Position numbers and translations under genes: made by a program
Notes under the pieces: model-generated
Seen by the model: only the letters and a program-made list of their open reading frames with translations
The model's database searches: none
What the model was told of the DNA's origin: nothing
Shown: piece after piece, positions 1-64,000 of the stretch
How positions within the stretch are numbered: the first letter of the stretch is position 1
Layout of the letters: each line of letters opens with the position of its first letter
DNA from: a bacterium
Lineage (GTDB): Bacteria > Patescibacteriota > Patescibacteriia > UBA9934 > GWF2-40-263
DNA: 64,000 nt
Assembly (NCBI GenBank): GCA_020057555.1
Contig: JAGVFR010000026.1
Coordinates: 22,631 to 86,630, forward strand
Reading direction: 5' to 3'

Positions 1-963
1 CGAAAAATCGGCTTCAGCTTACCATGTATTCCGCCTTCGTGGAAGAGCAAAGCCGTGATATACTTTGTTGGTATGGTGGATCAGAGTTTTTTGCATGAAG
101 AAGAAAAAGAATTCAAACGTTTTTACAGCCTTTCAGTTTTTTGGGTTGAGAATCAAGTCCTCTTACGAAAAATAGGCTTTGGAATTTTTATTGCGTTTGA
201 TGGCTTTTTGTTGTTGTTTGTTTTTTGGACAATGATCGATTCGTTTGCATTAAGTTACGATAACGAAAACAGGGAAGTGGCTCAAATGGTCGCATACGGT
301 CAACAAGATTTGCGTTCGTACACAATAGCAAATTCCGCAGACCCAATTCTTCAAGAAGATGTTCGAGTGTTTCCAATCGGGAATTCTCGTTATGATTTTT
401 ATTCCCAACTTTCAAATCCTAATCCTGATTGGTGGGTTGAGTTTAAATATCAATTTTTGTTTGACGCAGGAGAGACAACACCTGAAAATGGGTTTTTACT
501 TCCTGGTCAAGAAAAGCCCGTGATTTCTCTCGCCGTTACTTCACAAGTTCCAGTGCAAGTAGCCGAGTTGAAATTAGCAGATATTGTTTGGCATAGAATA
601 AATAAAAAAGTTATTTCTGATTACGCAACTTGGCAAGACGATCGCCTTCGAATAGAAGTTAGCAACGCCACTTTTTCAAAAGAATCTGGAACAACGTTTA
701 CTGTTTTTAATAACACTGCATTTAGCTATTTTGATCCAGTTTTTTACGTGTTACTAAAACGTGGGTCATCAGTTGTCGGTGTGAGTCGCGCAACAGTTGC
801 TTCACTTAAGGCTGGTGAAAATCAGGAGATCTCGCTTTATTGGTTTGGAACACTTCCGTCAGTTGGAGAAGTTGAAGTAATTCCAGACATCCAACTTTTT
901 AATCCAGACGTTTATCAACGAGTTGAAGGAGAGCCGAGTATCGACATCCGCACTCTATTCTAG
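1..963 (+). CDS. hypothetical membrane protein (5' end lies outside window)
   Basis: Frame 1 is open from nt 1 to the stop at 961-963 (no stop before the first ATG at 55); hydrophobic segment near N-terminus; immediately upstream of SEDS gene. Confidence 0.55.
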   Translation, partial: RKIGFSLPCIPPSWKSKAVIYFVGMVDQSFLHEEEKEFKRFYSLSVFWVENQVLLRKIGFGIFIAFDGFLLLFVFWTMIDSFALSYDNENREVAQMVAYGQQDLRSYTIANSADPILQEDVRVFPIGNSRYDFYSQLSNPNPDWWVEFKYQFLFDAGETTPENGFLLPGQEKPVISLAVTSQVPVQVAELKLADIVWHRINKKVISDYATWQDDRLRIEVSNATFSKESGTTFTVFNNTAFSYFDPVFYVLLKRGSSVVGVSRATVASLKAGENQEISLYWFGTLPSVGEVEVIPDIQLFNPDVYQRVEGEPSIDIRTLF

Positions 964-979
964 TTAAGATGGCCAAGTT

Positions 980-2098
980 ATGATGTCTCTTTTTCGGCTC
1001 GCAAACTTGCGCGTTACTAAATTACGAGGCGCTGATTGGTTTATTGTACTTGCGGCGTTTGTTCTTATTTTGTTTGGACTAGCGGCTATTTATTCAGTTG
1101 ATCTTTCGCGTGGAACAGAACTTTTTAACATTAAGAAACAACTTTTAGCCATTGTTATCGCTGGAATTTTTGCTTTTTTTCTCGCAACTTCAAACTATAA
1201 ACTTCTCCGCAATTACAGTTTGATTCTTTACATTTTTGGAATAATGATTCTTGTTGCGGTTTTGTTTTTTGGAACAACCGTTCGTGGAGCGCGAGGTTGG
1301 TTTGTTTTTGATCTTGTTAGTCTTCAACCTGTTGAATACATGAAGTTTGTTTTGATACTCGCTTTGGCTTCATATTTCAGCCAGAGAGCACGCCCACTGT
1401 TTGGAATACGAGAATGTCTAGAAAGCGCTTTGATTTCTTTTCTTCCAATTATTTTGACATTACTTCAACCAGACTTTGGTTCAGCTATTATTTTGGCAGG
1501 TATATGGTTTTGTTTCGCATTGTTTGCTGGAATGCGTTTTAGGTTTATTGTTTCGCTTGCAGGAATTTTTTCAGCTCTGTTTCTATTTTCTTGGGAGTTT
1601 CTTTTTGTCGCATATCAAAAAGCTCGCATTCTAACTTTTTTTGATCCAACATTTGATCCGCTTGGACAGGGATATAATGTGAGTCAGGCAATGATCGCGA
1701 TCGGAGCTGGTGGTTGGCTTGGCCGTGGGCTTGGATTTGGATCACAAAGTCAATTGAAATTTCTTCCTGAAAGTCAGACTGATTTTATTTTCGCAGTTAT
1801 TGCTGAAGAATTGGGTTTTCTTGGAGTGGTGTTGGTGTTAGGAGCGTTTGCTTTGCTTTTTTTGAGATTCGCTTTTATTGTTCGAGCATCAAGAGATAAT
1901 TTTTCCGCATTTTTAGTGATTGGAATTGCGTGTGCTTTTTTTCTTCAAATACTTGTGAACATTGGAATGAACCTCGGTCTTTTTCCAGTGACTGGAATTG
2001 GTTTACCACTTGTGAGCTATGGTGGAAGTTCAGTTGCGTTGTTTTTGGTTTTGCTTGGGGTCATTCAAAGTGTTGTTATTCATGAAAAGAGAAGCTGA
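980..2098 (+). CDS. SEDS-family peptidoglycan glycosyltransferase (FtsW/RodA/SpoVE)
   Basis: Multi-TM protein with C-terminal motif GIGLPLVSYGGSS typical of FtsW/RodA; 372 aa. Confidence 0.85.
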   Translation: MMSLFRLANLRVTKLRGADWFIVLAAFVLILFGLAAIYSVDLSRGTELFNIKKQLLAIVIAGIFAFFLATSNYKLLRNYSLILYIFGIMILVAVLFFGTTVRGARGWFVFDLVSLQPVEYMKFVLILALASYFSQRARPLFGIRECLESALISFLPIILTLLQPDFGSAIILAGIWFCFALFAGMRFRFIVSLAGIFSALFLFSWEFLFVAYQKARILTFFDPTFDPLGQGYNVSQAMIAIGAGGWLGRGLGFGSQSQLKFLPESQTDFIFAVIAEELGFLGVVLVLGAFALLFLRFAFIVRASRDNFSAFLVIGIACAFFLQILVNIGMNLGLFPVTGIGLPLVSYGGSSVALFLVLLGVIQSVVIHEKRS

Positions 2099-2151
2099 AT
2101 AGGCTGAAGAAGCTGGAGAAGTTGAAGGGCGTGTGATAATGTAAAGCAACT

Positions 2152-2511
2152 ATGTCATCAACATCTTCTGAACAATGGAATGAAGGACTTCGTCTTGTTT
2201 CTTTTTGCCCGGTTTGTGAGACACGCTACAAGCCTTTGTCAGCAAAGACTCTTGATGAGGACAGTCAAACACGTTTGCTTCATGTTCAATGCGGTAAGTG
2301 CAGACATTCGGTTTTGGCTTTAGTTCTTGTAAATAAAGTTGGAGCAAGCTCGATTGGTCTTTTAACCGATCTTGTCTATGATGATGTGCTTAAATTCCGA
2401 GTAAATCAACATGTAACAGTGAATGATGTTATTGAAATATACACAGCACTCGAGACCGGAATAAGCGGGCTTGACCTTTTTTGCAAGGCAAGGCATAATG
2501 CGCGCGCATAA
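2152..2511 (+). CDS. hypothetical protein with CxxC...CxxC zinc-ribbon
   Basis: 119-aa ORF; CPVCETRY...CGKCRHS motif. Confidence 0.45.
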   Translation: MSSTSSEQWNEGLRLVSFCPVCETRYKPLSAKTLDEDSQTRLLHVQCGKCRHSVLALVLVNKVGASSIGLLTDLVYDDVLKFRVNQHVTVNDVIEIYTALETGISGLDLFCKARHNARA

Positions 2512-2516
2512 CATTT

Positions 2517-3221
2517 ATGTCAGAACACATCTTACAAGCCCAACATAGAAACCTTGTTGGCAGAAAATCTCGGCAATTGCGCGCAACAGGAGAAATCCCA
2601 GCGGTCGTTTATGGTTCAGGAATTCAACCATCATCGATAACGATAAATCGCAATGCTTTTTTAAAGACTTATAAACAAGCTGGAGAAAGCTCGATAGTTG
2701 AGCTTTCTGTTGGTGAGAATAAACCTCTCCATGTTTTGATACAGGATACTCAAATCGATCCACTGCTCAATGAAGTTACACATGTTGATTTCCGTTCGAT
2801 TGATATGAATAAGGAAATTGAAGCGTCAGTTCAACTTGAAGTGACTGGGGAATCTCCTGCTGTTAAGGCTCTTGGTGGAACACTTGTGCTTTCACGTAAT
2901 TACGTAACTGTTCGTTGTTTACCTGCAAAACTTGTTCGAAGCCTTGCAGTTGATATTTCTCAACTTGCAACATTTGAAGATTCAATTCGTGTTAAGGATC
3001 TAGTTATTCCTGAAGGCATGACAATAACTGACCAACCAACACTTTCCATAGCAGCTGTTGAGGCTCCTCGTTCAGAGGAAGAAATGGCAGCACTTGATAA
3101 GGCAGTTGAAGTTGATATTAGCACCGTTGAGGTAGCCGGAAAGAAAGAGGAAGAAGAAGCTGCAGCAGTTGAGGAAGGTGCTGAAAAACCAGCTGATGAA
3201 AAAGCTCAAGCTAAAGTTTAA
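2517..3221 (+). CDS. rplY: 50S ribosomal protein L25 / general stress protein Ctc
   Basis: N-terminal RNLVGRKSRQLRATGEIPAVVYG motif typical of L25/Ctc; acidic/Lys-rich C-terminal tail. Confidence 0.85.
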   Translation: MSEHILQAQHRNLVGRKSRQLRATGEIPAVVYGSGIQPSSITINRNAFLKTYKQAGESSIVELSVGENKPLHVLIQDTQIDPLLNEVTHVDFRSIDMNKEIEASVQLEVTGESPAVKALGGTLVLSRNYVTVRCLPAKLVRSLAVDISQLATFEDSIRVKDLVIPEGMTITDQPTLSIAAVEAPRSEEEMAALDKAVEVDISTVEVAGKKEEEEAAAVEEGAEKPADEKAQAKV

Positions 3222-4251
3222 TACAAGAACATATTACGCAATCGGGGCAATTGCCATCGCGATTGCGTTTTTGTTTGCGGCTTTGTTACCTGGGTTTTCA
3301 GGAAAAATTCGTCCTTTACTTACGTCTTCAGATGGCAGTTCTGACAAAGCGCCGGTTGGCCGTCATCCATTAACTGGTTTTCCTATTTATGAGCAAATGG
3401 AACTGCCACAGGTTTTTGGAGTCATGATAGATAATCATGTTGATGCTTGGCCACAAGCTGGAATTGATAGGGCATTTCTTGTGGTTGAGGCTCCTGTGGA
3501 AGCTGGAATTTCACGTTTTCTCGCGTTTTATTCAGATGATCAGGATGTGGATAAGATTGGTCCAGTTCGTTCAGCGCGTCCGTATTTTTTGGATTGGAAC
3601 AATGAACTGGATGGTTTATATGTTCATGTTGGAGGATCAGATTCAGTTCTTGATCAAATCTCCTCTGGCGGCACTTTTGATTTGAATCAGTATTGGTTTG
3701 ACTCCTATTTTTGGCGCGCGTTAAATCGTTATGCACCACATAACGTTTACACTTCTACAAAGTTGTTGAAGCGTTATGTTGGTTTTAAAGAACAAGCGGG
3801 AGTTGCGCTTAAACGATTGTATGATATCTGGAAATTTAAAGATGCTGATCTGTCTGGTGATGCAGAACTAAAAAATATTTCTGTTACGTTTGATGCGCCT
3901 TCTTATGTAACACAATGGATTTTTGATTTAGAAACACATCGGTATTTGCGTTCACAAAGCGGTTCTGTTCATTTGGTTGAAGACAAAACACAAATATCAT
4001 CTGACAACATTGTTGTAATTGTTACAGATGTTGAAATTTTGGATTCGGTTGGACGTCGGAGTATTCGAACAACAGGAGAAGGGAAGGTGTTCTTGTTTCG
4101 CGACGGAAAACAGTTTGAGGGGATTTGGAAAAAGGAATCGGAGAGTAACAGGCTTAAGTTTTACGATTCGAACGGTAATGAATTTGAATTGAATGCTGGA
4201 GTAACGTGGATTGAAGTGATTGCTGATGAATCGGATCTGGAAGTTGATTAA
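3196..4251 (+). CDS. DUF3048-domain (YerB-like) membrane-anchored protein
   Basis: Start chosen at ATG 3196 (in frame with ORF 3169, after rplY stop); N-terminal TM helix then DNHVDAWPQAGIDRAFLVVEAPVEAGISRFLAFY block resembling DUF3048. Confidence 0.55.
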   Translation: MKKLKLKFNTRTYYAIGAIAIAIAFLFAALLPGFSGKIRPLLTSSDGSSDKAPVGRHPLTGFPIYEQMELPQVFGVMIDNHVDAWPQAGIDRAFLVVEAPVEAGISRFLAFYSDDQDVDKIGPVRSARPYFLDWNNELDGLYVHVGGSDSVLDQISSGGTFDLNQYWFDSYFWRALNRYAPHNVYTSTKLLKRYVGFKEQAGVALKRLYDIWKFKDADLSGDAELKNISVTFDAPSYVTQWIFDLETHRYLRSQSGSVHLVEDKTQISSDNIVVIVTDVEILDSVGRRSIRTTGEGKVFLFRDGKQFEGIWKKESESNRLKFYDSNGNEFELNAGVTWIEVIADESDLEVD

Positions 4252-5159
4252 AGCTCACTGATTATTACCCGATCAAGACCTTGCAGGTCTTTTTTGATTT
4301 GGGTTTTTGCGCGTGGAAATTGGTGAGATATAAGTTCAACAGCACGAGTGGTTTGTGATGGGTCGATCTCTATGAGTGTGTAAATGTATCTAGGTAAAAT
4401 ATCCCGTTTTTTATTTATTTGCTTAAACAATCGCCAATACGCCTCAAGACCGTCAGGACCTGCTTGTAATGCGTCTTTTGGTTCGTAGCGAACATCTTTT
4501 TGAAGGGCATCCATCTGGTTGTTTGTGAGATATGGGAGATTGGCGCAAATTATTAGGTATTTGAACGGATAAATTGATGAAACTTGTTGTTTTGAAGACG
4601 CACGTATTGATTCGAATAAGTCAACGATTGGCATTAATAGGTCGCCTTCTCTGAAGTCAATAAGTTCTTCTACATTATGTTTGTGAGCGTTTGTTTTTGC
4701 TACTGAAAGTGCGCGAGGGTTTATATCTACAGCCACAACCGGAATTTTTGTTTCAGATGTAAGTGTGATCGCGATTGCTCCTGACCCAGTTCCTATATCA
4801 GTAAACAGTATGTGTTCTGGATCATTAATATTTGTTGATATATCTAATGCTTCTTGAACAAGCGTTTCAGTTGCTGGACGAGGAATAAGAACAAATGAGT
4901 TAACGAAGAAATTTCTATTGTAAAATTCTTTTTCTCCGATTATGTACGCAACAGGTTCAAATGAACAACGACGTTCGATGAGCGACAATAGTCGTTCCTG
5001 TTGATGTGGTTTTAGAATGTCATTTCCATGTGCAAACAGTCGAGCGCGTGATAAATCCAAAATATACGAAAGTATAACTTCCGCATCAAGCATTGACGAC
5101 TCAACGCCAGCTTTTTTGAGCTTGTTGTTTGCCCATTGAAGAGCTTCGAGGATGGACAT
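4248..5159 (-). CDS. prmC: release factor glutamine N5-methyltransferase PrmC/HemK
   Basis: SAM-binding DIGTGSGAIAI and catalytic NLPY (NPPY-class) motifs; near prfA. Confidence 0.9.
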   Translation of the reverse strand: MSILEALQWANNKLKKAGVESSMLDAEVILSYILDLSRARLFAHGNDILKPHQQERLLSLIERRCSFEPVAYIIGEKEFYNRNFFVNSFVLIPRPATETLVQEALDISTNINDPEHILFTDIGTGSGAIAITLTSETKIPVVAVDINPRALSVAKTNAHKHNVEELIDFREGDLLMPIVDLFESIRASSKQQVSSIYPFKYLIICANLPYLTNNQMDALQKDVRYEPKDALQAGPDGLEAYWRLFKQINKKRDILPRYIYTLIEIDPSQTTRAVELISHQFPRAKTQIKKDLQGLDRVIISEL

Positions 5160-6420
5160 AGTAGGGAAGGTCGAAGAGGGCCAAGAAGACCAAAAGGTCC
5201 GAGAAGTTTCAAATGACCGAAAGGTCAGAAAGGTCGAGACAAGTATAGCAGAGTGAAAAATTTATCCATAAAAAGAAAAGCGGCGCCGAACATAGTTCGA
5301 GCGCCGTAAGAAGAGAGAGGAGAGACCGAGTTCGGACTCTCAAGATGACGTGGTTTGCCCAGTGGTAGGGAGTGGGAACGACTCTTTGCGAAACGCTGTT
5401 CAGCATTCAGGATCTCCTTACGGAGCTCACTAAACACTTCACAATATCTCACTTTAAGTCAATTTCCACTCCCGAACCACTCCTTGTCGACATGCAACGC
5501 GCTTTCGTTTGTTGCTTCGTCTAGGGAACTGTTGCTTCCACAACTGGTTTTAAGGTGATGCCCCGAAGAGCTTCTCCAAAAAACTGGTTGTTTTAGCTTG
5601 AGTTTCAGGTTTTCACCTTGACTCCAGACCTTGTAACGGTTGTCGACTTGGCTCTGCAGAGCTATCAACGCCTTTGTCACTGCTCCCTGAAGCTTGCGCT
5701 TTTAGGTAGCGGTTTGGAAGGAGAAGAAAGTCTACAGATGGACTGATCAGTGGTGAGCTTAAGCTCGTGTTTTCACTCAGGTAGAGAGTTTATCCTTTTT
5801 ACAGGACTTATCTCTATTTATTCCTTCTCATTGGTTACCCTTTGAGAACACGATCATCGTTTCACTCAAACACAGAGGTAAACTGTGTCCAAGCTTGACA
5901 ACTTTCATGGACTGATATCCTCGAGGATTAATCGAGGACCACTGGTCTTTGCCGGTTTACACCGAGTCTCAAGTTTTTGAAGCCTGCTATGTGTTTTCGA
6001 TCAGCTATCACAGCTATTTGAACTCGAGTTACCCCAAGCTCACTTCGCTCTGGTGATAAACTAACCTTGCCAGCATTTTGGCTTCGCAACTTGTCCAGCT
6101 TTGTTTACTGATTCGTAGAGCACATTCTCTTGGGAGCCCTTTCGGGTTCTTCAGAAGACGTGTCTACGACACAGTTTCCGCTGGCATGATCCGGTTTTAG
6201 ACCGGCCGGCTTTTTTAAGCCGTTTGCTTGAAGGGTTTGACCAGTTTGCACCGGTACAGCCCTTTTCGCGACCCTCCCGAAGGAGAGTTCAGCCTTCCGA
6301 AGAAGGCCTTGTCTACCAGAGCAACTTACATTGCCTTGGCTGACGGTAATGTTTAATTTACTCTTGAAAGAAACGTGTGTCAAGAGCTGTAAAATCGCTG
6401 GTTTTTGAAAAACTTGTCTA

Positions 6421-6444
6421 TTTATCCACAAAGTTGTGGATAAA
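6421..6444. promoter_or_regulatory. perfect palindromic pair of DnaA-box consensus sequences (TTATCCACA / TGTGGATAA)
   Basis: TTTATCCACAAAGTTGTGGATAAA seen directly; 9/9 match to DnaA box consensus on both arms. Confidence 0.4.
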
Positions 6445-6452
6445 TTTAAAAA

Positions 6453-6525
6453 AGAGCGGTTGTGCTATGTCTCCGTGCCAGCGGACTCCTCGCCGCTGTT
6501 CACTTCGACATAGCACAACCGCTCT
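6453..6525 (-). repeat. conserved-core hairpin element, copy 1 (core on minus strand); terminator position downstream of prfA
   Basis: 19-bp perfect stem AGAGCGGTTGTGCTATGTC/GACATAGCACAACCGCTCT around a core that is the reverse complement of GAACAGCGGCGAGGAGTCCGCTGGCACGGAGACATAG; on the prfA strand it is followed by a T-tract. Confidence 0.7.
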
Positions 6526-6537
6526 AATTAACGATCT

Positions 6538-7605
6538 TTATTGATCTAATTGCTCCGCGATTTCAGCTTCTCTTAATGCGGAAAATAATTCATCGAGGCC
6601 GCCATTCATAAAAGTGGTGATATTGTGAAAGTTTTCATTTATACGATGGTCTGTGATTCGATCTTGCGGAAAATTGTATGTTCGAATCTTTTCTGATCTG
6701 TCTCCGGTTCCGATTTGTCCTTTTCGAGCATCACCACGTTCCTTGTGGGCTTTTTCTTGTTCAAAAGCAAACACACGCGCGCGAATAATCGAAAGAGCAC
6801 GTTCTTTGTTTTGTTTTTGTGAACGTTCTTCTTGGCAAGAAGCCATTATTCCAGTTGGAATGTGTGTGATGCGTATTGCCGAGTAGGTTGTGTTTACACT
6901 CTGTCCGCCATGGCCACCTGCTGTTGTTGCCTCGATGTTTAGATCTTCCGGTTTGATTTGCACATCAATTTCTTCAACTTCAGGCAAGATCGCGACTGTT
7001 ACAGTCGATGTATGCACACGACCTTGTTTTTCCGTTTCTGGCACGCGTTGAACTCTATGAACCCCGCTTTCGTATTTGAGTCGGCTATAAACATTATGGC
7101 CTTTGATTGTCAAAATAATTTCTTTGAATCCTCCGATTTCGTTTCTGTTGGATGAAATGAGTTCTGTTTTCCATGCATGTTGTTCTGCATAAAGCATGTA
7201 CATACGCATCAGTTCTGCGGCAAAAAGCGAGGCCTCGTCTCCTCCAGCGCCGGCTCGAATTTCAACGATTGTATTTTTTTTGTCCAGAGGATCAGATGGA
7301 ATAAGCGAATGCAAGAGTTCTTTTTCAAGTAACGGGAGCTTTGCTTCCAGAGTTTCAATTTCAGTTTGCGCAAGTTCATGCATTTGTTCGTCTGTTGATT
7401 CTTTGAGTGTTTCTTTTGCTCCGTTTAAATCTACCATGACTTTTTCATATCGTTTTGCAACGTCCATGACTTCTTTTAGATCTGAATATTCTTCACTTAC
7501 TTCACGCATTTTTTTTGGATTAGAAAGAACTTCGGGTGAAGATAACTTCAATTCGAGTTCTTGGAATCGGTTTTTTGTTGATTGTAGTTTATCGAGTAAA
7601 GACAT
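6538..7605 (-). CDS. prfA: peptide chain release factor 1
   Basis: GGQ motif (AGGHGGQSVNTT) and RF1 domain layout; 355 aa. Confidence 0.95.
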   Translation of the reverse strand: MSLLDKLQSTKNRFQELELKLSSPEVLSNPKKMREVSEEYSDLKEVMDVAKRYEKVMVDLNGAKETLKESTDEQMHELAQTEIETLEAKLPLLEKELLHSLIPSDPLDKKNTIVEIRAGAGGDEASLFAAELMRMYMLYAEQHAWKTELISSNRNEIGGFKEIILTIKGHNVYSRLKYESGVHRVQRVPETEKQGRVHTSTVTVAILPEVEEIDVQIKPEDLNIEATTAGGHGGQSVNTTYSAIRITHIPTGIMASCQEERSQKQNKERALSIIRARVFAFEQEKAHKERGDARKGQIGTGDRSEKIRTYNFPQDRITDHRINENFHNITTFMNGGLDELFSALREAEIAEQLDQ

Positions 7606-7686
7606 AATTTTTTAAGACAGTGGGCGAGTTTTTTAATCATAACATAAAAGCGCCTTCCACAAAGTGAGAGACGCTTTTTGTTTTTG

Positions 7687-7968
7687 TTAAGCTTCTTTTG
7701 CGCGTTTTGCTGTTTTTTGAGTTGCTCGTTTTTCACGCTTCACTTTCTTTCCAGTAGTTTTTGTTGTTTTTAGCGCTGAACGTGCTTTGTATTTCTCAAC
7801 ACGTCGAGCTGTGTCAATAATCTTTTGTTCTCCAGTGTAGAATGGATGGCAAGCCGCGCACAACTCAACGTCGATCTTTTGCTCTGTTGAGCCGACCTCG
7901 TAAGTGGTTCCGCATGCGCAAGTTATCTTCGCATCATCGTAAAATTCTGGGTGGATGGCTTTTTTCAT
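7687..7968 (-). CDS. rpmE: 50S ribosomal protein L31 with Lys-rich C-terminal extension
   Basis: MKKAIHPEFYDDAKITCACGTTYEVGST...CAACHPFYTG matches L31; internal start at 7968 preferred over the longer ORF to 8016. Confidence 0.85.
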   Translation of the reverse strand: MKKAIHPEFYDDAKITCACGTTYEVGSTEQKIDVELCAACHPFYTGEQKIIDTARRVEKYKARSALKTTKTTGKKVKREKRATQKTAKRAKEA

Positions 7969-8048
7969 AGGTTTTTGACACGCTTTCATACGTGCCATGC
8001 GTGCGAAGATTAACAAGCTGGGTTAACATTGTCAAGAGTTTGAGAAAA

Positions 8049-8084
8049 TAGTAGAAAAGTAGCAAAGTAGTAGAGTAGTAAAGG
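8049..8084 (+). repeat. GA-rich AGTAG-type leader repeat directly upstream of the queA start
   Basis: GTAGAAAAGTAGCAAAGTAGTAGAGTAGTAAAGGG; family also found at 16514, 18168, 27951, 34119. Confidence 0.6.
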
Positions 8085-8089
8085 GAATT

Positions 8090-9181
8090 ATGACACAAAT
8101 TACAGAATTCAATTATCATCTTCCAAGAGAGTTAATCGCACAATGCTCTGTCCAGCCTCGCGACCAATCACGGCTCATGGTTTTGGATAAACAAACAGGG
8201 AAGTTGAACCACAAGAAATTTTTTGAGATTGTTGATGAGTTGAAAACAGGTGATGTACTTGTATTTAATGATACAAAAGTTTTTAGAGCCCGGCTCAAGA
8301 CGCAAAATGGAATTGAGATATTTTTGTTGCGTGCGCGGGAAGACGATATTTGGGAAGTTTTGGCGCGTCCGGGAAAGAAGTTGCAGGTTGGACAAACACT
8401 TTGTATTGAACATGAAACAGAAAAACTTTGTGGAGAAGTGATGTCAAAACAATCAGACGGAACTGTTTTGATAAAATTTGATCGCGTACCAAATGACGTA
8501 ATCGCGTTTGCAAATATATACGGAGAGATTCCTATTCCTCCTTATGTGAAAAATATACCGGAGCGATTGGAAGATTATCAAACGATCTATGCAAAAGAGA
8601 CAGGTTCTGTTGCGGCGCCAACAGCCGGTTTTCACTTCACAGAAGATCTTATGGAAGAATTAAAATCAAAAGGCGTGCAATTCGAATTTGTAACACTTCA
8701 CGTTGGAATTGGAACTTTTCGTCCAATGAAAACAGAAACGATCGAGGAACATGAAATGCACAGCGAGTTTGTTTCTGTCTCAAAAGAGACAGCAGATCGG
8801 ATCAATCAAGCAAAAAAAGATGAGCGACGCGTGATCGCTGTTGGAACGACAACAGTTCGTACACTTGAAGGAGTCGCAAATTATCCCCTGAGCGAAGGTC
8901 AATTAGGCCTTCGACAGGCTCAGGCAATAATTGACCGAAGTCGAATGGGTAATTTTTATCTTCCAGATGGTTTTACAGGCGACGTTAATCTATTTATCAA
9001 ACCAGGCTTTGATTTCAAAATAATTGATGGGCTTATAACGAATTTTCATTTACCAAAATCAACATTACTGGTTTTGGTTTCGGCTTTTGCTGGAAGAGAA
9101 AATGTTTTGCGCGCGTATGAAGAAGCAGTTGCGCAACAGTATCGTTTTTTTTCCTTTGGCGACGCGATGTTTATTGCTTGA
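8090..9181 (+). CDS. queA: S-adenosylmethionine:tRNA ribosyltransferase-isomerase
   Basis: N-terminal FNYHLPRELIAQ and overall QueA layout; carries an in-frame insertion of the 25-nt dispersed repeat at 8908-8932. Confidence 0.9.
   Translation: MTQITEFNYHLPRELIAQCSVQPRDQSRLMVLDKQTGKLNHKKFFEIVDELKTGDVLVFNDTKVFRARLKTQNGIEIFLLRAREDDIWEVLARPGKKLQVGQTLCIEHETEKLCGEVMSKQSDGTVLIKFDRVPNDVIAFANIYGEIPIPPYVKNIPERLEDYQTIYAKETGSVAAPTAGFHFTEDLMEELKSKGVQFEFVTLHVGIGTFRPMKTETIEEHEMHSEFVSVSKETADRINQAKKDERRVIAVGTTTVRTLEGVANYPLSEGQLGLRQAQAIIDRSRMGNFYLPDGFTGDVNLFIKPGFDFKIIDGLITNFHLPKSTLLVLVSAFAGRENVLRAYEEAVAQQYRFFSFGDAMFIA
8908..8932 (+). repeat. dispersed 25-nt repeat CCTTCGACAGGCTCAGGCAATAATT (copy inside queA coding sequence)
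   Basis: Exact 25-mer also at 57313-57337; near-identical copies at 34817-34841 and 20178-20196; flanked here by the 9-bp inverted repeat GGTCAATTA/TAATTGACC. Confidence 0.8.
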
Positions 9182-9938
9182 TCGCGTAGCTGATGCTCAC
9201 GTGTATTGTGACTTTCTCCTGTCCTTCTTCAATCGTTGGTGCTGAGTCAGGAACACTTACCGCCTTTTCCATTGCGTAAAAGCTTACGCCACTTTCTTCT
9301 TTCCATTCAGTGTAACTTATCGGTGATCGTAGCTTGACGCCCAATTGTTCAGCAATTGTTTGAGCGCGTGATTTTGCGTCATCAAGCGCTGCGAGTCGAG
9401 CTTCATCAAGTGCAGTTTGGTCGTTTTCAATGGAAAAATTTGGTCCTGAGATATTTGTTGCGCCATTTTGTCCGATAGTTTCTAGAATCGAAGAAATTTT
9501 TTCAAGATCACGAATTGTTAAATCAATACTTTGACTAACAACCCAGCCAATTGTGTTTCCATACGTTCCTGTTTCAGGATCGTATTTTTTTTCTTCGTAA
9601 GCGTTGTAGTTGCTTGTTTGAATGTCTTTTTCATCAATATTGAGTGATTTTACTTTTTCAATCAGAGCGTTCATTTTTTCTGAATTGTTGTTTTGCGTTA
9701 GATCAAGAGTTTTTGCGCGTGACTCAACAGAGAATGTCACTTTTGCCATGTCCGGTTTTATCTCAGCTCTTCCAACACCTTCAACGCTGATTGTAAATTC
9801 ATAAGGCGTTGGTTTGCCAACCTGCATTGCCTCGCGCAATGTTTGCCAAGTTTTGAAACCAAGGAATAAAGCGAGCATGAGCAAAACTATCAGGCTCAAA
9901 ACATGGAGCCATTTATTTTCATGTATGTTTGTGATCAT
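9171..9938 (-). CDS. SIMPL/DUF541-like secreted or membrane-anchored protein
   Basis: N-terminal TM/signal anchor; length and C-terminal pattern compatible with the SIMPL family; weak assignment. Confidence 0.45.
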   Translation of the reverse strand: MITNIHENKWLHVLSLIVLLMLALFLGFKTWQTLREAMQVGKPTPYEFTISVEGVGRAEIKPDMAKVTFSVESRAKTLDLTQNNNSEKMNALIEKVKSLNIDEKDIQTSNYNAYEEKKYDPETGTYGNTIGWVVSQSIDLTIRDLEKISSILETIGQNGATNISGPNFSIENDQTALDEARLAALDDAKSRAQTIAEQLGVKLRSPISYTEWKEESGVSFYAMEKAVSVPDSAPTIEEGQEKVTIHVSISYAIKQ

Positions 9939-10088
9939 ATGGTGAAATTATATCAAATTCTTGACATATTTTGAACAAACCAATACACTATCGCCATTAT
10001 TAACCAAACAGGTGGAATAAATAGGCATGCCTCCTCCCGCAAACAACGGGCACATATCTATCCACCAGTGCTTAATAAGGAGATATTT

Positions 10089-10811
10089 ATGAACAAACCT
10101 TCCATAATCGACATGCTCAAAGCGGGCATGCACTTTGGTCACAGCACTTCACGTTGGCATCCGAAAATGAAACCGTTCATTTTTAGTGAACGCAGTGGTG
10201 TGCATATTATCAATCTTGAGGAAACACAGAAACTGCTCGATCAAGCGCTTAATCAGATTAAGCAAATTGTTTCCCGTGGTGGAATTCTTCTGTTTGTTGG
10301 AACAAAAACCCAAGCCGCTCCGATTGTTCGAAAATACGCCGAAGCTTGCGGTATGCCGTTTGTAACTGAACGATGGCTTGGCGGGACACTCACTAACTTT
10401 CGACAAATCAAGGAATCAATCAAGCGTTTTAAGATGCTCAAAGATCAACGCGACAAAGGTGAACTTAAAAAGTACACAAAGAAAGAACAACTCATGATTC
10501 AGTGGGAGATTCAAGATATGGAAAAGCGTCTTGGTGGAATTGAATCACTCACAAAAGTTCCTGAAGCATTATTTGTGATTGATATCCGTCATGAGCGTAC
10601 TTCGGTTCGAGAGGCAAATGATACAGGAGCAAGAGTGTTTGCTGTTTGCGATACAAATGTAAATCCAAAAGGCGTTGATTATATCATTCCAGCCAATGAT
10701 GATTCAGTGAAAGGAATTGAACTTTTGTGCAAAGCTGTGAGTGAGGCTGTAAAGGAAGGAAAAGCAACAACTACAGTCATAGCTCCAAAAGCACAACCAA
10801 CTGAAGTTTAA
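10089..10811 (+). CDS. rpsB: 30S ribosomal protein S2
   Basis: MLKAGMHFGHSTSRWHPKM motif; GGAG Shine-Dalgarno upstream of ATG 10089. Confidence 0.9.
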   Translation: MNKPSIIDMLKAGMHFGHSTSRWHPKMKPFIFSERSGVHIINLEETQKLLDQALNQIKQIVSRGGILLFVGTKTQAAPIVRKYAEACGMPFVTERWLGGTLTNFRQIKESIKRFKMLKDQRDKGELKKYTKKEQLMIQWEIQDMEKRLGGIESLTKVPEALFVIDIRHERTSVREANDTGARVFAVCDTNVNPKGVDYIIPANDDSVKGIELLCKAVSEAVKEGKATTTVIAPKAQPTEV

Positions 10812-10823
10812 TTTTTTATACTT

Positions 10824-10866
10824 CTGGGCCCTCTCGGCCCTCTTGGTCCTCTTAGACCTTTTCTTT
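10824..10866. repeat. period-9 pyrimidine-rich tandem repeat abutting the tsf start codon
   Basis: GGCCCTCTC GGCCCTCTT GGTCCTCTT AGACCTTTT CTTTTT then ATG. Confidence 0.6.
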
Positions 10867-10868
10867 TT

Positions 10869-11456
10869 ATGCAAATTGATGCCAAACTTGTTGCTCAACT
10901 TCGCGCGCAAACTGGTGCGGGTATGATGGATGCCAAGACTTCTCTTGAAGAGTCTGGTGGAGATTTAGAAAAAGCCGCGGAAATATTGCGCAAAAAAGGT
11001 GTTGTGAAAGCTGGGAAAAAATCTGATCGTGAAACTCACGAAGGACGTGTTCACGCTTACATTCATTCAAACGGGAAACTCGGCGCGCTTGTGGAAGTTT
11101 TGTGTGAAACGGATTTTGTTGCGCGTAATGAAGTGTTCGTTGATTTTTGCAATGATATTGCAATGCATGTTAGCGCTTGTGATCCATTGTATGTTTCGCG
11201 CGTTGATGTTCCAGTGGAAATGGTTGAAAAAGAAAAACAAATTTATCTTGAAGAAATGACAGGGCAGTCAAAGCCGGCTGATGTGATGGAAAAAATAATT
11301 GAAGGTAAATTGAACAAATGGTTTTCAGAAATTGTTCTTTTGGAACAGCAGTTTATAAAAGATGAGGACAAAACCATTGAAGAGTATTTGAAAGAAAAGA
11401 TTGTTTCGCTTGGGGAGAATATGCAGATAAAGCGGTTTTGCAGGTTAAGTATTTAA
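10869..11456 (+). CDS. tsf: elongation factor Ts (short form)
   Basis: LRAQTGAGMMDAKTSLEESGGDLEKAAEILRKKG UBA-like N-terminus characteristic of EF-Ts. Confidence 0.9.
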   Translation: MQIDAKLVAQLRAQTGAGMMDAKTSLEESGGDLEKAAEILRKKGVVKAGKKSDRETHEGRVHAYIHSNGKLGALVEVLCETDFVARNEVFVDFCNDIAMHVSACDPLYVSRVDVPVEMVEKEKQIYLEEMTGQSKPADVMEKIIEGKLNKWFSEIVLLEQQFIKDEDKTIEEYLKEKIVSLGENMQIKRFCRLSI

Positions 11457-11465
11457 GATATTGAA

Positions 11466-11498
11466 AGCCGGCTGTTGACAAAACAGTCGGCTTTTGTT
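11466..11498 (+). terminator. intrinsic terminator after tsf
   Basis: AGCCGGCTGTT-GACAA-AACAGTCGGCT hairpin followed by a T-run. Confidence 0.65.
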
Positions 11499-11736
11499 AT
11501 TTATAATCGTCGTTTGGCTTGGGTAATGTGCTCAAGCGTGCGGCATGTTCTTTGGTTGCTGGGATGGAAAGACGGCTGTTCATTCAGTTGTTAATCCAAA
11601 AATGACCGGCAATACGGAGGGTCGAAAATGACAAAGTACAGTTTTCCTGCATGGTTCAAGGATTTGCAGGAACGTTAACATTGATAAGACTCCAGGTGAC
11701 AAGATATTCCTTGTGAAGCATTTCAATAGGGAGATC

Positions 11737-11994
11737 ATGTCCGAAGACGTAATAGTCGAGATGGACAAGTTCGGCTATCGTCCAGCAACTCACATCGAAG
11801 CATACGAGTTCCAGAAGAAGAATCCTGATCTTCAGCGTCAGTTTCTGCTCATCGCTCTTGGTTCGTTCGTGGTGATCGACTGCGGCCGGTGCTTCACTGT
11901 GTTGGGCGGTAATTCCGGCAGGCGCGTCTTCGACAGCCTCTGGTTCGACCGCAGGTGGCTTGCCGACTGCCGCTTTCTGTTTGTCCGCAAGTAA
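11737..11994 (+). CDS. hypothetical small protein
   Basis: AGGGAG SD before ATG 11737; ends at a clear terminator; C-terminal third is GC-rich. Confidence 0.35.
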   Translation: MSEDVIVEMDKFGYRPATHIEAYEFQKKNPDLQRQFLLIALGSFVVIDCGRCFTVLGGNSGRRVFDSLWFDRRWLADCRFLFVRK

Positions 11995-12009
11995 GGCTCT
12001 TTGTTCTCT

Positions 12010-12032
12010 GACCCGATCTCGGGTCTTTTTTA
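12010..12032 (+). terminator. intrinsic terminator
   Basis: GACCCGATCTCGGGTC hairpin plus T6. Confidence 0.7.
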
Positions 12033-12103
12033 ATTCCTTGTGTTAAAATGTTATCAATGAAGAACCACGGCTAAAACCGTGGGCTACAATAATTTATTTT
12101 TTT

Positions 12104-13111
12104 ATGCTCCGCATTGCAATCAATGGCTTTGGCCGAATTGGCCGCACAACACTTAAAGTCGGTTGGAAACGAAAAAATGTTGAGTTTGTCGCGATCAATG
12201 ATTTAACAGAACCGAAAATTCTCGCGCATTTACTCAAATACGATTCAGTGTTTCGAGCGTGGACTGTTCCAGTCAAAGCAGGAAAAGATTTTTTGTTGAT
12301 TGATAAGAAAAAAATTCCAGTGTTTACGCAAACTGATCCTGCTAAAATTCCATGGGGTGCTCACAAAGTTGATGTTGTGATTGAATCAACAGGAAGATTT
12401 ACAAAAACAGAAGACGCGAAAAAACATTTGCAAGCCGGCGCAAAGCGAGTTGTCATAAGTGCGCCATCAGATGACGCGCCGACTTTTCTAATGGGCGTGA
12501 ATCACAAAGATTGTCGAAAAGATCAAACAATCATCAACAATGCTTCATGCACAACAAATTCTGTCGGACCAGTTGCCCAGATTTTGGTTGAAGCGTTTGG
12601 TGTGAAAAAAGCAATGCTTTCAACAATTCATTCTGTTACAGCAGAACAAAACATTGTTGACAGTATTCCTCCAAAACTTCATCTTGATTTGCGTAGAGCT
12701 CGAAGCGCGCTTGTTAATCTTGTTCCGACAAGCACTGGCGCGGCAAAAGCAACAACTCAAGCAATACCATCACTTAAAAATAAATTTGATGGAATAGCTA
12801 TTCGCGTTCCAACGATTGATGTTTCGCTTACGGATTTTACTTTTCTTCTTTCAAAACAAACAACCGTTGAGGAAGTGAATCAAGTATTTCGCGATGCGGC
12901 GCGCGATCAACGTTGGAAAAATATCGTCGGAGTTACAGACGAGCCTCTTGTTTCAACTGATTTCATTGGTTCAACATTTGGAACTGTTGTTGATCTTGGA
13001 ATGACACGTTTAGTTGATGGCGATCTTTTGAAAGTTCTCGCGTGGTATGACAATGAGTGGGGATATTCGGAGAGGTTGATGGATATGGTGCAGTATGTTG
13101 GGAAGTTATAA
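12104..13111 (+). CDS. gap: glyceraldehyde-3-phosphate dehydrogenase
   Basis: NGFGRIGR NAD-binding motif and catalytic ASCTTNS motif. Confidence 0.95.
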   Translation: MLRIAINGFGRIGRTTLKVGWKRKNVEFVAINDLTEPKILAHLLKYDSVFRAWTVPVKAGKDFLLIDKKKIPVFTQTDPAKIPWGAHKVDVVIESTGRFTKTEDAKKHLQAGAKRVVISAPSDDAPTFLMGVNHKDCRKDQTIINNASCTTNSVGPVAQILVEAFGVKKAMLSTIHSVTAEQNIVDSIPPKLHLDLRRARSALVNLVPTSTGAAKATTQAIPSLKNKFDGIAIRVPTIDVSLTDFTFLLSKQTTVEEVNQVFRDAARDQRWKNIVGVTDEPLVSTDFIGSTFGTVVDLGMTRLVDGDLLKVLAWYDNEWGYSERLMDMVQYVGKL

Positions 13112-13114
13112 ATT

Positions 13115-13990
13115 ATGGAGCTTGCTTTTGATTTCATAATTTTTTTCTATCTTATTACTGTTGGGATTTTTTTGTTACATGAGAGGCGTCATCGCGTGAT
13201 TTTTGTTTTGTTTATTTTATCTTGGATCACGATTTTTTACGGAAGTTTCATTGAGCCTCGTCTGTTGATCGTTAAGCAAACTTCAGTTGAACTTGTAGAT
13301 TCGCCAACACAAACTATTCGCGCGGTAGTTTTTTCTGATATTCACGTTGGTCCTTTTAAAAAAGCAGATTGGGTTTCACATGTTGTAAAACGCGTGCAAG
13401 AACTTCAACCCGATATCGTTTTTATTTTAGGTGATTTTGTTGTCAAATCAGCGGCTGATGTTCAATATCTTTCACCACTTTCTAAACTTAAAGCGCCATA
13501 CGGAGTTTATGCTGTAACTGGAAATCACGAATATCACGCGAACGCGTCAGACGAGGTGGTCACTGCGCTTGAATCTTATGGAATCGAAGTTATCGAAAAC
13601 GAGACGCTTAATCTCGAGATTGGAGATAAAACATTGCGTTTCGCAGGAGTATCTGATATTTGGTTTGAAGGAGACATCGGAAAAACAATGCAAAGTGTTG
13701 TTGATGAAGATACGACGATTATGTTAGCGCACAATCCAGATGTTGTTTTATATGACGCGACACGTTTGGCTGATCTTGTGCTTGCCGCTCACACACATGG
13801 AGGCCAGATTCGTCTTCCTTGGATTGGTCCAGTGCCATCACTTCCAACAAAACTCGGTCGTGCGTTTGATAAAGGTTGGTTTGAATATAATGATAAACCG
13901 CTTTTTATCACAAGCGGTGTTGGAGAAACAGGAACTCGCGCGCGATTGTTCAACTTGCCAGAGATTGTTGAAATGGAAATTGGGTTTTAA
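13115..13990 (+). CDS. membrane-anchored metallophosphoesterase (calcineurin-like)
   Basis: FSDIHVG...GNHEY...AHTHGG metallophosphatase motifs; N-terminal TM helices. Confidence 0.8.
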   Translation: MELAFDFIIFFYLITVGIFLLHERRHRVIFVLFILSWITIFYGSFIEPRLLIVKQTSVELVDSPTQTIRAVVFSDIHVGPFKKADWVSHVVKRVQELQPDIVFILGDFVVKSAADVQYLSPLSKLKAPYGVYAVTGNHEYHANASDEVVTALESYGIEVIENETLNLEIGDKTLRFAGVSDIWFEGDIGKTMQSVVDEDTTIMLAHNPDVVLYDATRLADLVLAAHTHGGQIRLPWIGPVPSLPTKLGRAFDKGWFEYNDKPLFITSGVGETGTRARLFNLPEIVEMEIGF

Positions 13991-14025
13991 TGAGAATCCG
14001 TTTTTGTGCTACCATAAGGCCAACT

Positions 14026-15222
14026 ATGTCCATTCGGTTGCGCAAAATTCCTCAAGATTTACCGCTTAAAGGTAAGCGTGTACTTATTCGTATTGATGGA
14101 AACGTGCCAATTGAGAAAGGGCGCGCTGTTGATGGTCCACATGGAAGAATCGCTCGCGCCGCAGTTGATATTGATTGGCTTTCTCAACACGGAGCTCGTG
14201 TTGTTGTGCTTACACATCTTGGGCGTCCAAACGGAAGACGAAAGGCAGCTTATTCTGTGGCTCCGATTGCAAAACGATTAGGGAGTTTGCTTGGAACAAA
14301 AATTGCAGTCTCACGTGATCTTTTCGGACCGCGAGCTGAACGAGCAGTTGCAAATTTGAAAGATGGCCAAGTTTTACTTTTGGAAAACATGCGTTTTGAT
14401 CCACGAGAAACAGAAAATGATTCAACTTTTGCAAAATCACTCGCACAGCTTGGCGATCTATATGTAAATGATGCTTTTTCTGTTTCGCATCGAGCACATG
14501 CATCTTTAAGCGCTCTTGCTCACGAGTTACCAGCTTTTGCAGGTCCACTTCTTGCGAATGAAATTAATGTTCTATCTCAACTTGAAAAAAATACAAAACG
14601 TCCTTTTGTTTTGTTGATGGGTGGATTGAAGATTGAAACAAAACTTCCTGTCATTGAACATCTTTCAAGTCAAACGGATTTTGTATTGTTGGGTGGAGCG
14701 CTTGCAACGACTTTTTTTGTTGCGCAAGGAAAATCTGTTGGTCGTTCAGTTTTTGATCAAGAAGGCGTTAAACTTGTTAATGCTTTGCCAAAACAACTTT
14801 TGAAAAAAATTATACTTCCTGAAGATGTTGTTGTTGCTTCCAGTTTCCGCAAAGACGCAAAAACAAAAATTGTTTTAGTCGCTGATATTGGTTCAAAAGA
14901 TCGCATTGTTGATATTGGACCAAAAACGCGTGAGCAATTTATAAAAATAATTTCACAAGCTAAAACGATTGTTTGGAACGGGCCGTTTGGATATTGTGAG
15001 ATTGGAAGTTTTTGCAGTGGAACAAGGACTGTTGCACAAGCAATCGCCAATCGTACTGGAGCCGCGATAACAATTGTCGGAGGAGGAGACACAGGCCCTG
15101 TACTTGAAAAAATGAAACTTTCTGATCAGTTTTCATTACAGTCAACTGGTGGTGGTGCGCTTCTTGAATTTTTGGCTGGCAAGACATTACCTGGTTTAGA
15201 ATACATAAGATCTCGTGATTAA
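14026..15222 (+). CDS. pgk: phosphoglycerate kinase
   Basis: LKGKRVLIRIDGNVP N-terminal motif and PGK layout; ORF is open from 13990, internal ATG 14026 preferred. Confidence 0.9.
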   Translation: MSIRLRKIPQDLPLKGKRVLIRIDGNVPIEKGRAVDGPHGRIARAAVDIDWLSQHGARVVVLTHLGRPNGRRKAAYSVAPIAKRLGSLLGTKIAVSRDLFGPRAERAVANLKDGQVLLLENMRFDPRETENDSTFAKSLAQLGDLYVNDAFSVSHRAHASLSALAHELPAFAGPLLANEINVLSQLEKNTKRPFVLLMGGLKIETKLPVIEHLSSQTDFVLLGGALATTFFVAQGKSVGRSVFDQEGVKLVNALPKQLLKKIILPEDVVVASSFRKDAKTKIVLVADIGSKDRIVDIGPKTREQFIKIISQAKTIVWNGPFGYCEIGSFCSGTRTVAQAIANRTGAAITIVGGGDTGPVLEKMKLSDQFSLQSTGGGALLEFLAGKTLPGLEYIRSRD

Positions 15223-15271
15223 AGTTATTTCATTATGCTTCCGATCGGAAGTGTAGCGAAATATGATTTTT

Positions 15272-16534
15272 ATGAAAAATTCTATTGAATCTATTCACGC
15301 TGACGAGATATTAGATTCACGCGGAAATCCAACTGTTCAAGTTTCGGTTTTGTTAAAAGATGGAACTGTTGGTTTAGCATCTGTGCCAAGCGGTGCTTCA
15401 ACAGGGTCACACGAAGCGCTCGAACTGCGAGACAATGATAAAAAAAGATACAAAGGAAAAGGTGTGTTGAAAGCAGTTCACAATGTCAATACGACGATTG
15501 CAAAAGCTCTGTACGGAATTGATGTTTCAAAACAACGACAGATCGATCAGATCATGATTGATCTTGATGGTACAAAAAACAAAAGTCGTCTTGGTGCAAA
15601 CGCAATTTTAGGTGTGTCGCTCGCGTGCGCTCATGTTGCGGCAAAAGCAAAAAAGATGCCGCTCTATTCGTATCTGCGTTTTGTGTTTGATATTTCACAT
15701 AAAAAATATCGTTTACCGATTCCAACAATGAACGTGCTAAACGGCGGTGCGCATGCAGGATGGATTTTGGATTTTCAGGAATTTATGATTGTTCCGGTTC
15801 AACATTCGTTTAAAGAGCGAATGCGTTGTGGCGCGGAAGTTTTTTATTCACTTGGAGAACTTTTGAAAAAGAAAGGTTTTACTACATTGAAAGGAGATGA
15901 GGGTGGCTACGCGGTGAAGCTGAAAAAAAATGAAGAAGCTTTGAAATTTATAATGAAAGCGATCAAGCAAGCTGGATATCAAGCTGGAAAAAATGTTTTT
16001 CTTGCGATCGATCCGGCAGTTTCAGAACTTTATAATAAAAAAGACAATCGTTATCATCTAAAAGTTGACAATAAGACTTTGACACAAAAGCAAGTGATTG
16101 CTTTGTGGAAGAGTTGGATTAAAAAATATCCGATTATTTCTTTGGAAGATGGATTGGATCAAGATGATTGGAATGGTTGGGTTGAAATGACAAAACAGAT
16201 CGGAAAGAAAGTCGCGCTTGTTGGCGATGATTTTTTTGTGACAGATGTTGAACGATTGCAAAAAGGAATAAAACTTGGCGCAGGAAATGCAATTTTAATC
16301 AAAGTGAATCAGATTGGAACTTTATCTGAAGCAATGGATGCGATTTTGCTTGCCCAACAGTTCGGGTATAAGGTTTCTGTCTCTCATCGTTCTGGAGAAA
16401 CAGAAGACACGACAATCGCTGATTTGGCTGTTGCTGTGAATGCGGATTTTATCAAAACAGGTTCTTTGTCGCGTTCAGAACGGCTTGCGAAATATAATAG
16501 GTTGTTGGAAATAGAGGAGGAAGTAGCAAAGTAG
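15272..16534 (+). CDS. eno: enolase
   Basis: ILDSRGNPTVQV and SGETED motifs. Confidence 0.95.
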   Translation: MKNSIESIHADEILDSRGNPTVQVSVLLKDGTVGLASVPSGASTGSHEALELRDNDKKRYKGKGVLKAVHNVNTTIAKALYGIDVSKQRQIDQIMIDLDGTKNKSRLGANAILGVSLACAHVAAKAKKMPLYSYLRFVFDISHKKYRLPIPTMNVLNGGAHAGWILDFQEFMIVPVQHSFKERMRCGAEVFYSLGELLKKKGFTTLKGDEGGYAVKLKKNEEALKFIMKAIKQAGYQAGKNVFLAIDPAVSELYNKKDNRYHLKVDNKTLTQKQVIALWKSWIKKYPIISLEDGLDQDDWNGWVEMTKQIGKKVALVGDDFFVTDVERLQKGIKLGAGNAILIKVNQIGTLSEAMDAILLAQQFGYKVSVSHRSGETEDTTIADLAVAVNADFIKTGSLSRSERLAKYNRLLEIEEEVAK

Positions 16535-16565
16535 AAAGGGGAAAGGGAGAAAAGGGGTGAGTGGT
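16514..16565 (+). repeat. GA-rich AGTAG / AAGGGGTGAGTGG repeat overlapping eno stop and forming the gpmI SD region
   Basis: AGTAGCAAAGTAGAAAGGGGAAAGGGAGAAAAGGGGTGAGTGG; related to 18168-18215 and reverse-complementary to the CT-rich arms at 18216-18272 and 37141-37189. Confidence 0.6.
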
Positions 16566-16571
16566 AATGAA

Positions 16572-18167
16572 ATGGAAAAGCAAAATATGAATGACAAAAT
16601 CAAAAAACCATACGTGTTAGTTGTCATTGATGGATTTGGAGTTGCTCCGGACAGTGAAGGAAATGCCATAACACGCGCGAACACTCCAAACTTTGATCGT
16701 TATATCCGAACATATCCAACAATGACTTTACGAGCTTCCGGAGAAGAGGTTGGTTTGTCTTGGGGTGAGATGGGAAATTCAGAAGTCGGTCATTTGGCAA
16801 TTGGGGCCGGTCGAGTATATTATCAAATGTTTCCTCGCATCAATCGCGCGATAGCGGACAAGTCTTTTTTTAAAAATGAGGCATTCCTTCATGCCATAGA
16901 TCATGTTAAAAAAAATAATAGTCGTTTGCATTTGATTGGAATGATTAGCGCCGGACGCGTTCATTCAATGGACGAACATTGTTTCGCTCTTCTTGAATTG
17001 GCAAAAAAGAACAGGATTAAAGAAGTATTTGTTCATGCTATTTTGGATGGTCGAGACACAATTTACAATTCAGGCATTGATTTTGTTTCAACACTCGAAA
17101 AGAAAATGAAAAAACTTGGTGTTGGAAAAATCGCATCTCTTTCCGGCCGGTATTACACAATGGATCGAGATAATCGGTGGGAACGAACAAAAAAAGCTTA
17201 TGATGCAATAGTTCGCGGCAAAGGTCCAACAACAAGTGATCCAATTGAAACATTGAAAGAGTCATACACAAAAGAAAAGTACGATGAAGAATTTATCCCT
17301 ACTGTTTTAGTTGACGATGGAAAACCTATTGGAACAGTTCAATCAAACGATGCGATAATTTTTTTCAACTTTCGTCCTGATCGCATGCGTCAAATCACAA
17401 AGTCTTTTGTTCTTCAGGATTTTGACAAGTTTGAACGCTCGAATCTCAATAATCTTTTTGTTACAACAATGGCTGAGTACGAAAAAGATTTACCTGTTGA
17501 GATTGCTTTTCCTCGCATGCAAGTTGAGCATTGTCTTGCGCAGGTAATTTCTGAAAATGGATTGCGGCAATTACATATTGCAGAAACAACAAAGTATGCG
17601 CACGTGACATTTTTCTTGAACGGCACAAAGGAAGAACCGTTTAAGGGCGAAGAGAGAATTATCGTTCCTTCGAAAAATGTTTCTTCGTATGATGAAGAGC
17701 CTGAAATGAGCGCTCGAGCAATCGCGGATAATGTTGTAAAAGAGATGCGAAAAAATGAGTACGATTTTATTGCTTTGAATTTCGCTAATCCGGACATGGT
17801 TGGACATACTGGAAATGTTGAAGCAACAATTAAAGCTGTTGAAGTTGTTGATGAATGTTTGGCAAAAATTGTTGATGAAACTCTCGCGCGTAATGGAGTT
17901 GTTTTTTTAACTGCAGATCATGGAAATGCGGAAGAACGAATCAATCTCCGAACAGGAGATTTGAATAAAGAACACGCAACAAATCCTGTTCCGTTTTGTA
18001 TTATTGGAAAAAAGTTTGAAGGTCAACCGTCAATTGCAGGTGAAGTTCCAGAAGGGGATTTGTCACTTATGTCACCAGTTGGAATGTTGGCGGATGTTGC
18101 GCCAACGATTTTGACTGTGATGGGAATTGAACAGCCAGTTGAAATGAATGGGCAGTCACTTATATAA
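16572..18167 (+). CDS. gpmI: 2,3-bisphosphoglycerate-independent phosphoglycerate mutase
   Basis: VIDGFGVAPDSEGNAI N-terminus and iPGM length; ORF opens with GTG at 16557, ATG 16572 preferred. Confidence 0.9.
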   Translation: MEKQNMNDKIKKPYVLVVIDGFGVAPDSEGNAITRANTPNFDRYIRTYPTMTLRASGEEVGLSWGEMGNSEVGHLAIGAGRVYYQMFPRINRAIADKSFFKNEAFLHAIDHVKKNNSRLHLIGMISAGRVHSMDEHCFALLELAKKNRIKEVFVHAILDGRDTIYNSGIDFVSTLEKKMKKLGVGKIASLSGRYYTMDRDNRWERTKKAYDAIVRGKGPTTSDPIETLKESYTKEKYDEEFIPTVLVDDGKPIGTVQSNDAIIFFNFRPDRMRQITKSFVLQDFDKFERSNLNNLFVTTMAEYEKDLPVEIAFPRMQVEHCLAQVISENGLRQLHIAETTKYAHVTFFLNGTKEEPFKGEERIIVPSKNVSSYDEEPEMSARAIADNVVKEMRKNEYDFIALNFANPDMVGHTGNVEATIKAVEVVDECLAKIVDETLARNGVVFLTADHGNAEERINLRTGDLNKEHATNPVPFCIIGKKFEGQPSIAGEVPEGDLSLMSPVGMLADVAPTILTVMGIEQPVEMNGQSLI

Positions 18168-18272
18168 AAAAGGGGGTGAGGGGGATAGGTGGAAAGTGTG
18201 AAAGGGAAGCACCCTTACCACTCGCCCCTTTTCTCCCTTACTCCCTTTCCAGTTTCCACTCACCTCATTTAA
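18168..18272. repeat. long imperfect inverted repeat (GA-rich arm + CT-rich arm) between gpmI and nth
   Basis: AAGGGGGTGAGGGGGATAGGTGGAAAGTGTGAAAGGGAAG ... CTTACCACTCGCCCCTTTTCTCCCTTACTCCCTTTCCAGTTTCCACTCACCTC; the CT-rich arm abuts the nth ATG. Confidence 0.6.
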
Positions 18273-18275
18273 TTT

Positions 18276-18992
18276 ATGCAATCGTCAATTTCGACAGTTT
18301 TCACTATTCTCTCAAAAGAGTTTCCAAATTCTGGAGCAATGGAAATTGGAAATCCATATCAAAATCTTGTTGCTGTAATATTGTCGGCACGCACGCGAGA
18401 TGAACAAGTTTTAAGATTGTTTCCAAAATTTTTGAATGCGTTTCCAACAATAAACAAACTTGCGAAATCAACTCCAAAGCGAATTGAGGGATATATTCGT
18501 TCGATTGGCATGTATAGACAAAAAGCGAAAAATTTACATAAGATGGCAGTTGAGGTTGAAAAAAGGTTTAACGGGAAGATTCCAAGCACAATGGAGGAAT
18601 TGATTATACTTCCTGGTGTTGGTCGAAAAACGGCTTCGGTTATTCTTGTAACATCATTTTCAAAACCAGCAATCGCTGTTGATACACATGTACATCGAGT
18701 TACAAACCGTCTTGTATGGGTGAAAACAAACACGCCAGAAAAAACTGAAAAGGCATTGTTGAAAATCATTCCAATATCTTCGCAACTGACAGTGAATCGA
18801 GTGTTTGTGAAATTTGGAAGATACATTTGCATCCCGGGGAAACCACGATGTTGGGCATGTCCAATACAAAAATATTGCGAATACAAAAATAAAAATTTAA
18901 TCAAACCAAAAAATTCCGAAATGATTTTGGTTGATATTGAGCGGAGAGAAAATGAACTTGAACTTCTTAGAAAGTCTGCTTGCAAAGTATGA
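18276..18992 (+). CDS. nth: endonuclease III
   Basis: HhH-GPD motif LPGVGRKTA and 4Fe-4S cluster C-x6-C-x2-C-x5-C. Confidence 0.9.
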   Translation: MQSSISTVFTILSKEFPNSGAMEIGNPYQNLVAVILSARTRDEQVLRLFPKFLNAFPTINKLAKSTPKRIEGYIRSIGMYRQKAKNLHKMAVEVEKRFNGKIPSTMEELIILPGVGRKTASVILVTSFSKPAIAVDTHVHRVTNRLVWVKTNTPEKTEKALLKIIPISSQLTVNRVFVKFGRYICIPGKPRCWACPIQKYCEYKNKNLIKPKNSEMILVDIERRENELELLRKSACKV

Positions 18993-19474
18993 ACAAAGAT
19001 GCAAAAATTTCTAGAGCACTGTTTAATACTACGCGCGTTTCTCAATTGAAAACGCAAATGGCAGTTTTTTGCGCATCGTATTTACTTTGGTTAATGGTCG
19101 GAGTTGCTTTTGGGCTTCTATTTCCAAATATTCAACCATTGATTCCAGTCTTGTTATTTCCACTCGGTGTTTCATTGTTGATCTCGGAGTTTGTGCGTCG
19201 CACACGTCCGTTTCACCCTGAAGGATATAAACCACTCATACATCTTCTTATTGAAACGCCGAGTTTTCCATCTTCACATAGTACAGTTGCGTTTGCTCTT
19301 GTTGCGGCATTTCTATACAACCCTGTGGTTTGGCCAATCATGTTGGTGTTTGCGATTTTAGTATCATTAGGTCGAGTCGCTGTTGGAGTTCATTATTTAA
19401 GTGATGTGATCGTTGGAGCGATTTTGGGTTTTGTTCTTGCGTACGCAATGAGCATTGCTATTTCACTATTTTGA
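18980..19474 (+). CDS. PAP2-family phosphatase (undecaprenyl-diphosphatase-like)
   Basis: PSSHS and SLGRVAVGVHYLSDV (SRxxxxxHxxxD) PAP2 motifs. Confidence 0.8.
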   Translation: MQSMNKDAKISRALFNTTRVSQLKTQMAVFCASYLLWLMVGVAFGLLFPNIQPLIPVLLFPLGVSLLISEFVRRTRPFHPEGYKPLIHLLIETPSFPSSHSTVAFALVAAFLYNPVVWPIMLVFAILVSLGRVAVGVHYLSDVIVGAILGFVLAYAMSIAISLF

Positions 19475-19487
19475 CTCTATTGACTTT
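19470..19487 (+). repeat. TTGACTCTATTGACTTTT direct-repeat motif upstream of the nucleotidyltransferase gene
   Basis: Same motif family (TTGACTCCATTGACTTTTTTGACTCCTTTGACT) at 21599-21635. Confidence 0.5.
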
Positions 19488-19495
19488 TGTTATTT

Positions 19496-20566
19496 ATGAA
19501 AGCAATCATTCTTGCAGGAGGAGTTGGCACAAGACTTTGGCCAATGTCTCGCCAGAAAAAACCAAAACAATTTTTTGAAATTGTAAATGATGTTCCTCTA
19601 ATAAAAGAAACTTACAATCGTCTTCTTAGATTGTTGCCGTCTGAAAAAATATTTTTTTCCATTTCTCCTTCGTTTGACAATCTTTTACACGAGATACTTC
19701 CAGAAATTTCAAACGATCATATTTTGATTGAACCTGAAAAACGAGACACCGGTCCTGCAATGGGTTACGTTGCCGCGTTAATGGAACTTTATGATTCTGA
19801 TGAACCGATAGTATTTATCCCATCCGATCATAATATTAAAGATGAAGAAATGTTTTTGCGTACACTTGAGGTAGGAGACATGCTTGTAAGAAAAACAGGA
19901 AAACTTCTTGACATAGCTGTGACTCCGACTTTTCCAAGCACTGTTCTTGGATACACTAGGATTGGTGAATTGTATGACACAATAAACGACGTCAAGGTTT
20001 ATCGTTTCGCTGGTCACACAGAAAAACCTCCATACGAAGTTGCAAAACAATATCTTGAAAAAGGATCATATTTGTGGCATGCAAATTATTACATGTGGAC
20101 ACCGCGCAAGTTTATGGAAGCGTTTGAAACATACGCGCCAGAGATTGGAAAAGTGTTGAGAGAAATTCAACATACAACCCTTCGACAGGCTCAGGGTATA
20201 GATGTTTTCTTCAGATCGCTTCCCAAAATATCTTTTGATTATTCTGTTACAGAAAAAATGGATCCACAAGAAGTTCTAATAATGAAAGGAAATTTTGGTT
20301 GGAGCGATATTGGTGCATGGGATACTTTGTGCGATCATCTTTCAGATAAAGGACAAAATGTTACAAAAGGAAAGTGTTTAATGATAGATACAAAAGGATC
20401 TTTGGTGTATGCGCCTGAAAATAAACTTGTTGCAGTATTAGGCATGGAAGATGTTATCATTGTTGATACTGGTGACGCCTTGCTTGTGTGTCCAAAATCA
20501 CGCGCACAAGAAGTTAAAAAAATTGTAGAAAAACTTCTGGAAAGTGGAGACGATAAACTAATATAA
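19496..20566 (+). CDS. sugar-1-phosphate nucleotidyltransferase (mannose-1-phosphate guanylyltransferase-like)
   Basis: MKAIILAGGVGTRLWPMSR motif; carries an in-frame copy of the dispersed repeat (encodes TLRQAQGI) at 20178-20196. Confidence 0.8.
   Translation: MKAIILAGGVGTRLWPMSRQKKPKQFFEIVNDVPLIKETYNRLLRLLPSEKIFFSISPSFDNLLHEILPEISNDHILIEPEKRDTGPAMGYVAALMELYDSDEPIVFIPSDHNIKDEEMFLRTLEVGDMLVRKTGKLLDIAVTPTFPSTVLGYTRIGELYDTINDVKVYRFAGHTEKPPYEVAKQYLEKGSYLWHANYYMWTPRKFMEAFETYAPEIGKVLREIQHTTLRQAQGIDVFFRSLPKISFDYSVTEKMDPQEVLIMKGNFGWSDIGAWDTLCDHLSDKGQNVTKGKCLMIDTKGSLVYAPENKLVAVLGMEDVIIVDTGDALLVCPKSRAQEVKKIVEKLLESGDDKLI
20178..20196 (+). repeat. dispersed repeat copy (CCCTTCGACAGGCTCAGGG) inside the nucleotidyltransferase CDS
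   Basis: Matches the first 17 nt of the 25-nt repeat core. Confidence 0.7.
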
Positions 20567-20568
20567 TT

Positions 20569-21594
20569 ATGCTTCGAATAATTGGGATAGTTATAGGAAT
20601 CGGAATTTTGGTCGGCATTGTGCTTTCTGGTTCTTATGTTTGGGATTCATACTTTCTATCTCCTGATCGCAACGCAAGTGAAGTGAGGATTGAAATTCCA
20701 GATGGTTCATCTTTAGATTCAATTTCTAAACTTTTGAAAGAGCAAGACGTTATTTCAAGTCGTTTCTTTTTTAAGATTTACAGCAAGTTTACGAACGCCC
20801 AATCTTCACTTCAAGCAGGAGTATTTGTGTTAAAGCCAAAAATGTCGTTTAGAACTATTGTGGCCGCACTCACCAATGCTCAAGCGCAAGAAATTCAAAT
20901 TACGATTCCAGAAGGATTTACACTTCAACAAACAGGCCAAGAGATTGCGAAAAATTTTTTACAAATTTCAGTAGCGGATTGGGATTCAGTTAATGGTTCT
21001 CCAAGTGATTTTACTGAACAGCAAGATATTCTTTCTGGAATTCCATCAGGTCAAGGTCTTGAAGGATATCTTTTTCCAGACACATATCGTTTTCGAAAAG
21101 ATGCTGATGCAAAAACAATTGCCGAAACAATGATCATAACTCTAAAGCGACGGTTGGCTGAAAATAATATCATTGTTCCAGATCATCTGATGATGCAAAA
21201 TGGGATGACATTTCATCAAGTGTTAACGCTAGCTTCGATTGTTGAGCGAGAAGTTAGATCAAAAGAAGACATGGCGCATGTTGCGGGAATTTTTCTAACT
21301 AGACTTAAGATTGGCATGGCACTTCAAGCAGACTCAACAGTAAATTTTGTAACTGGAAAACAAGAAGCCTCTGTTTCAATTACTGACAGTAAAGTTGATT
21401 CACCATATAACACGTACAAGTTTCTCGGCCTTCCGCCAGGACCAATCAGTAATCCTGGTATGAACGCGATTCAGGCAGTGCTCAATCCTGTTGCATCAAA
21501 TGACTTGTATTTTTTAACAACTCCAGCAGGACAGGTTATTTACTCAAAAACGTTTGATGATCATGTTGCAAATAAATATAAATATTTGAAATAA
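20569..21594 (+). CDS. mltG: endolytic murein transglycosylase MltG (YceG-like)
   Basis: N-terminal TM helix then YceG-like domain (ASIVEREV, YFLT motifs). Confidence 0.75.
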   Translation: MLRIIGIVIGIGILVGIVLSGSYVWDSYFLSPDRNASEVRIEIPDGSSLDSISKLLKEQDVISSRFFFKIYSKFTNAQSSLQAGVFVLKPKMSFRTIVAALTNAQAQEIQITIPEGFTLQQTGQEIAKNFLQISVADWDSVNGSPSDFTEQQDILSGIPSGQGLEGYLFPDTYRFRKDADAKTIAETMIITLKRRLAENNIIVPDHLMMQNGMTFHQVLTLASIVEREVRSKEDMAHVAGIFLTRLKIGMALQADSTVNFVTGKQEASVSITDSKVDSPYNTYKFLGLPPGPISNPGMNAIQAVLNPVASNDLYFLTTPAGQVIYSKTFDDHVANKYKYLK

Positions 21595-21598
21595 TAAA

Positions 21599-21635
21599 TT
21601 GACTCCATTGACTTTTTTGACTCCTTTGACTATGG
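21599..21635 (+). repeat. TTGACTCC direct repeats (x3) upstream of the orphan gene at 21675
   Basis: TTGACTCCATTGACTTTTTTGACTCCTTTGACTATGG. Confidence 0.5.
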
Positions 21636-21674
21636 TACTTTTACCGATCAATTTGGGATTCGTGTGAGGGAAAG

Positions 21675-22946
21675 ATGGATTATTTTGAAACAGGAGTTGC
21701 TTGGCCGGATGTGAAATGTCCGGTCATAGCAGAACGGCCGTTAAGAGTCGCAAACGGACGTTCAGATGGACACACAGTGATCTCATCTCTCAAAGTTGTC
21801 GTACTTGTTAATGGTTGTTTGTATGCCGTTCTTGAGGATGGTCATGGATTGCGAGCAGGTGACATACTTTCTCGCAACTTTGATCTAACTCGAAAAAAAG
21901 GATGTGATACAACAGAACCAACTGAGCAAGTTTTCGTTCGTTACAAGAGTATATTTGACGCACGTCGTGGAATAGGGCGCGTTTATGGCCGATATCGGGA
22001 AATCGAAATTCCTGAATTGGCTCGCTGGAAAATGGATACAGATTGGTTGTTTCGAACTTCGTGGACGCTACATCGCGCAACAAAGGAGCAAGAAGAGCAA
22101 TTCGTCTGGCAAGCCGAGCGTTGTATCAAGAAGCACGAGAAAGACACATCCGAAATCAAACTTGACGCGCTCCGTCGGTTATTAAAGATTCAGACAATGA
22201 CGGACTCACTCGGCCGACGAAACACAACTATGATTCCTATGTTGTGCTGTGCTATTGACCGATCACTTGAAGCTCGCACACAGCAAGTTCGCGGAATTGG
22301 AAGACGAATGGATTGGCGTGCAATGGTGCTTGAGCACGTCATTGATCAGATACAAGCCGAATGTCGGGCTATCCGTCGAGCCGCGTTGGACGTTCTTCAA
22401 GCAAATGATATCTTCGGAGAAGCGCGTACGCCAAGAACATTGCGCGGTCGCGCGAATCGAATAAGCGACTACGCGGAATTCCTCAAAATAGTTCAAGTTC
22501 GGACCTTCACACGCGTGTTTGCGCACGTTGTTAGTGAACTCAAAGAGGTCGCTGAACTTTTTCATGACGCGGCTAGTAAGCGTGACAGTGGACATCTTGA
22601 ACGTGCTCGTCTGCTTCTTGGCAAGATATATCGTTCAATGATTTTACTTGAACAGCACTGGCGGCTTGAAGAGGTTTTGGTAGTTGTCAGTTCACACGTT
22701 CACAACGGTGAAGTCCTATCTGCTTATCAGATTCGTCTTTTCACAGACGAACTTGATGAAGTGCATCGCACATTGACCAATCCAGACCCTGTTACTGGAG
22801 TCCACATTGATACGGACTTTGAGACAGATGTGTTGCCAATCGTTGTTGGCAATGTGCTTTCTTGTCTGACTAATCTTCGAGGTGAAGACGACGTATTTCT
22901 TCCGTCGTTGTATGACGACTTGAAGATCGCGTGCAAACCTCTCTGA
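21675..22946 (+). CDS. hypothetical Arg/Ala-rich cytoplasmic protein (orphan)
   Basis: 423-aa ORF with regional GC about 50%; third codon positions stay AT-rich (host-like) while GC1/GC2 are high from composition; no recognisable motif. Confidence 0.5.
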   Translation: MDYFETGVAWPDVKCPVIAERPLRVANGRSDGHTVISSLKVVVLVNGCLYAVLEDGHGLRAGDILSRNFDLTRKKGCDTTEPTEQVFVRYKSIFDARRGIGRVYGRYREIEIPELARWKMDTDWLFRTSWTLHRATKEQEEQFVWQAERCIKKHEKDTSEIKLDALRRLLKIQTMTDSLGRRNTTMIPMLCCAIDRSLEARTQQVRGIGRRMDWRAMVLEHVIDQIQAECRAIRRAALDVLQANDIFGEARTPRTLRGRANRISDYAEFLKIVQVRTFTRVFAHVVSELKEVAELFHDAASKRDSGHLERARLLLGKIYRSMILLEQHWRLEEVLVVVSSHVHNGEVLSAYQIRLFTDELDEVHRTLTNPDPVTGVHIDTDFETDVLPIVVGNVLSCLTNLRGEDDVFLPSLYDDLKIACKPL

Positions 22947-22993
22947 CCCCAAAAACGGGGTCTTTTTTTGATGTGATACAATGGCATTGCTTT

Positions 22994-24994
22994 ATGTCCG
23001 CGCTTATTGATTACGAAAAGGATTTAAATAAACATCAACTCGAGGTTGTACTTCATGGAGATGGGCCTGTTTTGGTTTTGGCAGGCGCTGGTTCTGGAAA
23101 AACTCGCACAATTACATATCGGGTTGCGTATTTACTTGAACAAGGAGTTTTGCCACAACAGATTTTGCTTTTAACTTTTACAAATAAGGCGGCACGCGAG
23201 ATGTTGTCTCGAGTTGCAAAATTGGCTGGGAAAGATTTGAGAGGTTTGTGGGGCGGAACTTTTCACTCGATCGCAAATCGGATGTTACGTTTATATGCGC
23301 ATAAAATTGGTTATACACAGAATTTTACGATTCTTGATCAAGAGGATACTAACTCGTTAATTAAAACGTGTTTGAAAGAAATGAATGTTGATACAAAGGA
23401 ACGACGTTTTCCATCACCCGCAAACATTGCGTCGATTTTAAGCTATGCGCGTAATGCGTCTGTTCCTGTGAGATCTGTTCTAGAAGATCGAAATTCCAAT
23501 TTTTTTTCTCTGTATTCTATTTTTGATCGGCTTGTTGAAGTTTACGCGCAACACAAACGCAATGCAGACGCAATGGATTTTGATGACTTGTTATTAAATC
23601 TCCAGAGACTACTTGTTGAAAACCCTGACATCTGTGAACAATTTTCTAATCAATTCAGATATGTGCTTGTTGATGAATATCAAGACACAAATGTAATTCA
23701 GGCTAATCTTGTGAGATTGTTAAGCGCGACACATAAAAATATTCTTGTTGTTGGAGATGACGCCCAATCAATATATTCTTTTCGCGCAGCATGTATTCGG
23801 AACATTTTGGATTTTTCAAAAATGTATCCCAGCGCGAAAACATTTCGTTTGACAACGAATTATCGTTCAACGCCTGAAATTTTGGATATCGCAAATTGTT
23901 CAATCGGAAATAATTACGATCAATTCAAAAAAGACCTCAAGTCATTTTGTCCATCACTTGAAAAACCTCGAGTTGCTGGGCTTGCAAATGGAACAAAAGA
24001 AGCTCAATACATAACAAAAGAAATTAGTAAGTTGATAAAAGACGGGATACCTTTAAGAGAGATTGCTGTGCTGTTTCGTGCCGCGTTTCACTCCCAGGCG
24101 CTTGAGTTTGAATTAATGAAGCGCTGTATTTCGTATGAGTATAGAGGAGGTCTAAGATTTTTTGCACGCGCTCATGTGAAAGATGTGCTCGCATATTTAC
24201 GTTTGAAAGCAAATCCAAAAGACGAGGCGGCATGGCTGCGTGTTCTTGGGCACCAACCAGGAATTGGGATCGTGACTGCGCAAAAGATAATTTTCAATAT
24301 TCAATCAGTTGGAGATCTTTCGCAGGTTTGTTCAATGGATATTTCACTTCCAAAAAGAGCTTTTTCAGCTTGGTCATCTTTGATTGGTATTTTGCGGAAA
24401 TTGATTTCACAATCACTTCCTTCAGATCTGATTCGTGTTGTTATGGAGGGCGATTATCGTTCTTACATAGAAACAGAATATCCTGATTTCAAAGAACGTT
24501 TAGATGATTTGGAACAGTTTGCATTGTTTGCTGAAGAGTCGTCCGAGTTAACAAAGTTTTTATCTGAATTATCATTGACTGATGAGTATGGAGTTTCAAA
24601 AAATGATTCCGGTAATACGAATCAAGAGCAGATTGTATTATCAACGATTCATCAAGCTAAAGGATTGGAGTGGGATGCCGTATTTGTAATTCATGTTGTT
24701 GATGGAAAATTTCCTAGTCCGCGTTCTATGAATGAGGACGGCGGCATTGAAGAAGAACGTCGTTTGTTTTATGTTGCGACAACGCGCGCGCGAAAAAAAC
24801 TTTATTATACTTATCCGATGACAAGTGGAGGTGAATCGTATTTTATTCAGCAACCATCGTTGTTTTTGCAAGAGTTACCCAAGAAATTGTTTGAGCAAGC
24901 AAACCAAATTCAGACTGAACCAGAAGAGGCGACAATCGTGTATGATGAAATTGGTGAGCGGAAAAGTTTTTTAAGAAGTGTTGATGAATTATGA
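22994..24994 (+). CDS. uvrD: ATP-dependent DNA helicase UvrD/PcrA
   Basis: Walker A GAGSGKTRT, UvrD-helicase motifs (TFTNKAA, DEYQDTN, HQAKGLEWD). Confidence 0.9.
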   Translation: MSALIDYEKDLNKHQLEVVLHGDGPVLVLAGAGSGKTRTITYRVAYLLEQGVLPQQILLLTFTNKAAREMLSRVAKLAGKDLRGLWGGTFHSIANRMLRLYAHKIGYTQNFTILDQEDTNSLIKTCLKEMNVDTKERRFPSPANIASILSYARNASVPVRSVLEDRNSNFFSLYSIFDRLVEVYAQHKRNADAMDFDDLLLNLQRLLVENPDICEQFSNQFRYVLVDEYQDTNVIQANLVRLLSATHKNILVVGDDAQSIYSFRAACIRNILDFSKMYPSAKTFRLTTNYRSTPEILDIANCSIGNNYDQFKKDLKSFCPSLEKPRVAGLANGTKEAQYITKEISKLIKDGIPLREIAVLFRAAFHSQALEFELMKRCISYEYRGGLRFFARAHVKDVLAYLRLKANPKDEAAWLRVLGHQPGIGIVTAQKIIFNIQSVGDLSQVCSMDISLPKRAFSAWSSLIGILRKLISQSLPSDLIRVVMEGDYRSYIETEYPDFKERLDDLEQFALFAEESSELTKFLSELSLTDEYGVSKNDSGNTNQEQIVLSTIHQAKGLEWDAVFVIHVVDGKFPSPRSMNEDGGIEEERRLFYVATTRARKKLYYTYPMTSGGESYFIQQPSLFLQELPKKLFEQANQIQTEPEEATIVYDEIGERKSFLRSVDEL

Positions 24995-25500
24995 AAACAG
25001 GAATTATAATTATTGCACTTGTAATTTTGTTTGTTGTTTCGGTTGTTTGGTTTAGACAGCCAAAAGAAACAGTCGAAAATCGGATAGATTCGATCGCTGA
25101 TGTATTAATACCCGATCCAATTTCTCAAGCTGTTATTAGCGGGGCCATTGATACGGAGTCCAAAACAGGACAACTATTTCTGGTTTCGACATCGGAGGAT
25201 GTTGGACAGGCACTAAGGGGTTTGAAGGATGATCGTTATTTTTTTGAAATAAAATCTCGGCTTCCGGAGATTGATCGTGAGGTATTTTATTATAATGTTT
25301 GGCTTGTACGGCAAATTCCATATGGTTATTTTTCTTTAGGTGAGATGATTACAAATGATGATGGTGATTTTGTTTTGGTTTGGGAGTCACAAGATAACAA
25401 TAATTATTTTGGTTATACAGAAATTGTAATTACGCGTCAGGAGTTTAGTGGGAGTAAAGATCCATCAATTCACATTGTTGAAGGGGAATTCGGAGAATGA
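24991..25500 (+). CDS. hypothetical membrane-anchored protein
   Basis: N-terminal TM helix; 169 aa; 3' end overlaps the dinB 3' end convergently. Confidence 0.45.
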   Translation: MKTGIIIIALVILFVVSVVWFRQPKETVENRIDSIADVLIPDPISQAVISGAIDTESKTGQLFLVSTSEDVGQALRGLKDDRYFFEIKSRLPEIDREVFYYNVWLVRQIPYGYFSLGEMITNDDGDFVLVWESQDNNNYFGYTEIVITRQEFSGSKDPSIHIVEGEFGE

Positions 25501-26687
25501 AATCCGCTTGATCTTTCTTTGAAATGGACATCAATTAATGATGCGCGAGTCCAAGCATTTGACCCGTATCGATTTTGAATTTCATCAAGTGTTTTTTGAA
25601 GTGAATGTACCTTACGTTCTTTTTTGAATAGTGATTGATGCTCATTTCCTCTTGAAAGGGTTGTAGCAGAAATACCTAACAAGCGTACTGGTTTTGATTC
25701 GTCCAACCATTGATCAATCATTTGCCACGCAATTTTAAAAAGCGTTAAGCCATTTGAAGTTGGTTCTGTAAATTTTTGCTGTTGCGTCATTTCATTGAAA
25801 TCTGCATATCGAACAACTACATGTACACATCTTGCGACAAGACATTCTTTTCGAAGACGCCCTGCAACACGGTCAGAAAGTCCGAGCAAACAATATTTCA
25901 TTTCTTTTTTATTATCTGTATTTTCCGAAAGCGTATATGAGTGACCAATTGATTTTGGTTCTTCATATGTATTTATCACTGGAGAATCATCGCGCCCATG
26001 AGCGGCTTCATACAACCAGTATCCGTACGATTTGAATTCATTTACAAGTTTTTCCAATGAAAATTTTCTTAATTGTTCAAATGTGTTTATTCCAAGAGCG
26101 TTGAGTCGGTTTTCTATCTTTGTTCCAATTCCACACAAGTCTTTTAATTTACAAGTATCAAGGAATTTTAATATATTTTGTTGATTGACTGTTGTGATAC
26201 CGTTTGGCTTTACTTGTTCTGAACACAACTTTGCCATTAGTTTATTTGGAGCGATTCCAATTGAACATGTAATTTGTTCCCCGCATGTTTCCTTGATGCG
26301 TTCTCTTATTATTTGCGCAAGAACAATTGCTTCGAGATAATCAGTAGCAGTTTTACTTACATCCAAAAAACATTCATCAATGCTAAATTGTTCAACACAA
26401 TCTGTATATTCATTAAATATAGAATTAAATTGACATGTAATGTAAGAATATTTTTCCGGGTCACCTGGATATAGAATCATTGACGGACAGATACGCTTTG
26501 CTTCCCATGTTGACATTGCTGTTTTTACACCGAGTTTTTTTGCCTCAATCGATGCTGTTGCAATAACTGAACGTTCTTGGTGTTTTCCGGTTATGCCAAT
26601 TGGTTTACCGCGCAAAAACGGGTTAGCTTGTTGTTCGACTGAAGCGAAATACGAATTCATGTCAATGTGAATAATAATTCTGGACAT
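25470..26687 (-). CDS. dinB: DNA polymerase IV (Y-family)
   Basis: IIHIDMNSYFASVE N-terminus and Y-family polymerase layout. Confidence 0.9.
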   Translation of the reverse strand: MSRIIIHIDMNSYFASVEQQANPFLRGKPIGITGKHQERSVIATASIEAKKLGVKTAMSTWEAKRICPSMILYPGDPEKYSYITCQFNSIFNEYTDCVEQFSIDECFLDVSKTATDYLEAIVLAQIIRERIKETCGEQITCSIGIAPNKLMAKLCSEQVKPNGITTVNQQNILKFLDTCKLKDLCGIGTKIENRLNALGINTFEQLRKFSLEKLVNEFKSYGYWLYEAAHGRDDSPVINTYEEPKSIGHSYTLSENTDNKKEMKYCLLGLSDRVAGRLRKECLVARCVHVVVRYADFNEMTQQQKFTEPTSNGLTLFKIAWQMIDQWLDESKPVRLLGISATTLSRGNEHQSLFKKERKVHSLQKTLDEIQNRYGSNAWTRASLIDVHFKERSSGFHSPNSPSTM

Positions 26688-26700
26688 GCGTGTTTAAGTT

Positions 26701-26943
26701 TTAGTTATATAGCTCTACTAAATGCCACTCAAGGTATTCAGGATCGAGTTTTAGTTTGAAGTAATTTGTATTATCAGAAACAGAGAAATAGAAAATTCGT
26801 TTTTGACCTTCTCTTGCAGTATGTACGAGATTTACATTTGAAATATCATAGTCACGTTCATTCCAACGGATTCGTTTTGGTATAACGCGGTTTTGGCAGA
26901 ATGAAGCGATTACATCAATTTGATCGTTTAGAAATTCATGCAT
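26701..26943 (-). CDS. small hypothetical protein co-oriented with and upstream of dinB
   Basis: 80-aa ORF 13 nt upstream of dinB; a candidate LexA box lies in its upstream region. Confidence 0.45.
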   Translation of the reverse strand: MHEFLNDQIDVIASFCQNRVIPKRIRWNERDYDISNVNLVHTAREGQKRIFYFSVSDNTNYFKLKLDPEYLEWHLVELYN

Positions 26944-26986
26944 AGGAGAGAAGTTGGAGAAGTTAGAGAAGCTGGAGAGGCTGAAG
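26944..26986. repeat. period-9 repeat AGAAGTTGG AGAAGTTAG AGAAGCTGG AGAGGCTGA abutting the start of the small ORF (CT-rich in gene sense)
   Basis: Seen directly; same period-9 family as 2101-2131, 5163-5240, 10824-10866. Confidence 0.6.
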
Positions 26987-27062
26987 TACGTGATGTCTTT
27001 AAGTTGAGATATAGTGACGTAATATCTGTTTCAAACGTCTTCGACTTGTTAGAATACGTATT

Positions 27063-27082
27063 GTTCTGACACAGTTCAGAAC
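27063..27082. promoter_or_regulatory. palindrome GTTCTGACACAGTTCAGAAC upstream of the small-ORF/dinB operon (candidate LexA box)
   Basis: 7-bp perfect inverted arms GTTCTGA/TCAGAAC; same GTTC-N12-GAAC architecture as the lexA upstream site. Confidence 0.45.
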
Positions 27083-27246
27083 TTTTCTGTCTCTACGTGT
27101 TGGAAGAAAAGACAGTGTTAGGTTATGGTACCGAAGAGTTGTGGCAGACATAGAGGTATGGTTTTTTATAAATTGATTAGCAATTCTAAAACTGTCACAC
27201 GTGAGGTAATTTTCCTGTTACGTGCCGAAAATGTTTATAGTGATTT

Positions 27247-27861
27247 TTATACTGGTCTAAATTGTCGGATAACTGCGCGAACTACGCCCTGAATAATACA
27301 ATCTTTTACGTATATAGGATTCATTGTGCTGTTTGCAGGTTGAAGACGTATACGCCTTTGCTCTCGATAAAATCGTTTCAATGTTGCATAAGCATTATCA
27401 AGCAAAGCAACAACCACTTCGCCGTTTTTTGGTGATGGATTGCGTTCAATGACAACATAATCACCATCTAGAATTCCGTCTTCAATCATTGAACGTCCTT
27501 TTACACGAAGAACAAATGAATTTGCTCCATCAAGCACGAAAGTTGCTGGCACAGCCATTGTTTCTCGATCTTCAACAGCCTCGATTGGCTCTCCTGCCGT
27601 GATCAAACCAAGCATTGGCAGAAGAACTGAAGGTTCATCCTGTTCCGACGATACAAGTTCGATTGATCTTGCTTCTCCTTCATCACCGACTGTTATTTCT
27701 CCTTTTTCAACAAGAGTTTGAATATGAGTATAAACAGTGGCAGGGGATGAAAGTCCAAAGTGTTCACCGATCTCTCTGTATGATGGTGCGTAACCTCGAT
27801 TTTTTATGTGTGTACGAATGTGGGCGAGAATTTCTGCTTGTTTTTTTGTAAGAGGAGGCAT
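27247..27861 (-). CDS. lexA: LexA repressor
   Basis: wHTH N-terminus and S24 peptidase domain with Ser (GRSM) / Lys catalytic context. Confidence 0.9.
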   Translation of the reverse strand: MPPLTKKQAEILAHIRTHIKNRGYAPSYREIGEHFGLSSPATVYTHIQTLVEKGEITVGDEGEARSIELVSSEQDEPSVLLPMLGLITAGEPIEAVEDRETMAVPATFVLDGANSFVLRVKGRSMIEDGILDGDYVVIERNPSPKNGEVVVALLDNAYATLKRFYREQRRIRLQPANSTMNPIYVKDCIIQGVVRAVIRQFRPV

Positions 27862-27890
27862 ATTTTGAAAGTTTTAGTTGTTCGTCTTAT

Positions 27891-27910
27891 GTTCGTATGA
27901 TATATCGAAC
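27891..27910. promoter_or_regulatory. palindrome GTTCGTATGATATATCGAAC 30 nt upstream of the lexA start (candidate autoregulatory LexA box); CGAAC-N6-CGAAC direct repeat follows
   Basis: GTTCG...CGAAC ends with AT-rich centre; position typical of an autoregulatory operator. Confidence 0.45.
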
Positions 27911-27950
27911 AAAAAACGAACGCAAGAGGCAGATTGTGGATAAGTATGGG

Positions 27951-28066
27951 AGAGTAGATAAGTAGTAGAGTAGCAAAGTAGAAAAGGGAATTGATTGGTG
28001 ATTTTACTGCAAATTTTTCAACCCTCTGCTACTATGCTACTCTTCTACTCTGCTACTTTTTTATCC
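27951..28066. repeat. AGTAG-family inverted repeat pair (GA-rich arm, CT-rich arm) in the lexA/metK divergent intergenic region
   Basis: GATAAGTAGTAGAGTAGCAAAGTAGAAAAGGG ... CTCTGCTACTATGCTACTCTTCTACTCTGCTACTTTTTT; CT arm ends 5 nt before the metK ATG. Confidence 0.6.
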
Positions 28067-28067
28067 T

Positions 28068-29117
28068 ATGTTCAAAACAGTTGAATCAGTAACAATGGGC
28101 CAACCTGACAAAGTCTGCGATCAAATCGCTGAAGCTATTGTTGATGAGTATTTACGTCGTGATACACATGCAAATGTTGATATTCATGTTTTTGGAGCAC
28201 ACGGAATGTTAATGGTCGGTGGCGAGGTAAATTCAAGCGCTGATTTTGATATTGGAGCGCTTGCCAAAAAAGTCTATCAGGAAATTGGTTATCCAGATGA
28301 CATTGAAGTTTTTGTGAATATAGAAACACCATCTGAAGAAATGAAGCATGTTAAAAACGGTGTGCGCGATACAATTGTAATAAACGGATACGCAACAAAT
28401 GAAACACGCGAACGTTTACCAAGAGCTGTTGTTTTCGCACATACGCTAGCGCGAAGACTTGATGATTTGCGCAAAACCGATCCTAAGTTTTCATGGATGA
28501 AACCAGATGGAAAAGTTCAAATTTCAATGCAAGGCGATCGTGTGCAAGCCGTAACAGTTTTAGCCTCGCATCACGTCAGCATTGAAGCGAGAGATGTAAA
28601 AACAGCATTGCTTGAACGTCTTGTCATGCCAGCGATTGGCGAAGACGCTGTGCAGATTTTTATCAATCCTATTGGGGAATTTACTGTTGCAGGATTTCGA
28701 GGTGATTCAGGCGCGAGCGGTAGGAAAATTTGTGTTGATACATACGGCGGTCTTATTCCTCATGGCGACAAGTCGTTTGTTGGAAAAGATCCATTGCGCG
28801 CAGAACGAGCCGGCTCATTCATGGCAAGATATGTTGCTCGTGATCTTGTTGAGCAAGGATTGGCCGCTTCAGTTTTGGTGAACGTTGTTTATACGATCGG
28901 AAAAGCAGAGCCGATTTATATCAACGCAACAGGTGTGTGTGGAAAATCTCAAGGCGGAAAAATTGATTTGACTGATGTTGTAAAACAGAAATTCGATTTT
29001 CGTCCTGAAGCAATTGTTGAACGTTTGCAACTTTGTCAGCCAATATATCAGAGAATGGCAGTGTATGGATATTTTGGTCGAGAAGGTGCACCTTGGGAAT
29101 TAAAAGTGATACAATAG
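28068..29117 (+). CDS. metK: S-adenosylmethionine synthetase (bacterial type)
   Basis: ESVTMGQPDKVCDQIAEAIVDEY N-terminus and GRKICVDTYGG / GKDPLRAERAGSFMARYVA motifs align with bacterial MetK. Confidence 0.9.
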   Translation: MFKTVESVTMGQPDKVCDQIAEAIVDEYLRRDTHANVDIHVFGAHGMLMVGGEVNSSADFDIGALAKKVYQEIGYPDDIEVFVNIETPSEEMKHVKNGVRDTIVINGYATNETRERLPRAVVFAHTLARRLDDLRKTDPKFSWMKPDGKVQISMQGDRVQAVTVLASHHVSIEARDVKTALLERLVMPAIGEDAVQIFINPIGEFTVAGFRGDSGASGRKICVDTYGGLIPHGDKSFVGKDPLRAERAGSFMARYVARDLVEQGLAASVLVNVVYTIGKAEPIYINATGVCGKSQGGKIDLTDVVKQKFDFRPEAIVERLQLCQPIYQRMAVYGYFGREGAPWELKVIQ

Positions 29118-29123
29118 ACAAAT

Positions 29124-29555
29124 ATGCTTCGTGTACTTGTTATCATTCTTGTTTTTGTTGGCGCGTTTTTTGTTTTTGTTTCAAGACAACCAGAGCAAGT
29201 TTTCACAAAATCATCAGACGGAGTTGTTGAGGTGAAAGGTCTTTCACGCAGTGTTCGTTCTGTAACAATAGAGCCAACAAAAGAATTTGGTTCGATTTTA
29301 GAAAAACGCGTGAGTTCTTATTATTTGTTGGTTCCAAATCCAGCCGGAGTTCCGTTTTCTGCTGACGTGAGTATCAAAGTGTTAGAACAATGGAAACAAA
29401 TTCAGCCAGATTTGACTGAACTGGCAATTTATAAATGGAATGAGTTCAATTCAAAGTGGGAAGTTCTTCCAACAGTAATAGACTTATCAAATGAAACTCT
29501 TGAAGTTAGAACTGAATTGCAGGAGCCGACTTGGATAGCTGTTGGTGTGTTATAA
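29124..29555 (+). CDS. hypothetical membrane-anchored protein
   Basis: N-terminal TM helix, 143 aa. Confidence 0.45.
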   Translation: MLRVLVIILVFVGAFFVFVSRQPEQVFTKSSDGVVEVKGLSRSVRSVTIEPTKEFGSILEKRVSSYYLLVPNPAGVPFSADVSIKVLEQWKQIQPDLTELAIYKWNEFNSKWEVLPTVIDLSNETLEVRTELQEPTWIAVGVL

Positions 29556-29584
29556 TAGTTTCAATAATTTTTAAGTTCTTATGT

Positions 29585-30178
29585 ATGCGAAAGTATTTCT
29601 TTGTCATTGCTGGATTATTGATTCTACTTGGCGCCGGATGCGCGTCTAAACCATCTGAAGAAAATTTAAATATAACTTTTGACGAACCTGTGACAGACAC
29701 AAAAACACAAATATGGGAATTTCCCGGCGTGCTTTCTTCAGAAGAAATTTCAAATAAATTAATTCGCATTAAGACCGCAAAGGGCGATATTGTGTTTGAA
29801 TTGTTTGCCGATACCGCGCCAAAGACTGTTTCGAATTTTGTGTATTTAACAAAAGGTGGATATTTCAATGGACTTACATTTCATCGTCGTGAAGAAGGGT
29901 TTGTCATTCAGGGTGGCGACCCAAGTGGAAACGGAACAGGCGGCCCTGGTTATGAATTTGAAGATGAAGTTACTGACTCGTATCAGTACGAACGCGGAAT
30001 TGTTGCAATGGCAAATCGCGGTCCAAACACAAACGGTTCACAGTTTTTTGTAATGTTGGGTGATGTTCCACTTCCAAAAGCTTATTCAATTTTTGGACGC
30101 GTGATCGAAGGAATGGAAGTTGTGGATCAAATCCAAGTTGGAGATGTGATGGAATCAGTCGCGGTTGAAGCAAAATAA
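29585..30178 (+). CDS. cyclophilin-type peptidyl-prolyl cis-trans isomerase, lipoprotein
   Basis: Lipobox LLGAGC at N-terminus; FHRREEGFVIQGGDPSGNGTGG cyclophilin motif. Confidence 0.85.
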   Translation: MRKYFFVIAGLLILLGAGCASKPSEENLNITFDEPVTDTKTQIWEFPGVLSSEEISNKLIRIKTAKGDIVFELFADTAPKTVSNFVYLTKGGYFNGLTFHRREEGFVIQGGDPSGNGTGGPGYEFEDEVTDSYQYERGIVAMANRGPNTNGSQFFVMLGDVPLPKAYSIFGRVIEGMEVVDQIQVGDVMESVAVEAK

Positions 30179-31334
30179 TATGTCAAAGAAACACTGGCTG
30201 ATTATTTTATCGCTCGTGTTTTTGATTGGAATCATTATCATTCTGAAGCCGTCCTTTTGGACGGATGAAGAATCTCGCGGGATCCTTCGTTTAACTCAAG
30301 ATGACAAAGGAGGACAGAGGACGACAGAGAATGAGGTGGTCGCACACATTCCTCTTCCAGACGAAGTTCGTGGATTATATTGGACAGCTTCAACTGCCGG
30401 TTCTGAACGATCTGACGAGTTGCTTTCATATATGAATGATCATGGACTCAATGCAGTTGTGATTGATCTTAAGATGGATAATGGTCAAATTGCGTTTATT
30501 ACAAAAGATGAAGCATTGAGTGTTTATCAACAAACAGAATCAGCGATTGGTGATTTAGATGGTCTTCTCACGAAACTTTATGATAGTGGAATTTATAGGA
30601 TTGCTCGTATTGCTATTATGCGCGACAAAAAGTTTGGAGAAATACATCCTGAATTTGCGATGAAACAATCAAATGGCAATTTTTGGACAGATAAAATTGG
30701 TTCAGTTTGGGTTGATCCTGCCGCCCCAGAAGTCGCGCAATATGCGATTGCGCTTGCGCGTGAAGCTTATGCACGTGGGTTTGATGAAGTTCAATTTGAT
30801 TATGTTCGTTTTGCTTCAGATGGATCAATAAACTCGATCGTCTATCCTGTTTATAGTGGAGAAAAAAGTAAGGTTGAAGTAATGCAGAGTTTTTTCAAAA
30901 CAGTTGGAGAAACAATGCAGAAAGAAAAAATTCCTGTTTCGTTTGACGTTTTTGGTATGACTTTTTGGTCGTTTGATGATTTCAACATTGGCCAGCGACT
31001 TATTGATGTGTTGCCTTATGCTGACTTTGTTTCACCAATGGTTTATCCGTCTCATTATGTTGACGGGTTTGAAGGTTTTGCGAACCCGGCTGAATTTCCG
31101 TATGAGATAGTTAAGCGTTCGCTTAATGAAGGAACGAGAATAATTCACGGTTTTTACGCTGATTCAGATGTTGAACTTCGCGCGCATTGGAGGCCGTGGC
31201 TTCAGGATTTTGATATTGGCGCAGTGTATACATCTGATTTGGTTGAAGCGCAGATAAAAGCGACTCGCGATGCTGGCGCTTCTGGTTGGATACTTTGGAA
31301 CGCTCGCAATGTGTACGAACCCGCGGATTATTAA
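30165..31334 (+). CDS. putative TIM-barrel glycoside-hydrolase-like protein (GHL/DUF4015-like)
   Basis: N-terminal TM; LNAVVIDLK block resembling COG1306-type predicted glycosidases; weak. Confidence 0.45.
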   Translation: MKQNNMSKKHWLIILSLVFLIGIIIILKPSFWTDEESRGILRLTQDDKGGQRTTENEVVAHIPLPDEVRGLYWTASTAGSERSDELLSYMNDHGLNAVVIDLKMDNGQIAFITKDEALSVYQQTESAIGDLDGLLTKLYDSGIYRIARIAIMRDKKFGEIHPEFAMKQSNGNFWTDKIGSVWVDPAAPEVAQYAIALAREAYARGFDEVQFDYVRFASDGSINSIVYPVYSGEKSKVEVMQSFFKTVGETMQKEKIPVSFDVFGMTFWSFDDFNIGQRLIDVLPYADFVSPMVYPSHYVDGFEGFANPAEFPYEIVKRSLNEGTRIIHGFYADSDVELRAHWRPWLQDFDIGAVYTSDLVEAQIKATRDAGASGWILWNARNVYEPADY

Positions 31335-31335
31335 A

Positions 31336-31405
31336 GGAGCGTGGAGCTGTGTCGCAGGGAACAGCGGCGAAGAGTCCGCTGGCCCGGAGACATAGCTCCA
31401 CGCTC
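31336..31405 (+). repeat. conserved-core hairpin element, copy 2; terminator position after the GH-like gene
   Basis: Stem GAGCGTGGAGCTGTGTC/GACATAGCTCCACGCTC around core GCAGGGAACAGCGGCGAAGAGTCCGCTGGCCCGGA; followed by ATTTAATTTATTTTTT. Confidence 0.7.
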
Positions 31406-31423
31406 ATTTAATTTATTTTTTGT

Positions 31424-32359
31424 CTACTCTCCAACCTCTTCCACTTCTTCAGCCTCTTCAGTTTCACCTGCTTCTTCAGCCGCCGCTCTTCGTCGTTTTT
31501 CAAGTTCAATCTTATCTTCCAATTCTTTTTGCATCATTTCTCTTCGTCTTTTAATCAACTCTTTTGCTTCCTCAACTTTTTGCTTAACCATTTCGCGTCG
31601 TCTTTCTTCAAGCTGTTTTAATTCCTCTTCTGCTTTTTCTTCTCCTTGCGCAACACGCTCGCGAAGAGCTTTAGCCGCTTCAATGTGTTCACGGATCTCC
31701 AGCGCATGAGCTTCGATTCTGTCTTTTACGTCTTGAAGATGGTCTCGGATTTCTTCTGGAATTTTTTCATTATTGATTGCGTTTTCAAGTCTTCTGGCTC
31801 GGAGTGCCATTTCTTCTCTTAACTCGAGAATCTCATTTTTTGTTTCGTCTGTTGCTTTTTCTTCCAACCGATCCATAATGCGGCGATGTCGTTCTAATTG
31901 TTTTGCGCGATTTCTCAACAAGCGTTCTGTTTCTTCATTTGGGTTTTCAAGCGCGGCATCTTCTTTGTTTTCAGATTCGTCCATCATGTTATTTGCAATC
32001 TCGAGCATTCGTCTGGCTCGTAGTCGCAATTTTTCTCCATCACTTTTTTCGTACATTTTTTCTGCAATAAGCATTCGTTCTTCCGCGTATTTTATTGCGC
32101 GTTCTGCTTTGAGATTATTATTAAATGTCAAAGCAAGTGCCAAGCGTTCTCGAATGGATCTTATAAAAAGTCCAAACTCTGAAGGAAGTTCAGTCTGTTC
32201 ATCAACAACAATTCCCTCATATTCTGTGTCTTCTGTGGCGATTGATGTATCATTTACACTGGTCGTGTTGCTTATACTATCTGTTTGAGCCAAGGCTGGC
32301 GTTACGAAAAGAAAGAGCGATGTGACTAAAATTGGAAACATGTAATGTTTATTGCGCAT
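31424..32359 (-). CDS. secreted coiled-coil protein, Glu/Arg/Lys-rich
   Basis: Signal peptide then highly charged helical repeats; plus-strand Ser-rich ORFs here are antisense artefacts. Confidence 0.6.
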   Translation of the reverse strand: MRNKHYMFPILVTSLFLFVTPALAQTDSISNTTSVNDTSIATEDTEYEGIVVDEQTELPSEFGLFIRSIRERLALALTFNNNLKAERAIKYAEERMLIAEKMYEKSDGEKLRLRARRMLEIANNMMDESENKEDAALENPNEETERLLRNRAKQLERHRRIMDRLEEKATDETKNEILELREEMALRARRLENAINNEKIPEEIRDHLQDVKDRIEAHALEIREHIEAAKALRERVAQGEEKAEEELKQLEERRREMVKQKVEEAKELIKRRREMMQKELEDKIELEKRRRAAAEEAGETEEAEEVEEVGE

Positions 32360-32378
32360 ATACTATAATAGTATCACT

Positions 32379-33056
32379 ATGTGGAAAATTCCGAAACTCG
32401 TGCTTTTGGATTTTGACGGAGTTGTTGTAAAAGGTTCAAATGAAGCCTATTTTGATTGTTATCATAAAGCGCTTGAGTCTGTTGATGCAAAGCTTGCACC
32501 AGAGATCGAACACGAACGTATTTTGGAAGGATGGGGAAGCGGGCATGTTGAACAGTTGACAATTTTATTACGTGAACGTCAAGAGCTTGTTAATCAAGCT
32601 GGAAAAACTTGGGTTGCGTGTGTTGACGAACCAAAGTTTTGGGAAAATATTGAACTTGTCCCAAATGCGGACAAGGCGATCCATCTGATAGAACAAAAGA
32701 TGAGCGTCGCGATTGTGAGTGGTTCACGAAAAGATCACATCGAAAAATTGTTAAGTCGTTTTGGAATTGATGGCGAGCGGATGATTTTTTCATCATACGA
32801 TGTTGCTGATCCGTCTTTGCGAAAACCAAATCCATACACACTTCGACTTGCGCTTGAACGCTTTAATTGTTCTTCAAGTGAAGCAATTTATGTTGGTGAC
32901 ATGCCAAACGATATTGTGATGGCGCGAGCGGCAGGAATCGAACCAGTTGTTGTGCTTACAGGCGAACTTGATGAAAAGCGCGCGAAAGAATTTGGGGTTT
33001 CGCGGATTGAACAAGATCTGTATTCACTTGCCAAAAAATATGTTAAATCAACTTAA
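32379..33056 (+). CDS. HAD-superfamily hydrolase
   Basis: LLDFDGVVV (DxDG) and YVGDMPNDIVMARAAG motifs. Confidence 0.8.
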   Translation: MWKIPKLVLLDFDGVVVKGSNEAYFDCYHKALESVDAKLAPEIEHERILEGWGSGHVEQLTILLRERQELVNQAGKTWVACVDEPKFWENIELVPNADKAIHLIEQKMSVAIVSGSRKDHIEKLLSRFGIDGERMIFSSYDVADPSLRKPNPYTLRLALERFNCSSSEAIYVGDMPNDIVMARAAGIEPVVVLTGELDEKRAKEFGVSRIEQDLYSLAKKYVKST

Positions 33057-33618
33057 ATATCTCAACAACGTTTCTTGGCAAGAAGTTTTTGATGTTTGGA
33101 AAGAAAATGAAGGCTCTGATCCTGTTTGGCAGACGTTTGCGAAAACCGAAAAAGGTTGGGATACATGGGAACAGTGGCGCGGATATCAATCTTCGATTTT
33201 GGGAGCGGATGAACGAGAGTGGAAATTGTATGAGATACCTGATCCAAACCAAACAGTGCCCAAGTTTTTGATTGGTCCGTTTCCTGGTTGGCAAAAACTT
33301 TTTGAAGAAAAGAACGTGCACACGTTTGAAGATATAGTTCGCGATAAAACAGAATGGGTAAAAGAAAACATTGGAATCAAAACAAGACGCGAGAATTTTC
33401 CACAATCAACGCAATTCATTGGTTTGTATCTTGAAGATAAACAAAAGATTGTTATGTATGAAGGGCATCATCGCTCGGCCGCGATTTCACTGGCTGTTTT
33501 TGAAAACTATCCGATTGTTTTTACATCAAGCCCGACGATTGCTCTTACAACTATTACTGGTGATTCGTCTAAACTTTTAGATCATTTGCTTGCAACAAAA
33601 GCAAACAAACCCGTTTAA
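33040..33618 (+). CDS. hypothetical protein
   Basis: Start at ATG 33040 overlapping the HAD gene 3' end; Trp-rich, no recognisable motif. Confidence 0.45.
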   Translation: MLNQLKYLNNVSWQEVFDVWKENEGSDPVWQTFAKTEKGWDTWEQWRGYQSSILGADEREWKLYEIPDPNQTVPKFLIGPFPGWQKLFEEKNVHTFEDIVRDKTEWVKENIGIKTRRENFPQSTQFIGLYLEDKQKIVMYEGHHRSAAISLAVFENYPIVFTSSPTIALTTITGDSSKLLDHLLATKANKPV

Positions 33619-34118
33619 CTTATTTTTGAAATAGTATAGATCACATCTCCTTGGAGTGTTTTTACAGTAACAGCGTCGCCGACAGTTTTGTTCATAAGTG
33701 CTGATCCGAGTGGTGAAACATTTGAGATTCTTCCGTGTACAGGATTTGCTTCATGCTGACCAACGATTTCGAATGTCTTTTTATTTTTTTCAACTTCAAC
33801 AACAACTGTTGAACCAAGCTGAACTGTTTGTACTTGGCTTTTTTCAATGAGTACAGAGCGTTTGATTTGTTCTTCAAGTTTCATTACACGATTGTGTAAT
33901 CGTCGCATTCGTCCTTTTGCTTCTTGATATTCTGCATTTTCTGAAAAATCTCCAAACTCGGCTGTACGTTTAACATCCTCAATTGCTTGGGGGAGTTGAC
34001 GCGATTTTATATCGGCAAGTTCGTCTTTGATTTTTTGAAGGCCGACCGGTGTTATGTGCAAAGGCCCCTCATCTTGGTGGATTTTTAGTCGTTCTGATTT
34101 TCGAATAGGTAGACGCAT
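33615..34118 (-). CDS. greA: transcription elongation factor GreA
   Basis: GDFSENAEYQEAKGRMRRL motif and GreA C-terminal FKBP-like domain. Confidence 0.9.
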   Translation of the reverse strand: MRLPIRKSERLKIHQDEGPLHITPVGLQKIKDELADIKSRQLPQAIEDVKRTAEFGDFSENAEYQEAKGRMRRLHNRVMKLEEQIKRSVLIEKSQVQTVQLGSTVVVEVEKNKKTFEIVGQHEANPVHGRISNVSPLGSALMNKTVGDAVTVKTLQGDVIYTISKIS

Positions 34119-34165
34119 AGGTGGAGATAGTAGTTAGTAGCAGAGTAGCATAGTAGCGGAAGGTT
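34119..34165. repeat. AGTAG-family repeat abutting the greA start (CT-rich in gene sense)
   Basis: GGTGGAGATAGTAGTTAGTAGCAGAGTAGCATAGTAGCGGAAGG. Confidence 0.6.
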
Positions 34166-34219
34166 GAAAAATTAAACAAAAAACCACCCAGCTTTACGAG
34201 GAGGGTGGCAGATGAGAGA

Positions 34220-34807
34220 TCAAGCAATGCCTGGCAAAGGATCGCGTTTTTCAACTCCAGAGCATGCGACCAGAAGATCCCAGGAAGGACAGTCGCGCGT
34301 TGTGCACCAATCTCGGTCTGATGAAATTCTTTCTCCACATTCTGGACATTGCCAGCATGAGGAAGTCTTTTTAGTGCTTTGCTTTTTTCGAGCGCGAGCA
34401 ACAGTGAGAATGTACAAGTACTCGATCCACCAGAGCGTTAGTTCAAGACTCTCTTGGTGCGCGATTGAGTTTCGCGTTCGAAACACATGTAGACTCTCTT
34501 TTGGTTGCACGACTTTCAGTTCGTGCGGGTCCATTAGATCGAAGAGCGCTCGTGGAATATTGCATTTGCGCAATACTCCAACAAGTGGCGATAAGCGACG
34601 GCGTAGTGGTTGTGGAAGATCTTGCAGAGTGAAGGTAGCACGAATCGTGTGCAGATGTGCCCATGACACATTGACCCGATCAGGAACGATGATCAACCGT
34701 TGTGGAGGTTTTTGGTGGTCCTCCTCAATATCAGGTCCAACGGCTGACTGTTGCGAAGCACCATGAAAAAAGTCTTCCATGTTTCCCTCCGAAGATAAAC
34801 ATATCAT
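34220..34807 (-). CDS. hypothetical protein with C-terminal zinc-ribbon (orphan)
   Basis: Minus ORF (alternative start 34780); CWQCPECG...C..RDC motif; the overlapping plus-strand ORF is Ser/Arg/Cys-rich junk; regional GC about 50%. Confidence 0.45.
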   Translation of the reverse strand: MICLSSEGNMEDFFHGASQQSAVGPDIEEDHQKPPQRLIIVPDRVNVSWAHLHTIRATFTLQDLPQPLRRRLSPLVGVLRKCNIPRALFDLMDPHELKVVQPKESLHVFRTRNSIAHQESLELTLWWIEYLYILTVARARKKQSTKKTSSCWQCPECGERISSDRDWCTTRDCPSWDLLVACSGVEKRDPLPGIA

Positions 34808-34816
34808 TGTAGTTTG

Positions 34817-34841
34817 CCTTCGACAAGCTCAGGCAATAATT
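34817..34841 (+). repeat. dispersed 25-nt repeat copy (CCTTCGACAAGCTCAGGCAATAATT) in the divergent promoter region
   Basis: 1 mismatch to the 8908 copy; flanked by CATTGTAG/CTATAATG inverted repeat. Confidence 0.8.
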
Positions 34842-34854
34842 CTATAATGTCTTC

Positions 34855-36252
34855 ATGCTTTCTCGAATTACTGAAAAAACTTTCTATCAATACATCAAAT
34901 GCCCGAATTGGGTTTACTTTGATGTGCATGCATTTGAAAAACGAGTTCGTGATCCTCTTATGGATCGCTTGATTGATGATGGGCTTCTTGATGAAAAACA
35001 GCGTGAGATCATTTCTGATCGCACTGACATGGTAGAAGTTACATCTGAAGATCCTGATGAAGCGTTTCGACAAACACTTGAGTTTATGCGCGAAGGTCGT
35101 CAAACGATTTTTCACTCTGTACTCATTGATAAAAATTTTGTTGGACATCCTGATGTGCTTGAAAAAGTTGAAGGGCGTTCGAAGCTTGGTGATTTTTATT
35201 ATGTTGCGGTTGATCTTAAACGTTCACGTTTTTTACGCGACGATCATAAATTTCAAGGATGTTTTTATGCTGAACTTCTTGAACGAATTCAAGATGTGAA
35301 GCCTGTTCAAGGTTACATCATCACACCTGACAAAATTGTTTTGCCATATTTGATTAGTGAGTTTGAAGGAGAATTCACTCTTACACTTTCAGAGATTGAA
35401 AAGATTATTGTTGGCACACAGCCAGTTCATTTTGTAACTTCAGGATGTAAACAATCACCATGGTTCAAAGAATGTCGTGGTGAATCCGAAACGTGCGATG
35501 ATTTGTCGTTATTGAATCGAGTTTGGCGTCAAGAAGTTGCTCGTTTGTTAAAAGCAGGAGTCAACACAATATCGGAACTTTCGCTAAAATCTTTGGTTGA
35601 TCTTGAGCGTTTGGCTCCTGATGTTAGTTCATCTCGGCTTGAGATTATGCGCGATCAAGCAATTGCGATAAAGGAGCATCGGCATATTTTTCGTGGAACG
35701 GTTGAACTTCCTGTTGCAAAGATCGAAGTTTTTTTTGATATTGAAAGTGATCCGCTTCGAGATTTTGATTATCTTTTTGGAGTGCTTGTAGTTGAAAATC
35801 GCAGTGAATCGTATCAATCGTTTTTTGCGGTAACTCCAGCGCAAGAAAAAGACGCGTGGGATGAGTTTGTCGCTTTTGTTGAAGGACATTTGGACGCGCC
35901 GATTTATCACTTTGGTCAGTTTGAAGTTGAAGTTGTTAATCGTTTTAGCGCGCGATATGGGATTTCTGCGATTGCGCGAGAAGCGCTTGAACGTAACATG
36001 ATTGATTTGCTTGAAGTGATTCGTCCTGCTGTAATTTTTCCTTTGTCATTTTATTCGCTCAAAGATATTGCCGCTTATTTGGGTTTTGAGTGGCGTGCTT
36101 CTGACGCATCTGGTGCGAATTCTGTTTTGTGGTTTGAAGAATGGTTGAAGAAAAAAAATCAAAAGTTGTTGCAAAAAATTCTTGAGTATAATGAAGATGA
36201 CGTGCGCGCAACTGCTCATGTAAAAAAATGGTTATGTGAAAATGCAATATGA
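34855..36252 (+). CDS. RecB-family (PD-(D/E)XK) nuclease with C-terminal RNase-H-like domain, TM0106-type
   Basis: N-terminal Cys-containing nuclease domain (YQYIKCPNWVYFD); C-terminal EVFFDIESDPL exonuclease-like motif. Confidence 0.6.
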   Translation: MLSRITEKTFYQYIKCPNWVYFDVHAFEKRVRDPLMDRLIDDGLLDEKQREIISDRTDMVEVTSEDPDEAFRQTLEFMREGRQTIFHSVLIDKNFVGHPDVLEKVEGRSKLGDFYYVAVDLKRSRFLRDDHKFQGCFYAELLERIQDVKPVQGYIITPDKIVLPYLISEFEGEFTLTLSEIEKIIVGTQPVHFVTSGCKQSPWFKECRGESETCDDLSLLNRVWRQEVARLLKAGVNTISELSLKSLVDLERLAPDVSSSRLEIMRDQAIAIKEHRHIFRGTVELPVAKIEVFFDIESDPLRDFDYLFGVLVVENRSESYQSFFAVTPAQEKDAWDEFVAFVEGHLDAPIYHFGQFEVEVVNRFSARYGISAIAREALERNMIDLLEVIRPAVIFPLSFYSLKDIAAYLGFEWRASDASGANSVLWFEEWLKKKNQKLLQKILEYNEDDVRATAHVKKWLCENAI

Positions 36253-37139
36253 AAACAAGTTGGTTTCGAAATTGTGCGGAGTTAATTATCTTGATCGCTA
36301 TCATTGCCACGGTTTACACACAACGCGTGGGGATTTCGCAGTGGTTTCGAGAAATGATGGAGCCGTCTGTGCCAGAGGCAGTGGAGTTTGAAAAAATAAC
36401 AGAGGAAAAGGAAGAAGGTAGTCGCGGGCTTCAGCCCGCGCAAGCGCCAGTCATCCCGAGTGCCGTCGATGGATCTGAAGAAAAAATATTGCCTGAACCT
36501 GTTGAAGGCAGTATAGATGATGTAGTTGTCACTTCGACAAGCTCAGTGGATAAAATTTTGCCTGTTGAAATCAATCTCGCTGTTCCTTTTACATCTCAAG
36601 CTCCGCACGCGAATTGGGATTTACCATATAAAGAAACATGCGAAGAAGCATCGCTCTATATGGTTGATGTTTATTATAAAGGAGTAAAAGCGGGGAAGAT
36701 TGCGGCTGATACTGCGGACGAGGAGATTAAAAAAATTATAGAATTTGAAAAAGAAATTTTTGGATATTATGAAGACACAACCGCAGAACAAGTTGGAATT
36801 CTTGCGGAAATGATGTATGGTCACGAAAAAATTGAACTGATCGAAAATCCAACTGTTGAACAAATTAAAAAACATGTTGCTGAAGGACATCCGGTTATTG
36901 TTCCTGCGGCAGGACGAGAACTTGGTAATCCGAATTTCACAGCGCCTGGTCCGATATATCACATGTTAGTGATTCGCGGATACACAAAAGATGGTAAATT
37001 CATCACAAATGATCCGGGCACAAAAAACGGCGAAGCATATGTTTACGATTTTGACACAGTTATGAACGCGATGCATGATTGGAACAATGGTGACGAGATC
37101 ACGGAAGGAAAAAAGGTAGTACTAATTGTTTATCCATAA
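36249..37139 (+). CDS. peptidase C39-like domain protein (YvpB-like), membrane-anchored
   Basis: N-terminal TM; FTSQAPHANWDLPYKETCEEAS Cys-containing block resembling C39-like domains. Confidence 0.45.
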   Translation: MKTSWFRNCAELIILIAIIATVYTQRVGISQWFREMMEPSVPEAVEFEKITEEKEEGSRGLQPAQAPVIPSAVDGSEEKILPEPVEGSIDDVVVTSTSSVDKILPVEINLAVPFTSQAPHANWDLPYKETCEEASLYMVDVYYKGVKAGKIAADTADEEIKKIIEFEKEIFGYYEDTTAEQVGILAEMMYGHEKIELIENPTVEQIKKHVAEGHPVIVPAAGRELGNPNFTAPGPIYHMLVIRGYTKDGKFITNDPGTKNGEAYVYDFDTVMNAMHDWNNGDEITEGKKVVLIVYP

Positions 37140-37140
37140 T

Positions 37141-37189
37141 TCCAATCTTCCTTTCCCTTACCACTCGCCCCTTATCCCCCTTTCTCTAT
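37141..37189 (+). repeat. CT-rich arm (CTTACCACTCGCCCCTT family) abutting the start of the gene at 37190
   Basis: TCCAATCTTCCTTTCCCTTACCACTCGCCCCTTATCCCCCTTTCTCTAT then ATG; shares CTTACCACTCGCCCCTT with 18216-18232. Confidence 0.6.
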
Positions 37190-37663
37190 ATGGACTACAT
37201 TCTTGGTGGATCACTTGGTGCAATTGTCGCTTTCATTTTCGCAATTCCCGCGATCGTTCTTGAGATCAAGCAAAAAGGTGAAGCGACTGATGCTCCGCTA
37301 ATTGTTGATGCGCGAAAAATTTTCGGTCGTCGTCTAAAAAAGCAAGAAGCATTTTTGGTTGGCTTGCTCATCCATATTATTTTTGGATTCTTGTTTGGAT
37401 TGATTTACGTTTTATTTGTTTTGCAAGGATGGCTGTTTGTCACGCACGCGCCATACACATTTTTGTCTTTAATTGTTTATGCGTTATTAAGTTGGATTGT
37501 CGCAGGAGTTGTTATTTATCCCGCGCTTGGTATGGGATTGTTTGCACGTCGTGAAGGAAAACACGTTTGGATTGAAACTCTCACGTCGCATTTGATTCTT
37601 GGAATTTGTTTGTGGCTTCTTGTTCAATATTATCAGCCACAGTTTTTTATTATTCCAATTTAA
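37190..37663 (+). CDS. hypothetical integral membrane protein (4 TM)
   Basis: Hydrophobic helices throughout; 157 aa. Confidence 0.5.
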   Translation: MDYILGGSLGAIVAFIFAIPAIVLEIKQKGEATDAPLIVDARKIFGRRLKKQEAFLVGLLIHIIFGFLFGLIYVLFVLQGWLFVTHAPYTFLSLIVYALLSWIVAGVVIYPALGMGLFARREGKHVWIETLTSHLILGICLWLLVQYYQPQFFIIPI

Positions 37664-37667
37664 ACTA

Positions 37668-37840
37668 GTCGTTGCGAAGCCGAACCATGTCTCCGGGCCA
37701 ACGGACTTTTCGCCGTTTGTGTTGTCCGGTCTGGCTTTCAGACAGACATCGGCCAACCCGTTTCGGAGGTACGAAGCCAAGCAGTTGGCTTCTTTACTCC
37801 TCCTCTACTCCCTTCGACATGGTTCGAGCTTCGCAACGAC
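37668..37840 (-). repeat. conserved-core hairpin element, copy 3 (expanded, core on minus strand) filling the whole intergenic gap before xseA
   Basis: 24-bp stems GTCGTTGCGAAGCCGAACCATGTC / GACATGGTTCGAGCTTCGCAACGAC; core is the reverse complement of CACAAACGGCGAAAAGTCCGTTGGCCCGGAGACATG plus about 85 extra structured nt. Confidence 0.7.
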
Positions 37841-37846
37841 AGAAAT

Positions 37847-39040
37847 GTGAATACTCTCCGCACAATTTCAGTTGCAGAATTTATCAAGCTTGTAAACGAA
37901 ACTCTGCGACTTATTCCGTCGCAGGAGTTTGTTGTTGAAGGTGAAATTTCCGATTTTCGAATTGCGCAAGATAAGTGGATCAGCTTTGATTTGAAAGATG
38001 AAAATGGAGAAGCAGTGCTTAAGTGTTTCATGACAACTTGGCAATTGCGTGTACAGATAGAAGATGGAATGCGTGTGCAAGTCCGTGGAACTCCAAAAGT
38101 TTATGAGCGATACGGGCAGTTCAAAATGAATGTTCAGGAAGTCGAGCCTGTTGGAGAAGGAGCTCTTAAACGCGCGTACGAACTTTTGAAAAAGAAACTT
38201 GAGCAAGAAGGTTTGTTTGATGTTTCGCGCAAACGTTCTTTGCCGCGTTTTCCAAAACGAATCGGTCTTATCACTTCTCGCGATGCGGCCGCGTACGGCG
38301 ACTTTCTTCAAATTCTAAACAACCGTTGGGGAGGCGTTTCAGTTTTTCATTTGAATGTTCATGTTCAAGGCAGGGAAGCAGTATCAGATTTACTCGGAGC
38401 GTTTGAGTATTTCAATGAGTTGTCTGATACAGAGCGTCCCGATGTCTTGGTTCTTACTCGTGGTGGTGGAGGGTTGGAAGATTTACACGCATTTAACGAC
38501 GAGAGTGTTGCGCGCGCAGTATTCGGTTCAAAAATTCCAGTTGTGTGTGGAGTCGGACATGAACGTGACGAATCGCTTTGTGATTTTGTTGCTGATGTTC
38601 GCGCGTCAACTCCATCAAACGCGGCAGAAAGAGTTGTTCCAAACAGAGAAGAAGTTCGTTATGAAATTGAGATGATGTGTCAACATTCTGAAGAGCGTTT
38701 GCTTAACCAGTTGAGTCAGAAATCATTGATTGTTGAACGCGCAACAAATGTGATAGGGCGAATCATTAGTCAACAAAATGAACGGCTGAAGCATTTGCGT
38801 CAGAGATTTTTTGACGTGACTCATGTTTGGGCGCCAGCGCTTTTTGATCAAATAGATGGATTTGAAAAGATTTTGCGACAACTTGATCCAAAACGTGTGC
38901 TTGCTCGCGGCTACGGAATTGTTACGATAAACGGCCAAGTCTTAAAGGATGTTTCATCACTTGAAATCGGAGCTTCTGTTGGAGTACAATTGGCAAAAGG
39001 CTCATTTGAATCTTATGTCACAAAAAAAGAAAACAATTGA
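37847..39040 (+). CDS. xseA: exodeoxyribonuclease VII large subunit
   Basis: OB-fold N-terminus plus ExoVII large-subunit catalytic domain. Confidence 0.9.
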   Translation: MNTLRTISVAEFIKLVNETLRLIPSQEFVVEGEISDFRIAQDKWISFDLKDENGEAVLKCFMTTWQLRVQIEDGMRVQVRGTPKVYERYGQFKMNVQEVEPVGEGALKRAYELLKKKLEQEGLFDVSRKRSLPRFPKRIGLITSRDAAAYGDFLQILNNRWGGVSVFHLNVHVQGREAVSDLLGAFEYFNELSDTERPDVLVLTRGGGGLEDLHAFNDESVARAVFGSKIPVVCGVGHERDESLCDFVADVRASTPSNAAERVVPNREEVRYEIEMMCQHSEERLLNQLSQKSLIVERATNVIGRIISQQNERLKHLRQRFFDVTHVWAPALFDQIDGFEKILRQLDPKRVLARGYGIVTINGQVLKDVSSLEIGASVGVQLAKGSFESYVTKKENN

Positions 39041-39221
39041 TTTTGCGTCATCTTTTGAAGAGTTGGAAAAGATTACACAATGGTTTGATTCTGAAGAGAA
39101 TGTTGATGTTGAAGTTGGTTTGAAAAAGTTTGAGCGCGGGCTTGAACTCGCGAGCGAGCTCAAAAAGAAATTGTCTGAAGTTGAAAATAAAGTCGAAGAG
39201 ATAAAGAAAAAATTTACTTAA
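39015..39221 (+). CDS. xseB: exodeoxyribonuclease VII small subunit
   Basis: MSQKKKTIDFASSFEELEKITQWFDSEE...KKFERGLELASELKKKL matches XseB; overlaps the xseA 3' end by 26 nt. Confidence 0.8.
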   Translation: MSQKKKTIDFASSFEELEKITQWFDSEENVDVEVGLKKFERGLELASELKKKLSEVENKVEEIKKKFT

Positions 39222-39222
39222 T

Positions 39223-39576
39223 ATGTCTTATCTAATTTTTCGCTGGATTATCAATGCGATCGCGCTTTTGCTTGTTGCGTATTTGGTTCCGGGTTTTGTT
39301 GTTGTTAGTTTGTACAACGCGCTGATAGCCGCATTAGTGCTTGGACTTGTGAACGCGCTCATTCGTCCTCTGTTGTTCATCTTGACGCTTCCGATAACGA
39401 TTCTTACACTTGGACTTTTCACTTTTGTCATCAACGCGCTCATGATTTGGTTTGTCTCAACAGTTGTTGATGGATTTGATGTCGCAGGTTTCACTCCGGC
39501 TTTGCTCGCGGCAATTATTTTGTGGGTGATAAGTATGGTGACGAATTGGATGATAGATCAAGCAAAGGAAACGTAA
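39223..39576 (+). CDS. DUF360 / phage-holin-4-like small membrane protein (YvlD-like)
   Basis: 117 aa, 4 TM helices, family-typical layout. Confidence 0.5.
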   Translation: MSYLIFRWIINAIALLLVAYLVPGFVVVSLYNALIAALVLGLVNALIRPLLFILTLPITILTLGLFTFVINALMIWFVSTVVDGFDVAGFTPALLAAIILWVISMVTNWMIDQAKET

Positions 39577-39606
39577 CCGCTCCAAAACTCGCGATCTTTA
39601 GTTTTA

Positions 39607-39667
39607 CGGGCACCCAGGCGTCTCTTCGACGTACGTTTCAGTACGTCTTCAGAGTCGCCAGCCCGTT
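39607..39667 (+). other. compound hairpin element upstream of pyrH
   Basis: ACGGGC...GCCCGT outer stem and GACGTAC-GTTTCA-GTACGTC inner hairpin with flanking imperfect complementary arms. Confidence 0.4.
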
Positions 39668-39687
39668 CAACTAAATCTCATCGAGTT

Positions 39688-40431
39688 TTGAAACGGTTTG
39701 CCAACTATTTTATGCTACACAAAAATTCTCTCGAACCTTCAACGCTCGTCATTTCAGTTGGCGGATCACTTGTTGTTCCAAACGGCGGAATCGACACAGT
39801 GTTTCTCAAAGATTTCAAAAAATTAATTTCCAATCACATCAAAAGTGGTTGGCGTTTTGTAATTGTTGTTGGTGGGGGTGGAACCGCTCGGCAGTATCAA
39901 TCCGCGGCTCGCGCGATTGGAAAGATCACACCGGAAGATATTGATTGGATCGGTATTCATTCAACAAGATTGAACGGCCATCTAATGCGTACAATTTTTC
40001 GAGACATCGCGCATCCTGTTATGATCAAAGACCCAACTCGTCCTTTATCAAAATGGACCGGACCTGTTTTAATAGCGGCCGGATGGAAACCCGGATGGTC
40101 AACCGATTATGTTGCAACGCGTTTGGCAAAACGTTTCAAAGCAAAAGTCGTTGTGAATTTGTCCAACGTTGATTATGTGTATGACAAAGATCCAAACAAA
40201 CATTCTGATGCAACAGCGATTTGTGAAATGAGTTGGAAGGATTTTCGAAAAATAGTCGGCAACAAATGGGATCCCGGAATGAATGTTCCGTTTGATCCAA
40301 TCGCGTCACGCTTAGCGCATCAATCCGGAATTTCTGTGGCGCTTCTTAATGGAAAAAACATCAAAAATTTGAATGACTTTTTGTCTGGCCGAAAGTTTAT
40401 TGGAAGTGTAATCGGCGGTCACAGCGCTTGA
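39688..40431 (+). CDS. pyrH: UMP kinase, archaeal type (amino-acid kinase fold)
   Basis: VGGSLVVP, VVGGGGTARQY and NVDYVYDKDPNKHSDA blocks align with archaeal-type UMPK rather than bacterial PyrH. Confidence 0.75.
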   Translation: MKRFANYFMLHKNSLEPSTLVISVGGSLVVPNGGIDTVFLKDFKKLISNHIKSGWRFVIVVGGGGTARQYQSAARAIGKITPEDIDWIGIHSTRLNGHLMRTIFRDIAHPVMIKDPTRPLSKWTGPVLIAAGWKPGWSTDYVATRLAKRFKAKVVVNLSNVDYVYDKDPNKHSDATAICEMSWKDFRKIVGNKWDPGMNVPFDPIASRLAHQSGISVALLNGKNIKNLNDFLSGRKFIGSVIGGHSA

Positions 40432-40496
40432 CTTTTTGTTGTTAAAATGATGAAATAGGTCGTCCATGCATGAAATGCATAGGAAAGGAGAAAGGG

Positions 40497-41057
40497 ATGA
40501 GGTTTTTCGTTGTAGTTCTGTTCGTTCTCACAGGGTTCGTTCCGATGGCCTATGCGCAAGAGGAATGTCCTGAAAGTCAGATCATTTCTGATAGTGTCGA
40601 AGCCGAGGTCTGCAAGCTCGATCCAAAAGACAGAGCAGTCGTTGACAAGATCAAGGACGTTCTCTCGCGAGCGAACGAGAAGGAACTCGACAGACTTCGA
40701 ACAAAGATCAAGAACGATCCTGCGTGGAAGATCGCGAACGAAACGCAGAGAGCGTTTTGGCAAGAAGTTATCAACATCGCTTTCATCCATCTCTGGCAAG
40801 ACGACTGTCTTACTCTCTATCTCATGCTCGGTTATTACAGTCGCGCGAATCATACGAAGGTGGATGAGGAATGTGCACGGAACATAGAAAGGCTTGTGTC
40901 AACACTTATAGACACGAAGTCGCCGTTTCCTTCTCCGCACGAAGATTGCCGCAAGGATGATCCAGTGGCTGTTGCGCGGTTCGATCAAGCGCTGGCTTAT
41001 TTTTACATAGTGTATCGCGTGAAGTACAAGTGTCATTGCGATACGGAAGGATACTGA
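40497..41057 (+). CDS. hypothetical secreted Cys-containing protein
   Basis: Strong SD AGGAAAGGAGAAAGGG; signal peptide; GC about 50% with GC3 about 60%, clearly above host genes. Confidence 0.5.
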   Translation: MRFFVVVLFVLTGFVPMAYAQEECPESQIISDSVEAEVCKLDPKDRAVVDKIKDVLSRANEKELDRLRTKIKNDPAWKIANETQRAFWQEVINIAFIHLWQDDCLTLYLMLGYYSRANHTKVDEECARNIERLVSTLIDTKSPFPSPHEDCRKDDPVAVARFDQALAYFYIVYRVKYKCHCDTEGY

Positions 41058-41189
41058 CGTGGTTTACATTTTCATTTCTTTGTTCGTCGTGTTCATCGCG
41101 TCAATGGTGATGAAAATGGCAATACTCTGATCATGTCTATGCCTGTTCGCAACTCGCGAGCAGGTTTTTTTGTACCGTTACCTTGACAC

Positions 41190-41428
41190 TTGTTTCCAGA
41201 TTTATTAGTATATCTTCGAACTAGAGATTCGCCGTAGAAAACGGGTTCCGAAAGGATAAATCCCGTCGAGGTGAAAGAAAAACGTTTGGCGTTTTTCGAT
41301 CAACTTGCGGTGTGAATCGCAGGTTCTTTTATTAAAGGTCGAAAAATAAATAGCCATTAGCCGTTAGCCACTAGCCTTTAGGAAGGCAGTTAATCGAGCT
41401 AATAGCTAAAGGCTAACAGCTTTCCCTT
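41190..41428 (+). promoter_or_regulatory. rplJ upstream leader (candidate L10 autoregulatory leader) with terminator/promoter and TAGCC-repeat palindrome
   Basis: Terminator-like CCTGTTCGCAACTCGCGAGCAGG plus T7 at about 41142-41170, then TTGACA...TATATC, then a structured leader; L10-leader identity is from general operon knowledge, not verified. Confidence 0.35.
41348..41420. repeat. TAGCC-repeat inverted pair immediately upstream of rplJ
   Basis: TAGCCATTAGCCGTTAGCCACTAGCC ... GCTAATAGCTAAAGGCTAACAGC; the same family sits upstream of mreB (52088-52155). Confidence 0.65.
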
Positions 41429-41956
41429 ATGCCAAAAACACGTTCACAAAAAGAAACAATAGTCGCGGAGCTTGCAGATAAACTCTCGCGCATCAAATCA
41501 GCAGTTTTTACATCCATTTCAGGATACACAATGGATGATGCAAACGCTTTGCGCTCGAAAGGTCGTGCACAAGGTGTTGAAGCAGTAGTTGCAAAAAAAA
41601 CTTTGCTTGTCAAAGCGCTTGAGAAAAGTAATTTATCAGTTATTGCTGATGAACTTCAAGGAAGCATTTTGACAACAATGGGATATAACGACGAAGTCTC
41701 GGCCGTCAAACTCATCGCTGGTCTTATCAAAGATCGCGAAGGCATCAAGATTATTGGCGGGATTCTAGAAGGACGTTATGTAAACGCTGATGCAATCAAA
41801 CAACTTGCCACTTTGCCAAGCAAAGAAGAGTTGTACGCGAAAGTTGTTGGATCGATCAACGCGCCAATTTCTGGATTCGTCAATGCACTTGCAGGCAATT
41901 TGCGAAATCTCGTTTACGTTTTGAATGCAGTTAAAGATTCAAAACCTAACTCATAA
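41429..41956 (+). CDS. rplJ: 50S ribosomal protein L10
   Basis: L10 family layout, 175 aa, precedes rplL. Confidence 0.9.
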
Positions 41957-41997
41957 TTCATTCAGATGGAACGCTAAAGCGTTCCGCTACAATTACT

Positions 41998-42402
41998 ATG
42001 TCAGATGAAACAACAGTGGTCGAGGTTCCTGCAAAGTTTCAGGATCTCGTTACAAAGATCGAGCAAATGTCCGTTTTAGACCTTGCAGAACTTGTAAAAA
42101 TTCTTGAAAAGAAATTCGGCGTGAGTGCCGCGGCTCCAGCAATGATGATGGCAGGAGGCGCAGGAGCAGGTGCGGCAGTAGTTGAAGAGAAAACATCATT
42201 CGATGTTGAATTCACAGCCGCCGGCGAAAACAAGATCGGTTCGATCAAAGTTGTCCGCGCGATCACAGGCCTTGGACTTAAAGAGGCAAAGGATCTCGTT
42301 GACGGAGCTCCAAAGATGGTGAAGGAAGGAGTCACAAAAGAGCAAGCAGAAGATATGAAGAAACAGCTCGAGGAAGCTGGAGCAAAAGTCACAATCAAGT
42401 AA
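41998..42402 (+). CDS. rplL: 50S ribosomal protein L7/L12
   Basis: Ala/Gly hinge and C-terminal [23 protein letters not shown] domain. Confidence 0.95.
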
Positions 42403-42405
42403 TTC

Positions 42406-42431
42406 AAAAACAGGCGCAAGCCTGTTTTTTC
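42406..42431 (+). terminator. intrinsic terminator after rplL
   Basis: CAGGCGCAAGCCTG hairpin followed by T6. Confidence 0.75.
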
Positions 42432-42730
42432 TTACTCTTTTTTCTAGTTTGTTGTGCAAGTATTTAGATCGTCCGTATCCTCTGTTCTTGATCGTTGTCG
42501 TGAGTCGAAGAGGATAACCAACGTAAGTGGCGGTGGCTTATTTCTCGACGGCGTGGATCGACGTAGATGACCAAACGATTTTACTTTTAGTCTCAATACA
42601 TTCAATAAACTACACAAGAGACAGTTACGGGACATTTTTTCTGCCGTTGGTTCTGTATGAAGGCCAAGAAAAAGGAGTTCCGTCTGTCTCCACTGGAACA
42701 AACGATGGTTGAAGGTGGATAAAAAACAGA

Positions 42731-44881
42731 CTATCTCGCAACATGACTCGGGGCGATGGAGTAAAGTTTTGAGCCGGAGAGAAGATAGATTGTGTATCCC
42801 GATTCATCAACAATTACATCTGTCATGTTTTGGAATGCGTCGGAATGATACTGCACAACAAACGCTCCTGTCTCTTTGTTGAAAACAACCAAACGTTTTG
42901 TGTCCGGTTCAAGTACATACAAATACGCGCTGTCAGTGTCAGTCCAGATGTCGGTTGCGTTTGTGATCGGTGGATCAACAACTCCTGTTTCCCATCCGAC
43001 TTCGCTTCCACTTACAAATCGCGTGATTTTTCCATTTTTCATTAAGACAAAAACCGTTCCATCAATAGTGAATGAACGTGCGTCTTTAAGCGCTGTTGTT
43101 TTTGAAGCAATCCATTTTGCAGGCGCGCCAAATCCATCTCCACTTCTACCATAGCGATAAACTTGTCCGTCAGTTTCTGTTTGCGTCAAAATGTATAGTC
43201 GGTTTGCATACGCAAGCAGATCAATCCATTTTCCTTCTATCTGTTCTAGGCTGATTGGTTTTTGTGCTGACTCATCTTTTATGAATTGAGAAACAACGTT
43301 GTTGTCGGTTAATGAGTAGACCTTATCTTTGTCAGCGCTTGCTGAAAGTGAAACTCGCGCGTTTGTTTCTTGAACACTTGCTGGTTTGAATACTTTTTGT
43401 GTTCGATCAAGTTGGTATACACGACCGTCTGTTGCAAAGACATAAATATCAGAACCGACTTTCACAAATGATTGTCCAAACACTCCATCAGTCACAGATG
43501 CCAGATCTCCGAGCAATGCTGGATTTGGAACGTTCACCAAATGTCGAATATCATCCATTGATTTTTGCATTTCAAGTCTTAGATCTTCTGTCTTTTGAAT
43601 TCGCTCCTCTGTATTTGTCGGAAGTTGATCGATAAGGTTTGCAGCATTCACAAATAAACTTCGAGCTTGATTTTCGTCCTTGTAAATAATTGCTCCTGTT
43701 GCGCGCTCCATTAGATCTGTGATCGCATCGATTTTTTGTTGATAGGCTTGTTCATCTTGTGATCGCGCTCGGCTTGATGAGAAAAGTGAAATGCTTACAA
43801 TCAAAACTACAACAACAGCGGCAATGCCACCTAAAAGATATTTCTTGGATCGATCCATGTGTGTGAACGATCTAACAAGCCTTTGGAAGTTTCCTTGAAA
43901 TTCCAGTCGTCCCTCTTTTGTCATTAAGTGTTGTGTAGTTTTAACGGATTTTCTGGTTGCACGTCGAATCCAACGCCAAATAAGCTTCCAAATCTCCTTT
44001 TCAACAAATTTTTTAGTGCGAACTTTAAGTGTTTCAATTAAGGTATTAAGCTTCGGTGTTTGATCAGCAAGTAATTCTTGTGTTTCATCTTCTTGGTTTT
44101 TGAAATGCTGAACCGAGACATTTGTTTTAAGAGTTGCGTGTTGTTCACCCTTATTTTGAGCTGATATGTCTTGAGCTTTAATGACCACCAACAACAGAGC
44201 GGTTTTAAGTGGAAAATATTGTCGAATTTTTTCCGTGGCTCCAGAAGGCGGAAGTGTTGTGAGAACAGTGTTGAGTTCATCAGCAGCCAAAGCTCTTTGT
44301 AAGTCAACGTTTGAAATTGTAAAAACATCACCCTCGTGCAAGTCACCATCAAGAACAACAGCAAATGCTTTTTCCCAAGTTGGAAATGATTGTTCTGATT
44401 GAATGCTGTGAAACAGATTGAAGACTTGATAGCGCTGTGAAGGTCTGCGGTGAAGAAACAGTGCAGTTAAATCTCCAGTTCCTGACAAAAACATTTGATG
44501 TTCACATGCAATACCAAGCACTGCGTCAAATTGTTCAATTGGAACATTCCATCGCCCGTCTCTAACATTTTGCGCGAGTGTTTCGTTTAGTGCACCAAGA
44601 AATTGTTCAAAGCGATGCTGTGCGTTTGCTTCAGAGCCGAAAGAGTCTGCAAGCCTGTGGATTTGATCTGACAAAAGTTGGGAAAGCATTTCAGCATCCT
44701 GGGTTTGTTTCTGGCATCGAGCAACCAAAAATACCCAACCACTTCTTTCTTGTAGCGGTAAAAGCACGCAAATGCCTTCAATTCGTTCTTCTGGGGATCG
44801 TGGGCAGTATTCAGCTGCCTTAAGGTTTAGAGTCATACTTTTGATGTTTCCATTTGCCCTCCTGTTACCATTTGTGTACAT
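42731..44881 (-). CDS. large single-pass membrane protein: cytoplasmic degenerate PP2C-like domain + TM + extracellular beta-propeller-like domain
   Basis: TM helix YLLGGIAAVVVVLIVSISLF mid-protein; N-terminal region has PP2C-like block order but lacks the metal-binding Asp motifs; C-terminal repeated YxxDGxVY-like strands; true start may be 44836. Confidence 0.55.
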   Translation of the reverse strand: MYTNGNRRANGNIKSMTLNLKAAEYCPRSPEERIEGICVLLPLQERSGWVFLVARCQKQTQDAEMLSQLLSDQIHRLADSFGSEANAQHRFEQFLGALNETLAQNVRDGRWNVPIEQFDAVLGIACEHQMFLSGTGDLTALFLHRRPSQRYQVFNLFHSIQSEQSFPTWEKAFAVVLDGDLHEGDVFTISNVDLQRALAADELNTVLTTLPPSGATEKIRQYFPLKTALLLVVIKAQDISAQNKGEQHATLKTNVSVQHFKNQEDETQELLADQTPKLNTLIETLKVRTKKFVEKEIWKLIWRWIRRATRKSVKTTQHLMTKEGRLEFQGNFQRLVRSFTHMDRSKKYLLGGIAAVVVVLIVSISLFSSSRARSQDEQAYQQKIDAITDLMERATGAIIYKDENQARSLFVNAANLIDQLPTNTEERIQKTEDLRLEMQKSMDDIRHLVNVPNPALLGDLASVTDGVFGQSFVKVGSDIYVFATDGRVYQLDRTQKVFKPASVQETNARVSLSASADKDKVYSLTDNNVVSQFIKDESAQKPISLEQIEGKWIDLLAYANRLYILTQTETDGQVYRYGRSGDGFGAPAKWIASKTTALKDARSFTIDGTVFVLMKNGKITRFVSGSEVGWETGVVDPPITNATDIWTDTDSAYLYVLEPDTKRLVVFNKETGAFVVQYHSDAFQNMTDVIVDESGYTIYLLSGSKLYSIAPSHVAR

Positions 44882-44915
44882 TATACCTGTACAGATTCTT
44901 GACGCAAACGTCAGT

Positions 44916-45524
44916 ATGATGACAAAAGGTTTTCAGCTTGAACAGATGTTTGGTTCAAAGACACGAGCAAGGCTCATGGCTCTTTTTTTACAATATCCAA
45001 AGGAAGCTTTTTTTGTCCGTGAGCTTACGAGAAGAATCGATGCGCAACTAAATTCCGTGCGTCGTGAACTCAAAAATCTCATTGAACTTGGTCTTATTGT
45101 TGAGAAGCAAGCAGAAAATAGAAAGAAAGGGAAGTCTCTTGCGGAAAAGAAAAAGTATTATATTGCGAACTCAAATTTTATTTTATTTGATGATCTTCGA
45201 GGTGTTTTTCAAAAAGTTCAGATTCTCTTGAAACAAAATTTTGTGCAAGAGATGGATGCGAACGGTGAAATTTTATATCTTGCGTTCACAGGGCGATTTG
45301 TTGACGCAAAAGATATTCCAACTGATTTGTTTATTGTTGGATCAATTAAACAAGCGGCTTTAGAAAAATTGATTGCAAAGTTTGAGCATGAATTGTCCTA
45401 TGAGGTGAATTACACTCTAATGCCAAAGGATGAATTTTTGGATCGCAAGCAAATCGCGGATCGTTTTCTTCTTACAATTTTGAATGGAGATAAGATTGTG
45501 ATGATAAACCGACTTTCAGTATGA
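44916..45524 (+). CDS. winged-helix DNA-binding protein (putative transcriptional regulator)
   Basis: Start at ATG 44916 preferred over ORF start 44772; FVRELTRRIDAQLNSVRRELKNLIELGLIV wHTH-like segment. Confidence 0.5.
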   Translation: MMTKGFQLEQMFGSKTRARLMALFLQYPKEAFFVRELTRRIDAQLNSVRRELKNLIELGLIVEKQAENRKKGKSLAEKKKYYIANSNFILFDDLRGVFQKVQILLKQNFVQEMDANGEILYLAFTGRFVDAKDIPTDLFIVGSIKQAALEKLIAKFEHELSYEVNYTLMPKDEFLDRKQIADRFLLTILNGDKIVMINRLSV

Positions 45525-45910
45525 TTGTGTTTATATGCGCTCAAGACCTTGGTTTTTTTTGGCTGGGTTTGATTCAAGACCAATCGTTTATTACATTGGA
45601 AAAAATTGATGGTTCGCCAGAAGATATTCTAAAAGAGCTTGATGACTTTATAATCACTAACAAAATTGACTGCAATAAACTTGACGGAATCTCAATTGTC
45701 AGTGGACCAGGGTCGTTTACAGCCAGCCGTTTGAGTCTGATGATCGCAAATGGGCTTTATTTCACAAAATCAATCCCAATTTTTGTACTGGAAAATCCAT
45801 CCAAACTCGAGCCGGAAGTGCTTATCAAAGAAAATGGCATAGGAAAATTAGCGCTCGGTTATGTTGTTCCAGCTTATGATCGACCTCCGCACATAACAGC
45901 CAAACATTGA
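45521..45910 (+). CDS. truncated TsaB/YeaZ-like protein (inactive Kae1/TsaD paralog)
   Basis: GPGSFTASRLSLMIANGL matches the TsaB GPGSFTGxRIG block; only 129 aa versus about 230 typical. Confidence 0.45.
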   Translation: MIVFICAQDLGFFWLGLIQDQSFITLEKIDGSPEDILKELDDFIITNKIDCNKLDGISIVSGPGSFTASRLSLMIANGLYFTKSIPIFVLENPSKLEPEVLIKENGIGKLALGYVVPAYDRPPHITAKH

Positions 45911-45982
45911 ATAGTTTTGATAAAAATGTTAAGTTTTAATTAAGTTCATCTAACTACTAATCTAATTATTTAATTATTCCTT

Positions 45983-46660
45983 ATGGATTTTACCAATGTT
46001 CTTCAAGGACCAGTCCTTGAAATGTGGGACATTGTTTTGGCTTATTTGCCAAATCTATTGGGTGCAGTCATCGTGTTTTTGATTGGCGTTATCGTGGCTC
46101 TTGTTCTAAGAAGCGTTGTCGAGCAAGTGATCAAGCTTTTGCGCATTGATGATCTTGCGCAGAAACTTGAGATCCGATCGCAGTTTGAGCGTTTCGGAGT
46201 AAGTCTTCACATTGGTCACCTTTTGGGTTGGATTGTGAAGTGGTTCTTCGTTATCGTTGCTTTGATCGCGGCAACAGACATCTTGGGCTGGGAACAGTTG
46301 ACATCCTATCTTCAAGAGATCGTTCTATTTATTCCAAACGTAGTAATTGCTGTTATCATTTTGCTTGCAGGAATTTTGCTTGCTAACTTTGTACAGCGCG
46401 TTGTGAAGTCTGCAGTTGAAGCCGCGAAACTTACGTCAGCAAGTTTTCTATCAGGAGTTGCAAAATGGGCAATCTTGATTTTCAGCTTTATGGCAGCGTT
46501 AGTGCAGTTGGAAATCGCACCAGATTTGATCCGTGTTCTGTTTACAGGTCTTGTATTTATGATTGCACTTGCAGGCGGACTTGCATTTGGTCTTGGTGGA
46601 CGCGAACAAGCAGGGAAACTTCTTGAACGTCTTCGCAAAGATATTTCTTCAGACAGATAA
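45983..46660 (+). CDS. TM-helix-repeat membrane protein (mechanosensitive-channel-associated family-like)
   Basis: Repeated TM helices with internally similar segments. Confidence 0.45.
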   Translation: MDFTNVLQGPVLEMWDIVLAYLPNLLGAVIVFLIGVIVALVLRSVVEQVIKLLRIDDLAQKLEIRSQFERFGVSLHIGHLLGWIVKWFFVIVALIAATDILGWEQLTSYLQEIVLFIPNVVIAVIILLAGILLANFVQRVVKSAVEAAKLTSASFLSGVAKWAILIFSFMAALVQLEIAPDLIRVLFTGLVFMIALAGGLAFGLGGREQAGKLLERLRKDISSDR

Positions 46661-48144
46661 TGGTTACTTATAAGTACGGTAAAATGAGATTTTGGGAAAT
46701 GTTCCCCGGCCTTCTGGTTTGGGGAACTTTTTCACTTGCAATTGTTTTTTCATTTTTTCAACCGCTTTGGGTTATCATCGTAATTATTGTTTTTGATCTT
46801 TTGTGGTTGTTTAGGGTTATATATTTCAACATTTTCATTATTGCCGCATGGGTAAAATATCGTCGCACAAAAAAAATTGATTGGGCTAAACAGTTAGAGA
46901 CGCTTCCGTGCCCAAACGAAACATATCATTTGATTTTTCTTCCAACATATCAGGAAGAATATGACATTATTCATGGTACGCTTCGATCTTTGGGTGAAAA
47001 TACGTACGACAATAAGCGAATGATTATTGTGCTTTGTGGTGAAGAGGCTGATCGTGTTCGGTTTGAAAATGTGAGTGCACAAGCTTTGACAGAGTTTGGT
47101 TCAGTGTTTAAAAAACTCTATACAACAATTCATCCACGCGGTTTATTTGATGAAATTCCTGGTAAAGGTTCAAATTTACATTTTGCTGGAAACGAGATTG
47201 CTAAACGTTTAGCAATAGATTTTTCTGAAATTAAAGACGAGCATATTGTTGTCTCCGCGTTTGACATTGATACGATCGCTCATCCTCAATATTTTTCATT
47301 ACTCACATATCTTTATTGTACTATTGAAAATCCTACACATTCGTCATATCAACCAGTAACGCTTTTTTCAAATAACATTTGGACAGCTTCAGCTCCTGTT
47401 CGAATTGGTGCTTTTGGAACAACGTTTTGGTTGTTTGCAGAATTGGCTCGTCCAGAGCGACTTTGGACTTTCTCGTCTCATTCAATGCCGTGGAAGATGC
47501 TGAAAGATGTTGGATTTTGGCAAAAAGATATTGTTAGTGAAGATTCACGAATTTTTATGCAAGCATTCATGCATTACCACGGCGACTATCGTGTGACACC
47601 AGTTTTTTTACCGGTTTCAATGGATGCGGTTTTTGGAAAAACTTATTTTGAATCATTAAAAGCTCTTTACGTTCAAATGCGGAGATGGGCTTGGGGGATT
47701 GAGCATCTTCCGTATCTCATAGATGGTTTTCGAAATGATCCGCTCATTCCACTTCGCACAAAAATAAAATATGTGTTCAACCATATAGAAGGGATGTTCA
47801 CATGGGCGACAGCACCTCTTATCATGTTTGTTTTGGGATGGCTTCCGCTTTGGCTTGCAAAAGGAGAGTCAAATGCAATTGTCCAAGCGGCTCCGTTTAC
47901 ACTTGAACAGCTTATGCAATCTGCAATGATTGGAGTGCTTGTTTCTGCGGCCCTTGCTTTAACATTGTTGCCACGCCGTCCAGATAGTGTTCATAAACAC
48001 ACATGGATCGTAATGATATTACAGTGGATTCTTCTCCCGATCACTTTTATTTTATTTGGATCAATTCCAGCGATCGACGCACAAACGCGGTTGATGTTGG
48101 GAAAGTATTTAGGGTTTAAGGTTACGAAAAAAGTTCGCGCATAA
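46660..48144 (+). CDS. processive family-2 glycosyltransferase (cellulose/chitin-synthase-like) integral membrane protein
   Basis: QxxRW motif (VQMRRWAWG), DxD-type motif (SAFDIDT), multiple TM helices. Confidence 0.75.
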   Translation: MVTYKYGKMRFWEMFPGLLVWGTFSLAIVFSFFQPLWVIIVIIVFDLLWLFRVIYFNIFIIAAWVKYRRTKKIDWAKQLETLPCPNETYHLIFLPTYQEEYDIIHGTLRSLGENTYDNKRMIIVLCGEEADRVRFENVSAQALTEFGSVFKKLYTTIHPRGLFDEIPGKGSNLHFAGNEIAKRLAIDFSEIKDEHIVVSAFDIDTIAHPQYFSLLTYLYCTIENPTHSSYQPVTLFSNNIWTASAPVRIGAFGTTFWLFAELARPERLWTFSSHSMPWKMLKDVGFWQKDIVSEDSRIFMQAFMHYHGDYRVTPVFLPVSMDAVFGKTYFESLKALYVQMRRWAWGIEHLPYLIDGFRNDPLIPLRTKIKYVFNHIEGMFTWATAPLIMFVLGWLPLWLAKGESNAIVQAAPFTLEQLMQSAMIGVLVSAALALTLLPRRPDSVHKHTWIVMILQWILLPITFILFGSIPAIDAQTRLMLGKYLGFKVTKKVRA

Positions 48145-48233
48145 AATCACTTTCATAGGATGGTTGTTTTCTTGTGGCGTATTGCTTAACATACTCGATA
48201 GCGTGATCTATCCGCACTAACATAGTTAACCGA

Positions 48234-48308
48234 GGATCAGTTTGCATCATGTCGTAAGGAACAACGGCGAAGAGTCCGTTGGCCCGGAGATATGGTGCAA
48301 ACTGATCC
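48234..48308 (+). repeat. conserved-core hairpin element, copy 4
   Basis: Stem GGATCAGTTTGCATCAT / ATGGTGCAAACTGATCC around core GTCGTAAGGAACAACGGCGAAGAGTCCGTTGGCCCGGAGAT. Confidence 0.7.
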
Positions 48309-48314
48309 TAGATT

Positions 48315-49364
48315 ATGTACCCACCTCTTTCAATTCACATAGTTGCATGGAACTCCATGCGTTTTCTGCCTGATTTATTTAAAAGTTTGTCTAATCAGAC
48401 ATACCGAGATTTCAATATTCTTGTAATTGATAATGGTTCAACCGATGGCGTGGAAGCTTACATACGTGAACATTATCCGGAAATTACAATTTTACGCAAT
48501 GCCCGCAATCTAGGTTTTTCAGGTGCACACAATCAGGGAATTCGTTACGCACTCGAACATTGGGAACCGTCTAGCTATAAAGATAATTTTGTTTTGGTTA
48601 CAAATCCGGATTTGATTTTACCACCTAATTTTGTTGAAACGCTCATGCGTGATGTTTCATCTCATCCAACAGTTGGAGCATTTGGTGGAAAATTGCGCCG
48701 CGCGTTTGGTGAGAATCTTACTGACGAAGCGCTTCAGGAAACAATTCAATCTGATCTAATTGATTCAACAGGTTTGCATGCTCACAAAAATAGATCATTT
48801 ACGGATCGTGGAGCAGGTGAAATGGACAAAGGTCAATACGACGAGTCGCGTGATGTGTTTGGAATTTCAGGAGCGCTTGTTTTGTATCGTGCCGCGGCAC
48901 TTGACGATATTCGTTTCGAAGATGAATTTTTTGATGAAGATTTTTTTGCGTACAAAGAAGATGTTGATCTTGCTTGGCGGCTTCAGCGATTTGGATGGGA
49001 TGCACGTTTTGTGTCAGAAGCGGTTGCATTTCATTATCGCGGAATGTACGCGCCTGAAAAAATTGGCATTGTTGCGCGAATCAAAAATCGTCGAAACAAG
49101 TCAAAGCTACGCAGTTATTATTCAAACCGAAATCAATGGTTGCTTCTCGCGAAAGATCTTCCATTTATTGATTTTCTGTTCGCTTGCGTTTGGATAGTTC
49201 CATCGGAAATTGGAAGATTCATTTTTACTTTATTGTTTGAGACGAGGAATACACTAGCTTTCATTGATGCTGTCAAACTTTTTCCGCGTATGTTTAGGAA
49301 ACGTTTATGGATTAAGAAACATCAAAAGCGATCTTCAAAAGAACTTCGTCGATGGTTCAAATAG
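48315..49364 (+). CDS. family-2 glycosyltransferase
   Basis: ILVIDNGSTDG GT2 motif; 349 aa. Confidence 0.8.
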   Translation: MYPPLSIHIVAWNSMRFLPDLFKSLSNQTYRDFNILVIDNGSTDGVEAYIREHYPEITILRNARNLGFSGAHNQGIRYALEHWEPSSYKDNFVLVTNPDLILPPNFVETLMRDVSSHPTVGAFGGKLRRAFGENLTDEALQETIQSDLIDSTGLHAHKNRSFTDRGAGEMDKGQYDESRDVFGISGALVLYRAAALDDIRFEDEFFDEDFFAYKEDVDLAWRLQRFGWDARFVSEAVAFHYRGMYAPEKIGIVARIKNRRNKSKLRSYYSNRNQWLLLAKDLPFIDFLFACVWIVPSEIGRFIFTLLFETRNTLAFIDAVKLFPRMFRKRLWIKKHQKRSSKELRRWFK

Positions 49365-50209
49365 AATATATGAAAAAAGATTTGTCAATTTTGATCGTGC
49401 ATTACAATACTCCTGGACTTTTGCGTCAAACGCTCAAGGGAATTTTTACTTCAAAAATAAATATCAGCTTTGAAGTTATTGTTGTTGATAATAATCCAAA
49501 AATTCGTGTGCGCGACTGGGTGCAAAAAGAATTTCCATTTGTGAATGTTGTGATGAGTGATAAAAACATCGGCTTTGGAAATGGAATGAATTTAGCAATG
49601 CAACATACTAATGCGCGATACTATCTTGTGTTTAATCCTGACATTGCGGTTTTTGATGGAGTGTTTGATTCAATGGTTGCATACATGGACGCGCATCCTG
49701 ATATTGGAATGTTAGGACCAAAACTTTTGAACCCGGATCGTACACTACAATACAGTTGTTACAGATTTATGGGACCGTCGATTATTTTATATAGAAGAAT
49801 TCCGATTTTGCGTTCGCTCGGTTTTGCAAAACGCGCTGACAGTGAATATCAAATGAAGGATTGGGATCATAACCAAGTTCAAGACGTTGATTATCTTCTT
49901 GGCGCGGCAATGCTTGTTAGAAAAGAAGCGGTTGATAAAGTTGGAGGATTTGATCCTGAATATTTTATTTATTTTGAAGATCAAGATTGGTGTCGCAGAT
50001 TTTGGCTTGCTGAATGGCGAGTTGTTTATAATCCAAACATTCAATTTGTGCACTATCATCGTCGCGAAACAGCTGAAGGATCGTTCTTGGAGCAAATTCG
50101 AAATCCACTTACACGCCTTCAAGCAAAAAGTGCGATATACTATTATCAGAAATATAAAGGTTCGATAAATCCAAGACATGCATACTCCGTCAGCAATTCA
50201 TCAAAGTGA
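49352..50209 (+). CDS. family-2 glycosyltransferase
   Basis: LSILIVHYNTP...VVDNNP GT2 N-terminal motifs. Confidence 0.8.
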   Translation: MVQIEYMKKDLSILIVHYNTPGLLRQTLKGIFTSKINISFEVIVVDNNPKIRVRDWVQKEFPFVNVVMSDKNIGFGNGMNLAMQHTNARYYLVFNPDIAVFDGVFDSMVAYMDAHPDIGMLGPKLLNPDRTLQYSCYRFMGPSIILYRRIPILRSLGFAKRADSEYQMKDWDHNQVQDVDYLLGAAMLVRKEAVDKVGGFDPEYFIYFEDQDWCRRFWLAEWRVVYNPNIQFVHYHRRETAEGSFLEQIRNPLTRLQAKSAIYYYQKYKGSINPRHAYSVSNSSK

Positions 50210-52091
50210 ACCTTCGATCATTCACCGTCGCCATCGTCGTCGGCAATTTTTTCGTGCATTCATTGTTGTACTTGTGGTTTTGTTGGCAGGTTGGTTTATT
50301 ATGCTTCTTCTTGTACTGGGTCAAGCCGCGGCGGCAACTCTTGATACTCGCGATGCGATTTCTGATACTGCAAAAAACGTTAAGTCACTTCATTTTTCAG
50401 AAGCACAAAAAAATCTTGCACGAGCGGCTCAATCAATCAAAGAAGCAGAACAAAGTGTATTTTTGCTTGAGCGTGTTTGGTTTCTTCCAGGTCTCAAAGA
50501 TGAGTTTTCAAATTTGAAAGGAACTTTTATTTCAAGCGGGCAATTGGTTGACTCATTATCAAATGTTATTTCGTTAGGACAAGATGTAACTCAATTAGCA
50601 GGACTTGGAAACACATCAGTAACTTTTGATGCCCTTTCTCCATCTACAAAACTTGTTATTCTTGAAAGATTAAGCACAGCATCAAATGACTTTGATCTTC
50701 TATCATCAAGACTTCAAATTACAAAAGAAGAATTGACTTTACTAAAAGACAGTCGTTTTGCTTCTCCATTTCTTGGAGTTCTAAATCCAGTTGTTGATCA
50801 GATGGATCAAGTTGAAGATCAACTTAAAGTTGCGTCTGTTCTGGCGCATTTGTTGCCTGAATTTTCTGGTTTTGGAAAACAAAAAAATCATTTGTTGTTG
50901 TTTTTGAATAATGATGAGCTCCGTCCGGGTGGTGGATTTATTGGAACGTATGGTGTGATGAATGTTTCAAACGGAGAAGTTTTGCAAACAAAAACAGCAG
51001 ATGTTTACGCGCTTGATGATTCGTCTAAAAATTTTGTAACTGCTGTTCCGCCAGTTCCTTTGCAAAAATATAACGCAACTTCAAAATGGTATTTTAGAGA
51101 TTCAAATTGGAGTCCTGATTTTGCTGTTAGCTCAAAAGAATCAATCAAGGCTTTTGAATATGAATCAAACATCAACATTGATTCCGTAATTGGATTTACT
51201 CCAACGTTTGCTTCAGCGCTTTTAGGCGAGCTTGGACCAATTGAAGTTGATGGTCAAACTTTTACATCAAAAAATGTTCCTGATTTGATTGAGTTTCAAG
51301 TTGAGAAAGGTTTTTGGGAAAGCGGTATTCCAGTTGATCAACGAAAGGAAGTATTGGCTGATTTAGTTAAGGAAGTTCAGTCGCGTTTAATAGCTTTGCC
51401 GTTTTCTAAATGGGGCAATATTTTCACAATTGTTGATGAAGAATTGAAATCAAAACAGCTTGCAGTATTCAGCGAAAACGAGCAGGTTCAACAAACGCTT
51501 GTTAATGTTGGTTGGGCTGGAGTTTCCTCATTTTCAACACCAGATGTTCAATGGTTTGTTGATGCGAATCTTGCGAGTTTGAAATCAGATCCAGTTGTAA
51601 ATCGTTCGATTCGATATTCGTTTTTTAGAAATGAAAGTGGTTCATGGATTGGTCGAACATCAGTAACATATGACCATGTTGGACAATTTGATTGGCGAAC
51701 AACCCGCTATCGAAGTTACACACGGCTTTTTGTGCCACTTGGAACAACTTTTATTCGTGCGCAAGGTCTAAATGAAGGTCCGGAAGTTTTTGAAGAACTT
51801 GGAATGAGTGTGTTTGGTGGTTTTGTTTCAGTTGAACCTGGAGAAGAGAAAACGATTACATACGAATATGAACTTTCTGATACAGTTGTAAAAGCAATCG
51901 CGCAACAGACGTACAGCCTAACCGTTTTAAAACAGATGGGCGCTCGTGACTATGCATTGACGCTTGATCTAGATTTTGATAAGAATATCTTGCACGCGGT
52001 TCCAGCAGAGAATCGAAACGAGTGGGGGGATGATCGCTATCGTTTGAATACAAAATTGAGTCAGGATGTTGATATAGCCGTCAGCCTCTAG
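50178..52091 (+). CDS. hypothetical membrane-anchored extracellular protein (possibly DUF4012-like)
   Basis: N-terminal Arg-rich stretch plus TM; 637 aa; sits inside the glycosyltransferase cluster. Confidence 0.55.
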   Translation: MHTPSAIHQSEPSIIHRRHRRRQFFRAFIVVLVVLLAGWFIMLLLVLGQAAAATLDTRDAISDTAKNVKSLHFSEAQKNLARAAQSIKEAEQSVFLLERVWFLPGLKDEFSNLKGTFISSGQLVDSLSNVISLGQDVTQLAGLGNTSVTFDALSPSTKLVILERLSTASNDFDLLSSRLQITKEELTLLKDSRFASPFLGVLNPVVDQMDQVEDQLKVASVLAHLLPEFSGFGKQKNHLLLFLNNDELRPGGGFIGTYGVMNVSNGEVLQTKTADVYALDDSSKNFVTAVPPVPLQKYNATSKWYFRDSNWSPDFAVSSKESIKAFEYESNINIDSVIGFTPTFASALLGELGPIEVDGQTFTSKNVPDLIEFQVEKGFWESGIPVDQRKEVLADLVKEVQSRLIALPFSKWGNIFTIVDEELKSKQLAVFSENEQVQQTLVNVGWAGVSSFSTPDVQWFVDANLASLKSDPVVNRSIRYSFFRNESGSWIGRTSVTYDHVGQFDWRTTRYRSYTRLFVPLGTTFIRAQGLNEGPEVFEELGMSVFGGFVSVEPGEEKTITYEYELSDTVVKAIAQQTYSLTVLKQMGARDYALTLDLDFDKNILHAVPAENRNEWGDDRYRLNTKLSQDVDIAVSL

Positions 52092-52155
52092 CTATTAGCC
52101 GTTAGTATAAATAAGTGAAGCCAAAGCCTAAAGGCTAATGGCTAACAGCTAATGG
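52088..52155. repeat. TAGCC-repeat inverted pair immediately upstream of mreB
   Basis: CTAGCTATTAGCCGTTAG ... CCTAAAGGCTAATGGCTAACAGCTAATGGCC; overlaps the stop of the upstream gene. Confidence 0.65.
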
Positions 52156-52165
52156 CCACGCTCCT

Positions 52166-53170
52166 ATGTTTCAAAAAAAAATTGGAATTGATCTTGGAAC
52201 AACCACTGTCCTCGTTTATGTTCCTAAACGAGGCATTATTATAAATGAGCCATCTGTTGTTGCTGTTTCATATATTGATAAAAAAGTTTTGGCTGTTGGA
52301 AAAGAAGCAAAGGACATGCTTGGACGAACACCAGATACGATTGTCGCGCGACGTCCACTTAAAGATGGAGTGATTGCCGACTATCGAACAACCGAAGCAA
52401 TGCTTCGATATTTTATAAACAAAGCTCTTGGTGGTTTTCGTTTATTTCGTCCAGAAGTTATGGTTGCTGTTCCAGGAGGAATTACTTCAACAGAACGTCG
52501 TGCTGTTATTGACGCGACTCTCGCGGCAGGAGCAAAAGCGGCATACATCATCAAAGAACCGATCGTTGCCGCGATTGGCGCAAACATTCCAATTGGTTCT
52601 CCATCTGGTCATATGATAATTGATATTGGAGGAGGAACTTCGGAAATGGCCGTGATTTCACTTGGAGGAATTGTTGCTTCAGAGTCAGTTCGAATTGGTG
52701 GAGTGAAGTTTGACCTTGCGATTTCGGAATATATTCGCCGAAAGTATGGTCTTGCAATTGGTGAACGAACTTCCGAAGACATCAAGATTCAGATTGGCGC
52801 GGCAATGTATCTTCCTGATAAATTATCAATGGAAGTAAAAGGACGCGACATGATCACAGGACTTCCTAAAATAATTGAAGTTACTTCTGATGATGTTACA
52901 GTTGCTATTCAAAGTGAGCTTGAAGGAATCATCTCGACAGTTAAAGAAGTTTTACACAAAACACCTCCTGAACTTTCAGCTGATGTGATGGACAAAGGGA
53001 TTATGCTTTCTGGCGGATCCGCGCAACTTCGCAGTTTAGACACTCTTATCGCTGAAGCAACCGGTGTTCCAACTTTTGTGGCAGAAGATCCACAGCAATG
53101 TGTTGCCAAAGGAACAGGAATCGCGCTTGAAAATCTTGATGCTTATAAGCGAAGTATTTTTACGAGTTAA
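52166..53170 (+). CDS. mreB: rod-shape-determining protein MreB
   Basis: IGIDLGTTTVLVY actin-fold N-terminus and MreB layout. Confidence 0.95.
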   Translation: MFQKKIGIDLGTTTVLVYVPKRGIIINEPSVVAVSYIDKKVLAVGKEAKDMLGRTPDTIVARRPLKDGVIADYRTTEAMLRYFINKALGGFRLFRPEVMVAVPGGITSTERRAVIDATLAAGAKAAYIIKEPIVAAIGANIPIGSPSGHMIIDIGGGTSEMAVISLGGIVASESVRIGGVKFDLAISEYIRRKYGLAIGERTSEDIKIQIGAAMYLPDKLSMEVKGRDMITGLPKIIEVTSDDVTVAIQSELEGIISTVKEVLHKTPPELSADVMDKGIMLSGGSAQLRSLDTLIAEATGVPTFVAEDPQQCVAKGTGIALENLDAYKRSIFTS

Positions 53171-53174
53171 AATT

Positions 53175-54341
53175 ATGGAAAAGGAGGTTAACTTTTTACA
53201 CGATTCTCATTCAGCAATTTTTGCGATTGATGCTTCTTCGGCTAATAAAGATAAACGAACAGGAGTTGAGAATTACGCGTTTCATTTGATTGAAGCAATG
53301 AAAAAAGAACCGCTCAAGGTGGGAGAGCGTGTTGTTTTATTTTCACCAACTCCTTTGCAAGGAACACTTGCACAAATGCCAAGCAGTTGGGAATCACGTG
53401 TTCTTGGTTGGAAATTGAAGCGCGGATGGATGCAATTGCGTGTGAGCTGGGAATTGCTACGACGTCGGTCGTCAGTTTTTTTTGTACCGGCGCAAGGAAT
53501 TCCAAATTTTTCATTTCGTGTTTTAATTGTCACAACGATTCATGACATTGCTTTTCGTCGTATTGGAAATTTATATAGTTCGTCAGTTCGAAAACGTGTC
53601 GCGTCTGCAACATCACGCGCAATAAAAAAAGCAGAGCATCTTATTAGTGTTTCTCAATTTACAAAAGAAGAATTGAAAACCGTTTACAATGTTTCTGAAA
53701 CAAAAATTACAGTCACTCCACTTTCTGCGGCAACAGAAATATACAAACGTTTAGACGCGAAAGCGATCGAATTGGTTTTACAAAAATACCGTTTGGGTCA
53801 TAATTTTTTCTTGTTTGTCGGACGATTGGAAAAAAAGAAAAGCGTTTCAACAATTATTCGAGCGTTTGAGTTGTTCAAACAGAATCGCGGAATGGGAGAT
53901 CCCTTTGAGCTTGTGCTTGTTGGTGAGCAAGGATTTGGGTATGAGGAAATTAGAACGTGCGTTGAACGTTCACCACAACGAACACTGATTCGCGAAGTCG
54001 GTTATCTTTCTGATCAAGAAGTTTCTGCACTGATGAATGTCTCGACCGCATTATTGTTTCCATCATTATATGAAGGATTTGGAATTCCAAACCTTGAAGC
54101 AATGGCTTGCGGAACAGTTTTGTTAACATCGGATATTCCAGTTCATCACGAAGTCGCAGGCCCTGCCGCGATTTATATTTCACCCAAAGACCCAGAGTTG
54201 TGGGCAAAGCAAATGACTCGACTGGTAGCTGATCCACTGCTCCGCGAACGATTGATTGAAAATGGAAGTATTCGTGTTGCAGAATTTTCTTGGGAGAAAA
54301 CCGCAAAACAGACATGGGAAGTTCTGCGTAGTTTGGTATAA
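53175..54341 (+). CDS. family-1 (GT4-like) glycosyltransferase
   Basis: EGFGIPNLEAMACGTVLLTSD GT1 C-terminal motif; start at ATG 53175 after the mreB stop (ORF opens at 53064). Confidence 0.85.
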   Translation: MEKEVNFLHDSHSAIFAIDASSANKDKRTGVENYAFHLIEAMKKEPLKVGERVVLFSPTPLQGTLAQMPSSWESRVLGWKLKRGWMQLRVSWELLRRRSSVFFVPAQGIPNFSFRVLIVTTIHDIAFRRIGNLYSSSVRKRVASATSRAIKKAEHLISVSQFTKEELKTVYNVSETKITVTPLSAATEIYKRLDAKAIELVLQKYRLGHNFFLFVGRLEKKKSVSTIIRAFELFKQNRGMGDPFELVLVGEQGFGYEEIRTCVERSPQRTLIREVGYLSDQEVSALMNVSTALLFPSLYEGFGIPNLEAMACGTVLLTSDIPVHHEVAGPAAIYISPKDPELWAKQMTRLVADPLLRERLIENGSIRVAEFSWEKTAKQTWEVLRSLV

Positions 54342-54371
54342 TCACTCCATTACTCCATCACTTTTTAATCT

Positions 54372-55148
54372 ATGGACGAATTAATGAACGAACTCAAGCA
54401 TTTAGGTTTATCTGACAAAGAGGCGTCTGTTTATCTTGCATCGCTTGAACTTGGCCCAGCTTCTGTGCAAGACATATCGCACAAAGCAAAAATAAATCGC
54501 GCGACAACATACGTGATGATAGAGGTATTGTCAGGACGTGGACTTCTTTCAACTTTTGTAAAAGGGAAGAAACGTTTTTACGCGCCAGAAAGTCCTGATC
54601 GATTGATTTCCATTTTACGCGTGCAACAGAAAGAACTTGAAGAAAAAGAAAAAGAGTTTGCAAAGTCGCTTCCATTGTTGCTCGCGCTTTATAATGCTGA
54701 AGGAGCAAAGCCGCAGATTCGATATTTGGAAGGGCCAGAAGGATTGCGATCTTTGCGTCAGACTTTTGAAAAATTGAATGGGGAATTTGTTCAGATTCTT
54801 TCGATTGACGATGCGTTGGCAACAAGAGAACTAATGGAAGAAAGTCCGAAACATGTTTCCGCTCTTCGACAAGCAAGCACTTCTTATAGAATTTTGGCAG
54901 TTTTAGATAAGAAGGAACCAAAAGATATTCCGGAGATGGGAACAGGCGAAATTAGAATGGTTCCGTTTTTGGAGTTTCCAATGCACGGTGAGATTACCGT
55001 GCGAGGAAATCATGTGTTTTTGTTTTCATATCGTTCAGCAGTTTTGGCTGTTGTGATTGTAAGTAAAGAGGTCGCTGATGCGGCTCGGGCATTGTTTGAG
55101 CTTGCTTGGAAAGGAGCAAAAGATTTTCAATCAAGAATGGATAAATAA
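54372..55148 (+). CDS. TrmB-family transcriptional regulator
   Basis: N-terminal LGLSDKEASVYLASLELGPASVQDISHKAKINRATTYVMIEVL wHTH typical of TrmB-like regulators. Confidence 0.7.
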   Translation: MDELMNELKHLGLSDKEASVYLASLELGPASVQDISHKAKINRATTYVMIEVLSGRGLLSTFVKGKKRFYAPESPDRLISILRVQQKELEEKEKEFAKSLPLLLALYNAEGAKPQIRYLEGPEGLRSLRQTFEKLNGEFVQILSIDDALATRELMEESPKHVSALRQASTSYRILAVLDKKEPKDIPEMGTGEIRMVPFLEFPMHGEITVRGNHVFLFSYRSAVLAVVIVSKEVADAARALFELAWKGAKDFQSRMDK

Positions 55149-55677
55149 CAAAATAGGACCGAGTGTGGTCCGTTGTTGAGAGAGATAAGATATGAGAGAA
55201 GCGCAACAATGTGCGCGAGAGCTTTTTTATGTGAAGCTAGAAAAGGAGCTACGATCCGAGAGCACAATGCATGTGCGGTTGGAGAAACGCCGGATTGAAC
55301 CGACGCGGGTTGAGTTCGTTTGCGTACGTTTTGAGAACCATTCCTGCTTCCATTTTATTACCTCGGACTTTGCCGGCTTGGCCTGCCGGCCAGGCATCTC
55401 ATCCAAAACTTTTAGGATGAGAATATACTCTAGCAATTTTTGTTGATTTTGTCAAGCCAATTGGACTGACTAAGAAGAATTTGGAGAATTTGTTGATATT
55501 TATTAACATATTTTGTCCTGTGACCATTGACAAGCAAAAGATTATTTGATAGTTTGGTCGGTTCACTCAAGAAGTGGGCAATGAGGAAGAGAGGACATAA
55601 AACCGACCAACTCCCAATGGCCGGTTTTATCTTAGTCGAAACATGGTACATGGGTTCATGTGTGTGATAAACAAAAA

Positions 55678-55708
55678 GACGTCCTGTAAACAGGGCGTCT
55701 TTTTTTTG
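55678..55708 (+). terminator. intrinsic terminator with no upstream CDS (possible sRNA 3' end)
   Basis: GACCGTCCTG-TAAA-CAGGGCGTC hairpin followed by T8; TTGACA at 55527 and the hairpin 55554-55610 lie upstream. Confidence 0.55.
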
Positions 55709-55718
55709 GGAAAGAGCT

Positions 55719-55838
55719 ATAGCCATCACATTATAAAATGGGACTTTAGACGACTTACCTGTGGATGGGATGCGAAGGACAAGCAGACCGCCACAGGAAA
55801 GGATGGATAAATCCTATTTCATAATGTGATGGCTATAC
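55719..55838. repeat. 120-nt element bounded by perfect 17-bp terminal inverted repeats
   Basis: TATAGCCATCACATTAT ... ATAATGTGATGGCTATA; internal CCTGTGG...CCACAGG and GGAT..ATCC sub-hairpins. Confidence 0.6.
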
Positions 55839-56186
55839 AGTCTTGCGACCGCGCGGTCGTTGGACATTACATTATGATTCCGTACTTATAAAGATGAAAA
55901 ACAAGCAGGTTGCCATTTTTAATTTTTTATGGAGTATGGAACCATAATGTAATGTCCACATTCCTCTCACAGGTCTTCATTGCAAGCATGGAGCAATGGA
56001 AAACTGTGATTGGAGGGCGACGTTGGAAAGATATCCTTCGTCGCCCAAGAGTTTGCCTTCTCGGCTGGAGGCTCTGCTTCCTCTTGGCTCACCGTTTTAG
56101 GAAGGTGACTCCTTTTTGTCGCGTGTTTCAGATTGTAGTGGAATGTGTTAACTCACTTTGCCCTCCTAAATGTTTGGTTTTTTTGG

Positions 56187-57197
56187 CTACGAGAGCATGG
56201 CCTGGAGCTTGAGCTCGGCCATACGGATCACGCCAGGAACCGTCCAGTTCTTGATCGCACGGACGTCCGCGGCGGTCAGACCAGAGTTGCGAATTTTGAT
56301 AGCCGCGCGACCGAGTTGACGGTACTCGTCCTTGCTCACGCCCGGGACGATCTTGCCCTGAACGCGGCGTGGCGGACGAACCAGACCTAGACCGCATGCG
56401 AGCAAACTTCCGTCGCGCAGGGTTTCGACGTGCGAGCGAGTTTCGGCGATTCTTGCGTCAACGCGTTCTTCGGCCTCGCGCTGAAGCCGTGCTTCCTCGG
56501 TCGCTCTCTCGTCCGCGAACATATTCTCGATTGCCGCCATTGCCTCGGGCACGGTCTGCGATCCGAGCGGCAGAACGGTCTGTGCGCACTTGGGGCAGAA
56601 CGACTTCTGAAGGAGACCATGAACGGTCACCTCCTCGAGCCTCTTGACCCCGATAGCGCGCATGATTGTGCTGAACACGACCGCGACCCTTGCCTCGTTC
56701 ATCGGAACGAGTCGCAGACACTGTCCGAACTTTCCCTGACAGACCACGTGGTCCACGCCGTCCTTCGCAATGACGAGTCCCGGGGTGAACCTGACCTCGG
56801 GCTCGAGAACGGGCTCGGGCGCTGGAGCGGGTGCGGCGGGAGCCTTCTTGGTCTCGGCCTTGTGGACCTTGACCTTCGCCGGCTTCGGTGTCTCGACCTT
56901 CGGAGCCGGGGACGGGTTGGCCTCGGTCTTGGGCGAGACGATCTCCTTGGCCATGATTTCGACAGCCTCGATCGAGGAGCAATCCCTCCAGTTCTGGCCC
57001 GTGACCTCGATGATGTGCATGGCGCGACCGAGCTCGACGTGGGATGCGAGGAAGTTGATCGAGCCCTCGAAGTGACGCTCAACCACACGGCCGAGCTCTT
57101 CGAGTTCGCCAGGGAGACCGGGGCGGGAGTCGTCCTGCGGGATGATCTGAAGTCCGGGAGCCATCTGCGCGACCATGCGTAACCTCCAAAAAAGCAT
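56187..57197 (-). CDS. hypothetical protein on high-GC island (orphan, Pro/Ala/Lys-rich linker)
   Basis: Minus-frame codon positions sampled at 56761-56820: GC1 75%, GC2 40%, GC3 85%; GC switches to host-like at the stop codon; other overlapping ORFs are GC artefacts. Confidence 0.6.
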   Translation of the reverse strand: MLFWRLRMVAQMAPGLQIIPQDDSRPGLPGELEELGRVVERHFEGSINFLASHVELGRAMHIIEVTGQNWRDCSSIEAVEIMAKEIVSPKTEANPSPAPKVETPKPAKVKVHKAETKKAPAAPAPAPEPVLEPEVRFTPGLVIAKDGVDHVVCQGKFGQCLRLVPMNEARVAVVFSTIMRAIGVKRLEEVTVHGLLQKSFCPKCAQTVLPLGSQTVPEAMAAIENMFADERATEEARLQREAEERVDARIAETRSHVETLRDGSLLACGLGLVRPPRRVQGKIVPGVSKDEYRQLGRAAIKIRNSGLTAADVRAIKNWTVPGVIRMAELKLQAMLS

Positions 57198-57312
57198 GTG
57201 TCCTGGGTCCCGAACCTACACCACGTAGGAACGGATCAATTTATAGAACCTATCGGTCCTACGACCTTAGCAGTTTGGAAATTGTTATACCTTGAGCGAA
57301 GGAAAATTACTG

Positions 57313-57337
57313 CCTTCGACAGGCTCAGGCAATAATT
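57313..57337 (+). repeat. dispersed 25-nt repeat copy between the two high-GC genes
   Basis: Exact match to 8908-8932; flanked by AAATTACTG/CAATAATTT. Confidence 0.8.
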
Positions 57338-57463
57338 TGCCGGAGTCGGAGGGTTAGATTCAATTTCTAAACTATTAAGATCGTTCCGGGTGGCGTGTTC
57401 AGGGAAAGAAATCCCTTTACACACCACCCGGAAGATATAGAGCGGAGAGAGCGGAAAGAACTA

Positions 57464-58003
57464 CTAGCCGTTGGCGACCTTGCGGGCCTTGCCCTTGACG
57501 GTCACGATCGGCGTCTCGACGGCGGCGGGAGCCTCGGCGGGCGTGGAGACCGGAGCCGGTGTCACGGCGACCGCGGCCTTGAGCTCGGCCACAACCTGCG
57601 GGCCGACCTGCTCACCGATCGGGGTCGAGGCGAGAGCAGGCTTGGCGGGTGCGGAAGCGGCGGGCTTGGGCGTGAGCTTCGGCGCGGGCTTCTCGGACTT
57701 GGACTTCGGGAAGTAGGACATCGTGTTGACCATGTCCTTGAAGTCCAGGAGCGGTGCGAGGGCCGAGTTCTGCCCCATGCCGTGCTCGATGTTGTCGATG
57801 GCCTTCGTGAGAAGGGCCTTTCCGACGTCTTCGATGCAGCGCATGGTGTAGTACTCGGTGCCGACGTAGTCGTCGCGCTTCTCCGGGTCGAGGCCGAGCA
57901 CCTCGCACGCCTTCGCGAAGATCTTGTCGCGCAACTCCCTTTCGAAGATGCGTCCGTAGAGCGGGGAGGGATCGGTCGAGGGGGCCTGGAAGCTGGTCTT
58001 CAT
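57464..58003 (-). CDS. hypothetical protein on high-GC island (orphan, Pro/Ala/Lys-rich tail)
   Basis: GC3 20/20 in a sampled 60-nt stretch; N-terminal globular part then KPAPKLTPKPAASAPAKPALAST linker and a Lys-rich C-terminus. Confidence 0.6.
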   Translation of the reverse strand: MKTSFQAPSTDPSPLYGRIFERELRDKIFAKACEVLGLDPEKRDDYVGTEYYTMRCIEDVGKALLTKAIDNIEHGMGQNSALAPLLDFKDMVNTMSYFPKSKSEKPAPKLTPKPAASAPAKPALASTPIGEQVGPQVVAELKAAVAVTPAPVSTPAEAPAAVETPIVTVKGKARKVANG

Positions 58004-58573
58004 TGAAATTCTCCTTTTCGATGGCCTGCCTCCAGCCGAACCTGACCCCTGTGGTCAAATCCGCTTTCAGCTCGATGACGGCAAATGTTGTCACCATTGA
58101 GCTGAATCGGATTTTCCCAGAAATACGGAGGTAAAGTGTGACCCATTGACCTGCCCGAAGGCTGGTGTAGATCGTGAGTCTCTTGCGTATGAATTCAGTC
58201 AGCCTAGGCCGAATGAACACATTTGAGACTCTCTGCCAATGTCGTCTTGTAAGACTCGATTGGACAGCTTTACTCTCTCCTCCGTGTTTCTGGGTCGGTT
58301 TTTAACAAAAAACCGGTTGTCGTATATATCTGATCTTTTTGGCAAGAGTCAGACGTACACAACAACCGGTTCTTTTATTCAAAGAATGGCTATTGACTAC
58401 CTTTATACCGTGGGTAGTGCACGGACTCTCTCCCAAAAGTCCTATTTGTAAGAATCATCTTAACGGTCATACTATATCATATTCTGTCAAAACTGTCAAG
58501 ACCCGTATGTCGGTGAGGTTAGAATTTTAGCTAAAATTAGACAAAAGCTACTGTCAGGATTTTTTAGACTTAT

Positions 58574-58620
58574 CACTCCGTCACTTCTTCACTCCGTCAC
58601 TTCTTCACTCCGTCACTTTG
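58574..58620 (+). repeat. tandem 16-mer CACTCCGTCACTTCTT x3 directly upstream of holB
   Basis: Seen directly; related CACTCCATTACTCCATCACT at 54340-54366 upstream of the TrmB-like gene. Confidence 0.7.
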
Positions 58621-58639
58621 TGTTACACTAAAATCTGTT

Positions 58640-59563
58640 ATGGAACCTTTTTCTAAGACGATCGGCCACAAAACGGCACGACAAGTGTTTTTGCGCATGA
58701 TAGAAAACAACCAGCTTCCGCATGCGATTCTTTTTGTTGGTCCAAAACATGTTGGGAAAACTCATCTTGTCACAGAATTGATCCAGCATCTTTTTCATAC
58801 AATACGTCATCCATCGCTCATTTCCGATGTTAGTCTTTTAGCAAGAGAAGTTGATCCAAAAACAGGCAAGAAAAAATTCGCTATTTCTGTTAAACAAGTT
58901 CGTGCTCTTGTTGAACGTCTTTCAATGACTCCAATGGAAGGAAATTGGAAAATCGCGTTCATTCAAGAAGCTGATCGGCTTTCGATCGGAGCCGCGAATG
59001 CGCTTCTCAAAACACTTGAAGAACCAAAAGGAAACGCTCTTATAATTTTACGCGCGCCAAGTGTTGAATCTGTTTTGCAAACAATCGCGTCTCGTTGTCA
59101 GATTTTTCGACTGTCGCCTGTTGCCAAATCAGAAATTATTCCAGCGCTTCAAAAACGTGGGCTTTCAAAAACAGAAGCAGATGAAATTTCAGAGCGATCT
59201 TTTGGTTGTCCGGGAATTGCGATTCGATATATTCAAGATAGTGAAATGCGCGCGCGCAAAGAAACAGCGATCGCGCAAGTCGAAACTTTAATGAACGCGT
59301 CGCTTCCAGAGCAATTTAGATTAGTTTTTGATCTCATTCCAAAAACAGAAATTGACAAGTCTATTGCACTTTCTCATTTGCTCGATGATTGGTCAGAAGT
59401 GTTGCGCGCGAATTTATTAAAAACAGTCGCTGAAAAGCAAACAGCAACCGTGAATAAAACCGCTCGCGTTCTAAATTGTATTCAAACTGTTCGTAGCGCG
59501 ATTTCTCACAACATAAATCCTCATTTATCTTTAGAACATATTTTTTTATCAACACATGTATGA
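58640..59563 (+). CDS. holB: DNA polymerase III delta' subunit
   Basis: AAA+ Walker A GPKHVGKT and delta-prime layout. Confidence 0.8.
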   Translation: MEPFSKTIGHKTARQVFLRMIENNQLPHAILFVGPKHVGKTHLVTELIQHLFHTIRHPSLISDVSLLAREVDPKTGKKKFAISVKQVRALVERLSMTPMEGNWKIAFIQEADRLSIGAANALLKTLEEPKGNALIILRAPSVESVLQTIASRCQIFRLSPVAKSEIIPALQKRGLSKTEADEISERSFGCPGIAIRYIQDSEMRARKETAIAQVETLMNASLPEQFRLVFDLIPKTEIDKSIALSHLLDDWSEVLRANLLKTVAEKQTATVNKTARVLNCIQTVRSAISHNINPHLSLEHIFLSTHV

Positions 59564-60627
59564 AAAAATCTTTTTACCCAATTCTTTCAGTTGTACTTTT
59601 ACTTATTCTTCTTGGCGCTGGTTGTTCTGGGATTGGCGGAAAAGGAAGTAAAGCTCCAGACGGCGGTGTGTTCAAAACATCAGACGCTGGAAAAACTTGG
59701 GTTACAGCAAACATTGTTCCGACTGCTCAAGGAATTGGAACACTTGCCACAACAAATGTTATTAGCATGGAAGTAGACCCACAAGATAACGGTGTATTTT
59801 TTCTTGGTTCTCGCGAAAGCGGAGTGTTGTACAGTGATGATGCAACAGCTTCATGGAAACTTCCTCGTCAAGCAGTTTTGAAAGAAGGCTCTGTTTACGC
59901 GGTTGAAGTTGATCCATTTGACCGTTGCACTGTTTACATTGCTAAAGGTTCGCGACTTTATAAATCAACGGATTGTTTGCGAACGATTGATGATGAAACT
60001 TATGTTGAAACACGTTCTGGAGTTTCAGTTGTCAGACTTGCGCTTGATTGGTACACACAAGGAACGATTTGGATTGGTTTGAACAATGGTGATGTGCTTA
60101 AAAGCACTGATGCTGGAAAAACTTGGAAATCTGTGTTGAAGCTTGGAAAGGAAGTTTCTCAAATCATCATTAGCAACAAAGACAGTCGACAAATAATTAT
60201 TACGTCGTACGCACTTGGATTTCAACGCACATCAGATGGTGGAGACAACTGGGAAAAAGTCGGTGGCGATGCAATAAAATTGAATGGCGCACAGCAAGTT
60301 TATTCACTTATACAAAATTCGGATGCATCTGTTGTGTTGGCCGCGACAAAGTATGGAATTTTGCGCAGTAAGGATTTTGGTTTGAATTGGGAAGCGCTTA
60401 AACTTCTGACATCGCCAGGACAAGTTGTAATTCGCGCTTTAGGAATTTCACCAAAAGATGCAAACACAATTTATTACGCTGTTAATTCAACATTCTTTCA
60501 TTCAACAGATGGAGGGCAAACATGGCAAACACAAAAATTTCCGAGTTTGCGTGTGCCGCGAACTCTGATAATTGATCCTAAAGATTCTGCGGTGGTATAT
60601 GTGGGAGTCGCGGAGGCAACCGAATAA
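59560..60627 (+). CDS. BNR/Asp-box repeat beta-propeller lipoprotein (Ycf48-like)
   Basis: Lipobox LLGAGCSG; repeated S-x-D-x-G-x-T-W motifs (TSDAGKTW, STDAGKTW, TSDGGDNW, STDGGQTW). Confidence 0.7.
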   Translation: MKKSFYPILSVVLLLILLGAGCSGIGGKGSKAPDGGVFKTSDAGKTWVTANIVPTAQGIGTLATTNVISMEVDPQDNGVFFLGSRESGVLYSDDATASWKLPRQAVLKEGSVYAVEVDPFDRCTVYIAKGSRLYKSTDCLRTIDDETYVETRSGVSVVRLALDWYTQGTIWIGLNNGDVLKSTDAGKTWKSVLKLGKEVSQIIISNKDSRQIIITSYALGFQRTSDGGDNWEKVGGDAIKLNGAQQVYSLIQNSDASVVLAATKYGILRSKDFGLNWEALKLLTSPGQVVIRALGISPKDANTIYYAVNSTFFHSTDGGQTWQTQKFPSLRVPRTLIIDPKDSAVVYVGVAEATE

Positions 60628-60628
60628 T

Positions 60629-61183
60629 ATGCATGCGTATCTAAATTCAAAAAAACCAGAGTTTCAAATCACGATCGAACATTTGCAAAAGGAGCTAGGG
60701 TCTTTGCGCACTGGTCGCGCAACTCCTGCGCTTGTTGAAGATATAAAAGTGAGCGCTTATGGATCGATTATGGAAATTCGCGGTCTCGCCTCACTTAATG
60801 TTCCAGATTCAAAAACAGTTGTGATTGATCCGTGGGACAAAAGCTTAATTCAAAACATTGAAAAAGGAATTCGAGACGCCGGTGTTGGTTTGAGTCCGGT
60901 CGTTGATGGAAATGTTTTGCGCATCATGGTTCCACAAATGACTGAAGAAAATCGAAAGCAAATTGTAAAAATCATGAAAGAAAAACTCGAAGAGTCACGA
61001 ATTCGCACGCGTGGAATTCGCGAGGAAATTCGTGAAGAAATAATGAAGAAGGAAAAAGAAAAAGAATTTTCTGAAGATGAAAAGTTCAAGCTGTTTGATG
61101 AATTGGAAAAGCTAACAAAAGATTATAACGAGCAGGTCACACAAATGGGAGAAAATAAAGAGGAAGAAATAATGACTGTATGA
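60629..61183 (+). CDS. frr: ribosome recycling factor
   Basis: RRF layout with Arg-rich C-terminal helix; start at ATG 60629. Confidence 0.85.
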   Translation: MHAYLNSKKPEFQITIEHLQKELGSLRTGRATPALVEDIKVSAYGSIMEIRGLASLNVPDSKTVVIDPWDKSLIQNIEKGIRDAGVGLSPVVDGNVLRIMVPQMTEENRKQIVKIMKEKLEESRIRTRGIREEIREEIMKKEKEKEFSEDEKFKLFDELEKLTKDYNEQVTQMGENKEEEIMTV

Positions 61184-62505
61184 GCAATAACGTGACAATG
61201 GAAAAATTAACTGCGCTTGCGAAGTCGCGAGGGTTTGTGTATCCGGGTTCGGAAATCTATGGAGGACTTGCGAATTCTTGGGATTATGGTCCGCTTGGAG
61301 TTGAGTTAAAACGAAATATCGTTGAAGCATGGTGGAAAAGATTTGTAACATCGCGCAAAGACATGGTTGGAATTGATGCGGCGATTATCATGAATCCAAA
61401 AGTTTGGGATGCGTCAGGTCACACATCTGAATTCACAGATCCACTTGTTGAGTGCAAAAAATGTCACACGCGTTTTCGTGCTGATCAAATTGATATTGCT
61501 TCAACATGTACGAATTGTGGCGCAAAGGATGAATTTACTCAATCCAAAAATTTTAATCTGATGTTCAAAACATTCTTGGGTTCAACAGAAGACGATTCAT
61601 CTGTTGCGTATTTGCGCGGTGAGCTCGCTCAAGGAATGTTTGTTGATTTTCCACTTGTTGTTCAAACTTCTCGCAAACGTGTTCCATTTGGAATCGCGCA
61701 AATTGGAAAATGTTTTCGAAACGAGATCACGCCTGGAAATTTTATTTTTCGCACGCGCGAATTTAATTTGATGGAGTTTGAATATTTTGTGAATCCATCA
61801 GAATGGGAAAAATGGTTTGAGTATTGGCTTAATGAAATGAAATCATGGCTTTTATTTTTAGGTGTGAAGGAAGATCAATTTGTTCTGACTGAAATTCCAG
61901 ATGGTGAACGCGCGCATTATTCAAAACGAACTGTTGATATCGAATATCATTATCCATTTGGACAAAAAGAATTATACGGAATCGCTTATCGAACAGATTT
62001 TGATTTGAAAAATCACATGGAAAAATCCGGAAAAGACATGCGATATATGGATCCGATGAATAACGAAAAATATATTCCGCATGTGATTGAACCAACATTT
62101 GGAATTGATCGATCAGTGCTTGTCACGCTTTTGTCAGCTTACACCGAAGAGGAAGCTCCGACTGCGGAAGAAGGTGAAACTGATAGCCGAATAGTTTTGA
62201 AACTTCCAAAAGCGCTTGCGCCGTTCAAGATCGCGATTCTTCCTCTTTCCAAAAAACCAGAATTGAATGCTGTTGCGGAGCCGATCGCTGAAAAGTTGCG
62301 TGCAAGATGGTCGGTTGATTATGACGAAACACAGTCGATCGGGAAACGATATCGTCGACAAGATGAAATCGGGACGCCGTATTGTGTGACAGTTGATTTT
62401 GATTCGCTTAACGATCACGCTGTCACGATTCGCGATCGTGATTCAATGAAACAAGTTCGGATAAAAATTGACGAGTTGGAACAGTGGTTTGGAGCGAATT
62501 TATAA
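61180..62505 (+). CDS. glyQS: glycine--tRNA ligase (dimeric alpha2 type)
   Basis: N-terminal KSRGFVYPGSEIYGGLANSWDYGPLG motif of GlyRS. Confidence 0.9.
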   Translation: MSNNVTMEKLTALAKSRGFVYPGSEIYGGLANSWDYGPLGVELKRNIVEAWWKRFVTSRKDMVGIDAAIIMNPKVWDASGHTSEFTDPLVECKKCHTRFRADQIDIASTCTNCGAKDEFTQSKNFNLMFKTFLGSTEDDSSVAYLRGELAQGMFVDFPLVVQTSRKRVPFGIAQIGKCFRNEITPGNFIFRTREFNLMEFEYFVNPSEWEKWFEYWLNEMKSWLLFLGVKEDQFVLTEIPDGERAHYSKRTVDIEYHYPFGQKELYGIAYRTDFDLKNHMEKSGKDMRYMDPMNNEKYIPHVIEPTFGIDRSVLVTLLSAYTEEEAPTAEEGETDSRIVLKLPKALAPFKIAILPLSKKPELNAVAEPIAEKLRARWSVDYDETQSIGKRYRRQDEIGTPYCVTVDFDSLNDHAVTIRDRDSMKQVRIKIDELEQWFGANL

Positions 62506-62508
62506 ATT

Positions 62509-63783
62509 ATGAGATCCATCATTCTTAAAAATGGTTTACGTGTTTTGTTGAACCCGATCAAAGGCACAGACACCGTGACTGCTCTTATTTTTGTTCGCAT
62601 CGGATCGCGTTATGAGCCGCCTTCAATGAATGGTGTTTCGCATTTTGTAGAGCACCTCATGTTCAAAGGAACACAACGTCGTCCGAACACACAAAAAATT
62701 ACACGCGCTCTTGATGCGATTGGCGCAGAGTTCAACGCGTTCACTTCAAAATGCGTTACTGGTTATTACGTAAAATCCGATCGCAAAGCCCTTCCACTTT
62801 CACTTGATATTTTGTCAGACATGCTTTTTAATTCGAAATTTGATGAAAAAGAAATCAATCGTGAGCGAGGAGTTGTGAGTGAGGAGATTAACTTGTATCG
62901 AGAGAATCCAATACATCATGTTGAGGATTTGATTGAGGAGGCGCTTTTTGACGGTCATGTTCTTGGAAGAAATGTTGTTGGAACGCACAAAACAATTACA
63001 GAAATGTCACGTGAAGAAATTTATAAATACTATAAAACAAATTATTCTCCTTCAAACATGATTTTGGTTGTGTCAGGAAATATAGATTCTCACGCGCGAG
63101 CATTGATTGACAAATGTTTTGGGAGAAAAAAGTCAGAGAAAGATCGTCAAGCAAAGTTTGAGCCGTTTGTTGATCGCAAAGATTCAAAATTAGCTCCACA
63201 CGTTAGCTTGCAAAACAAAAAAACAAAACAGATTCAAATTACAATTGGTTTTTCGTCGTATGGAATTGATGATGATCGCAACACTGCATTAAGCTTGCTT
63301 TCGATTGTTCTTGGTGGAAATATGAGTTCGAGATTATTCATTCAAGTTCGCGAACGAAGAGGGTTGGCGTATCGAGTTGGAACAGATATGGAAGCTTATG
63401 AAGATGTTGGGTATTTTATTGTGCGAGCCGGACTTGATCAAAAACGTCTTCCACTTGCAATGAAAACAATCATGAACGAATTGCGTTCAGTCGCACGATT
63501 GGGAATTACAAACGAAGAATTGAAAGATGCAAAAACATTTTTGCACGGGCAAGTCGCGATTCAGATGGAGGATTCATTTCATCAAGCTGAATGGTATGCA
63601 AAACAACAGATGTTTCATCGTCGCATGAAATCTCCACACGCGTTTTTGAAACAGATCGATTCGCAAACAGCTTCGGATATAAAACGTGTTGCAAAAGAAG
63701 TGATAAATTTTTCGAGAATGGGAATTGGTGTTGTAGGTCCGTATAAAAATCGAGAGGATTTTTTGAAACAAGCAGGAATATGA
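62509..63783 (+). CDS. M16-family zinc peptidase (pitrilysin-like)
   Basis: Inverted zinc motif HFVEHLMFKGT (HxxEH). Confidence 0.85.
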   Translation: MRSIILKNGLRVLLNPIKGTDTVTALIFVRIGSRYEPPSMNGVSHFVEHLMFKGTQRRPNTQKITRALDAIGAEFNAFTSKCVTGYYVKSDRKALPLSLDILSDMLFNSKFDEKEINRERGVVSEEINLYRENPIHHVEDLIEEALFDGHVLGRNVVGTHKTITEMSREEIYKYYKTNYSPSNMILVVSGNIDSHARALIDKCFGRKKSEKDRQAKFEPFVDRKDSKLAPHVSLQNKKTKQIQITIGFSSYGIDDDRNTALSLLSIVLGGNMSSRLFIQVRERRGLAYRVGTDMEAYEDVGYFIVRAGLDQKRLPLAMKTIMNELRSVARLGITNEELKDAKTFLHGQVAIQMEDSFHQAEWYAKQQMFHRRMKSPHAFLKQIDSQTASDIKRVAKEVINFSRMGIGVVGPYKNREDFLKQAGI

Positions 63784-64000
63784 AAACCATCATCGCAAAT
63801 TGGAAAATGAATGTTGGAGTTCGAGAAAGTGTTGCGCTCGCGCGCGGCACGCTTTTGGCTTTGCGTGGACGCAGGATATTGCCTGAAGTTGTAATTTGTC
63901 CTCCGTTTATCGCTTTGTCAGAAGTTCACAAAGTTGTCGCGCGAAGCGTTGTTTTTTTAGGTGCGCAAAATTTGTTTTGGGAAGATCATGGAGCATACAC
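63780..64000 (+). CDS. tpiA: triosephosphate isomerase (3' partial, continues past window)
   Basis: MKTIIANWKMN canonical TIM N-terminus; ATG overlaps the M16 stop (ATGA). Confidence 0.8.
   Translation, partial: MKTIIANWKMNVGVRESVALARGTLLALRGRRILPEVVICPPFIALSEVHKVVARSVVFLGAQNLFWEDHGAY

Follow-up and report, generated by a model that had tools for sequence, protein, structure and literature searches.

The locus described here is probably a vertically inherited core gene string headed by a TM0106-family nuclease gene, with a zinc-ribbon orphan gene diverging from it, and not a self-contained nuclease–peptidase system. The only new item at the locus is the orphan product, a small, fast-evolving zinc-ribbon protein whose gene apparently shares its promoter region with the nuclease gene. 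The three open reading frames of the original prediction are all present in the ORF list at the positions it gave, and its domain calls (a TM0106-type RecB/Cas4-like nuclease joined to an RNase-H-like exonuclease, an anchored C39-like peptidase and a zinc-ribbon orphan) were borne out. What did not survive is the interpretation of nuclease and peptidase as a two-gene unit similar to a defense or competence module, as both lie in a nine-gene co-directional string that runs into pyrH and rplJ/rplL clade-wide.

The window (the whole 64-kb stretch of DNA that was analyzed) comes from a genome of Candidatus Uhrbacteria (Patescibacteria/CPR). The string comprises the following features:

34855–36252, plus strand: two-nuclease protein of the TM0106 family (TIGR03491/COG2251), 465 aa, assigned from profile matches and invariant residues.
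36249–37139, plus strand: membrane-anchored Peptidase_C39_2 (papain-like) protein, 296 aa, assigned from PF13529, invariant residues and a hydrophobic segment.
36527–36562 (accurate to about 3 nt), plus strand: 36-nt in-frame insertion in the peptidase linker, with the repeat core CTTCGACAAGCTCAG, located by DNA alignment.
37190–37663, plus strand: DUF2938 polytopic membrane protein, the next gene of the string after the peptidase.
37847–39221, plus strand: xseA and xseB (exonuclease VII large and small subunits; xseB at about 39015–39221), assigned from Pfam labels of L001/L003 and synteny.
39223–39576, after xseB: holin_4_2-like gene, assigned from Pfam labels of the L001/L003 orthologues and synteny.
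39688–40431: pyrH, followed by rplJ and rplL, assigned in the same way.

The string order in Uhrbacteria is TM0106, C39_2, DUF2938, XseA, XseB, holin-like, PyrH, L10 and L12, all co-directional. Synteny was compared across 78 species-level Uhrbacteria loci, 72 of them with at least 1.5 kb downstream; because the loci were found with peptide patterns from Uhrbacteria sequences, the sample says little about other CPR classes. C39_2 is the next gene after the nuclease in 68 of the 72 loci, DUF2938 and XseA are present in 60 each, and the string extends to PyrH, L10 and L12 in loci whose TM0106 proteins range in identity from 95% to 44%. A patchy, island-like distribution was not found among these loci, the string being present in 60–68 of the 72 beside pyrH and the ribosomal genes, and the neighborhood of the three predicted genes is itself conserved in related genomes, with the genes co-localized there. 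Such conservation within one clade could reflect slow rearrangement instead of selection, yet the left flank of the nuclease (GreA and others) is not conserved and did rearrange. Codon usage in the core genes is native (score 0.26; window mean 0.22 ± 0.05) and dN/dS is very low (0.05–0.07 for TM0106), both of which speak against a defense-like module. A search of PADLOC-DB 2.0 returned no system: the orphan and the peptidase were without match and the nuclease matched generic Cas4 domain models only, in agreement with the earlier statement that nothing here corresponds to a described system. Scans of the 64-kb window for tRNAs and tandem repeats found neither a tRNA nor a CRISPR array, and cas families are absent among the neighbors of the orthologous loci. 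Together, the conserved string, the PADLOC result and the lack of a CRISPR array point to a core gene string and not to a defense module; nuclease and peptidase are adjacent because both belong to a long, conserved housekeeping string, of which the TM0106 gene would be the promoter-proximal member.

The 4-nt ATGA overlap of the nuclease stop with the peptidase start, part of the original prediction, is present in the sequence, and is restricted to a few lineages. The median distance from the nuclease stop to the peptidase ATG is 310 nt, and of the 65 loci in which it was measured, 37 have more than 200 nt; most of these larger gaps are filled by an ORF with 10 Cys, and the family profile finds 39 such ORFs in the loci. 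With this extra gene between nuclease and peptidase in about half of the relatives, the two do not form a dedicated unit and the 4-nt overlap is a derived state. The 10-Cys gene is absent from the window; its product, a putative secreted protein, would have stood second in the string after TM0106 and been lost in the lineage of the window. Separately, tblastn matches of the 10-Cys family at 34599–34712 on the plus strand (E 0.13–9) were judged to reflect chance Cys-rich composition, the HMM search being empty.

The nuclease matches TIGR03491 at 331.3 bits (cut-off 97.45, E = 1e-98), with its residues 6–460 aligned to model positions 2–462. Residues ~1–215 constitute a Cas4-like PD-(D/E)xK domain with four invariant Cys (C16, C198, C207 and C214), and residues ~290–460 a DEDDy 3′–5′ exonuclease domain, the protein also matching PF13482 (RNase_H_2) at E = 4.3e-40. 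Across 16 nuclease sequences the PD-(D/E)xK motifs D100, D120-x-K122 and Q134-x3-Y138 are invariant; D295, E297, D384, Y445 and D449 of the exonuclease domain are likewise invariant, and sub-threshold Cas4 matches cover residues 84–207. In the AF2 model the C-terminal domain has a pLDDT of about 70–97 and most of residues 1–213 fall below 50, so that a fold search is meaningful for the exonuclease domain only, for which Foldseek gave probabilities of 0.96–0.99 to TREX1-like, DnaQ and PolB-exo domains. The N-terminal domain is a probable Fe-S-containing PD-(D/E)xK nuclease, an assignment made from motifs only. The protein would thus be a cytoplasmic enzyme combining a Cas4-like PD-(D/E)xK domain and its probable Fe-S cluster with a DEDDy 3′–5′ exonuclease, and may trim DNA ends of both polarities in repair, recombination or DNA turnover, plausibly beside the presumably co-transcribed exonuclease VII. 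SOS control of the nuclease was considered and rejected as unsupported, since GTTCG-N10-CGAAC is present upstream of lexA and nowhere else in the window. Literature searches on TM0106, and on Uhrbacteria together with nuclease, found nothing relevant, and a PDB sequence search with the orphan, the nuclease and the peptidase gave zero matches. Elsewhere in the window, a 60%-GC island contains the ORF 56187–57197, for which phage and PDB searches were also without match.

The peptidase matches PF13529 at 46.9 bits (cut-off 24) over residues 110–256. It is built from an N-terminal hydrophobic helix (one segment), a variable acidic linker and a catalytic domain from residue ~110. All 16 sequences compared, which are 51–86% identical to the window protein, have Q117, C131, H238, N254 and D255. 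PF13529 was the only match in the full Pfam scan, in which the classic bacteriocin-processing C39 model was not matched. The classic C39 domain is fused to or adjacent to an ABC exporter and acts on a double-glycine leader substrate; no ABC transporter is present in the conserved string. The protein also matches the phage endolysin family PHROG 10051 (E = 6e-8) and is most likely a cell-wall (endolysin-type) peptidase, predicted to be anchored in the membrane and active outside the cytoplasm. It would be a separate product, having only a transcript in common with the nuclease.

The orphan and the spacer that separates it from the nuclease contain the following features:

34176–34209, minus strand: probable intrinsic terminator of the orphan transcript, a hairpin (CCACCC...GGGTGG) followed by a U run, from an RNA fold.
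34220–34780, minus strand: orphan coding sequence, 186 aa, starting at Met10 of a 195-codon ORF; unnamed family.
34785–34790, minus strand: orphan Shine–Dalgarno sequence GGAGGG, separated from the start codon by 4 nt, read from the sequence.
34816–34840, plus strand: dispersed-repeat copy GCCTTCGACAAGCTCAGGCAATAAT, the 3′ arm of a ~75-nt palindromic element, which supplies a −35-like hexamer.
34820–34848, plus strand: predicted promoter of the nuclease-led string, TCGACA-17-TATAAT, 11 of 12 consensus positions, its −10 ending 6 nt before the ATG.
34839–34866, minus strand: candidate orphan promoter, TCGAGA-16-TAGAAT, weak (9 of 12 positions), its −10 overlapping the plus-strand −10.

The orphan had been placed at 34220–34807 on the minus strand. 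The frame is indeed open for the whole 195 codons, but its likeliest start is Met10 (34780), which is backed by homologues, by the GGAGGG Shine–Dalgarno sequence and by a public gene call of 186 aa; CCTCC is found at the equivalent position in most orphan-bearing loci. The intergenic region is consequently 34781–34854 and not 34808–34854. Downstream, the RNA fold of 34150–34235 (minus strand) has a 7-bp G+C-rich stem followed by UUUUUU, although the 86-nt segment as a whole reaches a fold z of −1.4 only; the pattern scan missed this terminator because the hairpin loop exceeds 8 nt. The predicted zinc-ribbon ending is real and stronger than claimed, with the pattern W-x-C-x2-C...C-x4-C-x-S-W and four Cys (C145, C148, C159 and C164, two pairs with knuckle spacing) and one Trp invariant in 45 sequences. 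Some family members show weak matches to several Zn-binding Pfam models, and in the confident AF2 model short strands surround the four Cys. The orphan is a cytoplasmic protein whose predicted architecture is an alpha/beta domain at the N terminus, then a long helix, and at the C terminus the four-Cys zinc ribbon, putatively metal binding. No DNA-binding domain of the known transcription-factor families (HTH, WYL, ribbon-helix-helix and others) is recognizable in it, and the family pI (median 7.2, range 4.9–9.8) is not typical of DNA-binding regulators.

The TATAAT reported in the intergenic region is present as the −10 of TCGACA-17-TATAAT. Promoter-like sites were no more frequent in the overall scan than in shuffles, so the single match is weak and its support comes from conservation across loci: 55 of 75 sequences have a −10 box, mostly TGn-extended, 6–8 nt ahead of the nuclease start codon, and only one of the 75 has a Shine–Dalgarno-like motif there. 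This combination points to a leaderless first gene, and the nuclease is probably translated from a leaderless mRNA. The short TM0106 form is a highly conserved core gene in Uhrbacteria, and its conservation, with that of the promoter-to-ATG spacing, suggests a housekeeping role in the processing of DNA ends, in organisms whose repair sets are very reduced. Orphan–nuclease spacers are as short as 41–48 nt, with the palindromic TGCTATAATAGCA in relatives, and from these features we infer a back-to-back bidirectional promoter with overlapping −10 hexamers, from which the orphan would be transcribed divergently. The 25-nt repeat reported in the same region is also there, as a dispersed element which provides the −35 hexamer here by coincidence and not as a signal specific to the cluster: CTTCGACAAGCTCAG with up to two mismatches has 6 copies in the window against 0.1 expected from shuffles, and among close relatives the spacer contains 0, 1, 2 or 4 copies. 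The palindromic element also occurs in frame inside genes, and the two closest relatives at species level lack the 36-nt insertion that the peptidase linker has here. These insertions are reminiscent of the in-frame palindromic elements of Rickettsia and provide a modest example of repeat-driven promoter and protein remodeling in a CPR genome.

The orphan is present in 26 of 71 loci, every time on the strand opposite TM0106, directly upstream of it in 25 and 1.3 kb upstream in L020. A metagenome scan with a narrow orphan alignment (A1) found only two close relatives, in the identical arrangement. Our preferred reading, weakly held, is that the orphan regulates the shared promoter or binds the nuclease; as a fuller proposal, that it founds a new-fold zinc-ribbon family controlling the TM0106 dual nuclease in one CPR branch, via the shared promoter or as a bound guard or inhibitor, this is tentative and must be called unlikely. 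Two-thirds of the loci lack the orphan, which means that the nuclease does not need it, and in these 45 loci the upstream neighbors are heterogeneous and a relaxed HMM search for a substitute was empty. This would suit an orphan functionally unconnected to the nuclease, a lineage-specific gene held there by inheritance and a compact shared promoter region, which we regard as a real possibility, if short of an even chance. The variable pI of the family agrees with such a gene, as do the spacers, in which inspection by eye picked out no operator shared by all orphan-bearing loci, and an orphan GC that follows each host genome, suggesting long residence and not a mobile partner; against it, all 28 family occurrences are divergent from and upstream of TM0106, including loci in which other genes have taken the place of GreA and the rest of the left flank, and in no locus was a copy seen elsewhere within 6 kb of the nuclease. 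That 34220–34807 encodes no protein, and is instead a structured RNA rich in G+C or a pseudogene in decay whose long ORFs on the two strands are due to chance, is extremely improbable. The local GC (~50% versus 39% in the flanks), a 184-codon ORF on the opposite strand and a codon score (−0.003) outside the range of the window's genes speak for it, but the ORF is kept at 150–220 aa across 41 cluster representatives with Cys and Trp invariant, third-position changes are in excess and dN/dS is 0.23–0.32, which shows selection on the orphan, and a confident fold is accompanied by a Shine–Dalgarno sequence and a terminator. Furthermore, in each of the 26 genomes the orphan has a GC content 0–9 points higher than that of its locus, consistent with an Arg/Pro/Trp/Cys-rich protein, and a structured RNA was dropped since Rfam gave zero matches for the entire window at the gathering threshold and for 34050–34900 even at E 10.

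For the three genes together, an anti-phage or anti-plasmid system (cytoplasmic nuclease effector, membrane peptidase effector, small sensor or regulator) is very unlikely. The Cas4-like domain and the patchy, fast-evolving orphan would fit, as would distant TM0106 relatives (25–29% identity, ~650 extra residues) on proteobacterial plasmids in defense-like neighborhoods of WYL regulators, Abi, dGTPase, ThiF/multiubiquitin, TrlF ATPase and SbcCD-like genes. However, none of these plasmid relatives has a C39_2 neighbor, no PADLOC system model is matched, and the window's nuclease and peptidase, often separated by another gene in relatives, are syntenic and highly conserved in almost every clade locus among pyrH, rplJ and xseAB, with the native codon usage and low dN/dS given above. 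A DNA-uptake and nucleotide-salvage unit, in which the envelope proteins aid DNA entry or surface remodeling, TM0106 and exonuclease VII degrade imported DNA to nucleotides and PyrH feeds these into the pools, also seems improbable, albeit less so. Two DNA exonuclease systems, three envelope proteins (C39_2, DUF2938 and holin-like) and UMP kinase are co-linear clade-wide, the probably leaderless, promoter-proximal placement of the nuclease is conserved, and such a unit would make sense in a CPR organism whose nucleotide biosynthesis is limited, CPR bacteria being dependent on nucleotide salvage. Yet ComEC, ComEA, DprA and pilus genes are absent from the Pfam labels of the orthologous neighborhoods, the co-linear ribosomal protein genes indicate that the string mixes unrelated functions, and the C39_2 domain matches an endolysin family and has no link to DNA transport. 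With the locus read as a core gene string, a false lead is disposed of: the nuclease–peptidase adjacency is synteny in a mixed housekeeping string and not a new defense module.

TM0106/COG2251 nucleases are widespread and have never been characterized, and control by the orphan, if true, would offer the first functional handle on them. The orphan itself adds a small protein family whose predicted fold is confident and which has no solved relative; its position ties it to the promoter of the nuclease, and it lends itself to studies of binding or regulation.

Symmetric −10 elements have been documented to give rise to bidirectional promoters in bacteria (Warman et al., bioRxiv 10.1101/2020.01.31.928960; PMC12825309); the window likewise has overlapping −10 hexamers on the two strands and divergent genes, and is a candidate case. 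The TM0106 family is family F.13 of the RNase H-like superfamily (Majorek et al. 2014, PMC3985635), and the window nuclease shares its two-domain build of a DUF83/Cas4-like PD-(D/E)xK domain and a PF13482 exonuclease. It is the short, stand-alone 465-aa form, whereas many members are ~1,100 aa with extra C-terminal domains, as are all seven plasmid examples inspected; COG2251 proteins with tandem AAA domains have also been noted (PMC3985635). In two of these seven plasmids only (Sphingobium pRSMS1 and Rhizobium p3), TM0106 is paired with a WYL regulator, a small divergent gene directly upstream, as here, but neither a WYL nor an HTH domain is present in the orphan, and it shows no detectable similarity to the plasmid regulators. 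With Cas4 the nuclease shares the PD-(D/E)xK and QxxxY motifs and four Cys positioned like the Cas4 Fe-S ligands, one of them N-terminal and three C-terminal; its Cys spacing of x8/x6 differs from the x2/x5 of Cas4, and it falls below the Cas4 model cut-offs (TIGR00372, 37.7 bits versus 65; PF01930, 17.5 versus 22.7). PF13529 is reportedly named in several studies of phage lytic proteins and endolysins (for example PMC8310338 and PMC8223927), and the window peptidase has in common with the endolysin and C39-like PF13529 proteins the Pfam match, the Gln/Cys/His/Asp set and the PHROG 10051 match. It differs from them in being the product of a chromosomal core gene, in having a membrane anchor at its N terminus together with an acidic linker, and in that no cell-wall-binding domain was detected.

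A core gene string found across the clade begins at this locus with the gene for an uncharacterised dual nuclease, and an accessory zinc-ribbon orphan is attached at the promoter of the string. The three ORFs of the original prediction are all present in the sequence:

34220-34780, minus strand: gene for the orphan zinc-ribbon protein, divergent from the nuclease gene
34855-36252, plus strand: nuclease gene, full-length match to TIGR03491 (E 1e-98)
36249-37139, plus strand: peptidase gene, match to Peptidase_C39_2

The window has a G+C content of ~40%, and its proteins have close relatives in Candidatus Uhrbacteria (Patescibacteria/CPR lineage); no tRNA genes, Rfam families at the gathering threshold or CRISPR array were found in the 64 kb. 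The call of a TM0106-type RecB-like nuclease was right, as the full-length TIGR03491 match is joined by a match to PF13482 (E 4e-40); Cas4 models score under their cut-offs. Across 16 sequences of 61-100% identity, the PD-(D/E)xK residues (P99-D100, D120-x-K122), the Q134-x3-Y138 motif, one N-terminal (C16) and three C-terminal cysteines (C198, C207, C214) and the complete DEDDy set (D295, E297, D384, Y445-x3-D449) are all invariant. The AF2 model is confident in the C-terminal half only, which resembles TREX1-like, DnaQ and PolB-exonuclease domains (Foldseek probability 0.96-0.99). We infer that a single polypeptide could trim both 5' and 3' DNA ends. The gene is under strong constraint, with a dN/dS of 0.05-0.07.

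To place the locus in its clade, 79 loci were taken from a scan of species-representative genomes; 78 belong to Uhrbacteria and close allies and one is a Bdellovibrionales contig, a sample biased to the Uhrbacteria clade because the search patterns were derived from Uhrbacteria sequences. Where at least 1.5 kb of sequence was available downstream of the nuclease, C39_2 follows in 68/72 loci, and DUF2938 and XseA are each present in 60/72. The co-directional order then runs on through XseB, a holin_4_2-like gene, PyrH, L10 and L7/L12, and is kept as nuclease identity falls from 95% to 44%, whereas the left flank, with GreA, a HAD hydrolase and other genes, is kept in the closest relatives only. 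The proposed pairing of nuclease and peptidase is therefore a conserved one, but the two genes belong to a longer string of unrelated housekeeping genes.

The description of the second gene as a membrane-anchored C39-like peptidase also held, with one N-terminal hydrophobic segment followed by a variable acidic linker; Q117, C131, H238, N254 and D255 are invariant, and a PHROG endolysin family is matched (E 6e-8). The 4-nt overlap with the nuclease is present, as ATGA at the nuclease stop. It is not ancestral, because the peptidase ATG lies a median of 310 nt beyond the nuclease stop (65 loci), and more than 200 nt beyond it in 37 of the 65; most of these larger gaps hold an additional plus-strand gene, which encodes a 10-Cys protein of ~100-135 aa (longer variants reach ~175 aa) with a membrane anchor. 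A family profile search found 39 such ORFs across the loci, with the pattern C-x5-GG-x-WN-x-CGSACR...CIExCVEYCEC...CPxGxxC...GVC and no Pfam match. The gene, which is not in the window, directly precedes C39_2 in about half the Uhrbacteria loci that were measured (among comparison loci L006-L077), as at 7402-7749 of L009, between the TM0106 and C39_2 genes. Its product might serve as a substrate or an inhibitor, or be a secreted peptide rich in disulfides.

The spacer between the orphan and nuclease start codons (34781-34854) carries both the 25-nt repeat and the TATAAT that had been noted there, the latter being the -10 box of a predicted promoter:

TCGACA-17-TATAAT, plus strand: predicted nuclease promoter, -10 ending 6 nt before the nuclease ATG
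TCGAGA-16-TAGAAT, minus strand: candidate orphan promoter, overlapping the plus-strand -10 in the window

In 55 of 75 sequences (the window and 74 loci), TATAAT or TATACT stands 6-8 nt before the nuclease ATG, usually preceded by TGn, and an SD-like motif precedes this ATG in 1/75 only; this conserved geometry is probably the signature of a leaderless nuclease mRNA. The orphan, unlike the nuclease, has an SD. In several relatives the spacer is just 41-48 nt from start codon to start codon and contains the palindromic TGCTATAATAGCA, an arrangement in which the two predicted promoters must overlap. Bidirectional promoters have been documented in other bacteria (10.1101/2020.01.31.928960; PMC12825309).

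The 25-nt repeat is no cluster-specific signal but the 3' arm of a ~75-nt palindromic element, CCTGAGCGAAGG-N9-12-GCCTTCGACARGCTCAGGCAATAA-...-CCGAAGTCGAAKGG; this element is dispersed, with copies in the window at 8880-8951, 57285-57356, 20179-20200, 34816-34840 and 36527-36562 and in relatives at L004 5925-6000 and L090 1350-1515. The element occurs both between genes and within ORFs: one full-length copy is inside the QueA ORF and another in a 60%-GC island, and a ManC-like ORF, the orphan-nuclease spacer and the peptidase linker each hold a partial copy, the one in the linker being a 36-nt in-frame insertion (36527-36562) missing from the two closest species. The copy number in the spacer varies among close relatives: it is one in the window, two in L004 and four in L090, where the units are perfect 40-nt tandem repeats; one relative has none and keeps its TGn-extended -10, and insertion of the repeat would thus have swapped an extended -10 promoter for a -35/-10 promoter.

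The island itself is 2 kb of 60% G+C (56100-58100) amid a 40% G+C genome, and either a foreign origin or a chimeric assembly may explain it. The element copy at 57285-57356 separates its two ORFs. Neither ORF matched Pfam or PHROG, and for the larger one phage genomes and PDB gave no match either. An 8-nt periodic repeat, AGTAGNNN (CTACTNNN on the opposite strand), occurs in short runs just before several start codons, among them those of GreA, QueA and the gene divergent from lexA. Nested GTTCG...CGAAC inverted repeats, including GTTCGTATGATATATCGAAC, lie upstream of lexA and nowhere else in the 64 kb, and are a candidate SOS box of the lineage. A pyrimidine-rich 32-nt repeat, CCCTTACCACTCGCCCCTTWTCYCCCTTWCTC, is found in two copies (91% identical) just before the starts of DUF2938 (37190) and of an ORF at 18276, neither with an evident Shine-Dalgarno.

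56187-57197, minus strand: island ORF, GC3 0.76
57464-58003, minus strand: island ORF, GC3 0.91
8050-8087, 16522-16543, 27953-27990 and 34136-34161: 8-nt periodic repeat
28024-28060: 8-nt periodic repeat, reverse complement
27247-27861, minus strand: lexA
27880-27927: GTTCG...CGAAC inverted repeats
37155-37186 and 18212-18243: pyrimidine-rich repeat

The orphan is a real protein. It had been drawn from 34807, and the minus-strand ORF is indeed open from there, but the start is Met10 (34780; 186 aa), because all homologues begin at this residue, a GGAGGG precedes it by 4 nt and the identical sequence has a public gene call of 186 aa; a G+C-rich hairpin and U-run follow just beyond the stop codon. 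Seven close homologues and 41 cluster representatives in a library of 1.84 billion proteins define a family of 147-223 aa in which W143, C145, C148, C159 and C164 are invariant, the four cysteines bearing out the predicted zinc ribbon, and LPxPL, WW and S-W motifs are nearly so. AF2 models the orphan with confidence (pLDDT 88, pTM 0.80), and dN/dS is 0.23-0.32, ~4-5x that of its neighbours. Its G+C is 0-9 points above the host locus in 26/26 genomes and tracks the host, in keeping with amino-acid composition and not with recent transfer.

Among the 71 loci with sufficient upstream sequence the family is present in 26, always upstream of the nuclease on the opposite strand, and within 0-335 nt of its start in 25 (1.3 kb in the other); two further metagenome loci share this divergent layout, and in orphan-free loci the upstream genes are unrelated. 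Because this strict position persists despite replacement of the remaining left flank, and the promoter region appears to be common to both genes, a link between orphan and nuclease, whether regulatory or physical, is the most attractive hypothesis. Confidence in it is low, since pI varies across the family, the orphan has no known DNA-binding domain, no common operator was seen by eye in the spacers and two-thirds of the clade dispense with the gene.

The resemblance of the layout to a defence or competence module, raised in the original prediction, was not supported. Codon usage is native in both the nuclease and the peptidase gene (0.26 vs 0.22 ± 0.05), none of the three window proteins matches a PADLOC system model, and these results, together with the clade-wide housekeeping string, the frequent intervening gene and the strong constraint on the nuclease, led us to reject a defence module at this locus. 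The wider TM0106 family does occur in defence-like settings: the module is matched on 74 plasmids, mostly proteobacterial, at 25-29% identity, and in the seven inspected (L083-L089) it forms the N-terminal part of ~1,100-aa proteins whose neighbours include divergent WYL regulators, Abi, dGTPase, ThiF/multiubiquitin, TrlF ATPase and SbcCD-like genes, never C39_2. The resemblance of these neighbourhoods to defence islands suggests that the long form may act as a nuclease in defence or in plasmid maintenance.

Nothing at the window locus is categorically new, and experiments on the orphan and on the TM0106 enzyme would be reasonable; no experimental work on the COG2251/PF13482 family was found in the literature. 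The window nuclease has the architecture that published computational work gives for that family, in which a PD-(D/E)xK domain of the DUF83 type is joined to a predicted 3'-5' exonuclease (PMC3985635; PMC3424549).

Follow-up and report, generated by a model that had tools for sequence, protein, structure and literature searches.

The 173-nt hairpin that separates a DUF2938 gene from xseA in the window, by which we mean the whole stretch of 64,000 nucleotides that was analysed, belongs to a new lineage-specific repeat family rather than being a special regulator of xseA. Candidatus Uhrbacteria sequences related to the window, which together amount to about 0.5 Mb, contain around 90 copies of this family. 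In our assessment, it is probably a non-autonomous, modular, non-coding hairpin repeat of this lineage, of the REP/REPIN, BOX, SPRITE and ERIC kind, which would be propagated or homogenised via a single-stranded intermediate and which would sit at xseA as a passenger (copy D). For xseA itself this outcome is deflationary, since the hairpin is no xseA-specific leader.

The hairpin upstream of xseA and its relatives

A first-pass annotation, made from the sequence letters, had described a hairpin of 173 nt with 24-bp terminal stems, which occupied the entire xseA upstream region and carried its core in inverted orientation relative to both flanking genes. In agreement with this description, copy D fills the complete gap between the DUF2938 gene, whose stop codon (37661–37663) is followed by the element 4 nt later, and xseA. 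Its arms form 24 pairs with one bulged A in the right arm, and it is antisense to both neighbours; for the other three copies in the window, the upstream gene runs in the same direction as the strand with ...GGCGAAGAGUCCG... (Table 1). The start of xseA, annotated as an ATG 7 nt after the element, had to be corrected. An ATG does occur at 37845, but in another frame than xseA and directly followed by TGA; the in-frame start is a GTG at 37847, with 6 nt between the end of the element (37840) and this codon. No Shine-Dalgarno sequence was found between the element and the GTG (37841–37849). In the xseA ortholog of a related locus (L065; L-numbers denote related loci from MAGs and metagenomes), an ATG with AAGAGG upstream lies at the position matching the GTG of the window, where the GTG comes right after a hairpin of −86 kcal/mol.

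This value was obtained for the RNA of the + strand (z = −9.0), and the − strand folded at −92 kcal/mol (z = −8.2); none of 200 shuffled sequences folded as well as copy D RNA. As single-stranded DNA, copy D reached −54 kcal/mol (z = −9.1). Folding also predicted the further hairpins that had been noticed in the extra segment, namely GAAGCCAAGCAGTTGGCTTC and one around 37728–37750. The GC content at copy D is 0.49–0.54, as compared to about 0.40 in the flanks. On the gene strand, a U tract 3′ of copy D is absent and AGAAATGTG / AGAAAUGUG is found there instead. A terminator scan listed no site spanning copy D, and a promoter scan returned two weak − strand matches at the element edge, which were not above shuffled sequence. 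A coding function is doubtful: the TCTCCG strand is open, but the frame is GC-rich, of low complexity and without conserved context. The possibility that the outer 11 bp of the copy D stem are a native palindrome of this locus, serving as insertion site for the elements, was discarded, since the same 25-nt stem type is present at a different locus, in the short copies L054 1291–1375 and L030 4059–4131.

Table 1. Coordinates in the window of copy D, its parts, its neighbouring genes and the three short copies.
Feature	Position	Strand	Remarks
Whole long-form element (copy D)	37668–37840	−	Strand that best keeps the family structure, reading ...GGCGAAAAGUCCGUUGGCCCGGAGAC...
P1 basal stem, left arm	37668–37691		GTCGTTGCGAAGCCGAACCATGTC; 24 nt
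Core 3′ half	37692–37718	−	P3 AACGG/CCGUU; GNRNA-type loop CGAAAAGU closed by C-G; unpaired G; CCC of P2; GGA of the 3×3 loop
Module 1, hairpin b	37719–37759	−	GGGUUGG..GUCUGUC-UGAAA-GCCAGAC..CAACAC
Module 1, hairpin a	37760–37808	−	GUAGAGGAGG..GAAGCCAA-CUGC-UUGGCUUC..CCUCCGAAAC
Core 5′ junction	37809–37815	−	GAA (internal loop), GGG (P2), A
P1 basal stem, right arm	37816–37840		GACATGGTTCGAGCTTCGCAACGAC; 25 nt, one bulged A
DUF2938 membrane protein gene (upstream)	37190–37663	+	Stop codon at 37661–37663
xseA (exonuclease VII large subunit)	37847–39040	+	GTG start
Short copy A	6453–6525	−	Starts 12 nt after the release-factor gene stop; UUUUUU follows on that strand
Short copy B	31335–31407	+	Between a convergent DUF4015 gene and an unknown gene; U-rich tail
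Short copy C	48235–48307	+	Between two glycosyltransferase genes

Four occurrences of the conserved core were found in the window (6470, 31374, 37690, and 48274), as compared to 0.06 expected by chance, and a covariance model built from the short copies did not reveal any copy in the 64 kb beyond those four. Outside the window, which is 77–94% identical to several related loci over kilobases, a pattern scan of GTDB species genomes returned 17 loci, all of them in three groundwater Candidatus Uhrbacteria MAGs; given the identity just mentioned, the window stems from a relative of these MAGs. The same scan of metagenomes returned 49 loci, of which 45 are real; the other four (L020, L046, L048, and L062) are chance matches in unrelated high-GC DNA and were dropped. 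Viral contigs scanned with the core pattern gave no match. A model search of ~0.46 Mb of related Uhrbacteria DNA then yielded 70 short copies and five with a 40-nt insertion, and 14 further long copies, 13 of them distinct, were extracted from related loci. As in the rest of the family, copy D combines the apex GNA-GGG-AA-CARCGG-CGARRAGU-CCGYUG-G-CCC-GGA with a long stem ending in ATGTC/GACAT; its apex is on the − strand, and a 90-nt module replaces the AAC junction.

We found no description of this hairpin family in the literature on Uhrbacteria or CPR repeats. Rfam 15 at gathering threshold, applied to the window, the 17 loci, and the fullest copy (L019), detected only tRNA and tmRNA elsewhere, and at E ≤ 10 copy D and L019 matched nothing relevant, twister, hammerhead, hatchet, pistol, HDV-like, HEARO, 6S, and SRP RNAs included. 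A tRNA scan of the window found none.

A drifting stem, a conserved apex and two modules

Short copies are 73 nt long and consist of a variable stem (P1) around a 35-nt core, with the reference strand of the family reading GUCGNAGGGAACARCGGCGARRAGUCCGYUGGCCCGGAGAC. P1 covaries: it is a stem of 19–25 bp whose sequence drifts while its pairing is kept, and in 47 distinct short copies 97.4% of the cells were paired and 17 of 19 pairs had changed on both sides. In controls with slid partners, only 33–41% of the cells were paired. The apex above it comprises a 3×3 internal loop (GNA/GGA), a 3-bp helix P2 (GGG/CCC), AA opposite G, and a 6-bp helix P3 (CARCGG/CCGYUG). It is capped by the apical loop CGARRAGU, a C-G closed GNR(N)A pentaloop with a bulged U, for which a subfamily has CGACAGU, and the loop variants follow the GNR(N)A pattern (GAAGA, GAGGA, and GAAAA, plus a GACA variant). 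The middle pair of P2 switches between G-C and U-A (GGG/CCC vs GUG/CAC) in 14 copies, and one pair of P3 switches between A-U and G-C, also in 14 copies. Identity between copies amounts to 53–54% in the outer P1 arms, 88–91% in the core, and 96% in the 90-nt module. Conserved terminal inverted repeats, the classical feature of MITEs, are therefore not a property of this family, since it is the centre (88–96%) and not the outer arms (53–54%) that is conserved.

The extra segment of copy D, which the first-pass annotation had estimated at about 85 nt, is 90 nt long (37719–37808) and lies between GGGA and AAACGG. Comparison of the copies, as that annotation had proposed, showed that the segment recurs at the same junction, with 96% mean identity, in at least 14 other copies, which stem from several genomes (L011, L013, L014, L019, L023, L025, L027 [twice], L036, L047/L057, L054, L059, and L067; L057 is an identical duplicate of L047, hence the 13 distinct copies mentioned above). 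Thus, it is a standard optional module (module 1) and not unique cargo. Family-wide, the junction is located between GGGA and (A/U)RCGG, at the same point in every long copy, and the module, which surpasses all other parts of the element in conservation, was found with both core loop variants, CGAAGAGU and CGACAGU. In the predicted fold, its two hairpins leave P1, P2, and P3 intact. Hairpin a is invariant in 14 long copies save for the changes C33A and G84A of copy D. When aligned over 98 columns with the long copies from elsewhere (13 distinct ones), copy D differs by four private changes in the module; of all private changes in this copy, three disrupt predicted pairs. Across 14 copies, the module helices showed one compensatory pair (in L054) and few breaks, and were otherwise invariant.

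The segment had been interpreted either as the cargo of a mobile mini-element or as an accessory domain of a structured RNA, both of which were to be given up if it turned out to be unique and unstructured on covariation. Uniqueness is contradicted by its recurrence, and covariation is silent with respect to an RNA domain because the module is nearly invariant. The RNA-domain reading retains the predicted independent folding of the module; the copies, however, occur in both orientations relative to host genes. The idea of a mobile mini-element finds indirect support in the turnover of sites and the alternation of short and long forms described below.

The 40-nt insertion mentioned above constitutes a second module (module 2, CCGTCGCCGGCCGAAGCCGGCTATGGCCGGCGTAGGCCGG), located between GGCCCGG and AGAC in L019, L025, L031, L043, and L065 and flanked by the short direct repeat GCCCGG/GGCCGG. 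One copy, L019 9459–9664, carries both modules. Hairpins of the module-1a type were also detected elsewhere, once downstream of a tRNA gene and once as part of a different element with several hairpins; the complete 90-nt module 1 was never found outside this hairpin family in the related loci.

Position, strand bias and turnover

Copies are located just past stop codons, in either orientation. At 60 non-redundant loci we counted 34 adjacencies between an element and a stop codon (stop within 60 nt), with some hairpins between convergent genes counting twice, and the hairpin base lay at a median of ~10 nt past the stop. Copy A, close to a stop and followed by UUUUUU, has a terminator-like look, and copy B has a U-rich tail as well. 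However, at least five T in the next 8 nt were present in only 9 of the 34 gene-proximal tails, and not in that of copy D. With crude ORF picks as gene calls, roughly 26 copies were antisense to genes, 16 sense, 9 convergent, and 2 divergent. No promoter common to the copies was found upstream of them.

On the reference strand, the wobble pairs of P1 comprised 58 G·U and 11 A·C, counts that include related copies and hence do not represent independent events. Split by orientation relative to the genes, the G·U:A·C ratio was 16:3 (sense) and 13:1 (antisense). As the bias runs the same way in both groups, pairing is kept on a strand defined by the element and not on the strand of the host mRNA. 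A dependence on the replication strand was rejected, because the orientations in the window (−, +, −, + over 42 kb) do not fit a single replication direction. Flipping of the apex by recombination between the arms was also rejected as the source of orientation, since frequent flips would randomise the 58:11 bias.

Both the occupation of a site and the form of the element turn over between close relatives. The gap upstream of xseA contains the long form in the window, L047, and L057, stem remnants (GTCATTG...TTCGCAATGAC) around a different repeat in JACPHT01, an unrelated palindrome belonging to another hairpin family in L065, and octamer repeats in JACQXU01. The locus of copy C holds a short copy in the window and L037, the copy with modules 1 and 2 in L019, and no element in JACPHT01 (L004), and the ortholog of copy B in JACPHT01 (L016) is reversed in orientation. 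At window position 36250 the genes overlap without any element, which is present there in L002, L017, and L057. In L027 (long) and L041 (short), which come from different samples, flanks, P1, and core are 100% identical and the module is the sole difference. This difference is not a clean indel, as the module replaces one base, and so the short form cannot be a simple deletion of the long one; form switching would thus need replacement from another copy, although it could partly reflect repeat-induced misassembly of metagenome contigs. We did not find a clean empty site with a target duplication among the two candidate empty sites: L022 has undergone a deletion at a microhomology (CTG), and L031 has an ambiguous junction.

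Other repeats share these intergenic sites. A second repeat family, GCCTTCGAC..GGCTCAGGCAATAATT..GTCGAAKGG, was detected in the window at 8907–8951, 34816–34860, and 57312–57356, and in L002 at 3105–3197. It is this family that fills the xseA upstream gap in JACPHT01, and it shares the motif GTCGAAGG with the core junction of the hairpin. Intergenic repeats with a period of 7–8 nt (AGTAGCAA/AGTAGAAA, GCCATTAGCC/GGCTAAAGG, and AAAACCCA), often arranged in inverted blocks, fill sites where relatives carry the hairpin element (window 8039–8089, 16522–16567, 27945–28076, 34136–34188, 41353–41382, and 52127–52156; L017 3480–3547; L065 1742–1836). In several loci, the hairpin is nested within a composite whose outer part is the inverted repeat GGATCNTCTGTTC...GAACAGAGGATCC (L004 7045–7218, L018 1100–1290, L028 440–640, L059, and L065 12600–12850); L022 (376–395) has the composite minus the hairpin, which was lost by the deletion at the CTG microhomology.

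Known repeat systems, alternative readings and the search for a mobilising gene

Compensatory changes are common in REPIN hairpins (PMC3116915). Like REPIN/REP elements mobilised by RAYT enzymes, the elements described here are short, non-coding, extragenic, multi-copy, and vertically persisting, and form long hairpins in single-stranded DNA or RNA; strand-specific recognition of a single strand, as in the REPIN/RAYT system, would explain the wobble bias. In contrast, REPINs conserve their two ends around a varying spacer, which is the reverse of a fixed apex with variable ends, and optional internal modules are not a REPIN feature. The GTAG head of REPs is also in the minority here, with a GTAGC...GCTAC frame in few copies (L002, L004, L006, L057, and the long copy of L011) and most beginning with GAGC or GGAGC. 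In the BOX elements of Streptococcus pneumoniae (boxA-boxB(n)-boxC), the end modules pair as a stem, the internal module folds on itself and is optional, and length varies between strains at one locus (PMC3049150). This likeness is one of architecture and no sequence relationship is expected; BOX elements have conserved terminal repeats, target duplications, and a tandem boxB array, whereas we found single modules at two fixed junctions of the apex, more conserved than the stem. SPRITEs, the pneumococcal repeats resembling Rho-independent terminators, have a stem of ~18 bp, are enriched near the 3′ ends of CDSs, and are possibly co-opted as terminators (PMC3049150). Copies A and B look alike, but SPRITEs are AT-rich with a long U tract, while our family is GC-rich in a genome of ~41% GC, has a structured conserved apex, and in most copies, the one at xseA among them, is not followed by a U tract.

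ERIC/IRU and Correia (NEMIS) elements are imperfect palindromes of ~100–160 nt that exist in two size classes according to an internal segment at a defined position, and that are co-transcribed with neighbouring genes and can alter mRNA processing. The two size classes are shared with our family, without homology being expected: ERIC and Correia elements are proteobacterial, and the latter have conserved terminal repeats and a TA duplication. Integron attC sites are recognised as a folded single strand of one polarity, their structure is more conserved than their sequence, and their terminal structure varies greatly in length and can hold extra hairpins. However, their conserved boxes are at the base and their apex is variable, the opposite of what we observed, and they flank cassettes in arrays beside an integrase, whereas the hairpin copies are dispersed singly. 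Finally, boxB loops of phage lambda follow the GNR(N)A pattern, as does the apical C-GAAGA-G (GAGGA, GAAAA) of the family, but this is a motif of only 5 nt, with no N-like protein, no nut-site context, and a different stem.

In the reading that we favour, the copies would have spread and/or been homogenised by copy-and-paste or by gene conversion from other copies. The intermediate would be single-stranded and of fixed polarity, either single-stranded DNA or the element's own RNA, and its apex would be recognised by some enzyme. Such recognition on an intermediate of fixed polarity would account for an apex and modules far more conserved than the stem, and the fixed polarity itself for the build-up of wobble pairs on one strand regardless of the direction of the host gene. 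Copy D would be a passenger, an intercistronic stem-loop between the DUF2938 gene and xseA that is co-transcribed with them on the strand where its structure is less conserved. Without a U tract, it may at most affect transcript processing or stability and access to the xseA start, and the presence of a different repeat in the same gap of related genomes argues against any specific tie to xseA.

The main rival reading, though a doubtful one in our view, is a functional structured RNA family in which the apex is a binding or catalytic site on a variable stem. Modules 1 and 2 would be peripheral domains that can be dispensed with, a design known from ribozymes and riboswitches whose stems vary; such an RNA might serve as a signal for protein binding or processing, or else cleave or mobilise itself in a way new to science. 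A fixed apex with variable ends is what such an RNA looks like, and together with the RNA-like GNRNA apical loop and tandem G·A loops this counts against the reading that we favour. It is consistent with covariation far above controls in P1, P2, and P3, with the invariance of the unpaired apex nucleotides and loop changes that obey GNR(N)A, with wobble pairs favouring one strand, and with modules that are predicted to fold alone while leaving the core pairings intact, module 1 being the most conserved part of all. Yet about half of the copies, copy D included, are antisense to the only obvious transcription, no promoter is shared upstream, and the wobble bias is independent of host transcription. 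Moreover, neither a ribozyme nor any other Rfam family was matched even at E ≤ 10, the module helices are essentially without covariation and three predicted pairs are broken in copy D, and unrelated repeats replace the element at the same site in related genomes. Quite unlikely, in our opinion, is the more radical proposal that CPR bacteria harbour, in this family, a structured nucleic acid that propagates itself and is new in kind, either a ribozyme-like or retro-mobile small RNA or a single-stranded DNA hairpin. The fixed apex and plug-in modules would then be functional, the stem would only present the apex, the long form would be the complete active version, and recognition on one strand would fall to a class of enzymes that has so far not been associated with elements of this sort.

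We regard as similarly improbable that module 1 is a nested mini-element, a hairpin cassette inserting and excising at one site of the host hairpin, which would make copy D a mobile element within a mobile element. The difference between L027 and L041, confined to the module, points in this direction, as do the pairing of module 1 with two different core variants, the direct repeat bordering module 2, and the apical hairpins of module-1a type in other contexts. On the other hand, the complete module 1 stays within this family, has neither terminal inverted repeats nor a target duplication, and replaces one base at its junction, and the same observations are accounted for by gene conversion with a long-form copy as donor. 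That the hairpins are ordinary intrinsic terminators or chance look-alikes, with copy D as a locally expanded terminator of the DUF2938 gene, is extremely improbable despite starts ~10 nt past stop codons and the U-rich tails of copies A and B. An apex of 35 nt that is 91% identical over ~90 copies and a 90-nt module that is 96% identical cannot be convergent, so that sequence conservation already contradicts this explanation; in addition, stems of 19–25 bp are far longer than those of usual terminators, and the T-rich tails expected of them are as scarce as described above and lacking in copy D.

CPR bacteria such as Uhrbacteria have genomes of ~1 Mb and are regarded as streamlined. This lineage nonetheless holds several families of GC-rich intergenic hairpin repeats, with fast turnover at the same sites. 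Among small bacterial repeats, the family described here is unusual in conserving its centre and not its ends, in having plug-in modules at fixed junctions, and in keeping its pairing on one strand whichever way the host genes are transcribed. If the single-stranded intermediate that we infer is real, an unrecognised mobilising or homogenising activity is to be expected in these uncultured organisms. In practice, such repeats also break assemblies of CPR genomes and lead to spurious "regulatory RNA" annotations in them.

When the 30 larger ORFs of the window were compared with Pfam, they corresponded to housekeeping or uncharacterised proteins or had no match, with no transposase, integrase, or reverse transcriptase, and none of these 30 ORFs contained a domain of the Y1 HUH (RAYT) type, whose genes are usually flanked by their cognate repeat. 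We also screened ~0.5 Mb of related loci with a crude HUH+Y motif for Y1 transposases, which is a weak test, and obtained no candidate. Small GTAG-headed palindromes (GTAGCCGCAGGCTTCAGCCTGCG) with classical REP architecture are present in L008 (7805), L021 (7273), L056 (240), and L065 (6285), and, from their sequence, hint at a RAYT-type enzyme in these genomes. A conserved multi-copy non-coding block containing CTGTCTCTTGTGTA, presumably resembling the mosaic end of Tn5/IS50, was detected at window 42611–42706 and in L005, L006, L018, L028, L038, L053, and L059, and often adjoins hairpin copies. Inside the Peptidase_C39_2 gene (36249–37139), an in-frame stretch of 150 nt (36416–36566) is missing from the JACPHT01 ortholog; it holds a REP-like hairpin (CGCGGGCTGAAGCCCGCGACTAC, 36424–36446) and a fragment of the second repeat family (36483–36513), and judging by this content it looks as if repeats had inserted into a coding gene, in the manner of the palindromic elements of Rickettsia. 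Two AT-rich inverted repeats unrelated to the hairpin family, with arms of 26–29 nt that are 90–92% complementary, are located at 55718–55837 and 55861–55958, and a short tandem repeat (GACGGAGTGAAGAAGT, about three copies) lies on the − strand at 58587–58640.

Follow-up and report, generated by a model that had tools for sequence, protein, structure and literature searches.

What occupies the 1-kb spacer (55149–56186) that separates trmB from the genes upstream of holB in the genome of a member of Candidatus Uhrbacteria, within the candidate phyla radiation? The spacer was analysed as part of a 64-kb stretch of DNA, hereafter the window. Its neighbours are a GT4 glycosyltransferase, TrmB, holB and high-GC ORFs without a known family, and the GC content steps from ~0.42 to ~0.63 at position 56187. 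An earlier, sequence-only reading had taken the region for ORF-free, hairpin-dense DNA at the left junction of a foreign island. Comparing the spacer with related loci (labelled L and a number), we put the probability at roughly 70% that it combines features of four ordinary kinds, with new examples in two cases: a small gene, a plus-strand promoter–terminator unit, two hairpin elements and a hairpin tail. The features are as follows.

55156–55171, both strands: predicted two-way terminator T1, hairpin GGACCGAGTGTGGTCC, serving trmB (plus) and the small-gene mRNA (minus).
55249–55353, minus strand: short open reading frame (sORF) of 34 codons plus stop, translated as MEAGMVLKTYANELNPRRFNPAFLQPHMHCALGS, with the Shine-Dalgarno sequence GAGGT 6 nt upstream of its ATG.
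55354–55422, minus strand: predicted 5′ leader of the small-gene mRNA, with a hairpin at its very 5′ end (55397–55422) and a GC-rich one at 55376–55395.
55427–55455, minus strand: predicted promoter P(-), TTGACA, 17-nt spacer and TG-n-TAGAGT, 10/12 consensus matches, with the TG.
55527–55555, plus strand: predicted promoter P(+), TTGACA, 17-nt spacer and TAGTTT preceded by TGA (extended -10 TGATAGTTT).
55554–55563, 55601–55610 and 55618–55630, plus strand: mutually exclusive pairing segments X, X′ and X″, with TTTTAT after X″.
55640–55661, no strand assigned: remnant right arm of a ~95-nt hairpin; relatives have this hairpin intact, and the window has lost the left arm and the loop.
55678–55707, both strands (predicted): terminator T2, an 11-bp G+C-rich stem plus T8, 14 pairs with three A-U added, z = -5.5.
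55718–55837 (core 55720–55835), plus strand: element A, with TA on each side and ~63 nt lost internally relative to the 179-nt family.
55846–55859, no strand assigned: palindrome P1, CGACCGCGCGGTCG; L017 and L022 have longer versions of this hairpin, of which P1 is the minimal form.
55861–55958, plus strand: element B, a member of a second subfamily shortened by deletion, present in this genome only.
55968–56008, no strand assigned: nearly invariant hairpin P2.
56015–56046, no strand assigned: nearly invariant hairpin P3.

The hairpins, palindromes, TTGACA and inverted repeats named in the sequence-only reading were all present within 1–4 nt and were far more stable than shuffled sequence. The TTGACA at 55527 and the 10-bp stem of 55554–55610 (55554–55563 / 55601–55610) were exact; a hairpin placed at 55160 was located at 55156–55171, a palindrome and hairpin near 55385–55430 at 55376–55395 and 55397–55422, a hairpin with T8 at 55678–55708 at 55678–55707, an element of 55719–55838 with perfect 17-bp terminal inverted repeats (TIRs) as a repeat at 55718–55734 / 55821–55837, and the palindrome after it at 55846–55859. 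Element B (55861–55958), the minus-strand promoter (55455–55427) and the hairpins at 55968–56008 and 56015–56046 had been missed. The independent RNA genes that it had envisaged correspond to no Rfam family: the whole 64-kb window gave 0 matches at gathering score, region 54000–59500 gave chance-level matches only at E<1, and 17 related loci gave tRNAs only.

Judged from copy comparisons and from filled and empty sites, elements A and B are non-autonomous, mobile-type copies of a single ~179-nt, TA-flanked, rod-shaped family. The window copies measure 116 and 98 nt, compared with 179 nt for full-length members. The perfect 17-nt inverted repeat of element A (29 nt at 90%) occurs nowhere else in the 64 kb, where 0.06 chance matches are expected, and the 120 nt fold as a single hairpin (-62.7 kcal/mol, z = -11.9); the fold of element B reaches -43.6 kcal/mol (z = -7.7). 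Element A is inserted 12 nt after T2, and element B directly after palindrome P1. Site 1, where element A sits, has an insertion in the window, L004, L010 and L013 but none in L003 or L024. Site 2 carries element B in the window and a different full-length member in L003, and is empty in six others. The nearest relative of element B lies at a different locus (L024, 1822–2000), and extra family copies occur at unrelated loci in L023, L024 (two) and L029 (two). A search of 41 groundwater-metagenome loci, 11 being contigs of one sample, gave a family-model match in 29, most of them full length. The TIR-bounded element is thus real and repeated, with dozens of copies elsewhere, found both in relatives and at metagenome loci.

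As with miniature inverted-repeat elements (MITEs), the family is non-coding, shorter than 300 bp and bounded by TIRs, and it occupies many unrelated sites, filled in some loci and empty in others. All copies are intergenic, often 2–10 nt from the flanking ORFs, and the family ends read TAGTC...ATGAAAC. A full-text literature search returned no earlier description of a MITE-like repeat of the candidate phyla radiation; the family appears to be previously undescribed and apparently the first of its kind for these bacteria. Most copies are flanked as TA/.../TA, often CTA/.../TAG (slashes mark the junctions). Since insertions lie at TA, often CTAG, an IS630/mariner-type transposase acting in trans would be the expected mover. 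A putative 2-bp TA duplication is suggested by the many TA...TA flanks; the two empty versions of site 1 read GAGCT/GGTC, with no clean single TA, and site 2 has GT, not TA, on the left.

The family resembles several known repeats. Correia/NEMIS of Neisseria, ERIC and RUP are non-coding, intergenic repeats of 100–200 bp with TIRs and 5′-TA-3′ ends with target duplication (PMC2229807); they come in two size classes, which differ by an internal segment of ~50–60 bp, and their transcripts are long stem-loops (PMC2229807); the movement of RUP to TA targets is attributed to IS630-Spn1 (PMC2229807). The hairpin family is like them in length, intergenic place, TIRs, TA ends, size classes and stem-loop fold, but shares no sequence similarity with them and resides in a candidate-phyla-radiation bacterium; moreover, its 179 nt form one rod with an asymmetric core, its arms covary, one strand is favoured and it has no known partner IS. 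YPAL/RU-2 repeats of Yersinia insert beside or across dyad symmetry (PMC2229807), and elements A and B are likewise inserted beside dyad symmetry; YPAL, unlike the hairpin family, lacks TA termini and has variable duplications of 3–26 bp.

Across 26 distinct copies, 95.9% of cells are paired and 44/68 pairs have changed on both sides, a level reached in 0/500 shuffles (slid controls were ~40% paired). The mismatches are asymmetric, with 103 G.U against 16 A.C (25 against 6 by column, p = 0.0009), and by this measure the element fold is selected on one strand only. Orientation relative to host genes shows no bias (7 same, 9 opposite). One-strand selection without orientation bias is not expected of a plain cut-and-paste DNA element.

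An alternative is that the elements are mobile or multi-copy structured RNA, or a single-stranded-DNA element, instead of transposase-driven MITEs, with the one-strand fold needed for their spread or activity. In favour of this, the arms covary rather than retain a single transposase-binding sequence, the wobble counts and the unbiased orientation are as given above, and the family core is conserved and asymmetric, with direct GGATGGAT repeats; further, no autonomous IS with matching ends was found in ~1.5 Mb of loci, where end matches were the elements themselves only. We nevertheless regard it as unlikely. The TA...TA flanks and frequent CTA/TAG context fit IS630-type insertion, the size classes by internal deletion and the insertion beside dyad symmetry are like those of the Correia and YPAL families (PMC2229807), and G.T is the least destabilising mismatch in DNA hairpins as well. 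No Rfam ribozyme or RNA family matches the elements, full-length copies hitting plant hairpin-precursor models only, far below threshold. A bolder proposal, which we consider distinctly doubtful, makes the rods a mobile structured nucleic acid whose core and one-strand fold reflect an RNA or ssDNA intermediate in its own mobilisation, e.g., as guide or recognition RNA of a recombinase whose gene lies elsewhere; separately, it holds that Parcubacteria could possess, in the 34-aa Cys...Gly-Gly peptide, a core small protein or cofactor scaffold that annotation has missed altogether. Our preferred reading remains that A and B are MITE-like copies.

The left part of the spacer, comparison with relatives shows, holds a conserved, never-annotated 34-codon gene with its own predicted promoter and terminator. 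The statement that the region contains no credible coding sequence therefore fails: the minus-strand ORF at 55249–55353 lies below the usual ORF length cut-offs and is conserved as protein in dozens of relatives. Its Shine-Dalgarno sequence, start codon and stop position are conserved among relatives, and substitutions by codon position number 19/16/40 over six close pairs; frame, start, ribosome-binding site, amino-acid-level conservation and codon-position bias are all those of a protein-coding gene. Homologous peptides, 26–59 codons long, were found in >25 loci whose TrmB proteins are 37–94% identical, each with the same promoter type and 5′ hairpin before it and a terminator after it. The N-terminus is variable and the C-terminal motif P-x3-C-x2-3-G-G/S, with an invariant Cys, is conserved in 32/77 related loci at the same position and on the same strand; the strict motif is absent from the opposite strand (0/77), and 447 kb of control sequence contained it 3 times. 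The window peptide, part of which reads ...NPAFLQPHMHCALGS, ends in ...LQPHMHCALGS, and L024 retains a peptide ...HPAFVRPTMHCPYGTM although the DNA there is past BLAST alignment. Minimal related loci consist of trmB, the sORF and holB only, and loci as compact as L085 and L074, whose 500-nt gap contains no island, still have the sORF. One exception is a sub-clade (L038, L050, L051, L053, L054, L056) with an unrelated 135–222-aa protein at the small-gene position. Gene callers recorded only ~12 homologs among 5.8 billion predicted proteins.

A single minus-strand promoter of this type lies 240–880 nt downstream of trmB in 62/76 loci, and a 5′-terminal hairpin follows it in nearly all loci. In the window, TTGACA-17-TGCTAGAGT would drive an mRNA of ~270 nt from the small gene (55150–55455, minus strand); its first 26 nt would form a hairpin that may protect the 5′ end, followed by a second hairpin, the GAGGT site, the 34 codons and the two-way terminator shared with trmB. 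The two leader hairpins (TCTCATCC...GGATGAGA at 55397–55422 and GCUUGGCC/GGCCAGGC at 55376–55395) folded together give -26.5 kcal/mol (z = -4.4), the leader fold as a whole has z = -3.2, and its pairs are preserved on the minus strand despite U-A to U-G and G-C to U-A changes. T1 consists of a 5-bp GC stem (RNA fold z = -3.5) with the better T-run, and a terminator-like match, on the minus strand (TATTTTGTTATTT). Its pairs are all kept in 5/5 sequences, and L017 and L022 carry counterpart hairpins with a minus-strand T-run. T1 and T2 both have the sequence make-up of intrinsic terminators.

Could the left unit (55150–55420, minus strand) instead be chiefly a structured non-coding RNA, with the 34-codon ORF incidental or secondary? 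Its transcript has a strong predicted fold (-81.7 kcal/mol, z = -4.0); the Shine-Dalgarno region is joined to a CU-rich 3′ segment by a long-range helix, whose G.U variants are compatible with the minus strand only; and in the group with TrmB at 43–45% (L064–L076) no comparable ORF was found behind the same promoter. We judge this explanation quite improbable, since the peptide motif is conserved across lineages with unalignable DNA, third-position substitutions are in excess, start codon, Shine-Dalgarno sequence and stop position are conserved, and the covariation term of the consensus fold is just -0.36 kcal/mol. Identity of the minus-strand unit with RNase P, SRP, 6S or tmRNA was dropped because no model or ARAGORN match was obtained and the ORF accounts for the conservation.

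The peptide has no Pfam or NCBIfam match and matches no known precursor family. With no detectable family and only the ~12 recorded homologs, its role is a guess: a small protein with metal or thiol activity, or a peptide that serves as a scaffold and has the invariant Cys and the C-terminal Gly-Gly/Ser at its centre. Unannotated sORFs of <50 codons and peptide precursors share with it the tiny size, strong own (predicted) promoter, Shine-Dalgarno sequence, terminator, variable N-terminus and conserved C-terminal core; it differs from peptide precursors in lying beside trmB and holB and not in a biosynthetic cluster. Genes for a modifying enzyme, transporter or protease are absent from the surroundings of the sORF, which thus lacks the RiPP-type cluster of a RiPP precursor. 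When the peptide family was used as a profile query, the top match was a 2115-aa eukaryotic Cys-repeat protein; it was judged spurious, only its DP..L.LC...CPC repeat being matched. Separately, an 84-aa plus-strand ORF called by one gene caller was discarded on account of a frameshifting 4-nt indel in L004; the 84-aa and 100-aa ORFs of the region had no match in Pfam, PHROG, NCBIfam or PDB sequence searches.

In the middle of the spacer, P(+) would drive a non-coding transcript of ~150 nt from the unit 55527–55707, ending at T2. Its 5′ part could adopt two exclusive folds, X:X′ or X′:X″ followed by a U-run, a layout that resembles an anti-terminator/terminator switch. The X segments are conserved in relatives, with one U.G and one A-U/G.U variant. 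The ~150-nt sRNA suggested earlier gains from a usable extended -10 and from a promoter and 5′ hairpins that are near-invariant in six close relatives (the TTGACA and TGATAGTTT boxes do not vary at all, and a few spacer bases do); it loses from the absence of the unit in L022, its degeneration in L017, many indels in the 3′ half and the lack of an Rfam match. Similarly, the unit is like intrinsic-terminator-bounded sRNA genes and attenuator leaders in its promoter, exclusive hairpins (one with a U-run) and strong terminator, but unlike them has no downstream gene to regulate, no conservation past the immediate clade and an unstable 3′ half. From these comparisons, the unit would be either a young regulatory RNA or an orphan promoter, and it may be the latter rather than a functional sRNA. 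A 27-codon plus-strand ORF behind P(+) was rejected, its frame not being conserved in the alignment (read by hand).

T2 itself keeps 92% identity in L022, which lacks the P(+) unit, and 86% in L017, which has a degenerate one. As its stem is flanked by an A-run and the T8 run, it could terminate in both directions, and it probably ends not only the P(+) transcript but also that of the minus-strand high-GC operon. P2 and P3 are invariant in 6 sequences, a conservation above that of the coding sequence, and the P3 stems are wholly different in L017, L022 and L013. Compensatory changes are found in the tail hairpins (CACAG/CTGTG, CACAA/TTGTG, CCAGA/TCTGG). The hairpin module lies directly 3′ of a stop codon in L024, L017 and L022, and P2 and P3 are probably part of the 3′ tail of the 336-aa gene on the minus strand. 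The P2 wobbles, read by eye, give a contradictory strand signal (the window has its U.G on the plus strand, L022 on the minus strand). The T2-P1-P2-P3 module was seen in three lineages only, and MAFFT misaligned the distant sequences. Most likely, 55846–56186 without element B, i.e., three covarying hairpins, would together with T2 make up the untranslated 3′ tail, with terminator, of the high-GC operon on the minus strand.

Finally, it is very improbable that the region is non-coding or attachment-site debris on the left border of a high-GC island acquired recently, with independent ncRNA genes: the sharp GC step at 56187, two island ORFs without family matches and a trmB–holB gap ranging from 69 nt to 8.9 kb among relatives, so that insertions do occur at the site, speak for it, whereas the spacer is 77–95% conserved, block by block, in relatives with identical gene content and order, its blocks are kept in L024 though the 336-aa gene is absent there, its leftmost third is a protein-coding gene found even where there is no island, and attachment-site features (tRNA, integrase, or long direct repeat in 55100–56250) are lacking. 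Specifically, no tRNA gene occurs anywhere in the 64-kb window; the repeat search, covering the spacer and island junction (55100–56250), returned no long direct repeat there; and there is no recognisable integrase in the island, since its two high-GC ORFs have no Pfam match. Their proteins likewise had no match in PHROG, NCBIfam or PDB sequence searches, the 336-aa protein had none among viral contigs, and the region had none by BLASTN in phage and plasmid collections. An AlphaFold2 model of the 336-aa protein (5 sequences) reached a pLDDT of 49, too poor for a fold search. The island is at the same place in L003, L004, L009/10 and L013, and a high-GC segment between trmB and holB was seen in nearly all Uhrbacteria loci examined. 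The spacer is very probably not debris at a foreign-island edge, and the "island", in the loci examined, belongs to a variable hot spot that Uhrbacteria share, as a lineage, between trmB and holB.

Candidate-phyla-radiation genomes are tiny and heavily studied by metagenomics, yet in Uhrbacteria and some other Parcubacteria a conserved gene with a strong predicted promoter has been overlooked by annotation because it is only 26–59 codons long. Peptidomics and genetics gain a concrete target in its invariant Cys and C-terminal Gly-Gly/Ser. With its unusually clean covariation and its strand asymmetry, the hairpin family is a good test case for movement via a single-stranded intermediate, and its elements can serve to mark recent genome change among groundwater populations that are closely related. 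What had looked like a foreign island is recast as the variable trmB–holB hot spot of a whole lineage.

The sequence-only reading described the spacer at 55149–56186 as an ORF-free, hairpin-dense left junction of a foreign high-GC island. Every structure it listed was found, at most 1–4 nt off, and measured against dinucleotide shuffles the hairpins are far more stable (z = −3.5 for the hairpin at 55156, −4.4 for the pair at 55376–55422 and −5.5 for the T8 terminator). Its 120-nt element folds as a single continuous hairpin (−62.7 kcal/mol, z = −11.9), and the 17-mer inverted repeat that bounds it is unique in the 64 kb, with 0.06 matches expected by chance. Overlooked were a second long hairpin at 55861–55958 (z = −7.7) and a minus-strand consensus promoter (55455–55427) with a small ORF. 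The observations largely stand and the interpretation stands in part: the element and a promoter–terminator pair exist, while the absence of ORFs and an origin as island debris do not hold. The main features are:

54372–55148, plus strand: TrmB-type regulator
55353 to 55249, minus strand: small ORF, translation MEAGMVLKTYANELNPRRFNPAFLQPHMHCALGS
55718–55837, fold favoured on the plus strand: hairpin element A, core 55720–55835 with TA on either side (alignment; filled and empty sites)
55861–55958, fold favoured on the plus strand: hairpin element B (alignment; window only)
58640–59563, plus strand: DNA polymerase III delta' (holB-like) protein

Other genes around the spacer encode a DUF4012 protein, MreB and a GT4 glycosyltransferase, and the window has ~40% GC. 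With the TrmB protein as query, species-representative genomes yielded 80 loci (L numbers below), nearly all from Candidatus Uhrbacteria or other Parcubacteria; the top relative is a groundwater MAG with 94% TrmB identity. The order GT4–trmB–gap–holB is maintained across all 80, with gaps of 69 nt to 8.9 kb, and almost every Uhrbacteria locus has a 65–80% GC segment inside the gap, independent of genome GC. Since a second, independently assembled contig from the same sample also spans the GC step at 56187, this junction is no artefact peculiar to one assembly. The 336-aa high-GC ORF adjoining the spacer has only five homologous clusters in 5.8 billion proteins, and their contigs carry the identical order trmB, spacer, 336-aa gene, 179-aa gene, holB. 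The spacer is 77–95% conserved in blocks, with hairpin-sized indels between them (BLASTN and multiple alignment), and L024 retains the blocks without the 336-aa gene. From block conservation, gene order and L024 it follows that no recent foreign insertion left the spacer as its scar; the spacer is the conserved edge of a variable hot spot common to the whole lineage. The 65–80% GC segment of the gap (window 56187–58003; L013–L062) contains fast-evolving ORFs and occurs even in genomes of 41–47% GC; frequent recombination is one guess at the source of this high GC. Between the GT4 gene and trmB, one relative only (L003, 13262–13618) carries an inserted gene for an Avd-like/23S-rRNA-intervening-sequence protein (PF05635, PF22296).

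The supposedly ORF-free interval contains a minus-strand small gene, which with its predicted promoter and terminator spans 55150–55455 (ORF at 55249–55353). A search for TTGACA-N16–18-TAnnnT on the strand opposite trmB, over 900 nt downstream of it, gave exactly one match in 62 of 76 loci, most with a TG extension, against an estimated chance expectation of ~0.02 per locus. The matches sit 240–880 nt from the trmB stop, directed towards trmB, and the promoter adjoins holB where the gap is ~500 nt. The predicted transcripts would start with a hairpin and end with a hairpin and T-run just before the trmB stop; in between, a GGAG-type ribosome-binding site precedes reading frames for peptides of 26–59 residues sharing ...(N/D/H)P-x2-(L/F)-x-P-x-(M/Y/L)-(H/I)-C-x2-3-G-(G/S) at the extreme C-terminus. 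The strict motif occurs on the ORF strand in 32 of 77 loci, on the trmB strand in none, and 447 kb of control sequence contains it three times. Conservation among relatives extends to the ribosome-binding site, the start and the stop, substitutions number 19, 16 and 40 at codon positions 1, 2 and 3 (six close pairs), and L024 retains the motif as HPAFVRPTMHCPYGTM although its nucleotides are beyond BLAST alignment. Together these findings indicate that the small ORF is translated. The GCCTGCCGGCCAGGC palindrome and TCTCATCC hairpin would then be the 5' leader of its mRNA, and the hairpin at 55160, with its better T-run on the minus strand, its putative terminator, shared head-to-head with trmB.

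The peptide has no model in Pfam or NCBIfam, and the 5.8 billion and 1.84 billion proteins searched contained no more than about a dozen called homologs, none of them named. A classical peptide-natural-product cluster is disfavoured because no modifying enzymes lie near the ORF. In L038, L050, L051, L053, L054 and L056 an unrelated acidic protein of 135–222 aa replaces the small ORF; in this L038 sub-clade it lies downstream of trmB on the opposite strand, with a similar promoter in front.

Alignment showed the site of A to be filled in the window, L004, L010 and L013 and empty in L003 and L024. At exactly the position of B, L003 has a different, 177-nt family member, and six other sequences are empty. 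Full-length members measure ~179 nt, and A and B are internal-deletion derivatives of them; in A, ~63 nt were lost between GCGAAG direct repeats. The family profile found additional copies at unrelated sites in L023, L024 (two, one of which takes up the whole of a 190-nt intergenic spacer) and L029. A core-pattern scan of public metagenomes yielded 41 loci, 29 with a family-model copy, mostly full length, on contigs of 41%–58% GC (11 from one sample). The flanks of most copies read TA|TAGTC...GACTA|TA, often inside CTA|...|TAG. All are intergenic, frequently 2–10 nt from flanking ORFs, and relative to co-directional neighbours seven have the same and nine the opposite orientation.

The consensus of 26 distinct copies is a single rod with 95.9% of cells paired and changes on both sides in 44 of 68 pairs; none of 500 shuffles reached these values, and slid controls pair at ~40%. 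G·U pairs outnumber A·C mismatches (103 vs 16; by column 25 vs 6, p = 0.0009), so the fold is favoured on one strand, the window plus strand for A and B alike. In Rfam the sole matches were plant hairpin-precursor models scoring far below threshold. Correia, ERIC, RUP and YPAL form a bacterial MITE class, of which RUP is linked to IS630 (PMC2229807). Our family shares with them small size, inverted ends, TA termini, two size classes, insertion beside dyad symmetry and long stem-loop transcripts, the last predicted here (PMC2229807); we therefore file it as a new MITE-like family. A TA-targeting transposase acting in trans probably mobilises it; no partner IS turned up in about 1.5 Mb of the retrieved loci. 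Full-text literature searches gave no report of MITEs in Patescibacteria or of non-coding RNAs of Uhrbacteria. Five other long intergenic hairpins in the window (6453–6525, 31330–31412, 48227–48315, 57384–57433 and 58307–58375; arms 19–30 nt) fall outside the family by profile search. A REP-like palindromic motif, GTAGCCGCAGGCTTTAGCCTGC, occurs three times in the L003 spacer (11500–12140) and once in L004 (~2270–2300), and is not present in the window.

A small RNA had also been proposed between a plus-strand promoter at 55527 and the T8 terminator, T2 (55678–55707). The promoter (TTGACA, 17 nt, TAGTTT with a TG extension) and terminator are real; across six relatives, both boxes and roughly the first 85 nt hardly vary, and no conserved ORF follows. 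Segment 55601–55610 pairs alternatively with 55554–55563 or with 55618–55630, which is followed by TTTTAT, a layout resembling an anti-terminator/terminator; these segments show a single U·G and A–U/G·U variants, with decisive covariation absent. Further downstream lies, in relatives, a ~95-nt hairpin with a 34-nt loop that has opposite orientations in different lineages (identity 30/34 and 31/35 to the reverse complement vs ~21/37 direct); half is missing from the window, and L003 has a different sequence in its place:

55640–55661, window: right arm only
L004 ~1700–1790; L010; L013 11270–11385; L024 11290–11375: ~95-nt hairpin

The promoter is missing altogether from L022, which retains the terminator, and the unit is degenerate in L017. 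Possible readings of the unit are a young regulatory RNA and an orphan promoter; we consider a dedicated function rather unlikely.

In the right third (55846–56186, B excluded), palindrome P1 (55846–55859) is the minimal form of a hairpin 40–45 nt long in L017 and L022. Hairpins P2 (55968–56008) and P3 (56015–56046) are invariant in six close sequences and surpass the adjacent coding sequence in conservation; compensatory replacements occur in P2 (CACAG/CTGTG, CACAA/TTGTG, CCAGA/TCTGG), and L013, L017 and L022 have wholly different P3 stems. The module starts within ~10–25 nt of the stop codon that ends the minus-strand high-GC ORF (L024, L017, L022) and ends at T2, whose A-run/stem/T-run symmetry would permit termination on both strands. 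The simplest reading is that module and T2 would be the conserved 3' tail and terminator of the high-GC operon; wobble pairs did not decide the strand. The near-consensus operon promoter (58499–58471, minus strand; TTGACA-17-TATAGT with TG, 11/12 matches) precedes the 179-aa high-GC gene by ~470 nt, which implies a long structured 5' leader (58004–58464), divergent from holB. A non-coding block at 58117–58235, whose conservation extends to at least 15 Uhrbacteria loci and which has no Rfam family match, brackets the high-GC ORF as two direct copies in L018, L019, L020 and L055; it could be a cassette boundary, leader element or recombination site. A short repeat lies between both high-GC genes, with several copies in the closest relative:

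57261–57355, window: ~95-nt short repeat
L013 13005–13096, 13804–13867, 18384–18461; L017 5084–5111: other copies

Overall, two things are new here: a widely conserved micro-gene that lacks annotation, and a family of hairpin repeats in the candidate phyla radiation. Both belong to already known kinds of feature.
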